Source of the DNA: Intoshia linei
Taxonomy: Eukaryota; Animalia; Orthonectida
Length of the DNA: 47,837 nt
Direction of reading: 5' to 3'
Assembly: GCA_001642005.1 (NCBI GenBank)
Contig: LWCA01000144.1
Coordinates: 1-47,837, forward strand
Below are positions 1 to 47,837 of this stretch, in pieces. The notes below the pieces were generated by a model that saw only the letters and a list, made by a program, of their open reading frames with translations, was not told the origin of the DNA and searched no databases. Position 1 is the stretch's first letter; each line of letters opens with the position of its first letter. The position numbers and the translations under genes were made by a program.

Positions 1-1485
1 AATATAATTATCGACAAATGTGCAATTAAAAATTATTATGATACAATTATCATGGAAAAAAATTTCCCAAATATATTGTGAAAGATTAATTTAATTTGTG
101 CTTTTTAAAAATGACTTAAAAGTTATTTTAACAAAAAATATCTAATAAATTTTGGTATATTATGGAATCTCTGTATTGACCATATTTTATTGCAAACATG
201 ACTTCATTCAATGCAAACATGATTAACAAGATCGTGAATGTCTTGTATTTGAATCAATTTATTATATTGTAAATAACGAGAATTCGAGAAATTAAATCGT
301 TAATAAAATCCAAAAAAATTGAGCTAGAAATAAATTTAAAAAAATAAACTGTATAACTAAACATGGAGAACAGTATTATAAAGGCGATACCACGTTTAAA
401 AGCTCAAACGCCGATTTCCGTTAAAATAAAGTTCAGTTTTAATTTTTTTATAATATTTATACAGTGATATTTAAAATGACAAACGCAACTCGAATATATA
501 GCGTTAAATATTTTTGATTGCGAATTAGTTTTTATATTTTAAAAATACACACTTTTAGTGCTAAATGCTCATCGAATTCTAAAATTTTCCAAAAAATGTG
601 ACACCCTAGTTTATATAGCTAATATGTATGATAATTCGATAGCAAAATAATATAATAAATAACTAAAAATTAATATTGTGGACTAATTAACCCTCAATAT
701 TAATGTCAGTTTCTTGCGTCATATATGTAATGTATACAATACATAGACCTCAATTGAGCGCATCGAATGATGTACATGGTTATATGCAGATCTGTCGAAT
801 TTTTGAATAAAAGTCGATGTAAGTTTCAAAATAAATAAATATATACAAAAAAAATAAGCTAATTAATATTTTTAATTGTCCACAAATAATCACCAAGCAT
901 TCTTTGGTGATTCAATCCATGAAACCGCTTTTCAAAAATTTTTATATTTTGATGAAAACGTTCACCGTGTTCGTCACTTACGGTTATGCAATTTATAGGT
1001 AATCTATCACTACGACTTTATATGAGGTGCATTTTGGGACTATAGATGCAGCCCATTGTTTGATATTTAGTAAATACTTAATTTTTTCATTTGATTTTTG
1101 TGGAGTTCCAAATATTAAAAAAATACTGCGGTTATAGGTAAGTTTGTATTTCTATTGCATCAATTTATTAGTTGTATTATACATTCTAGACGATTTAAAT
1201 ACATATATTCCACAAATATAACAATAGTTGTCATTGCATTATTTACATGTTAAAAAATTAATACAACCAAGTACGAATAAAAGTTTATATCAGTATTTTT
1301 CTATAAAAATAAACATTAATCCAATTAATTGGGTTTTTCGTTAATAATTTCTAAAATTGATATGATCGAATCATAAGATGTATATCATCATGATGAGATT
1401 AAAATTCTCATGCTTTTAATGTATACATTTTATTGACGTATTTTTTTGTGTATTTTAGTGTTATTCAATTAATTTACATTTAAAG

Positions 1486-4400
1486 GGTATATTGGAAGCG
1501 TTTAGTGCATTTGGATTAATGATTGGTGCACCAGTTGGAGGACTACTGTATAAGGTACTGGAGGTGCCGAATCTACCATAGTCAGAGACGCCTTTTCGGG
1601 GCCTCTAAGAAATTTTGTAAATTGTAAATTGATCATTGAAAAAACTATATTCTTGAATATCATAACTATTTCGTGTGGTCAATTTAAAATGTCAAGTCAA
1701 CAGTCTTGGAGAAGTGGCTGGAAGTATATCACTAAGCATCGTTTGCGAATTTTTATCTTTAGGATCTATTTTTCCTTTTTGTGCTGTCTAGAACTTGGTA
1801 GGTTCGTCTCTGGGTACTGATTTAATGTTTGAAATTTTTTTTAATTATGTTTATTTATATACAGGTTGGAGGCTTTCAAAACACTTTTTTTATAATTGGT
1901 GGAAGTATGATACCTATTTGTTTTATAGCTTCAATTGTATTGTCCAGGAGCAATTTAAGTACTTTTTATTCATATTCATATTCTTATTTTATGTTTATTT
2001 ATTGTAACCTCTTAGAAATGCATCAAGAACCAACTCCATTTGCAAACAAAGTATCCACCGGAAATTTTTACCTTAGATTTAATAACGTCATCATATCTAT
2101 AATTATAACAATGTCGTTTTGTAGTACAGCATTTATAGACTCAATTTTATCATTCCATCTAAAGAAGAGAGTATGCTTAATCATTTTCACATTTTAATCG
2201 CATTTTATTATAAGAATTGTTGAGTATATGTGTCAATTTTGTAGTTTTTATACTCTACAGATCAGGGGTTCCAAACTTATTTAGTATACCGTCAGTGGCG
2301 TTCTAAGATTTTCCACCAATGGGGGGAAGCGAAATAATTATTAGAGTTAAACTCATGTAATGTATTTAAATTTGAATTTTTATATTTTGTTTATTGATAT
2401 ATTTCTTTATCTATAATAATTTATATTTTTTTTCTAGTTTTCATTCCAATAAATTTTTCAACTCCTACATAAAAATCGATATTTTTGGGCAGGTTCTCTT
2501 TCGGTTATTAACAACGTTAAGTCCAATAATTTATCTTAAACTAATTTTGAACTCCGATAACAAATTAATATGCATAAAACGTAAACAATGATAACAATCA
2601 TAATTCAATAAATGCAATTTGATGGGTCTAAGAAATTTTTTTTCATATTACACAAAGTTAAAATACAAAATCAAAATATTTTAGGGACACATTTGTCACG
2701 CCAGGGGGTGATCTACTACTGTCTACCGCCCCTTTTTAGAAATATGTTTTCAACACCTCTTGAAAAAATTTCGACTATGTTGTATAATATATTATACTAG
2801 GTTGGCTGTTATGGACTGCGTACAAACACCACTTAGTTCTGCCGATGGCACATTTTTATTTTAATAAAAAAATAATCTAACTTAAAAATCCTACTATTCA
2901 CTATTAGCAATACATTAAAGCATGGTTCCCAAACTTGTTCCAGGTGGAACCGTCATATCACATTACTTTTTTCTTTAAAGTGAATTATTCCATTTTGTTT
3001 TGTTAACAGTTGTGTAAAGAATTTTAAGAACAATGGTTATCCCATATTTTAATTTATTAGACAGAATGTGTGTATAATATTAAAAATAAAGTAAAAACAG
3101 TCCAATACTAAAAATTGTCATAAAGGTGTGAGTTTTGGAAATTGAAATTTATATTATTATATGTAAAAATTGTCATAAATAGCATAAATTCCAGAAAAAA
3201 TAAAATTGTATAAAAACCTATTTTGTCATTTTCAATGTGATAATTCAGTATCACTTTAATAAATACTTAAAAATACCAATTATGTATCTATTATCTTTAT
3301 TTTTATAGAAATATTTGAAAAATATTGGTTGATAATATATTAAAAATTATTTTTCACCGGGAATGCGTAGATTTATGGGGTTAAAATTTTGAATTTATAT
3401 CAACTGGAATAAGCTCTATCACAATAATTTTTTTTTAAATTTTCGGGTAGTTGATTATTTCGCATTTTTTATTTTAATAAAATATTTCGGAAAAAAATAT
3501 ATGAATATTAAAGTACTTTTTTGACAGTGAAGGCGTCACTTATTTAGATTGAAATTTTTTTAAATTCTAGGACTGTTTTCATTAAAAAGAAAGATTTTCG
3601 CTCTAAAGATTTATTTTTTTTAAATTTAAACTTATGATAATATTTATGATTTTAAAATCCGTGTCAGTGTATATTTTTTTAAATTCTCGAACTCGTTTGA
3701 TTTTCAAAAAAAGGACAATTGGACTTTTTGACCCGTAAGATGTGAGGTTGGGAGGTTGAAATTTATCTTACTAACAAACCCGAAAAAACTGTAATAGAAA
3801 TGTGGACTTTATAAAATTCTAATCCTGGTAGTTATTAAAATAAACGATAACACACACAGACAAACAAACTATATTATATAAGTAAGGATTACAATGTCGC
3901 TGTTTTTCTCAGTGGATCCCAAACTTGGTATAATAACTCCACTTACAACAAAAAATTCATCAACGCCCACTCTATATTATATTAGTATATTACTACCACA
4001 TCATATTCTTTAAAATCGCCCGTAACTGAATTACCTAACTGTTATCGCCCACTTTAGGAACCCTTAATCTAGAATCTAAATAAATATATTTTCTTGTGAC
4101 GTTTAGAATATGTATATTTTAACAGGGGTCCAATCCCTATTTTTTCAGATATGTCAAATTTATATTTTTAAACCGTTCATATTACATTTCTAGTTTGATT
4201 TGGACGAATTATACATTGGCTTAATTTTTTTTATTCCACCATTTACTTATTGTATCACTGCTCCATTCTTAGGATATATTGCAGATAAAAAGGTTTATAT
4301 TTTATTTTATCGTTGATTAAAAACGAATCTTTTATAATAATAGGGTTTAGCTTATACTATAATAGTATTAGTACATATGTACAAATTTATAATTGTTTTC

Positions 4401-7400
4401 TGAATTTATTAGATTAGGTTAGATGTATTTCTTTTTTAGCTGTAATGCAGTGGTTCCCTATTTTTTAAGCATACTCAGGCCATTTCATATAAAAAATTTT
4501 AATATAATTTCAAACATTTAAAGAGCATAAATCTGCTCCCGATAGTTAGGCCAACAAAGGTATAATGACATATTCTAATACGCAAAACTAGTCAGTGAAA
4601 TCGCTTTATCAAATAAGAATTTTTCACGTGATTTTCTTGCGATTTATTTCATTTGTGAATCACTGATACATTAAATGTTTTGTGCTGTTTTAGTAGTACT
4701 ACAGTTTATATTCAAGTAAATGTAATTATTTATTTAGCCTGGACTATTATGGCCATTTGTCTTCTCTGGTTTAATAATAATAGCTATAAGTATCATGTTT
4801 TGTAGTCCACCACAATATTACAAAATACCCGAGTAATTGAATTTTTTAACATTATAATACAGTGATGACAACCAAACCAGCAAACTGCCAACACTGAACA
4901 CTAATCGACATTTTGACATTATTTTCAGAATATTCTAGTTAAGTAAAAAATTATTTAAGAAACAATCCTTAGTGTGTTGTGACTCGTACTTATGCTAAAT
5001 TTCATACTTTGGTGAGAGAAAACTTAGTAAATATTATTTTATTAGTGTTATTAATTAATTAAGTAAACATTTCACAATGGGATCAGTGTAGGAAGGTAAC
5101 TCTGTTTAAAGAATTTAAGATATTAATGAAGATGAGTCACTTTACTTAAAATATCGAGTATAAGTGAATTTAACTAAATAAAAATCAAATCTACGTATAA
5201 ATCTATAATTCAAAATTGATATCAGGGCTCAGAGTCTGAATTTCAGACTGTGTTTACCATGGGCCGGTAATTTTACCAATTAATTGTGTCAATTTTTTTA
5301 CAGGCGGCTGAAATATAATTTATAACATAAACTATCAAAATATTACCATGAATTTTCATTTGTTAAAATTGGTCACCTGAAGTATATATTTATTTATAGA
5401 AATTGGGATAATTGAAACATTTTAATTATATATGAAACAATATAGTTCACTACCGTTACTTTGTATTTTCTTGGGTTTTCAAGGAATTGGATTAGGTATT
5501 TGTTTTGCTGCAACACAATTGATTAAATTGGAAATGGAGTAAGTTTTCAAAATATAAAAATATACTCAACTTATATTACAGATAAATGTATATTTAGAAA
5601 AATTGATACCAAAAAATCATTGCATAATTATGGTGTTGTTTCAGGATACATAAACACATTTGTTAGTTTGGGGTAATTTACTATACATTTTATATTAAGT
5701 AATGATAATGCACTTATTAATGAAACTAAGTATGGATTAGTTGAGTGATTCCCAACCTGTGGGTACACACAAGTGAGTAATTTGATATTTTTCATGGGTA
5801 GTCGTAAACTTGTTCCAAATAAAATAGGATTTTTTTATTTTTTCTGTGTCGCATGCACTATAACGTATATAATATAATTTTTCTTAAATGATATTATGTT
5901 AAATAATTTTAATAATAAAATGTAGTAATGTAATAAATGAATATTGATTCATACAATTTTACCATAGTAAAAAAAAACGGTTTTCAAGACAGCAATGTGT
6001 ATCGTTTACACATACAGTAAACTATGCGTTATAAGAACAAAATAAAACAATTGTAACGAATGTTATTGTAGCAAATATAATATTCTACTTTTTACATTTT
6101 AAGTCATTTTAAAAAAGTTTTTAATTGTATTTTCCTTTAATATACTCCAACATTGCGATATTGTTTGAATTGCTTCGTTTAGATTGACACTGCAATGATT
6201 AATATCAAATGTTTCATTTTCCATATTCTTTTCGTCCATTTGAATCAATAAACGTTTGACTAAGCATTTCCGATATTCCTGTTTAATACATTTTATAATG
6301 GCAGCATTCAAGGGTTGGGTTTTACTTGTAGTATTTTTAGGGGAAAAAATTAATTTAACATTAGTTAAAACTTGCAATGACGAATTTAAATTTGTGCTTA
6401 TATCGAATTTATTTGTAGCTTATAACTAGGGCAATTTTTTATTGACCTATAGAATAACAAAAAAACTGACCTAAAAATTAAATTTACTGACTTTATCTGA
6501 CCTTAAAATTTTTGTTTGTTTCTATGGTTAATACCAACTGAATCTACCGTACCCCAAACCTTCTTTTCGTAGACCTTAAATCAATACAATATTTAATACA
6601 CCTTTGTAGTTGTAATGTTAATAAAGTACATACCTTATTCTCATTGTCAACACTCACATTATCACTCAATTCAAATCACATTAAAATCAAATTAAATAAT
6701 TTATTATAGATCACATATCTGTTACATTACAGTAGTATTTGTACGGCACAAGAATCGTAGATTAATGTTTTAATGCAGAAAATTATAATAAGATTTATAT
6801 TCTGCAGTGATTGATAATGAATTGTTTATTCGTGTGCTAAATAATAGAATTAGAATGAATAAATAATGGTTCATTTTAATATACAAATGAGTAACATGAG
6901 TTGTGATATGTTACAACCTTAATTTTAATATTCGCATAGGCCCCGATCATGATGGTGTCGGTCACTTTACATAATAAATTAATATGAATAAAACTTAAAA
7001 TAAGGAATATTTATGCGTGTAATAATAAATATGAATAACAAGGAACTGCAAATAAAACAAACGATGTAAATCTCATTGTGTAATGTTAGAGATGTTGAAA
7101 ATTATTAATTTTTATTGTAGTATAACATAATATACTTCTTAACATTATCTGGTAAAAATTGCCTCTGTTTAGTTAGCAATTTTTTGAACAAACTAAAATT
7201 AGGTTCAACACTATTGGTGGTAGATGCCGTTTTTCTTAATAAATTGTATAGATAAGATGGTATTTGTTCAATTTTATTGTTTATTATATCATAAATATCA
7301 TTATTTTAAGTCGAATATCTTTTAAAAAAAATATTGACTTTATGGCATTTAATGACTTTATAAATTGTTAATTAGCTAATTAATAAACATAATATTGATA

Positions 7401-8453
7401 TCATGATGCTTGTAATTTTGTGCTGATTATCATATAAAAAATGGCATTTTGCCATAAAAAACTGCCCTACTTATAACGAATGTGATTTTACTGTGTACGT
7501 ATTATGGAAATCAAAATTTATTACTAAGCTGTTATTATAACGAGTGTTCTTATAATGCATAGTTTACTGTATATAAAATTGAATGTGTGTGTAGAGCAGT
7601 GGTGTCAGACTCGATTTGCTTGGCGGGTCAAACATGAAAAAAATTATTACGCGGGCCGCACAAAAAAAATCTTTACTCAAAAAATTATGTTAAAACTAAC
7701 AGATTTAATTAATTTATAATAATATTAATTTATAAAATGAAATATGAAACAATAAAAATGGAATAAGTGTAAAAATAATGTTAAAAACGTAATAATGAAT
7801 AAATAATTTATGAAAAATATATGACTAAAATTGTAAAATAAGAAATATGTGTAAAAAATTGTCATAGAAAATAAAATTTATATTATAACGCGGGCCGAAC
7901 ATTCCATAATTGGGGCCGCAAATGGCCCGAGGGCCGCATAATTGACACCCCTGGTATAGAGTCTACAGAAATAAACTAATTTAAAAAAATCAAATTTTTA
8001 ATAGTTTTGTGAGTGATGTTTTTGTTAAAGTTACATTTTTATATCTTGAATCCTTCAGGGCAAAAACCCAATATCCCGTTTTGTTTTAAAATAAAATCAG
8101 CCCTATCAAATTAAGAAATGATTTTATTTTACTACGTTGTAAAATTTGTTTTTTAAAAATTTATATGGTCTTGTTCTAAAAACTTGACCGTTTAGGTTGT
8201 TTATTGGACCTCTAATAGGAGGATTTTTAATTGAAAAGTTCAGTTTTAACTGGAGCTGCAATATATTTTCATTTGCTGTATTACTTGTGGTAATATTTTA
8301 TAATAAAACTTACTCATTACAATTTAGAATTTTTTCATTTTTATTTTGTATATATGGAAAAACTTTAAATCAACTGCACCACAAATCTATAATAAGGTTA
8401 TGTATGATACAATCAGTAATGGTACAGACAGTTCAATAACAGTTGTTTTATGA
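1486..8453 (+). CDS. SLC18B1: MFS transporter, SLC18B1-like; spliced, 5' part not resolved
   Basis: Phase-compatible GT-AG exons: 1486-1554 (GILEAFSAFGLMIGAPVGGLLYK), 1865-1958 (VGGFQNTFFIIGG), 2016-2170 (AFIDSILSFHLKKR), 4194-4292 (FDLDELYIGLIFFIPPFTYCITAPFLGYIADKK), 4738-4832, 5446-5538, 5598-5672 (NYGVVSGYINTFVSLG), 8196-8289 (LFIGPLIGGFLIEKFSFNW), 8328-8453 (TGA). Motifs follow the SLC18B1 order. A possible further exon lies near 1190-1229. Confidence 0.85.
2263..4066. mobile_element. hAT-type non-autonomous element with nested inserts, in an SLC18B1 intron
   Basis: Starts CAGGGGTTCCAAAC and ends CACTTTAGGAACCCTTA. Termini and subterminal block (about 3910-3985) match the copy at 31282-32325. 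TSD is degenerate here. Confidence 0.65.
2797..3888 (-). mobile_element. Non-autonomous Helitron, copy A
   Basis: On the - strand begins TCCTTACTTATATAAT followed by a TG/TCTG microsatellite and ends in an imperfect hairpin plus CTAG. Inserted between A and T with no TSD. Body is shared with the other copies. Confidence 0.8.
6099..6377 (-). pseudogene. Tigger/pogo (DDE_1) transposase fragment
   Basis: NVKLIFSPKNTTSKTQPLNAAIIKCIKQEYRK matches the pogo motif FLPPNTTSxxQPLDQGII, with the third catalytic Asp changed to Asn. Followed by NLNEAIQTISQCW...TIKNFF. Confidence 0.85.
6427..7469. mobile_element. hAT-type MITE nested in the Tigger relic
   Basis: TIR TAGGGCA(A/G)TTTTTTAT; perfect 8-bp TSD CTTATAAC at 6419-6426 and 7470-7477. 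Confidence 0.85.
7597..7953. mobile_element. hAT (Charlie-like) MITE
   Basis: CAGTGGTGTCAGAC...ATTGACACCCCTG; 8-bp TSD GTGTAGAG/GTATAGAG; internal GCGGGCCG motifs; second copy at 45615-45813. Confidence 0.85.
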
Positions 8454-8946
8454 AATATTAAATTAAATTTTATGTTACGTATTTATTTTTACTATCATAT
8501 TAAAATAATTCTTTCCATTAATTTTATTATTTATAAGTCTGGTCTCAACTAATTGGGCCAAGGGTCAAAAAATTGAATATAAAAATATTTTTAAAAATCA
8601 ACCACGGGGACACATAATAATAAAGCTCGGTATCTAGGTACTCTCGTCATTCTAATATGAACCACTTTAGGATGTTATATATTTGAACATTTCAATGCGT
8701 CCGAATTGTTTTTATCACATATATCTTATATATCTCGATGAAACTACAGACAACTCGACTATTCTGACTCAATTCTACAATTAATTAATAAGTTACTGAC
8801 AATAACTTATTGTCATATATAATTTTTAATTCATTTACATATAATATCATTTCTATGGTATCATAAATAAATAAATGTTTAAAGTTATGTTGAAATATAA
8901 TATTTACAAAGGAATGGTAATAAATTATTGGTAATAATTTAATGTG

Positions 8947-10143
8947 ATGTTGACATCTGAGGATAATCCGGGTAAATTTAAAATAAATTTTAGAAAATGT
9001 ATATAAAAATGTGAATATAAACTTGTAACTCTAAAAAAATACATTAAACATCATGTAGAAGAATCAGAAACAATCCAAGAAATAATAAATAACATAAACA
9101 TATGTGACAACATCCCAGAAAATGTCAATCTCAGTTTACAAAATTTTTATCTTGATAAAAAACATTCTGAAACATTGATTCAAAAAATTGGCGAAATTGA
9201 TATAAATTGTATTGAAAATGAAATTAAACAAAATGAATTATTTTCCACAATTGATAAATGTAATGTAAATCAAAAAAATGACCAATCCAATAAAAATCAT
9301 ATAGCAACATTTCCGTATACATATATTCAATTGTCCACGGATCAGCATTTGATTGATTTGGATCATGTATTATCTAAAGATTTATCCGAACCGTACAGCA
9401 TTTTTACCTATAGATATTTTATAAAAGATAATAAAGATTTGAGTTTTTTGGTAATTTAGTAACAAACACAATAACATGTTTATTTAGACCTATGATCAAG
9501 ACAAATGTATTGGTGTAATAATGTGTAAATTGGATTATACTCTTTTCGGTAAATTAAGAGGATACATAGGCATGATTGCTGTTTTAAAGGAATATAGAAG
9601 AAAAGGAATCGGTAGCTTTAAAATTTAACTTTTTTAAAGTCATTTATAGCTCGAAATCTTTTCCTATTGAGTTCAAACACCATGTGCAAATACAAATGCT
9701 GCGAGGTATTATTTAAGTGAATCATAATAATTTCAAAATTTTGCCGATAAACCTAAAAACCCTTATCATTTTTTTGAAATTTTCAAGTTTAAAAAAAGCA
9801 AAGTAAATATATTTTTACATGGAATCTTGTTTCATTTACATTTGTAAATACAAAACTATTGTATTAATGGAACCTTACAATGTGCCACATAAATTAATTT
9901 GAACTGACTGAAATATTTTACTATTTATTTTTAACTTATATTTGATAGATTTACCTTGAAACTGAAGTTAAAAATAAAGATGCTCTTCAATTTTACCAAA
10001 GTTTGGGGTTTACTCGAACTAAACGTCTTTATCGTTATTACATGAATGAAAATGATGCCTTTGTTATGTCACGACCTTTATCGAAATCAACTTATTTTGA
10101 TACATCTTGCATTAATCTACAAATTACAAAATGTATATATTAA
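8947..10143 (+). CDS. NAA30: N-alpha-acetyltransferase 30 (NatC catalytic subunit, Mak3-like); 5 exons
   Basis: Exons 8947-8971, 9059-9450 (KDLSEPYSIFTYRYF), 9488-9611 (CIGVIMCKLD...RGYIGMIAVLKEYRRKGI), 9650-9705, 9949-10143 (IYLETEVKNKDALQFYQSLGFTRTKRLYRYYMNENDAF, TAA). All GT-AG and in phase. First exon is the least certain. Confidence 0.93.
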
Positions 10144-10168
10144 AATTTTTACTTTTATTTACAAAAAT

Positions 10169-10933
10169 TTATTCCTTTTTCATTTCTTTGAGGTTTACGG
10201 TTTTCAAATAGTTTTTTGCCGAGTTTATCTCTTCTATTGAAATTATCATTTGTCTTACACGTTCATGTTTTAAAGGATCTAGGATATCTGTAGTCGTTTA
10301 TAAATTACAATTTCAATTTATTTAAATTAATAGTCCTTAGAATTTGACTCAAAATTTAAAATTTTACTTGTACTAGTTACAATTACTTAATATTATTGTT
10401 TATTACTATTAATACAAATTTATAAACCGTGTCTCACGACGAATAGTACGTCGTCCAAAGAAACTCTATTCCTCTTTCCAATTTTTAGACATTTCCGGGT
10501 CTGCATCAAAGTATATATGTTGTAATATTTTAAAATTTATAAAATTCTAATACAAACCAAATTTCTAACAAATTCAACCATTAATTCTATCAATAACATT
10601 TCCGTCTCTTCGTGATATTCTTTAGTATCCCCAAACGCGTACATCATACTAACAACTAAAAACAAACTAAATACAACTAAAAATATAATATTTGTCACAC
10701 TGAACAAATTCAGCATATATCATGGGTTACTAAATTTTCGCACTAATAACCGTCAAGTTTATTGATAAATAACTTTGCAATATGTTCAATAATCATTGGT
10801 CACTCATAATTATAAGAAAATTTTTTATGAAACGCTTTATAAGTCAATTTAATCAAAACACACGGAATTTATCCAGTTTAGCTTCTTTATCAACATTTGT
10901 ACTCTTATAATGTTGTACAATTGCGAAAGTCAT
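10169..10933 (-). CDS. TAF13: TFIID subunit 13 (histone fold); 4 exons
   Basis: Exons 10933-10864 (tentative first exon), 10655-10558 (VSMMYAFGDTKEYHEETEMLLIELMVEFVRNL), 10500-10428 (TRKCLKIGKRNRVSLDDVLFVVRH), 10278-10169 (DPLKHERVRQMIISIEEINSAK, TAA). Matches TAF13 MMYGFGD / VEDIVFLIRKDPRK; short length favours TAF13 over SUPT3H. Absent from the ORF track. Confidence 0.88.
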
Positions 10934-11595
10934 ACATTATTGTATTTTTGATAATTAATTTACATTAATGTTTGTTGTTAATTGTGATGATTACTGTTAG
11001 TAAAAACATGAGTTGAGAATCTCATTAGATTCAGTTGATTAGCTTCGGTTTTATAGAAAACTTTCAAAAAAATTTTCAATAAAACTTGCCGAAAATGGGT
11101 TTGAATTTTATAACAAAACGTATATATTAAACCACATGAAACTAAAATATATAATTATATACAAATAATGATATTCCTCAGTGAAAAATAAATACCATCA
11201 TTTTTAACGGATTTCACTATTGATTCATATGATATTGGTTCCAAATTACTCTAAATAAAATTTCTAATATATTGAACTGAAATTAGATTTATTAAATTAG
11301 TGGTAATGTTTAAAATTTAGTCATACTTCTTGATTATTTTCCATAAATTTTTTCAATTAAAATAAAGTTACATTTAATTAGAATACAACTTAATGACTGA
11401 TAAAGATAAACCAAAAATATGTTGTTCCTGTCCAGAGACGCGTAAAATACGTGATGAATGGTATACTTTACTAATATTTTTAAAATTATTTAGAAAATGT
11501 TGAATTATGTCACACTACTTTTTACTTTAAAGTGAATTATTCCATCTTAATTTTGTTTTGTTAACATTTTGTGTAAAAGAATTTTAAAACAATTA

Positions 11596-13754
11596 CAGTA
11601 GTTTCTCGTTTATAAATACAAGAATATTTCTGTTAAGCTCTTTGAATATTTTTTTAAGCCTTATTTTCCAGGATTTGTTAAATGGGATTTAATTTACAAA
11701 TTTTTAAACAAGTTGTAATAAACTTTGAGCTTGATGTTGTAAGTCTTGGTAACCGCAAAACAATCTCGAATACAAGTTTATTCTACTAGCTATTTTAAAA
11801 CTTTATATTAAATATTTATACTAAATTAATATCATATTTCTTGGAATTTTTTAAAAAAAAATTAATTTGATTTAGTTATTATATCGACAGTGAAAACTAA
11901 AATTAGTATTTAACGTTTAATTATTTTTTTATAAAAAATTGACTTTAAGTACATTTATTATACAATAATTATATTGTATAACATTAAAAATATATACAAA
12001 ACCGAAAACTAAAAGTAGTAGCTTGAATATTTTACACTGAATGTTGATAATTATAACAATAAATATGTTGAAAATAAGATTAACCTTTAATTTTTATTAA
12101 TTAATTTGCATTTAAGACTATATAAGTTATTATAATCTGATTTCATTTTGTGTTTTTGGGTATATGCGATTAGTTTATCTACAGAACTTAGCATATCTTG
12201 CTTCTCATCCTCGGATATGGATGGTTCCGCATCGTCCGTATATAAAATTTGAGAATCATTCATAAGTTCAGAATCATCAATGTCCATAGACAGTTCTTCC
12301 CAACTAATAATGATGATCTTTAACCCTTTGAGGAATGCATTACACATATACATGTAAATTTAATTTTACGAAATTTATCCATTCCATCATTTTATAAAGA
12401 GTTTTTTACATTAATTTTGTAATAATTAGAATGATTGAATTTTTATATTTTGATATATTTTACCCTATTGTGCCAATTCTTGAAAGATGTAATGATGAAA
12501 TAAGCAAATTTCAGGTTTTACATATACACGTATTCATGAAATCAGTAGATTTTAGCCGATACGTATATAGGTTGATTCAAAATATAAGAAAATTTCAAAC
12601 GAAACATACATAAATGTATTCTTTGAATAACATAAACTACAATTGTTCCTTTTATTGTTAAATTTATTTATTTTATAGTCCAAAAGTAAGGGTACAGTGT
12701 TCGTAATTGAAGTTGAATTCATTGAACTCAAATATTCAATTAGATCCATCCTGTATTGCAAATGTGTTTTTACTTTTTGGGGGTCTTTAGACTAATAAGA
12801 TTCTTTAAGGTTCTAGACTAAAATTCTTTATATAATACATATGAATTATGAATTAACATGTGTATAATATAAATAGAAAATTTAACTGTTTATTTTTTTT
12901 ATATTGAGTAATCATATCTGGTTTCGTTATTGTTGAAGTTTTATGAACATTTTTGATGTTGTGGAATGTGGATATAAAGCAAAGCACTTTTTTATCATGC
13001 CATTTTAGTAAATTTATGCTATTTTTTTAGTAATATTCAATATCGTGTTTTTTAAGTTTATTAGTATTCACACACTTAGGAGGGCCTCTATTTTTTCTTA
13101 TTGTACCACAGCAATAAATTCCATTTTTCTTCATTTCAACGCAATTAGAGAAAGTATTGTAATAGTTATCCATATATAATTTATGGTTTTAATGTTCATA
13201 ATTTTTGGTTAGATTTTCGATTATATTGCTATCTCCAGTGTATAACATGATAGAATTTACAAACCCATTTGATGAATCTGCGCATATGTACATTTTCAAT
13301 CCAACTTTTATTGGCTTCATTGGGTTATACGTTTTAAAGTGAACACGGCTTTTAAATTGGATGATGCCCTCATCGATACTTAAATTTTCACTGGAAGAAT
13401 ATACTTGATGGCACAGTTCATTTATATAGGTTATTATTTTTGATGTTGCTTCAGGTATTTAGATTGGAATTAATTAACTGTCATTTTACGGGTCGAAATT
13501 GAAAATGTTTTCTTAAATTTTGACAACCAACGGTATGATTCACCATATACAATTTCAGATATAATTTTTAATTAACAGTTGTTGGTAATTGTTAGTAAAT
13601 AAATTTATAGCAATTCTTCGTTTGATGCACATAATTAAAATGAAAATAAGCAGACTTTGAGTGATAATTTATTTTAATTTGGCGCAATTATTTCACTCAG
13701 CGACAATTTCAAAATTGATGTTTTATTGCTGTATTTAATAACGAGAAACTACTT
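11596..13754 (-). mobile_element. pogo/Tigger-like transposon relic inserted in Helitron copy B
   Basis: TIR CAGTAGTTTCTCGTT at 11596 and its complement AACGAGAAACTACT near 13740-13753, TA on both flanks. CENP-B-HTH-like remnant ESYRWLSKFKKTFSISTRKMT (about 13480-13545, -) and acidic C-terminal remnant (12087-12319). Confidence 0.8.
12324..13445 (-). pseudogene. piggyBac transposon fragment with decayed DDD transposase
   Basis: - strand reads NLSIDEGIIQFKSRVHFKTYNPMKPIKVGLKMY...HKLYMDNYYNT...GTIRKNRG...KWHDKK...KPDMITQY...HNSYVLYK with in-frame stops. Third-Asp region is missing; CSLC remnant in ORF 12552-12761. Terminus TTAA|CCCTTTGAGG at 12320-12333. Confidence 0.92.
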
Positions 13755-14174
13755 TATTCCAATTTTTTAATTTATTAAACAGAATGTGTGTATAATATTA
13801 AAAATATAGTAAAAACAGTCCAATCCTAAAAATTGATATAAATAGCATAAATTCCAGAAAAAATAAAATTATAAAAACCTATTTTGTCATTTTGAGTGTG
13901 GTAAATCATTGAGACCTCTCATCTTCACCTTTATGATCAGTTTGCTTCTGAATGTAACTTATTTTTGCCATTTTATGTTAAATTTGAAACAATTATCAGT
14001 AATAAAATAACACGTTTAAGTTAGAATCAAAATTGAACTTATATAAATTCGTTGCTGTAGTGTTATAATTTAAATTTTATTCAAAATGTTTTGAAAATAA
14101 TAATTTGAAATTTGAAATTTAAAATTGCGTAGCAATGAAAAAAAATCAGAAGGAATAAGATATAGATTTTCACC

Positions 14175-14364
14175 TGTAACGATTGACAGATAAGAACTCT
14201 GATAAGTTCATCTTAAATAAAAAGATTTCCATATTTCGATTCGAACCTAACCACGCAGAATACAATTATATGACTAACCACTCTGCCAGTTAGACATCAC
14301 AAGTGAGTTATATCAAAAGTATATATTCGAATCTCGATTAGTATGATAGCGATATATCACTACA
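14175..14364. mobile_element. 190-bp solo-LTR-like element containing tRNA-type A and B boxes
   Basis: TGTAACGAT...ATCACTACA termini, 5-bp TSD TCACC (14170-14174, 14365-14369), absent from the matching site of Helitron copy E (about 25531-25560). AATAAA at about 14216. Confidence 0.75.
14237..14288 (-). promoter_or_regulatory. RNA polymerase III type-2 internal promoter-like sequence (degenerate tRNA)
   Basis: - strand TGGCAGAGTGG (A box), 30 nt spacer, GGTTCGAATCG (B box). A D-arm TGGC/GTCA can pair; other arms are decayed. Confidence 0.65.
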
Positions 14365-15584
14365 TCACCCATATTTCTTTATTGGAAATGTGTAAATATG
14401 TAGAAATTGTAGGATCAATATTTACATTTTCAATTTGTATTTTAATCGAAATATTTGAAAAATATTGGTTGATAATATATTAAAAATTATTTTTACACCG
14501 GGAATTCGTAGATTTCTGGGGTTTAAATTTTGTATTTATATCAACTGGAATAAGCTCTACAGAATAATTTTTTTTTAATTTACCGACCGTTAATTATTAC
14601 ACATTGTTTTAATAAAATATTTCGAAAAAAAATACATAAATACTAAAATGCTTTTTTGACAATGAAGGCGTCACGTATTCAGATGGAAAATTTTTGTGTG
14701 TGTTAACAGGATACAACTGTAAAACTATAAAATTTTTTAAATTCTAGAGCTGTTTTCATTAAAAAAAAGTGTAATTTGTGGTTTTGGCCCTGAAGATATA
14801 TATTTTTTTAAATTTAAATTTATGATTTTAAAATCCATATTACAGTGTATATTTTTTTAAATTTTCGAACTCGGCTTTTTCACGCATAAGATATGAGTTT
14901 AATTAAAAATTAATTAATTATAAATTATTACCCTGTAATTTAAAGATTAATCTGAGAAGTTTCCATATATTTTGTTCTATAATTTTTTAGTTTTGTACAC
15001 GGCAATAGTGTTATCGTTAAATTGGTAGGTAGAAAATTTTCCACGACGACTCCTGATTCGATTTATATTATTCTTTTAAATTTATATACATTGATTTTTA
15101 GTGTTATCAAAAACGGTGAAAAAAAGTGTTTAAAAGAAATTGAACAGCATAAAATATGTTTAAGGGATTTGGGATTTAAAGTTTAATAAATTCTACGTTA
15201 CATTTCTTACATTTAAATTATAATATTTTGATATAAAATTAAATATCACTATCACTCCACCTTGTTTACACAAACTGCAAGTAGGTCAGACTTCATCTTA
15301 ACCCGCCTATCTCTTTAAATATGCTGAAATAGCATTGATAATTATGTGTGTATCAATTTATTACAACACTGTATGCTGTAAGTGTATGTACTACATAAAG
15401 TACTGAAAAACGTAACGTGTTAAAATGTATATCATTATAATCCTCTTAGGGATATTTATATTTATTATTCTCAGGCGATTTTTTTATCTTACTTCACAAA
15501 ATATATAATCTAATACAGAATTTTTAAGGTCAAAAATGATTCTTCGTTATTTAATTAAAATTTTAAAGTCCTTTTCTTAAATTT

Positions 15585-16272
15585 GGAGATTAATTAATTT
15601 CTCAGTATTTAATTAAAATACTGACATTTTTTAATAAAAAATTTTCTGTATTTTACAATATAAAATTGTCAGTATAGACACTAAAATATCAGTAATAAAA
15701 AGTATTTTGTCAGCAAATATATTAACTAGATCAGTATTCATTGAAAATTGTAAGTAACTCAACAAAAAAGTATATAGAAATAAACACATTTTATAAAATA
15801 ATATTTTGTCAGTAAAAAAATTGAATTGTAAGTTTGATGATTTTGGAGTGGCAGTATAAAAATTAAAAATCTAGTTTTTGAAAATTGAATGTAGTTATGT
15901 CAATCCCTTTAATCTTTTTCATCTTTCTTGTCTTTATTATTATCCTTGTAAGGTTAATAATTAGGTTAATCTTATTAAATACTTTATATAATAATATCAT
16001 CCACTACAGACTGAAATATTAAGATACCATATTATACCTACAAACTAAATTACAAAAAAATTAGAAATATTCTATGGTGTTCACACTAGAGAATATTTTT
16101 TTATGAGAACAAATTATGTATATTAATATGTTAATTAATTGTGTTAGTATTTTTCTTATTGATTTGTCATTATTTTTAAATATTTTTTAGTATTGTAGAT
16201 GGTTTGTCAGTATTTTAGGTGCCTGTACTGACAAATCAATAAGAAAAATACTGACACGATAAATGCACGCCC
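15585..16272 (-). repeat. TGTCAGTA-rich dispersed element, inverted copy of 26207-26840, with a terminal foldback
   Basis: Reverse complement matches 26207-26840 over several hundred bp. 16140-16170 and 16229-16258 are inverted copies of each other. Confidence 0.8.
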
Positions 16273-16340
16273 TTAAATTTTATAGCTATAAATTCCAACA
16301 AACGGACAGCACGACATTCAATTTTATATAAGTTAGGATA

Positions 16341-17166
16341 CTAGTTTAACTGGTTTGTACCACGTACAAATAGTACCTATCTCTGCCGACGGCGAACTCT
16401 TTTAATTTTACCACGAAAAAATTAAATTAAATTAAGTGTTATATAGGCATCTCACGATTACCAAACATGTTACAATTCACATTTAAATTTTTTTTTAAAT
16501 TGTAGGATGAATATTTACTTTTTAATTACAAAAATTTAAAAAATACTCATTGATAATGTATAAAAAATTATTTTTCACCGGAAATGCGTAGATTTCTGTG
16601 GTTGAAACTTTGTATTTATATCAACTGGAATAAGCTGTATTAGAATAATATTTTTTTTAATTTTAAGACCGTTAATTATTTCAAATTTTTTTTCTTGTAA
16701 TAAAATAGTTTCGAAAAAAAATATATGACTACTAAAGGTCTTTTTGTGACAGTGAATGCGTCACTTTTTCACATTGAAATTTTTTCTGTGTGTTAACTGG
16801 ATATAAATGTATCACCTGTATTTTTTGTTAAATTCTAAGACTGTTTTCATTAAGATTAGATCAAAAGGGTAATTTGTGGTTTTCGTCCTGAAAATATATT
16901 TGTTTTAAATTTAAATTTGTGATTTTAAAATCCGTATCAGTATATTTGTTTTAAATTCTCGAACTCGTTTAATTTTTAAAAAAAAGGACAATTGGGCTTT
17001 TTGACTGTAAAATGTGAGTTTGGGAGGTTAAAATTTATTTTGTTAACCCTCGGAAAAAACTAAAACTGAAATGTGGACTTTATAAAATTCTAAGACTGGC
17101 AGTTATTGAAATAAACGGTAAAACACACACAAACAAATATGGCGTAGCATATTATATAAGTAAGGA
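16341..17166 (-). mobile_element. Helitron copy C
   Basis: + strand A|CTAG at 16341 and TATATAAGTAAGGA|T at 17166; body matches copy A. Confidence 0.8.
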
Positions 17167-17415
17167 TACATAACGATATAAGGATGTATAGCGATTTTTA
17201 TAATTATTATACTTCAATTTTTAAATATTGAAAAACTGATAGAGTAGAAGCCTCATATCCTGAATACATTGGGACAGCACTTTTGAACACTCTTAATGTA
17301 CATAATATTATTTTACAATTATTTTAGAATTTAATGATACAACCATTCACAATGATAATAATATAAACTAATATAATTATAATATATTAACTTGTTCCAT
17401 TTCATCTATATTATC

Positions 17416-20400
17416 TTACAATCTTTTTACGTAATGCTTCTTTTTGTCATATGCTCGTCGATTCTAATTTTAATTAAGATTAATTTACAGTAAGCGTCAT
17501 GTATCAAGTTATGTAAAAAATTGTATTTTTTGTTATAAATTAAGGTTTACATATATAATTTGCAGGTAAATGTATGACCGTTGAGTAATTTTGATTATAC
17601 TATAATCAATTAAAAGTCATTCTAATTAGAGTATTCACACTTTGAAAAATTTTGGGTTTTAAAAGAACTTTAAGTACATTGTGTTTATGTTCATATGAGA
17701 ATTTTGATGCATTTAAAGAATTTTTATATGACATTCGATAAACACCCTGCCAAAAAAATTTACAACAACATTTTCCCTATTTACTAAATAGTTACTACAC
17801 AATAATTTCCAATTATTTTACATATCGTAAAACATCCTACAGTATTATAATAAAACCTGATACCACACCTGAACCACTCGTATATCCAAACCTAAAAATT
17901 AAATATAAAGAATCAAGTCAATTTTAATGATTTAAATATTGTAAACAGTACTTTTTTTATCCCAAGTCAACAAGCAAGGCCAATCTGATCACCTCTTGCT
18001 CCTTTTTCATTTAGCAAAAGATTCTTATTTTTATCAGAAACTATTTTATATTTTCCCTGTTGGATTGGAATTTTAATTTGATAAATAAAATAATAATGAA
18101 ATATTTACTAAGTTTGCGATGTAGAGCTCAATAAAATGTTTGTTCCGATATAATCCATGAAACTCCATTTGGTTTCAACAAATAATTAAAAAAAATATGG
18201 CCGATTATCAAAGAGGAATTATTTTTCTTAGATTTGTTACTTAAAATACAATGCAGGATATACTATAAAGATTAAAAAATAATCACGTTAGTTAACGGTT
18301 TAAAAATAAAATTGCGATATTGCCAATTTGATGTTCCTGGTTTTCCCATTGAATGGTAAACTGATGTAGATTCTAGAATCAGATTATGTCACCAAACTTA
18401 CATATTTTTTGAGCAAATTTAAAATAATGAAAAATTGAATATTTTTATGTTCCAAATTTTATATATCTTATAATGTATATGGTACAATTAACCCTATCTA
18501 CTTTCAAAAAATACAATTGGTCCCAATTATGTAAACTATAAAATTATAAAATGCTTCAAGTTTTGAATTGTTTTCATTGGTTCGTTATAATTATGTGACT
18601 GCACCTGATTTCGGAGTCTACACATGCAAATATATTACCAATTTTTAAGCTAATAGCAATTCTTTTGCTTCTACTTGGTTTCCGTAATTTTATATATTCC
18701 ATTTGGAGGGCAACTAATTGCTTTGGAGAAATGGTTGTTCTGGCACGTTTCCCATTGTTTCTATCTACATGAATATTCTTTATTGTCAACCATCACTATC
18801 TGAAGTGTAAAATTCACTATTCAGATATATAAATAAATATATTTATATAGATTCAATCTCTATAAAACCCACTACAGAAAATAATTTATAATTTGAATTA
18901 CATATATCCTTCAGCTCACAGTTGTAACTAATCTTACTATACTTATTAATTTATAAAACATATGCTACGTAAGACGCCTAGAAAAAATTTCTTAAATTGG
19001 AAACGACAGTCCAAAGTTATTAATGTTTCAGTTTGGAAACATTGGAAGTTTTTCAACAAAAATAAAAGTTAAAATGTATTATTTATAAATATAAATTAAT
19101 TGTCATTTTTTACACAATTAACTACTCATTATAGCTGTTGAACGTTATAAATGATTAATTGGATCATCTCTTATTTATCAGGTCAAAATTTGGAACAAAT
19201 TCATATCTTTTAAGCTAACGTATGAATACCGGTAATTTAATTTGATGGTGTTTCATCAACACCATTATAATTCCATTTCGCTACTTTTGAAAATTACATG
19301 TTGCTAGTTTGGAAGATAACCTTTTATTATCAAGTTTTATTTTGATATTCTTCACCTACGTCGTTCATAAGAATAAAAACGGCTAAGAAATATAAATGGA
19401 AAACTTGCAAATCATGTAAAAGTAAATTGATGAATACTAAATTAAACTACTTACATTAGTAAAATCTTACTAAAAAAGTAGGAAACCTCCAATTTTATCC
19501 AAATACAGTAACCAATTATAGCAGTTTTATATTATTTTAAAATTAAAGTATTATAAATTTGATGGAAAATAATTTGTGGTCAAGCCAATATTCTAGTGAT
19601 AAAACTTCAAGATTCATTTGTGATGAAAAATTTTTTTTTTATATTATGTGTTCTTGATATAAATTTTACAAATTATAACCTAAAGTTGTTATGAATGACA
19701 ATATTGTTCAAAATTTGAACACCCTTTTACTTATTTTTCACGGTTTAAAGTCGTTTAAAAGTATAAATACGTTAGCTATAACTAAATTTAAAAAATGAAA
19801 ATGTTTAGTGAGAACATAGGATTCCATATAAAATCTGTTCATCTTAGTAACTACTATATTTCACTATTTCATCCAATAAAATTCAGTTTTAATTTTTCAC
19901 TAACATTTTTGTATGTAATCATAAAAATTGCGTGCGAGACTTCATTCGTGGTAAAAAAATTTTTTTTGGGTATTATGTGTTTTTGATACAACTTTTACAA
20001 ATTGTAACCTAAAGTTGTTAAAAATGAAAATATTTTTAAAATCTGAAACGCCCTAATGTACATTGTATAATGTACATTTATGTTGAATAAAATTACCAGC
20101 TTTTAAATGGTCCAATTTACCTAAATATGATGAAAATATTTAAATACAGTTTAAACCAGGGGTCGTCATTAGGATCAATGATAAGTTGGGATATGACCTG
20201 TTTCTTAAAATGCTCGTCTAACCAGAGCCGTTTTAAGGAATAAGTAATATAGACTGTAGCCCAGGGCCGCTAATTAAAAAAAGTCCCCAAATTAATAAAA
20301 GTACTTTACATTTATATCCTAAAAAGAGGCCCTAAATTTATTAAAAAATATTTCATTTATATTTTAAGAAACAGTTTATAAGTTTTGAAGTGTGTGAATT

Positions 20401-21907
20401 CAAATAGCTAGAAAGAAAATAGTTTAAAGAATAATAATTCTGGTAATTCCTTAATTTAAAATATATTATACAATGTTGATTATATAATATTGACATAAAA
20501 ATTGATTCAAATGATAATATTAAACATTAAAACCTTTCTATTAAGTGAATATTCAAAAAAGAAAGTAGGAAATCTTTGATTTTCTCTTATTAATTTTTAA
20601 TAAATTATGTAATTTTTTGTAAAAGAAATAAAAGTTACTAGAAACCTACATAATATCTATTAATGCATTTATTAATACTAAATAAAATAAGACTCTAAGT
20701 CTCCAACCAACAGTATGCCCTGTCTTCTAAAAACGGCCCTAAATTTTTTTTATCGCTTCGCTCTTTAAAATTTTAAAAAGTCTCCGGCTCTTTGCTAAGT
20801 CCAGATCCACGAAGTGGCTTAGTACGGCTTTGCGTCTAACGGCCTGTGAAAAATAAGTCGTATGAATGTACGTGCCCTTACATCTTTGTAAATAATGTAA
20901 TTGCAAAAAAATAATTTAAAAATGCATTTTTAATTAATTATACTGATAAATAAATTTAAGTTTATTCAAGTTTCTAGTAATTAATCAAATTAAAAATCAA
21001 ACTTATCAAACTCATCAAGTTAATTTTGAATAAAAATTATATTTCAACTTATCGTGTTTAACTCATCATGTATTCATTTCATAATCTACAAACTTATTTT
21101 TAATTTTAATTTTTTACAAGACTTATTATTATTACATCATTATTAGACAAATACTTTTTGTAATTTGGAATTAAAAATAAGAAACGTTCTTACATGTATG
21201 AAATAGTAAATGTATGTGGAAAGATTAAATTAAATGAATTACACAAAATGTTTCCATTTGATAAAGAATAAGTTTCTCCGCAATGAATTTTTTGCTTGCA
21301 CACCTTGCATTGAAAACACTAAATATTTAGTAACAGAGTTTTGGAAAAAATAATTTACGTCAACATGAAAATAATTATTGAGACTTTTCATAATCATCTC
21401 TGAGTTTTTAATCCTTTTTTGGCAATTAAAGCATTTTATATGATGAAACCTAATCAAATAAAATTAAATCACAACATAGGTGGATAATTTTGGCTATGTG
21501 AACCACCAGTATTTTTCACTTGCGAACCTCTGATTTACATAAATTTAATGATAACAGATATAAATAAAAATTGCCATAAAATGTTGTTTAATAAGCCGAA
21601 TTAATATGAAAAAAAAACTAGTCCCTGAATGTTATATAAATATTTTATATTTATAAAAATATATAAATTACTTTTGATAGCAAGTTAAACAAAAGAGACC
21701 GTTTTGATGTTGAAAACAATTAATTTCTAAATTGTTGTAACAGTTTGAACATTTTAAACAATTTTGATGAAATATTTTATCTTGAATTTTACAAAAACAA
21801 ACGTCTAGAATTATAAATTGACATTTTGCACAAATGAAGTTGACTAAATTGTCATCAACTTTTTTATAATTATTAAATTTACCGAAATTTTCATAATTTT
21901 TTTCCAT
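17416..21907 (-). CDS. LHX3: LIM-homeodomain transcription factor, Lhx3/4-like
   Basis: LIM1 exon 21907-21672 (CAKC...FHQNCLKCSNC...FCLTCY); LIM2 exons 21449-21359 and 21318-about 21243 (CFNC...FHVD|CFQCKVC); homeodomain exons 18764-18639 (KRARTTISPKQL...KPSRSKR), 17891-17857 (GLDIRVVQVWYQ), 17463-17416 (NRRAYDKKK, TAA). Linker exon(s) unresolved. Subfamily inferred from RTTI, KPxR and GLDxRVVQVW. Confidence 0.85.
20223..20832. mobile_element. hAT-type MITE in an Lhx intron
   Basis: CAGAGCCGT...ACGGCTTTG termini; perfect 8-bp TSD CGTCTAAC (20215-20222, 20833-20840). Confidence 0.8.
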
Positions 21908-22340
21908 TTTAAATTAAATTAAATTAATGTGCCTTAGCTTAATTCCATATAATTTACGACAATAATAAAATAAAATATTATTGTTTCAATCTCGCACGAT
22001 ATAAATTTTGTCCAATGATTAATTCTAAAATTATTGATTATATTTAATCGATATTTTTTTTATTTGATAAATATCGAAATATGAATATGTAGCATGCAAT
22101 GTAAATTTAAAGAAAAATCACAATATCACTGATCCAAACTCATAATTCAGGATTTATGGCGTCTATTTCACCAACTTGTCTAATTTTATCAACGTTTTCT
22201 TGTGTTTAATAGCTTTTTTATAATGTCACTGGTATAATTCCGTCAAGTTTACACTAACTTCAATGATATCATGTATTTATATATGATTAATATGTTTTCG
22301 TATTTACATTTTATTGTAAAATTATAATTTTATAATGTTA

Positions 22341-22902
22341 CTATATTGACTTTTATGTATTACGTACAAACAGCACCTAGCTTTGCCAACGCCACATTTT
22401 TATTTTACCAAAAAAATAAATTCACGTTCAAAATCTAACTTAAAAATACTACTATTCTCTAGTATCAATCCTTTAAAAGAGTGGTTCTCAAACTTGTTCA
22501 GTTCACTTATTCAGATTGAAATTTTCTGTGTGTTAACAGGATACAACTGTATCACCTGTAATTTTTTTGAAATTCTAGGGCTTTTTCCATTAAAAAAAAG
22601 GGTAATTTGGGGTTTTGGCTTTGAAGATATATTTTTTTAAATTTAAATTTATGATAATATCTATCATTTTATAATCCGTACCAGAGTGTGTATTTTTTTA
22701 AATTCTCGAATTTGTTTGATTTTCAAAGAAAGGACAATTGGGCTTTTTGACCCGTAAGACATCAGTTTGGGAGGTTGAAATTTTTTTAACAACACCCCGG
22801 AAAAAGTGCAATTCAAATGTGGACTTTATAAAATTCTAAGTCTGGTAATTTTTGAAATAAACGATAAACATAAAACGGTAAAGTATATAATATAAGTAAG
22901 GA
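22341..22902 (-). mobile_element. Helitron copy D, internal deletion derivative
   Basis: Both ends present (CTAG mutated to CTAT; AGTAAGGA|T). Junction near 22500 joins segments that lie several hundred bp apart in copies A and F. Confidence 0.75.
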
Positions 22903-24037
22903 TAATAATTATGATTGCATTATATTTATTAAGTTATCAGGATGTTTGGATATAAAAAACAAAAAAACTGATGTAACTGATTATAAACATGTGAGTAAAT
23001 GGTATATGTCTTATTTTCAATTTTTTGCTGGTCACACATACAATTTGATGGACGCATGGGTTGATATATACTATTCAAATGATTGAGGCGTAGGTATTGG
23101 GGAAGCTGTGATTCCTAAAATTTCTCTTTTTGTAGCAATGTTTTTATTTAAAAATATTTAGAATCCATAAGATTTTTCAAATTTAATTAATCTATACATT
23201 AGCTTTGCTTTTATAAATTGTTAAAAAAAGATTTAAAACATACTGTAACTCAATTATTCGATTAAATCAGGGATTCCTACAGTTTTTTCACAGTGAACCG
23301 TTAATTAACTATAAAATTTCACCGACCGGTAAAATTATTTCACGGACCGGCATTTGGGCATGACTTGATAAAATCATAATTTTTTTGGACATACAATTAT
23401 TAGCTTAAACCCGTTTCTCCTTAATATTTAAAAAAAATTTTTATCAATCAGAACTCAATTTATTACGTTTTTTATTAATTTTTTTAATGTTACCTATAAA
23501 TTGCGATTTAATGATCCACGATAAATTTTAATTTAATTTATTAACGTTCCGCCGTTAAAAACCTGTGGTAATCAAATATAAAGCATAATAATAATACAAA
23601 TTGTGAATTTTAAATCAATTTTTAAAAATTATCAATTAACGACGATAAAAAAAAGCTGATTTAAATTAGCCACCTTGACGGATCAATATTTATAAGATTG
23701 TATCTCAATTTAATTTTATTTTGTCACCATCCATGAACAGAGTTGCCTGTACGTCATTGTTTCCCAAACTTTTTTATGCTAAACCCACTTTTATTCTTAA
23801 AAAATCCCAGGTGTCACTTCCAAAAATGATTTAACACCAGTTGCTATTTTGGGCTGATATAGCAATTCAATCAATAATTAATTATTGCCGCATACTAAAA
23901 AAGTAAAAGACTAAAAGAGTGACCGAGATAGATCAATTTAGAAATTAAGAAATTCAATTTGAAACATTAGTTGTCTTTACTTATAGTAAGTAAAGTTAAC
24001 TTAAGTAATTTAATTAAAAATTTGTCTGTTTATTTAA

Positions 24038-24330
24038 GAAAGTAAGGGGATACGAGTTTTAAAAATATTACATTTCTATTAAACTTTTTCGAGGATAATG
24101 CTTTATCGCAAATTTGATTTTCACAAATGGAGCCTTTCAAGGTCAAAAACACAAATTATTATTTTTTTTTAAATTCAAACGAGTATAAGAATTACAAAAA
24201 ATACACAATCTGATAAATATTTGGAAACCATCTACATAATGATATATTTAAATTTTAAAATCATACATAATCACGGCTAGAACTGCAAATTATTATTTTT
24301 TGTAAAAATGAAAAAAGTCCTAGAATTTTA
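24038..24330 (+). repeat. Dispersed repeat, second copy at about 30851-31140
   Basis: Shared GAAAGTAAGGGGA...GAGTTTTAAAAATATT...TCGCAAATTT...TTTAAATTCAAAC...TTTTGTAAAAAT in both places. Boundaries approximate. Confidence 0.6.
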
Positions 24331-24338
24331 TACATGTA

Positions 24339-26206
24339 CTAGGTTGACTGTTATGTACTACGTACAAACAGGACCTAGCTTTGTCGAAGGCACATTTTTA
24401 TTATACATAAAAAATAAATTCACGTTGAAAATGTAATTTAAAAATCCTACTATTGACTATTATCAATCCTTTAAAGGAGTAGTTTCCAAATTTGGGCCAG
24501 GTGGAATCATCATATCACATTACTTTTTACTTTAAAGTGAATTATTCCATCTTAATTTTTTGTTTGTTAACATTTGTGTAAAAGAATTTTTAAAACAATT
24601 TTTATCTCATTTTTTTATAATTAAAAATATACTTTATTAATATAAAAAAATCTATGCTATCCGAATCTATTAAATATATACAATGAAAAAAAGTACAGAT
24701 ATAATTTATGTATATTTCGTATAATATTATAATTGCAATTAAAATGATATTAATTAACTTGTGCATAAAACAACGGGTTAAATTGCAATAGATAGTACAT
24801 TTTAAATATTAATTCATTCATAAGGTTAATAAAAGTATATGCAAATGTGTATTGATATAATTATAAAAAATGAATTATTATAATTCTGTTCTGCTATACT
24901 AGTCCAGTACAATTACTAATTGATCAACGACCTTAATATAAAGATTTATTTCATTACGGAATTTTGACATTTATTTAACAAATGGAAACACACAACAGAA
25001 ATAAGGATTGGTATGTTGAATTCCCTAATAAAACTATTATGTCGTTTTTAAGTGGTTTTAGTTTCGTATTTACAAAATTTTAAATATAGTAATAATTTTC
25101 TATAAAATTTTAACTATAAATTCTGTCATAAATACAATTTTGGGGCGAATTTATTGTAAAATTACTAATTTTTTATTCACAAATTCTTACTAAAATTCGT
25201 TAAAGTTTAATATTTGTGTATTATCATAATCTGGATATGGCCAAAGACTACTGTATACAAATATATATTATTATTGGTTTAAGCTGTTTTTGATATGGCC
25301 CGTGTAGGACCGGACAAGAAAACTCGCGTACGGCAATTTTGCGGGTACAAAAATTTTAACAATATTGCAAAAGATTGTAATAAATATAAAAATGATAATA
25401 ACTAAGTTGTATTACTTTTAGTAATTCGTTTGCGTAGTTTTAATTAAAACTTTGAACAAAATGTTTTGAAAATTAGAATTTGACATTTAAAAAATTGCGT
25501 AGCAATGAAAAAAATTCCGAAGTAATGGATTATATAGATTTTATAACATATCTCTTTATTGGACATGTGTAGACGTTCAATGCACCTTTTATTTTAAAAT
25601 TGTAGGATAATTTTTCATTTTCAATGTTTATTTTAAAATATTTGAAAAATCATGGTTGAAAATATGTTAAAAATTATTTTTTATTAGGAATGCGTAGATT
25701 TCTGGGGTTCAAATTTTGTATTTATATGAATTTGAATAAGCTCTGTCAGATTAATTTTTTTTTTAATTTTTGGAAATTTGATTATTTAACATTTTTTGTT
25801 TTAATAAAATATTTCGGGAAAAAATATATGAATATTAAAATGTTTTTTTGACCGTGAAGTCGTCACTTATTCGGATTGAAATTTTCTGTGTGTGTTAACA
25901 TGATACAACTGTATCACCTGTAAATTTCTTGAAATTCTAGGGCTTTTTCCATTAAAAAAAAATGTAATTTGGGGTTTTGGCCCTAAAGATATATTTTTTT
26001 AAATTTTCGAATTTGTTTGATTTTCAAAGAAAGGACAATTGGGCTTTTTGACCCGTAAGACGTCAGTTTGGGAGGTTGAAATTTTTTTTGCTAACACCCC
26101 TGGAAAAAACTGTAATTAATATGTGGACTTTATAAAAATCTAAATTTGGTAGTTATTGAAATAAACAAAAACACACACACAGAGACAAACAAAGCATATT
26201 ATATAA
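24339..26206 (-). mobile_element. Helitron copy E, interrupted
   Basis: CTAG and hairpin at 24339-24379; family sequence to about 24610, resuming about 25345-26206. The 5' end is cut by the TGTCAGTA-rich element. Confidence 0.75.
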
Positions 26207-26840
26207 AGGCGTGCATTTATCGTGTCAGTATTTTTCTTATTGATTTGTCAGCATTGGGGATAGTTTGTCAGTAGAAATATTGATTTTTCAGTATTGTAGA
26301 TGGTTTGTCAGTATTTTAGGTGCCAATTGACAAGGTTTCAGTATAAATAATTGATTGTCAGTATTTAAATTGAATGTTTGGTATAAAATGAAACTGACAA
26401 AAAATTTTATTTCATAAAAAAATATTCTCTGGTGTGAACACCATAGAATATTTCAAATTTTTGTATTAATATGGTTTGTAGGTATAATATGGTATCTTAA
26501 TATTTTAGTTTTAACTTGGGTCTGTAGTGGATGATATATTATTTCAAAAACTAGATTTTTAATTTTTATACTGACACTCCAAAATCATCAAACTTACAAT
26601 TTAATTTTTTTACTGACAAAATATTATTTTATAAAATTTGTTTATTTCTATATATTTTTTTGTTTAGTTACTTATAATTTTCGATGAATACTGATCTAGT
26701 TAATATATTTGCTGACAAAATACTTTTTATTACTGATATTTTAGTGTCTATACTGACAATTTTATATTGTAAAATACAGAAAATAATTTTTTAAAAAATG
26801 TCAGTATTTTAATTAAATACTGAAAAATTAATTACTCCAT
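26207..26840 (+). repeat. TGTCAGTA-rich dispersed element
   Basis: Begins AGGCGTGCATTTATCGTGTCAGTA; many TGTCAGTA/TACTGACA motifs in both orientations. Other copies at 15585-16272 (inverted) and about 31640-31900. Confidence 0.8.
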
Positions 26841-27684
26841 TTTATAAGGAAGATAATTTTTATCAATGAATAACTGTTCCAATCTGTATTAATTTACTTC
26901 ACGATCTTACCCAATGAAAAATTATAATTTTTATGAACTTATAAGAACTTTAAACATTGATAAATAATAAATAATCTACTACTGGAAAGAGTAATAGTTA
27001 AAATAACTTTTTCTGTTGTTGTAGGATCTACAGGTTAGGTTAATTAGGTGCTAATTTTGAAGCTGAAACAAAATTTCAGTTTTTTTGACAATATTGATGA
27101 TTTCTTGACATTAAGTAATTTTGTATATTGATTACATAAGAAATATTATATACAGTAAAATATATTTTATATTATTATTTTTCGAAATATGAAACACGCT
27201 ATTGTGTATAAGTATAAGTTTCATCAAATGTGAATCAAACCAACAAAGATAGTGATGCAAACATTAGATTAGATTTATAATTGTATAATATTTATTTGTA
27301 TCACAATTATAATATTGTAAAATACAAGAAAATTGAAATTATGATTGAGCTGTAAAGTTGATATTTTTATAGTTTATATTTTTTTACTTTTTGTCTTTTT
27401 ATCTCTTGTTTAATACAGAGGCTTATTGAATTATGAAAATAAAGTATTTAGATTATCTTTTCTTTCAGGCGAAATTAATTAATCACTAATGTATATAAAT
27501 TAAGTTATTAATGTTACGCGTATTTCTAGAATTTACTTTATAACATATTTATGTCATGATTTTTAGAAGTTTATTCAAAAATTGTACACATTCTCATACT
27601 CATTCTTTCACGTTTACTCTTTGATAATTATCAAATATTATAATAATTATAATAAAATTAACTACTTATATATTACTCATTTAG

Positions 27685-30600
27685 TCACAATCGAATTAAA
27701 TACGCTAGAAAATATGTGAGAAAATCTAAACCAAGGAAAGCTACTTTCTTACGGCATTTTTTTGAAGATTCCAAGATAAGTAAGAATAATCTAAATGTGA
27801 ATTATCAATATTAAATATTTAAGACTGGACAATTCAATGGATTACATTATGTTTAGCAATCCTCTCTTGTTTTCTTTATACCACCAATTTTAATATTTAT
27901 CCTAAGAAATCCACACAATGGTAATTTTAAGCATCCATCTTTTCGCTTTAAAGTTATCAATACATTGTAACGTATTTTATATTAACCTAAATCTAATCTG
28001 AATCCATATAATTTGGTTGAGCTTACGTTTAAAACCTTTTTTTAATAGATATAATTATTTTTTTTCTAAAATTTTTTTTCACTAGTAAACTGCTACTAAC
28101 CGTAACTTTTTTCAATCATTTATTTTAATATATTTATATAGTATGGTATAGTGTTTATATATGTAATATATAGCAATGATGCATAAATGTGACACCCTAA
28201 TGTAGTGGTCCCGATTTGAATAGTGTACGGAGTCCGTACTACGGATAACATACCTGAAAACACTCACTCTCTTATTTGTATAAATAATAATATTTTTACC
28301 TTTTTTAATACTTTATGTTTAGTGTTGAAACTTTTTTTTATGGGTGTCTAAACAGCACGAGTTATTCAGAAGATTCAATTAAATGGTAAAAATGTTAATT
28401 TTGAATAGTAGTAGTCCAGTGTGATTGTTTTTGAAATTTAAAAATGGCATGCATTTTAAATAATCCCCATTTAATTTTCTTTGGAATAAAGGGTATATTT
28501 GTTAATTTGATCCAATACTACTCCTACAAATAAGATAAAAAATATAGATTTTAAAATTCAAAATAATTTAATATGGAATACTACATAATGTATATATATC
28601 ATATTATTAGTATTATATTATTATTATAGATAGGATATAATAATATGTAGCATGTAGTCAAAATATTAAATATAATGTTTATATATTAGGTTAAATCTAA
28701 TTTGGATAAGTCGACCATTTTGGTTATGGCTCACACAAATCTTGATTAGTTTTGTTTTAGTTATCGAATTTATTCTGCATATGATAGGAATTTATGGGGT
28801 ATTTATAGATATTACATATATGGGATAAATATTATATAATACATATTAAATATTTTTAAATTTTAGCAAGGTAGAATTGTTGCACATTTTAGAATGAAGA
28901 TTAGATTTTAAATTTTTGACATTGCAATTTACGATGGAACGATCACAATGAAAACATTATGAGATACTATGTTTTTTTGATTATGATTTAACTGTTTTGT
29001 TAACTATTATAATTTTTAACACACAAAAACGTTTAATTTTGCAGTTTTAAAAGTGTTTTTCTGAAAAATTTTTGCATAGACAAGAATTTATAAATATGAA
29101 TTTTTGTAAAAAAACTTAAATCTTATCGCAGACATCAGGGTGAGTACCAAGAATGCATTGAAATATCGATTTCAATAAATTATTAATTATCAATTTAGAA
29201 ATATAGTCTATTTGAAAAATTGCCTTATTTAATTTTTTTGATTTGCTCATGTATTCCATACATACTTACGGTAATTTATTGTTCGATGATGCATTCTTTT
29301 TAATTCCAGACTTTAGAATCCAGAGTTACTAAAAATTGACTAGCTACAGATTCCTAAATAATAATATTTTCTTAATATTATCTAAATCTAAGAAATATAT
29401 AAAAAGTGTATTCATTTTTTTCATAAGTTTATCGATTTTTGAAAAGACTGAAACTCACTACAAAGTAAAATGAGTCGTTTATTTTCATACATTTATTAGT
29501 CAATAAACTGTATACACTGTACACAATAACTCACAATAACACAACAATACACTATATATTATACAGTCATTACTGTTTTAATTATATTTAGTCAACATGA
29601 ATACGCCACATAATGAACTTTTTTTTATGTGAAAATAATTTTCAACATTTACAATGATTTAAATCAGTGGTTCTCAACCTTTTTTTATAATTCTTCTACC
29701 AATCATTACTTCATTTATGACCAAATTTTAATTTATACTATTATGTTGTAATTTTGTCCATATCTGTAAATTATCCATATTACAGTCACTTATCCTATTT
29801 TAAAGTTAAATATTTTACTTTTTACTTGTTTATGAATCAATATTTCGATAATAACGGATAAAATGAAACTAAAATAATCCCCCTCCCCAAATTAGCTCTT
29901 TTTATAAAGTTCCTTATAATTGAATTGGAATGAACACTAATAAAATTAGGTACCATTCAATTTCATATTGAACAGGGTTGAATATATTATTGTAATTAAT
30001 AATTGTAACTATATTAAACACTGTCGATTTAAATAATTATCAATTATAATTAACATAATTAAATAAATTTTAGTTATGCAATTTCAAATTACGAAATATT
30101 TGTAATGATTTATATAAATTTATAATAATTTATGTTAATAGATATACCAACTTTTATGAATTGCTGGATATGTTTAATTATTTTTAAAAAGTTATTGGTT
30201 AAATTTTAATAATATAAATATAATATCCATTTTTAGCAAAGCACCCATACAACTCAAACGCAAATATCGAATTTAGGAAGAAGTTTTGGTTTTTTAATAA
30301 TGATGCTAATTTGTATGGTATATACCAGGTGTTATTAATATCTTTATATTAATAAGGCTTTAATAGTGCATCAGGCGTACAACATTTGCAATTAGGTGGA
30401 AAAAGTCAGTTTACTACACTAGATTCGATATGGTTTACGATAGTAACAATGAGTACTGTGGGTTACGGAGATATTTCTCCGGATATTTGGCCAAGTAAAA
30501 TGTTTGTCATTGGAATCATTATTGCAATGTTACTCATTTTACCACAAAAAGTATGTATTTTTATTGGAACCCTAGAACGGATACAAACGAATCAATTACA

Positions 30601-33600
30601 TTTTAAATTTGAACGGTGGCTATAGGTGGGGCCAAGTAAAAAATGTGAGATTTAATGTTAATTTTTAGTTTATTTTTATTTTGCAAGAAGTTTCAAATCC
30701 ATGGTAGTTTTTTTAAAAATTTTGATTACCTTCTGAAACATCATTTTTATAATAAAATCAATTATTTCACTACCCATGCGTTCCGTGGACCACACATATA
30801 AAATAATTATATTATATTTTTATATTTTTTTTAATTTGTTCCAGTTTATTGAAGAAAGTAAGGGGAGTTGAGTTTTAAAAATATTCTTATAACAATTTTT
30901 TTATAGAGTGATGTTTTGTCGCAAATTTAAATTTCAGCCATTGAGTGCTTAAAAGTTAAAAACCCAAATTGTCATTTGTTTTTAAATTCAAACCTGTCCT
31001 ATAATTATAAAAATTACATTCAAATGAAAAGTTTTAAATTCATCAATATTATGATAATTTTTCAATTTCAAACTCTTGTATCTTTGCGATCAAAATCTCA
31101 AATAACCCTTTTTTGTAAAAATTAAGAAAGTCTTATGAAATATATAAAAAAATAAGAAAAATAAAATATAATTATCTTCGGGAAGGTAACTCTAATTTTG
31201 ATTTTTAAATAAGGACAGGGGATAGTCAGTGCGGATCGTTTAGGATTTCATTTATTAATCTAATACATCTACAATCTAGATCAGGGGTTCCCAAACTATT
31301 TTGTACTACGTCGTATAATATGTATTTAAAATTGGGTGTCTACTTAAATCCAACCATTTTTACTAAAAATTAAAATTTACCAACACTAATAAGAAAAATT
31401 CAGTTTTAACAACCTTTAAATGAAAAATACAGTTTTACCAATCTTAAAAGGAAAAAATTCCAGTTTTACCAACCATAAACTGAAAAATTTCCGTTTTACC
31501 AACACTAAAAGGAAAATTCTAGTTTTACCAACCTTTAAGGGAAAAATCAAGTTTTACAGAATTGCGGAGTATCCCATAAAAACAATATCACAAACAAAAC
31601 AAAATAAAGTTCTCAAATAGAAAGATTATCGATAAACAAGTTATTTGTCAGTAGAAATATTGAATTTTTAGTTGATATAATGCATTGTCAGTGTTTTAGG
31701 TTCCAGTTGACAAGGTGTCAGTATAACTAATGGATTTTCAGTATTTAAATTCTCATAAAAAATATTGTCTGGTCTGAACACCATAGAATATTTTTAATTT
31801 TTTTGTAATATGGTTTGTAAGTATAATATGGTATTTTAATATTTCAGTTTTAACTTGGGTCTGTAGTGGATAATATAACTCAAAAACAAAAACTCGATTT
31901 TTCCATTAAAGGTTGGTAAAATTGAGATTTTTTCTTAGGGGTTTGTAAAAGTGGATTTTTCCCTTAAAGGTTGGTAAAACTGGAATTTTCTCTAAAGGGT
32001 TTTTAAAATTGGGATTTTTAGTAAAAATGGTTGGATTTTAGTAAAAATGGTTGAGTTTAATAATATTCTTTTTAAAATTTTACTTAATAATTATTAATTA
32101 ACTAAATATTTTTTTGATTCAACGGATTATGAGATATTTCCGAATTTGATATTAAATATTAATGAAAATTATATATTTATTACTCTGTCACTGTTTATGT
32201 CAGTAGATCCCAAAATTGCTATAAACATCTCACCTTAAAACCAAAAAACTCATCAACGCCTCACTTTATATATATTTTTTATAATCGCTCCTCTAAGGTG
32301 ATATCGCCCACTTTGGAAACCCCTGATCTACATTACATATGATATTTAAAATATAATAAGTTGGTATTACCTTTAGATTCAAAATCTAAACAATATTTGG
32401 ATAGAAAAGCAAAAATCGGGCGGATCATACTCTAGTTGGTTTAATAATCCGCATGTCGTTATAGTGTCAACTGGGATATCAACAAAACTTATTAATGATT
32501 TTCTCATTGAATTTTATTCATATGAAAATCTTAGAGTAATTTTACATTGATACCAACTTGACTTTTATAATAAAGCATCCGTACTATCAATATTCTTTTT
32601 GAACATTGATATACCTGTATAAAACTAATTTGTGAATTAAATTAATTTTAGAATTATTCAATTGCCATATTGTGCCCAGAAGAACTAGATTTATCAACAA
32701 AAAATTTGTTAAAAATGTCTACATGGAATGATAAATTGTTTTACTTGCAAGGATCTCCATTAAATCAGTATGATTTATTGAGGTGTAGGTAATTTTTTAT
32801 TTTGTTGTTATTTATTATATATTTTTATAATAAAACATTTGTTTTAATTTATATTATTCAATTTCAGCATCGATTCAGCTAAGGCTTGTTTTTTGTTCAT
32901 TGATAGAAATTCTAGCGATAGAATGGCTTGTGTACGATTATGTTTGCAATATATTAAAAAAAATTAATTTATTTACATTGCAGTAATGTTACATTAGATT
33001 ACATTATATAGATGTAGTATATTATTTTTTGAAATAATTTAAATTTTCATTATATTTCTCTTGTAACATTTTATGAAGGAGGATTTTGCTCTTTATGTTA
33101 GTAAAAAGCAAAAATTTCATTTGTTTTTATATATGTCGTATAGAATGTGTAAAACTGTCCAATATACACATTCTATGGTAAGTTTTAGAATGTATCCATT
33201 TCATAGATAAGTCGTAGAATGTGTAAAATTTTCATTTATATTTTAATTTTGTGTTTTAGAAATATTTTTGAAACAAATTTAAAGGGCATTTTTTAGAATT
33301 TTTTTTAAAACCAAATTTCAAGAGTCTTTTTAAGTTTTTTTTCAACCAAAAATTCTAGGGTGTTTTTAATATTTTTTTTGAACGAAACTTTCAATGGGGT
33401 TTTTAAGATTTTTTTTAAGCAAACGGTCAACAGGGGTTTCTTAGAAATTTTTTTTAAACCAAACTTTAAGGGGGTTTTAAGGAATTTTTTTTTAACCAAA
33501 TTTTAAGGTTGTCTTTTAGTTTTGTTTAAAAATAAAATTCTAAAATGTGTAAAACTTTCATTTATATTTTAGTTTAATTTTGGGTTTTAGTAATTTTTTT

Positions 33601-36600
33601 TGAACCGCCCCTTCAAATTTGGTTTACAAACAAAAATCTTAAAACCCCCTTAAAGTTATATATAATACATTAATATAGCAAATTATAATACATTACTTCA
33701 TATGTAAATTTAGGACAAAGAAACAATTTTACATTCGTGGGCTATTTATGATTTTTCACCTAGTTGTGTTCAATATGTTCAATTGTTTTTAATGGAAAAT
33801 AAGGTTCATGTTTTGTTTGCAAGTAATTACATAATAAATATTCATCCAACATTTTGAATTATATGGATGCATAGTCCCTTAGCTCTAGCCCTTATGGTCT
33901 ATTTTCTATTTTATCAAAATAAATAAGTTTTTTCATTATTCTTAAATGACTTAGAAATATTTAAAAGCATAATACTGAGAAATCAATATTTCCAAGTTTT
34001 AAGGAAAAAATGAATCTGCTATCAATGCTTTATATAATTCGAAATAATAAAGGTTTTGCAAGAAACAAAATCTTATTTGAAAAGCTGATCACCATAAAAA
34101 CATTCATATTCAAAATTACTTTAGAATACGTAGTATGTGAAGAAGAATTTATATTATCAATATTGGCGAATAATGTATTATTTCCAAGTATGTCTACGAT
34201 ATTTTCCCTTTTGATGCATACATTAACCGGAGAGTAATATAATATATTATATTGATATATGCTAATTACAGTGTATCTATTATATTAATTAGTAATTTCG
34301 TCTTAGCGAAGAAGGAATAGATGATTGGACTGCAGAGTATAACTTGGGTGGCGGAAATGAAATATACTCAAATGATGTATCATCAACATCCCCTTTTTAT
34401 AGATATGTTGGAATGTCATTCAATTCCTCTACGGCTGATGCATTTATAAGGTTATCTATTTTAAAATTTAACTATTATTAATAATTATTAAAAAAAATAT
34501 TATCTTTGTGCTGTATCTATGGTACACTCTTTTTGGGGTTGATAGCCATTTTCTTAACATACAACTTAATATATTGAATTAAGTAAGTTAAGCTTCGTTA
34601 TTTTGACTTTTAAAACATTTTAAATTTATTATGTCTACTTATAATTATAGACCCATATTATACACCCTTAAAATTGAGTTGTAGTTAAATTTAAAAAACT
34701 ATTACATTATTAATTAAATTTTTAATAAAACTAAATTTTGGGACCTACATAAAAAAGTTTATCATATATACGGGTACAAAAGTAATATCTAAGTAAAATT
34801 TTTTTGAATAAAAGTCAGTAATAATTTTTTTATATCATGTGACATGTGACATGATTCAGATCTAATTTCTATGAGAAAATTAAAAATGCTGTGCTCACTT
34901 CAAAACAAAATTAGAAAGAAAAATTGTTTTATAATATGAAATATCTTAATGTACATGTATAATATATATTGTATATGTATTATCGAAAATTAAATTTTAA
35001 TTCTAACTAACAAAGACTTTTTTACATAGTCTAAAGTCTATCAAAGTTTAATGTACAATCGATTCTATCCATATTAGCATATTTTTTTTAAAAGATGCTT
35101 AATTTTATTTTAAAAATTTGGAAAATATTGAATGATAAGAATGTAATATTTTTTTTCCAGTCTGAAGGGTCAATTTATAAAATAAAATTTGTTTTTTTCA
35201 TAATTAATAATGCCATTTTGTCGGCCTGTGACTTTGAAGCTTTCGAAATAAAATAATAACTTTAAATATATATTTTTATTATGTATATATTTAAACAAAC
35301 AATATTATGACACCTTCAATCCACTGTCTTCATTATATAGTTCTAAAAAGTATGTCAATGACATTCTAAACACTGTGTACGAGTGTTGTGAACATCATTG
35401 ACGCAGATGGAAAGCACTCTATACATTTATATATACATTGATTGAATTTTTCAAATCGGCGTGCAGGAATGTGTCCGGACTTTATGGCGCATGACACGTC
35501 GAGGTTACTTCCCACATGCCACTATACCCTTGTTCGGGCCCTATAAAAATCAACAATAATATATAATTATACAATTATATACAAAATAATTCAAAGTGAT
35601 AAATATTATAACAATTATATACAACATAATTAAACAAATAACTCAGAAAACTTAAATAAGCTCTACCCTGACATTAGTTATTCTATTAAATGACCTTGAT
35701 AATTTTCCATCGATAGTTGAATCAAAAAATCTTATATTTTAAGTAATGAGAAACGCACTAAGACGTAGAACCTTATGAGATGAAATAAATTAACAATAAG
35801 GTTAGTAATATGAGAAAGCATATAACATTTATATTTATATTTATTTTTACTATAATTGACTTAAACATTGCATTTTCTATACTTGAGGATCATATTTTAA
35901 TTTTCATATTAAATTTTATAAAAATTTCCATTTTAAGGTATAATTTAACAATGATAGCAATTGGAAAAGAAAACAACGAATCGATATGTATTAATCCAGG
36001 ATCAAATCGGATTGTTGAAGAAAATGACAAAATTTATTATATAAATCTGTTTAAATTAGACCAACTTTCGTCCTCTTTTTATGTCACTAATGGTAAATTT
36101 TTGTTTTTATATTTATTTATTAATTGTTATTATTAATGGTAATAATGCTCATTAATCTAACTAACTAATCATTAAAGTATTTTATCATATATTACATGAT
36201 AATCATCATAATTATAATGTTAGTTAGGTTTCAATTTAAGTAATTATTCATTTAGATCGTGATGATTACATTGGAGTCGAAGATAATAATAATTTAGTAG
36301 AATTAAAAGAAACTACCGATCTAGCTAAAGGAATTTCTACTTATTTTTCAAGGTAATTTTTCCGCTGAAATTTGAATATAAATACATTTATATCAATCCC
36401 TTTATTTCAGAGGTATAACCATAACATCTATACTAAGCGCACTTGTTTCTTTGATAGGCGTGATACTCTAATGTGCATAAGATATACAGATTACATTAAA
36501 TGCAATTACTATTATTATTAATTTGTAAGATTAGCAAATTTTGAATTCGCATTTAGAGACGAAAATGTAGGTATCCCACCGCACAACTACTTCAATGCTT

Positions 36601-39600
36601 CAAGTTTCTCCAACACAATAACTTGCAAAACAAAACGTTCATCGTGTTGTCTGTCGCTTAACGAGGTACCAATTTTATATATAAACTAGCTTGACTGTTA
36701 TGTACAATGTACAAACAGCACCTAGCTCTGCCGAAAGCATATTTTTATTATACCAAAAACTAATAATAATAATAAACTAAATGTTGAAAATCTAACTTAA
36801 AAATCCTACTATTAACTATTATCAATCCTTTACAAGTGTGGTTCCCAAATTTGTTTCAGGTGGAACCATCATATCACATTACTTTTTACTTTTAAGTGAA
36901 TTATTCCATCTTAAGTTTTTGTTTGTTAACTAAATTTTAATATAAAAATGATGTTAACAAAGTTGTTGTAGTTTTTTATTTAAATCGAAATATTTAAAAA
37001 ATATTGGTTGATAATGTATTAAAAATTATTTTTCACCGGGAATTCGTAGATTTCTGAGGTTGAAATTTTGTATTTATATCAACTGGAATAAGCTTTATCA
37101 GAATAATTTTTTTTTTAATTTTCGGATCGTTAATTATTTCACATTTTTCGTTTTAATAAAATATTGCGAAAAAAAATATATGAATACTAAAATGTTTTTT
37201 TGACTTTGAAGTCGTCACTTATTCGAATTGAAATTTTTTGAAATTTTAGGGCTGTTTTCATTAAAAAAAGAAGGGCAATTTGGGATTTTGGCCCTGAAGA
37301 TATAATTTTTTTAAATTTAAATTTATGATAGTGTTTATGATTTTAAAATTTGTATCAGCGTATATATTTTTTTAAATTCCCCAACGCGTTTGATTTTCAA
37401 AAAGAGGGACAACTGGGGTTTTTGACCAGTAAGATGTGTAATTGGGAGGTTGAAATTTATTTTAATATACATCCCAGAAAAAACTGTAATTGAAATGTGG
37501 TCTTTAAAAAATTCTAAGACAGGTAGTTATTTAAATACAGCGTAACACACAGACAGACACACACAAACAAAAATTGCGTAGCATATTATATACATGTAAG
37601 TTAAGATAGTATAACTTTATTATTTTACTTTAGTATTAATTTTAACTGACAACATTTTGCATCTTTTCTTTTTTTATTTATTAACATGTGAATATAATAT
37701 TGTAATTATCAGAATATTATTTACTGCGGGGGTTCGCAACCTTTTGCGTTTCATAAGCCACTTTTTTATCAAAGAATTCTAAGGAACCCGTTTTTGAAAG
37801 TAGACACATAGATAAATTTCAATTTTAACTTAAGAGAAACGGTTCTAGCATATTCAAAAAAATTATATTAGGCGATCTGAGACTTCAGAGTTAAAATGAG
37901 TCAATTATGGTAGAAAAGTGTTTAAAAATTGAAAAATGTAAAAATAAATAATATACATATTTACTGAAACGGCCCCCAAAATTATTTTCTGGGACATTGG
38001 TTGCCACTCCTGATTTAATGTAATTATTTTAACCGCACCATTTATAACTAACGTTAAAACACTATTAAAGCTAACAAAAACGTATTTAAATGTGTAAGTT
38101 ATACGAAATAGTATATTTACTTGTAACCAAAGATTGGAATTAATTGATAAAAATATCATAATAATTATTAAAAAACTGATCATGTGGGTATAATGAATAT
38201 ACTAGGATACTGTTTGTCCGAAGTACATTACAGTCAAGCTAGTAGGTTAAATATATCATCTTTCTGGTCAAAAATTCTAGAAAGCAAAAATTTATTTACA
38301 AGAACTTCTGATAAGGGTAATCAAATTTAAACAAACCCTAATAATTTAACATTAAGATTATATAATTGATGTTAAAAAAATGTTTGGATTTAAGTATATT
38401 CCTTTATTCTATATGTTAATTTAGTTATGCGAGCATAATATCAACAATTACAGTGAAATTATAAAAGATTCAATACTTTTAACTGGCAATAAATCTTTAA
38501 ATAGCATACATACTTTTATTTGTATACTTCGTTCCGCGAATATACCCACTAAAGATATTTACAATATAATTATAATGATTGATAACGAGTAAGATATTTT
38601 GATAAATATTATTGACATACTTTATTTACTTATGGTTATTTATTTATGTTAAATAATGTAAATTAATATCCAATTTTAGACCTAATACTGAATTTATTGA
38701 TACATTGTCTTATTTTAAAAATGTATACATTATACAAGGATCATATTTAAAGTAAAATTATATTTATAAAAATTATTAAATGTTCTTGATTATTCGATTT
38801 TTTGTATTCGAGATCGAATTGTAGAAATTTAATTTTTTAGTATGGAGCATTTATTGAAGGCTGGAATTGTAAAAACAAAAACATTGGTCATGTCAAATAG
38901 ATCAAATAAAGATGAATACCGTTCTAAAACTGTTTCAGATTTTTCAATTATACTTTTTTTACAGTCCCTATTGCAGTAATTCATTCTATTAATATTTTAA
39001 TATATCACATTATATAATTTTTATAATATACATATCAATTCATGTATCAACGTTACTACATAGTATACTTTAAAGAAAATTTCTGTTCTACGAAACCTTA
39101 AGGAAAAAATTCAGTTTTACCAAACCTTTATGGAAAATTCTCGTTTTATCAACCCTAATGCAGTTGAGGTTTTATCCTTTTAGGGTTGGTAAAACTGCAT
39201 TTTTCCCTTAAGGTTTCGTAGAACAGGAATTTTGCCTAAAGAGTTGGTAAAATTGTAATTTTCACTTAAGGGTTGATAAAACTGATTTTTTCTTTTAGTG
39301 GTTTGAAAAAGTGGATTTTTAGTATAAATGGTTGGATTTAAGAATATTGTCATCAATATTCACAGAGGTGACAAAATTTTAATTGATCAACAGTGGCGAT
39401 TTTTTAGATCTAATTTTTTTCATTTTCGATTCCGACACTGAGATCTGTTAAAAGTTAAAATGTAATCTGAAAACTAAAAAATATTTCCAGTATTTTCAAA
39501 GCGAGTTATATTTTGCCTACATCAGAAGATCTGGTGTAACGTCTTGCAAAATTGTGATATTGTCATTTTATAATCTCTGTTTTAGAGCATTTCCAAAATT

Positions 39601-41923
39601 GAACATTATATCAGAATTAAAAGTTGTCAGTAATGTGAGATTTATCGATTTTGATAAAGATTACAATTATAACCAAAACGTATCAAAATTTGAAAAGGTA
39701 ATTAATATTTATTGGATACAATTTCTTGAATTTCAACATATAGAAATCAATAAAACGAAACAATCCATTGACTCACAAATATAGACTGTCTTTTATGACT
39801 GGAAATGTTTTTAATTCTAGTATTCTGAATACACTGTTATTGCAGGTTTTGATTGTTAATATATTTATAATCATTACATTTATTTATTATTATTTGTAAA
39901 TAATACGCTGACTTTACCAAATTAAATAATATTATTTTTTTTATTAAGTTTTAATGAAATTTTAGAGTTTGTCACTTTCTTTTTTTCGTAGTTAAATATT
40001 TTTATATATTAAATATTGTTAATAATGTCAATAAACTACAAAACGAGGTTAACGTTGAATTTCCAATAATATTTTTAATTTTTAAAACCGCCTGGAATTA
40101 ACATTATTAAACGAAGTATACCTGTATTTAGATATATTTTATATTATAATATACAACAATAATATATAATATATACCTGTATAATACATATAACATGTAG
40201 TTAATATACTACTTGTATGTATATAAAATTATATTATATATTATTTTATACTAGTTTATATAAAATTTATCATAATTATAATCATATTAACTATGATGTT
40301 TAGACATTTGAGAAAAATTATTTGCTTCGATTAGTCAAGATGATGTTGGGAATAGAGCAATCATCAAATAGTGGGGTCATGTTAATTGTAAATTTAAAAT
40401 ATTTATTTAAAAATAATGTTGTAAGTGTGTTACCAACTGATGATTTGTCCATCAATTTCAAGTCTAATTTTCTAATAATCAACATACACTTTCAACAGCA
40501 TAACATTGCTATATTTCAGTTTATTATAAATTTTAGCAAAGTTTTATTAATGGAAAAACGCGAAAAAATGAATTTGATATTTGTGATTATGATTTATCAG
40601 ATTTTTTTATTCCAAATATATAAAATTAATGTCCACTGCCCTGTATTTTTTTGAAATTTTAGAATGTATATTTAAATTTTCATTTTAATTTTAAAAATTT
40701 AAAAAATATTGGCTATTAATACAGGTATATTAAAAGACATTTTTAAGAGAAGTTAAAATTTTTTCTTGATAAACTGGAATAAACTCTATCAGAAGAATCA
40801 TTTTTTTAAATTTTACGATTATTTTCATTTAAAAAAGGATAATATGGGTTTTTGCTTTTGAAACCCAAATTTCTGAGATTGCGTTTATTATTTTAGTATC
40901 CCAGAATTTATGTTTTTTAAAATTCTACGGCTGATCAATTTTTAACAAAAGAAAAATGGGTTTTGCCTCCCTGAAGCACCCAATTTCTGAAAATAAAACT
41001 TGCATAAAAATACAAATTTCGAAAAACTATAATAGAAATTGGGTTTTTTAAATTATAGGATGATTTATTTCTTCATTAAACTGTAACAAACTCACAGACA
41101 TTCATTTTTATATACATGTATTGTATGAAATTATTTCCAAATAAATTATGAAAAATAATGATTAAATGCTTTTTTCCTACTTTAAAAGCGTTACTTTGTA
41201 AAATTGATTTTTTGTATATGTTAACTGGAAAAACTGAATTAACTGTGATTGATTTTCAAATTCTAGAGTTTTCAGTTATCAAAAATGGGTAATTTATGGT
41301 TTTGACCTCGAAAATGTAAATTTAAAATAATAAAAAATTTAACGCTACCCTTAGTTTTGTAAAACTGTATTAACATTTATGTTTTTGAAATTTTTACTTT
41401 ATATAAGTAAAAATTAAAGTTTATTGAAAATATAGATGAATGTATCAAAATATGTGCCATATTTTAAATATTATGGTCCGTTATTTACTCATATGGTCAG
41501 AAATGAAAATACCACACCGTTTTGCATTTACAGAACATTCCGTTTAGACGAGGTAATTTAAGAAAATAACAAAGTAATAAAAATTAGATTCACCGTTCGA
41601 ATGCTTTCATAGAAAAAGTGAAATTAACCAAATATTTTGTTAAGAATAAAATGGACAATATGGATTATCTAAAAAAATTAAATATAACTTACGACGACTA
41701 TGATGACGGTAATGCAATTAGGCAGCATACACCGTATAAGACATGCTATTAATAAATAAAATGAATTTAAATGAAAATTTTAGACGAATATTCAGAATTT
41801 AAAAAAACTGTCAAAATCCCACTAATCAACCCATCATACAATTTTCCTTTGGAAATGAACGATCAAATGTATTTTATTAATCAAATCAGTGGGTATATTC
41901 AAATCACCCTCAGATACCCCTGA
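27685..41923 (+). CDS. slo-2: Slo2/KCNT-family potassium channel; over 25 exons, start codon unresolved
   Basis: Exons translate in order to LAILSCFLY (about 27850), WLNLIWISRPFWLWLTQ (28690), YIPTFMNCWI (30142), pore FTIVTMSTVGYGDISPDIWPSKMFV (30367-30550), WIEKQKSGGSYS...DFLIEFY (32377), YLQGSPL, DKETILHSWAIYDFSP (33714), VVCEEEF...LANNVLFPSMST, INPG, LLKAGI, FPKLNIISELKVVSNVRFI, YRLSFMTGNVF, LINPSYNFPLEMNDQMYFI then TGA 41921-41923. These are Slo2 rather than Slo1 signatures. Confidence 0.93.
31282..32325. mobile_element. hAT-type element with nested foldback array, in a slo-2 intron
   Basis: CAGGGGTTCCCAAA...TTTGGAAACCCCTG; 8-bp TSD ATCTAGAT/ATCTACAT. Confidence 0.85.
31343..32060. repeat. 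Foldback structure: inverted arrays of an approximately 31-bp unit
   Basis: CAGTTTTACCAACC...AAGGAAAAATT units at about 31360-31560 and their complements at about 31900-32030. Outer ends AAATCCAACCATTTTTACTAAAAAT / ATTTTTAGTAAAAATGGTTGGATTT. Confidence 0.8.
33265..33520. repeat. Minisatellite, about 7 degenerate units of about 36-38 bp
   Basis: Repeats of AAATTTTAAGGGGTTTTTAGAATTTTTTTTAAACC-like units, flanked by the direct repeat AATGTGTAAAA(T/C)TTTCATTTATATTTTA (about 33218 and 33544). Confidence 0.75.
36686..37606 (-). mobile_element. Helitron copy F, in a slo-2 intron
   Basis: A|CTAGCTTGACTGTTATGTAC hairpin end, ACAGACAGAC microsatellite and AAGTTAAGA|T 5' end. Confidence 0.8.
39069..39342. 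repeat. Foldback palindrome of the same 31-bp unit family
   Basis: CTGTTCTACGAAACCTTAAGG...CAGTTTTACCAA (about 39083-39123) pairs with TTGGTAAAACTG...CCTTAAGGTTTCGTAGAACAG (about 39186-39226). Ends ATGGTTGGATTTAAG, like the 31343-32060 array. Confidence 0.8.
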
Positions 41924-42579
41924 CGTAGATTCTAACATTTATAATTCAGTATTTATGATGTAATTACAATACAGTATTATTAAGATTATTAAAATTTGAA
42001 AACTACTGGGTATTTATTTTTTTGATTACACTACAGTTCAACATTAAAAATATTTCTGTATGGTGTACAAGTTGTATTCTATAATAAAAAACGCCTTTAA
42101 ACTTCACAAATAAATGTAATTTCGGTTAAGTTTAAATTTTCGTAATTTATTCATAAATACTGATTAATACAATTTAGATATATTTTAAAAGCTCCTCACA
42201 ATCGAAAATTAATTTAAATTTGTATAAAAATATTTTTCAATAAATCTTAAACATTACTAATGATACATACAATGTATAACGGTGGTTCTGAACTAATTTT
42301 TTCTCATTCCCCCTTGAGATATTATATTTTTTTCACGCACCCGTTATGTATCGAAATATATTAAAATTAAAACAGTATTTAACACCATGATTAATTCAAA
42401 GTACTAGTTTGAATAGAAGAGCACAACGTATATCGTCTTCAACATTTAATCTGCTTGTCAAAAATCATGATGTAAATATGCATTGTCTTTACCTATTTTG
42501 TATATAATATACTATGCAATATTTGTTTGTGTGTCTTACCGTTTAGTTCAATAACTACCAGTCTTAGAATTTAAAAATT

Positions 42580-43190
42580 TGAATCCAACAAGTAAATGAC
42601 ACTTAAACGAATTTCTCTTCTACAACTCCTTAAACATAAAACTTGGTATTCTACGCTGCCCAACTTTTTGCCATAAAAATGAAGAGATTACATTTCATCA
42701 CCCTTTAAATGCTCCGTTATCATATTCTCCATTTTTTACCTTCTGCAATGACTCTCCTCCATATACCTGATTCTGAAGAAGTAGGAATATCATATCCTTT
42801 CTTATTCAAAGATTTGCATACATTTTCTGTGAATATCTTTGAATGTATGACCAATTTAACAGTTCGTTAATTAATTCGTTAATAGTTCGGATCATTTAAA
42901 ATTACCTCATTATCATCATAGTTCAAATTTTCAAATGTTGAAATACGAGAAGAACAGATATTATCATGTTTATATTTAATTAACTTCGATGGATGTATCG
43001 GTTTAACATCAACTTTGGCAGTATTATAATCAACATGTTTATCAGTATTTAGTTGATTGTTGTAAAATATTATATCATTCATAACCATTCATATTTTTCT
43101 TAGTTATATAAAAACTATTTTCATTGTATTTACGAAATTTGCCTTGTTATTCTTCAAATACTTTTGATATACAAAAATTTGGTACAGGAC
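42580..43190 (-). pseudogene. Decayed DDE transposase fragment, possibly hATm-like
   Basis: With stops and frameshifts: DIIFYNNQ (ORF 42879-43088)...VCKSLNKKGYDIPTSSESGIWRRVI...SLHFYGKKLGSVEYQVLCLRSCRREIRL. Resembles an LH(F/W)DGK first-catalytic-Asp motif; family assignment is from memory only. Confidence 0.5.
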
Positions 43191-43391
43191 ATTTAAATTA
43201 GAAATAGTCATGTGTAGTGACGGTTCTACCTGAAACAAGTTTGGGAACCACTCTTTAAAGAATTAATAATAGTGAATAGTAGGATTTTTAAGTTAGATTT
43301 TCTACATAAATATATTTTATAAAAATAATCTACTTATCAAATGATTTAATTTAAAGTTATGTATATCAAAAATTAAACAAAAATTTCAAAT

Positions 43392-46300
43392 TTATATGAT
43401 TAATTTTTGTAAAACTTGTTCCAAATCCAACTTTTGACGTTCAATTATAGCTAATCGCTCTGAGCAAGATGATTTTTCCTGATTAAGTAGTATATTGTTT
43501 CCTTCCATATGAGACAATTTATTTTTTGTTAAATCAAGCTGTGATTCTGTGGCCAGTTTACTAAAAAAGAAATAAATGTATTCTATTATGCTTCACATAC
43601 AATTATAATTATATGGATCATTAATGGCATAGGTTCCCAAACTTTTTCTGCATGAACCACTTGTCAAATAAAAAAAAATGTACGTGGATCACATAATTTT
43701 TTAATAAATCACTTTAATCCTAAAAATGTCACTAAGGTAACACGTATATTTCTTTATAATATGATCCTCCTTAAATCGATCATGCTACATTAATTTTAAT
43801 GTCGTAGCTTCTATGGCAAATTAAAAAAATTATTCATTTCGAACATAATTATGGCGAACTACCAGTGGGGAACATACCGTATCTGATATCCTCTTCGGAG
43901 GGGTTTAAAATGTCAATTTACTAAATTGACCATTATAAAAATTCGTGAATAAAATTATTAATTTGTGTGTTAGATTTAAAATGTCAATTCAAGAAAAGCC
44001 TTACAGGGGTGGTTAGGGTTATATGGCACTATAAATCGTTTACTATATTTTCTTAAAGACCAATTTGTCATTTTAGGGTCCACGAGGTTGCTAGGTTCGG
44101 CTCTTGGAACTACTATCGAAACTAAGTTAAATCGTCAGATGGGTTAAATTTAATCTACGTGACAATTATTCACGTTATTGATTAAAAATTCACTTCATTT
44201 TAATACAGTGATGTTTACATTCACTAATTAGATATATACAATATAATAACAATAATAAACAATGTATGGTCGATAATGAATATTCTTAAATTAATTTTAC
44301 TGTAAAAAAGTAAATCTTCATTTTATTTAAATTTTTTTTGTGTGGACCATTAGAATTTCTTATGAACCACTGGTGGTCCATGTGGATCATATTGGGAACC
44401 AGATTACAATTTTTCAGATTAAAAAAATTATATTAATAAGAAAACACAAATCTTTAAATACAATCATCTCACAGATATTTTTAAAGACATCTGTGTGGAT
44501 TAAAAAATATTCGAGAACCCATTTCAGCCACACTGTACTAAAGCCAGTCTGACCAGAATGCAATTTAAACGCTTCAAAATGAAAAAACAATAAAACAACC
44601 AAAAATAATACAATAAGTATATTAATATTATTAATGCATTTATTTGCAATAATGAATAAAACCTTTCTTTATACATTTGCAAAATATCTTCGTATTTATC
44701 AATGTTCCTAATTGCAGTTTCTAGTTGGTTGGACTTTGTTGATAATTGCCCTTTTAAATTTAAAATTTGATTTTTAAATTTATTGACTTGTTCATAAGTT
44801 ATGCTGTATTTTGTACAATCATTGCGAGCTTGTTTTAGTTTTTTATTAATTTTTTTCTTGAGAAGAGTGTATTTTTCATTTTTTGTTTTCATTTTATTAA
44901 CGAGTTCAGACATTTCGATTTGTAGCCTCTCATTTTCTAATATTAAGGATTTTTTTTCATCAGTATAACATTTTTCATGCTAAAATAAAATTATATAAAT
45001 AATTTTCAACCATCTCCAATGATATACTCTGGAGATTGAAAATTAGCAATCTTAAACTAATAATTATACCAAAAAAACTACATTTATATAAAATTGTGAA
45101 ACAAAGATTACATCCAAAAAAAACCTAATCAAAGGTTTATAAGATGTATACCATCTACTAAATTAAAATGGTCAGCAAAACTACGTACTATCAATTTTAG
45201 TTTATTTAATGTTTAATGTAAAGCAAAAACTACTTATCTATGATATTATTTAATATTAAAAAAATAAAATGAAATTGACTCACCAATAAAATGTTATCTC
45301 TCGTTTCAAAGTAAACATTATATAATACAGATTTGCTAGTTTCAGCTTTGGCATTAATTTTTTGATTTTTTTGTGTCAAATTATCAATTTTTTTCTTGTA
45401 ATAACTTTGATTGTTTAAAAATAATTTAATTTCACTCCTATTTAAAATATATACATTATAAGATATATTTAATATGTAATTTTAAAAAGATAAAAAATAT
45501 CTGGTAAACATTAAATGTTACGTTTACATTAACATTTATATTAAATAATATATTCAAAATTTTTATAAATCAATATAAAAATAATCAATCATCAAAAAAA
45601 TGTTAGATATTGAAAAAGGGTGTCGGACTCAATTTGCTTGGCGAGCCAAATGTGAAAAAAAATTATTACGCGGCCCGCACATAAAAATCCCACTCAAAAA
45701 ATTATGTTAAAACTAACAATTTTAATTAATTTATAATAATTTTAATTCATAAAATGAAATATCTAACAATAACAATTTATATTATAACACGGGCCGCATA
45801 ATTGACACCCCTGATATTGAACAATGTTCTTTGATCAATGAGCATATAACAGTTGACGATCTAAAAGTGAACATTATGAAATGAGCCATTATTAAAACAT
45901 TTTTAATTTTCTATAGAAATTAAATTAATTTATTTTACAATCATTGTTAATAAATATAATAATATATACTAATAGAAAATGATAATATTGTTAATAAAAT
46001 CATTATTATCTAAAAAATTTTCACTGACGAGAATGTTGATTCCACAATGTCATTATACTTTTTATAAATGTTTTTTTTATAGTCAAAAGTTATATACCAT
46101 CAAATAACTTTAAAAATACAGTATTCTTTTCATAAATTCGCGGAAATTGAAAACTGTACGTATTTATAGAGTAAAAATTATAGAATCCTAATAAGTGGTA
46201 AATCTTTGACAAATTATAGAAATGATACTGTATTACATAGGTTCTTAATCTTTTCACATTTAACAATAATAACCCATAATAATCATAATAGTTGTAACCC

Positions 46301-46585
46301 GTATTGTAATGAAATATGATTTGGCACCTTATATCACTTAAAAAAATACCTGGAAAATGGTATATACAAAACATTTATTTGCGATCCAGATTAAGAACAC
46401 ACGTTGTAATATAATAGTAAAAAATACAAGTTTCTTCTGTATTCAAAGTTATCTTTCCTTTGACTTTCATAAATTTGTTTTATTTCCGAAAAAAATTCAT
46501 TTTTAAAACTGGTATTTTCAAATTGTTTTAATTTCATTAGATTTTCAGTCGTTAAAATAGAATTCTTTTCAATTACCGATTTGTA
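43392..46585 (-). CDS. Unidentified coiled-coil protein; spliced, 5' end unresolved
   Basis: Phase-compatible GT-AG exons 46585-46428, 45437-45284, 44979-44663, 43560-43392 (TAA) give a continuous K/E/Q/L-rich frame (LILENERLQIEMSELVNKMK...QLDLTKNKLSHMEG...IERQKLDLEQVLQKLII). Confidence 0.7.
43629..44403. mobile_element. hAT (Charlie-like) MITE with inserts
   Basis: CATAGGTTCCCAAACT start and GGTCCATGTGGATCATATTGGGAACCAG end; TSD not confidently seen. Confidence 0.55.
45615..45813. mobile_element. hAT MITE, shorter copy of 7597-7953
   Basis: Near-identical body; ends ATTGACACCCCTG; perfect 8-bp TSD ATATTGAA (45607-45614, 45814-45821). Confidence 0.85.
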
Positions 46586-46842
46586 CTGTAAATACACGGT
46601 TAAAATTTATTTTAATCAGTAGTTTCCATATTATGATACGAGCTATCATACTCAGCTGAAATATATTCCATTTCATCTAACAATTTATTTGACAAGTGAT
46701 CTAATTCAATTTATACTGAAACATCATAAAACATGAGAGTTCCATGCCCATATTTACAGGTCGGATTTATATTGTTTTCTTTTGACACATCATTTGACAC
46801 ACGTCACACAAATACTTTTGTATTATGTTTAATATAATTATA

Positions 46843-47837
46843 TCCTTACTTATATAATAGTCTTTTTTGTATGTAGATGTGTGTATTACACACTGTGTAA
46901 TCGTTTATTTCAATAATTACCATTTTTAGAATTTTATAAACTGTACATTTCTATTACAGTTTTTTTCAAGGGTGTTAGCAAAATAAATTTAAACCTTTCA
47001 AACTCACATCTTACGGGTAAAAAACCACAAATTACACTTTTTTTTAATGAAAACATCCCTATAATTTAACAAAAATACAGGTGGTACAGTTGTATCCTGT
47101 TAACATACACAAAAAATTTTAATTTGAATAAGTGACGTCTTCACAATTAAAAAAGAATTTTAGTATTCATATATTTTTTTTCTGAAATATTTTATTAAAA
47201 CAAAAAATATGAAATAGTTAACGGTCCGAAAATTTAAAAAAATGATTACTCTGATAGAGCTTATTTCATTTGATATAAATACAAAATTTCAACCCCAGAA
47301 ATCTATGCATCCCGTTAACAAATAATTTTTAATATATTATCAACCAATATTTTTCAAATATTTCGATTAAAATAAAAATGAAAAATGTAAATATTAATCC
47401 TACAATTTCAAAAAAAATGTGCATTAAACGTCTACACATTTCCAATATATATGAAAATTTATATAATTCATTCCTTCGCAATTTTTCAATCTCCAATTCT
47501 AATTTCCATTATATTTTGTTTAAAATTTAAATTAAAACTACCACAACAATTACTAAAAATAATACAATTTTGTTATTATCATTTTTATATTTATTAAAAT
47601 CCTTTCCAATATTGATAAAATTTGCCTAAATATGTTTATAAAGTGAAGATTCTGTTAATTATTGATATATAATTAGTATTTTTAAGTATATATTAAATTA
47701 GTACTGAGTACATCTCATCACATTAAAAATGACAAAATAGATTTTTGCAATTTTATTTTTCTGCAATTTATGCTATTTGTAACAATTTTTAGGATTGGAC
47801 TGTTTTTACTTTATTCTTAATATTATACACACATTCT
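46843..47837 (+). mobile_element. Helitron copy G, runs off the window end
   Basis: A|TCCTTACTTATATAATAG 5' end; body is the reverse complement of copies A, B and E. Confidence 0.8.

What the first reader, a model, noticed from the sequence alone, without database searches (positions are those of the whole stretch)
14170..14369. Solo-LTR-like element with an internal tRNA-type Pol III promoter: candidate small-RNA-derived TRIM family
Seen: a 190-bp insert with TG...CA ends, 7/9 terminal inverted match, exact 5-bp TSD TCACC, an empty site in a sister Helitron copy, and A box TGGCAGAGTGG plus B box GGTTCGAATC at tRNA-like spacing on the - strand. Established: TG...CA with a 4-6 bp TSD marks LTR integrase products; Cassandra TRIMs carry 5S-derived Pol III promoters in their LTRs, and as I recall tRNA-bearing non-autonomous LTR elements (Ajax) have been described in a few animal groups. 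Inference: this is the solo LTR of a miniature non-autonomous LTR retrotransposon that may use Pol III, possibly unreported in this lineage. Best candidate for a novel system in the window.
Basis: partly seen in the sequence, partly recalled or inferred. Interest (0 to 1): 0.8.

Follow-up and report, generated by a model that had tools for sequence, protein, structure and literature searches.

The report
Orthonectid solo LTR with tRNA boxes
A 190-base repeat with retrotransposon-type ends and tRNA-gene promoter boxes is scattered through the genome of a tiny parasitic worm; it is likely the leftover end-piece (solo LTR) of a miniature hitch-hiking retrotransposon of the published Helenus type, and it is unusual only in its host lineage and in making 5-base rather than 4-base insertion scars.

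Summary
Observation confirmed. Window 14175-14364 is a 190-bp TG...CA insert with an exact 5-bp duplication (TCACC). The host repeat has one TCACC at its empty site. Public contigs show a dispersed family with fixed ends: 15 unlike left flanks and 29 right flanks in one run, and a second copy with another 5-bp duplication. On the minus strand, A box, B box and a T5 run lie as in a tRNA gene; the box pair arose in 0 of 20,000 shuffles. The window is an Intoshia linei (orthonectid) contig.

It differs in that the listed animal Helenus families make 4-bp duplications and no orthonectid is listed.

Not shown: a full LTR-internal-LTR copy (only a polypurine-tract-like G run and one weak PBS-like flank), Pol III transcription, a tRNA fold. 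The boxes are no better conserved than the rest in three diverged copies.

Verdict: a new variant of a known kind, of modest interest.

The parts
14170..14174 (.). left target-site duplication TCACC
   Evidence: sequence; single TCACC at the empty host site in 18 X1 and 4 X2 contigs
14175..14364 (-). 190-bp solo LTR-like element, TG...CA; sense strand inferred to be minus
   Evidence: sharp family ends at 14175 and 14364; orientation from the boxes, the T5 run and a G run next to the minus-strand start in other copies
14365..14369 (.). right target-site duplication TCACC
   Evidence: sequence
14320..14325 (-). TATATA, 31 nt upstream of the A box (possible TBP/TFIIIB or Pol II TATA; function untested)
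14278..14288 (-). tRNA-type A box TGGCAGAGTGG
   Evidence: all 63 viral-collection matches to the A+B pattern are ARAGORN tRNA genes
14238..14247 (-). tRNA-type B box GGTTCGAATC
14219..14223 (-). T5 run, Pol III terminator-like, 14 nt after the B box; a T run at this place is also seen in published animal Helenus LTRs
   Evidence: compare
14246..14294 (-). predicted long hairpin over the box region instead of a cloverleaf
   Evidence: z -3.1 in a 61-nt window chosen after seeing it; z -1.2 in the 87-nt window; the plus strand gives z -2.9
14028..14169 (+). host AT-rich dispersed repeat, left part (a further piece at 13758-13908)
   Evidence: self-BLAST
14370..14873 (+). host AT-rich dispersed repeat, right part

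Best explanation
This 190-bp TG...CA repeat with 5-bp duplications and tRNA-type A and B boxes is likely the solo LTR of a small non-autonomous LTR retrotransposon of the Helenus type (TRIMp3), which would be transcribed by RNA polymerase III and moved by a helper retrotransposon's proteins. Shown: fixed ends, 5-bp duplications at two loci, many dispersed copies, and the order TG - 76 nt - A box - B box - T5 - 44 nt - CA on the minus strand. Inferred steps: (1) in a full-length copy, TFIIIC binds the boxes of the 5' LTR and Pol III starts shortly upstream of the A box (about 14300-14310 in this copy's numbering); (2) most transcripts stop at T5 as an ~80-90 nt RNA, some read through PBS, internal part and PPT and stop at T5 of the 3' LTR, which gives the terminal redundancy needed for reverse transcription; (3) a helper whose integrase makes 5-bp duplications packages, reverse-transcribes and integrates it (Copia, BEL or a 5-bp Gypsy clade; TSD lengths for BEL and Gypsy recalled); (4) LTR-LTR recombination leaves the solo LTR seen here inside an older AT-rich repeat. 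This copy cannot move by itself.
For: Ends and TSDs. Second TSD: run X5 record 26 spans 14175-14365 and both its flanks abut the element with TTGAG; the 75-nt loose end fits the record's length. Dispersal: in X1, 15 contigs leave at 14175 (agreement 0.47) and 16+8+5 at 14364/14365/14362 (0.47-0.64), of 157 laid. Boxes beyond chance; 63 of 63 matches to the box pattern in viral contigs are tRNA genes. Same layout as published animal Helenus LTRs: TG start, boxes in sense, T run after the B box...TTACA end, length inside their 104-323 bp range. Helenus families known only as solo LTRs exist. PPT hint: the loose end of 2 X6 contigs behind 14364 starts with five C, i.e. G5 abutting the minus-strand TG, as in wasp Helenus PPTs; C5/G5 occurs at 1e-4 per base in the window. 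The sense strand has no AATAAA.
Against: No joint from one LTR end back to an LTR start was listed (2 joints; 15 shown and 5 hidden), and no clear TGG primer site appears in any listed flank. The G5 cell merges 2 contigs. The boxes are hit as often as the rest in three diverged copies. Two contigs skip the A box (X1) or both boxes (X3). No Rfam tRNA match at E<=10, no ARAGORN call at 80-95% thresholds, and the inter-box stretch is not tRNA-like beyond chance against 41 distinct viral tRNA middles (p 0.71). The A box reads TGGCA, not the TRGCY of most Helenus. All animal Helenus with a determined TSD have 4 bp.
Confidence: 0.65

Rival explanations
1. Solo LTR of an ordinary autonomous (or large non-autonomous) Copia/BEL/Gypsy element, transcribed by Pol II from the TATATA, whose LTR once captured a tRNA fragment that is now a passenger.
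For: 5-bp TSD, unlike animal Helenus. TATATA at 14320-14325. Boxes not preferentially conserved. Box-less contigs exist. No short internal part found. LTR elements make up 1.3% of this genome (PMC7943196 source data).
Against: No AATAAA on the sense strand; the only one is on the plus strand, upstream of the TATA in that reading. A T5 follows the B box as in Helenus. The window copy keeps both boxes intact. No RT or integrase remnant among 141 window ORFs of 48 aa or more, which is uninformative for a solo LTR.
Confidence: 0.22
2. Non-autonomous DNA transposon (MITE) with TGT ends and 5-bp TSD, of the TDD-4/TDD-5 (Ginger2) kind, carrying a tRNA relic.
For: TDD-4/5 have 5-bp TSDs and Ginger termini follow TGTNR (PMC2836005 passages). 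Only single units were seen.
Against: The inverted match is only 7/9 and 8/12, whereas metazoan Ginger2 have 50-180 bp TIRs and 4-bp TSDs. A G run abuts one end in some copy.
Confidence: 0.06
3. A tRNA-derived SINE, or a SINE nested by chance in this one LTR copy.
For: A and B boxes at tRNA spacing. Two contigs lack part or all of the box segment.
Against: Both ends are fixed with TG/CA and there is no tail. The boxes start 76 nt inside. Whole-length records of other loci carry the box segment (X1 record 1, X2 record 9, X5 record 26, X6 record 19). SINEs are 0.001% and LINEs 0.02% of this genome by RepeatMasker.
Confidence: 0.04
4. The boxes are chance look-alikes in an ordinary short LTR.
For: No cloverleaf, no Rfam or ARAGORN call. 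The region folds as a hairpin instead.
Against: 0 of 20,000 shuffles (strict pattern) and 2 of 20,000 (loose pattern) give the pair. Spacing and the downstream T5 also fit.
Confidence: 0.03

Closest known systems
Animal Helenus (TRIMp3), Kojima 2024, PMC10886601; e.g. Helenus-1_LiLo, Helenus-1_EuAn, LTR-11_DR (main text parts 1-4 of 6 read; supplement parts 1, 8, 10, 11 of 11 and two term searches)
   Same: Short TG...CA LTR (104-323 bp); tRNA-type A and B boxes in sense, followed by a T run; ends in ...TTACA; G-rich PPT; solo LTRs occur.
   Different: 5-bp, not 4-bp, TSD. Host phylum not listed (no Orthonectida or Annelida in Table S1; 'Intoshia' 0 hits). None of five short motifs occurs in the published sequences. 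A box TGGCA rather than TRGCY. No recognisable cloverleaf. Internal part not found.
Fungal and plant Helenus (e.g. LTR-1_PTrit, Helenus-1_SMo)
   Same: tRNA-type boxes in the LTR, 5-bp TSD, G-run PPT directly abutting the LTR, families known only as solo LTRs.
   Different: Kingdom. The Copia dependence argued for them rests on PBS similarity, which could not be tested here.
Ajax (nemertean TRIM, PMC10886601) and Cassandra (plant TRIM; PMC7215508 and PMC12486564, passages only)
   Same: Pol III promoter inside a short LTR; 5-bp TSD. Ajax shows that 5-bp TRIMp3 exist in spiralian animals.
   Different: Their promoter is 5S-derived (box A, IE, box C); here it is tRNA-type (A + B).
tRNA-derived SINE2
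   Same: Internal A and B boxes.
   Different: Fixed TG...CA ends, fixed-length TSD, no tail, boxes far from the 5' end.

Membership tests
Helenus (TRIMp3) | LTR with TG...CA ends and a 4-6 bp TSD | tested here: met
   TSD read at 2 loci
Helenus (TRIMp3) | tRNA-type boxes in the LTR (YGG in box A, GGTTC in box B; TRGCY in most) | tested here: met
   YGG and GGTTC present, fifth base of TRGCY differs; beyond chance
Helenus (TRIMp3) | tRNA-like similarity beyond the boxes (Censor or tRNAscan-SE hit) | tested here: inconclusive
   no Rfam or ARAGORN hit; no similarity to viral tRNA middles; tRNAscan-SE and the organism's own tRNAs not available
Helenus (TRIMp3) | two LTRs around a short non-coding internal part | tested here: inconclusive
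Helenus (TRIMp3) | PPT before the 3' LTR and PBS after the 5' LTR | tested here: inconclusive
   G5 abutting the sense start in a 2-contig cell of X6; one low-depth X4 flank resembles a Glu-type PBS of Fig S2 at 8/10 by eye
Animal Helenus | 4-bp TSD | tested here: not met
   5 bp at both readable loci, versus 4 bp in all animal families with a value
TRIMp3 | Pol III transcription from the boxes | not testable with these tools
   only contigs of unrecorded library type
TRIMp3 | promoter boxes more conserved than the rest of the LTR | tested here: not met
   three diverged copies: 5 substitutions + 1 insertion in the boxes against 5-6.5 expected; table cut at 40 of 53 rows; decay after insertion would hide selection, so power is low
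Ajax / Cassandra | 5S rRNA-derived promoter (A, IE, C) | tested here: not met
   no 5S match in Rfam; B box present instead
SINE2 | tRNA head at the 5' end, variable tail and TSD | tested here: not met

The most novel reading that the evidence does not exclude
An independently born tRNA-type Pol III TRIM in orthonectids: the first animal Helenus-like element that rides a 5-bp-TSD helper (Copia/BEL-like), in a genome almost free of SINEs and LINEs. Its promoter would then come from direct capture of a tRNA fragment during reverse transcription, not from the SINE insertion proposed for Helenus; a related box-less short form (run X3 joint) could be the ancestor. The alternative source is transfer from the nemertean host lineage (host recalled), which has both Helenus and the 5-bp Ajax.
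Probability: 0.15. Interest if true: 0.6.

Novelty: new variant of a known kind. Interest (0 to 1): 0.33.

Why it matters
It extends tRNA-promoter LTR elements to a highly reduced parasitic lineage and breaks the published pattern that animal Helenus make 4-bp duplications, which points to a different helper. That supports repeated independent origin of TRIMp3. Because this genome has almost no SINEs or LINEs, it is a useful test case for the idea that such elements arise by SINE insertion. Practically, dozens of A/B-box copies could act as stray Pol III promoters in a compact genome. The design itself is published, and similar solo LTRs were noted in other genomes of this scan (unchecked notes).

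Tried and rejected
No whole genome is held, so copy number, TSD census and full-length copies could not be read directly. Exact-pattern scans of metagenome contigs with either end: 0 and 0. No RNA holder listed; library types are unrecorded, so nothing is concluded on expression, and contig depth was not used as copy number. Rfam: nothing at gathering level in the window, only chance hits at E<=10, so no tRNA, 5S, hammerhead or twister match. Relaxed ARAGORN calls were rejected as noise (167 in the window at 70%). Isotype assignment from viral tRNAs was rejected: 48 of 63 are Ser, but the middles do not match, and these are not animal tRNAs. The TSD-plus-TG...CA pattern alone was rejected as evidence. 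Pfam on 14 + 127 window ORFs found no retroelement protein. No earlier scan note on this sequence or genome. No paper describing this element or orthonectid LTR families turned up; subscription papers (including the genome papers), Repbase and Dfam were not searchable, and 9 of 21 supplementary files of PMC7943196 were not searched. The host species could not be confirmed (listing only). Transfer from nemerteans has no support: their Helenus and Ajax LTRs share only the generic layout by eye.

Full report
Observation. The window holds a 190-bp insert at 14175-14364 that begins TGTA and ends TACA, with 7 of 9 terminal bases inverted-matching and TCACC on both sides. That pattern alone is common here (132 cases), so I looked for independent evidence. 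Two sister copies of the surrounding AT-rich repeat lack the insert. Their own letters at the site differ, but 18 contigs of public run X1 and 4 of X2 carry the empty site with one TCACC, so the duplication is 5 bp. The element occurs once in the window.

Origin of the window. A homolog search returned a protein named Intoshia linei A3Q56_01753 on a single contig of 47,837 bases, and it maps as two exons to the window. The window is therefore orthonectid DNA; orthonectids are reduced parasites placed within annelids (PMC6543705, passages).

Family. Of 157 X1 contigs laid on 14160-14380, 15 leave at 14175 and 16, 8 and 5 leave at 14364, 14365 and 14362, with low agreement among flanks (0.47-0.64; 49 further rows not shown). 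That means fixed ends and some tens of loci, as a lower bound. Whole-length records exist in X1, X2 and X6 (probably one locus, 23 differences) and in X5 (9 differences). The X5 record is flanked on both sides by TTGAG, a second 5-bp duplication. Only these two loci had readable duplications. Most laid contigs differ from the window copy at four positions and one small insertion, all outside the boxes. Two contigs skip the A box (X1) or both boxes (X3), so shortened forms exist.

Promoter-like part. On the minus strand the order is TG, 76 nt including TATATA, A box (14288-14278), 30 nt, B box (14247-14238), 14 nt, T5, 44 nt, CA. The strict box pair appears once in the window, in 0 of 200 shuffled windows and 0 of 20,000 shuffled elements (box patterns from recall). 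All 63 matches to this box pair in viral contigs are tRNA genes. It is not a working tRNA as far as the tools show: no Rfam match, no ARAGORN call above noise, no similarity between the boxes, and the region is predicted to fold as a hairpin. Against a promoter under selection: in three diverged copies identified by depth in the variant table, the boxes took 5 substitutions and 1 insertion, against 6.5 expected under uniform divergence (about 5 if differences private to the window copy are discounted).

Is there a full-length element? No contig was listed that runs from one LTR end back to an LTR start. Two hints favour a longer parent in the minus orientation. The loose end of two X6 contigs behind 14364 begins with five C, i.e. 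a G run abutting the sense-strand TG, like the PPTs of wasp and fungal Helenus; such runs occur at 1e-4 per base in the window. One low-depth X4 contig has, next to the other end, a GC-rich flank that matches a Glu-type PBS of Kojima's Fig S2 at 8 of 10 by eye; this was noticed after the fact and is weak. Whether the internal part is short (TRIM) or long (autonomous) is open.

Mechanism. Shown: ends, duplications, dispersal, box layout. Inferred: a full-length copy is transcribed by Pol III from the 5' LTR, mostly stopping at T5; read-through RNAs end at the 3' LTR's T5, so start-to-T5 is the repeated region; a helper LTR retrotransposon with a 5-bp integrase copies and inserts it; recombination leaves solo LTRs such as this one. 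A T run after the B box is a regular feature of published animal Helenus LTRs, and Cassandra LTRs also carry Pol III promoters and terminators (PMC7215508, PMC12486564, passages). Confidence 0.65. The main rival (0.22) is the solo LTR of an ordinary Pol II element with a captured tRNA relic. MITE, SINE and chance readings are minor.

Comparison with known systems. This element works like Helenus by layout and length. Membership is not proven, because the internal part is missing from my data, and it fails the 4-bp duplication of animal Helenus; 5 bp is the fungal/plant Helenus and Ajax value. No orthonectid or annelid family is in Table S1 and five short motifs found no match in the published sequences. 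A RepeatMasker survey gives this species 1.3% LTR elements, 0.02% LINEs and 0.001% SINEs, with 30% unclassified (PMC7943196 source data). Helpers are therefore plausible and a recent SINE donor is not evident, though unclassified repeats could hide one. Searches found no description of this element; Repbase, Dfam and subscription papers were not searchable. Papers seen otherwise: PMC13524379 (one passage), PMC2836005 (passages), PMC7943196 (passages and one data file).

Verdict. A real, dispersed, Helenus-like solo LTR family in an orthonectid, with 5-bp duplications: a new variant of a known kind. Interest 0.33. The boldest reading not excluded is independent origin by direct tRNA capture with a Copia/BEL-like helper (probability 0.15, interest 0.6).

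Noticed in passing
window 2788-3983, 13758-14873, 16487-17173, 22323-22909, 24019-24618, 25351-26200, 36671-37594, 46841-47837: A family of AT-rich dispersed repeats with conserved ends (a CTAG-bearing start; an AC-rich tract before the end) that resembles insect Lep1-type non-autonomous Helitrons (recalled). Repeats cover about 11 kb of the window, yet rolling-circle elements are only 0.005% in the published survey.
   Followed up: partly
window 13030-13458 (-): piggyBac-like transposase remnant (Pfam DDE_Tnp_1_7) in two frames, just left of the host repeat.
   Followed up: no
window 6102-6419 (-) and 4855-4935 (-): DDE_1 transposase remnant whose first part is annotated as a spliced 58-aa host gene; the gene model may be an artefact.
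   Followed up: partly
window 14983-15183 (+): Weak COX17 Pfam match (E 2e-6) about 110 bases after the host repeat; the translated frame was not inspected and the match may be spurious.
   Followed up: no
window 18577-18792 and 21671-21913 (-); 30356-34478 (+); 10540-10719 (-): Exons of a LIM-homeobox gene, a Slo/BK-type potassium channel and a TFIID 18-kDa subunit-like protein.
   Followed up: no
window 15588-15883 and 26542-26837: A 296-nt inverted pair, 96% identical and 10.7 kb apart: a young repeat family.
   Followed up: no
window 31343-32047 and 39047-39349: Elements built of 29-bp tandem units arranged as long inverted arms, foldback-like.
   Followed up: no
window 14231-14334: A run X3 contig skips 102 nt including both boxes; the skipped part is bounded by a short direct repeat that overlaps the B box. 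It is either a deletion derivative or a box-less relative.
   Followed up: partly
window 14346-14363 and 14184-14206: Short predicted hairpins just inside both ends of the element on the minus strand; significance not tested.
   Followed up: no
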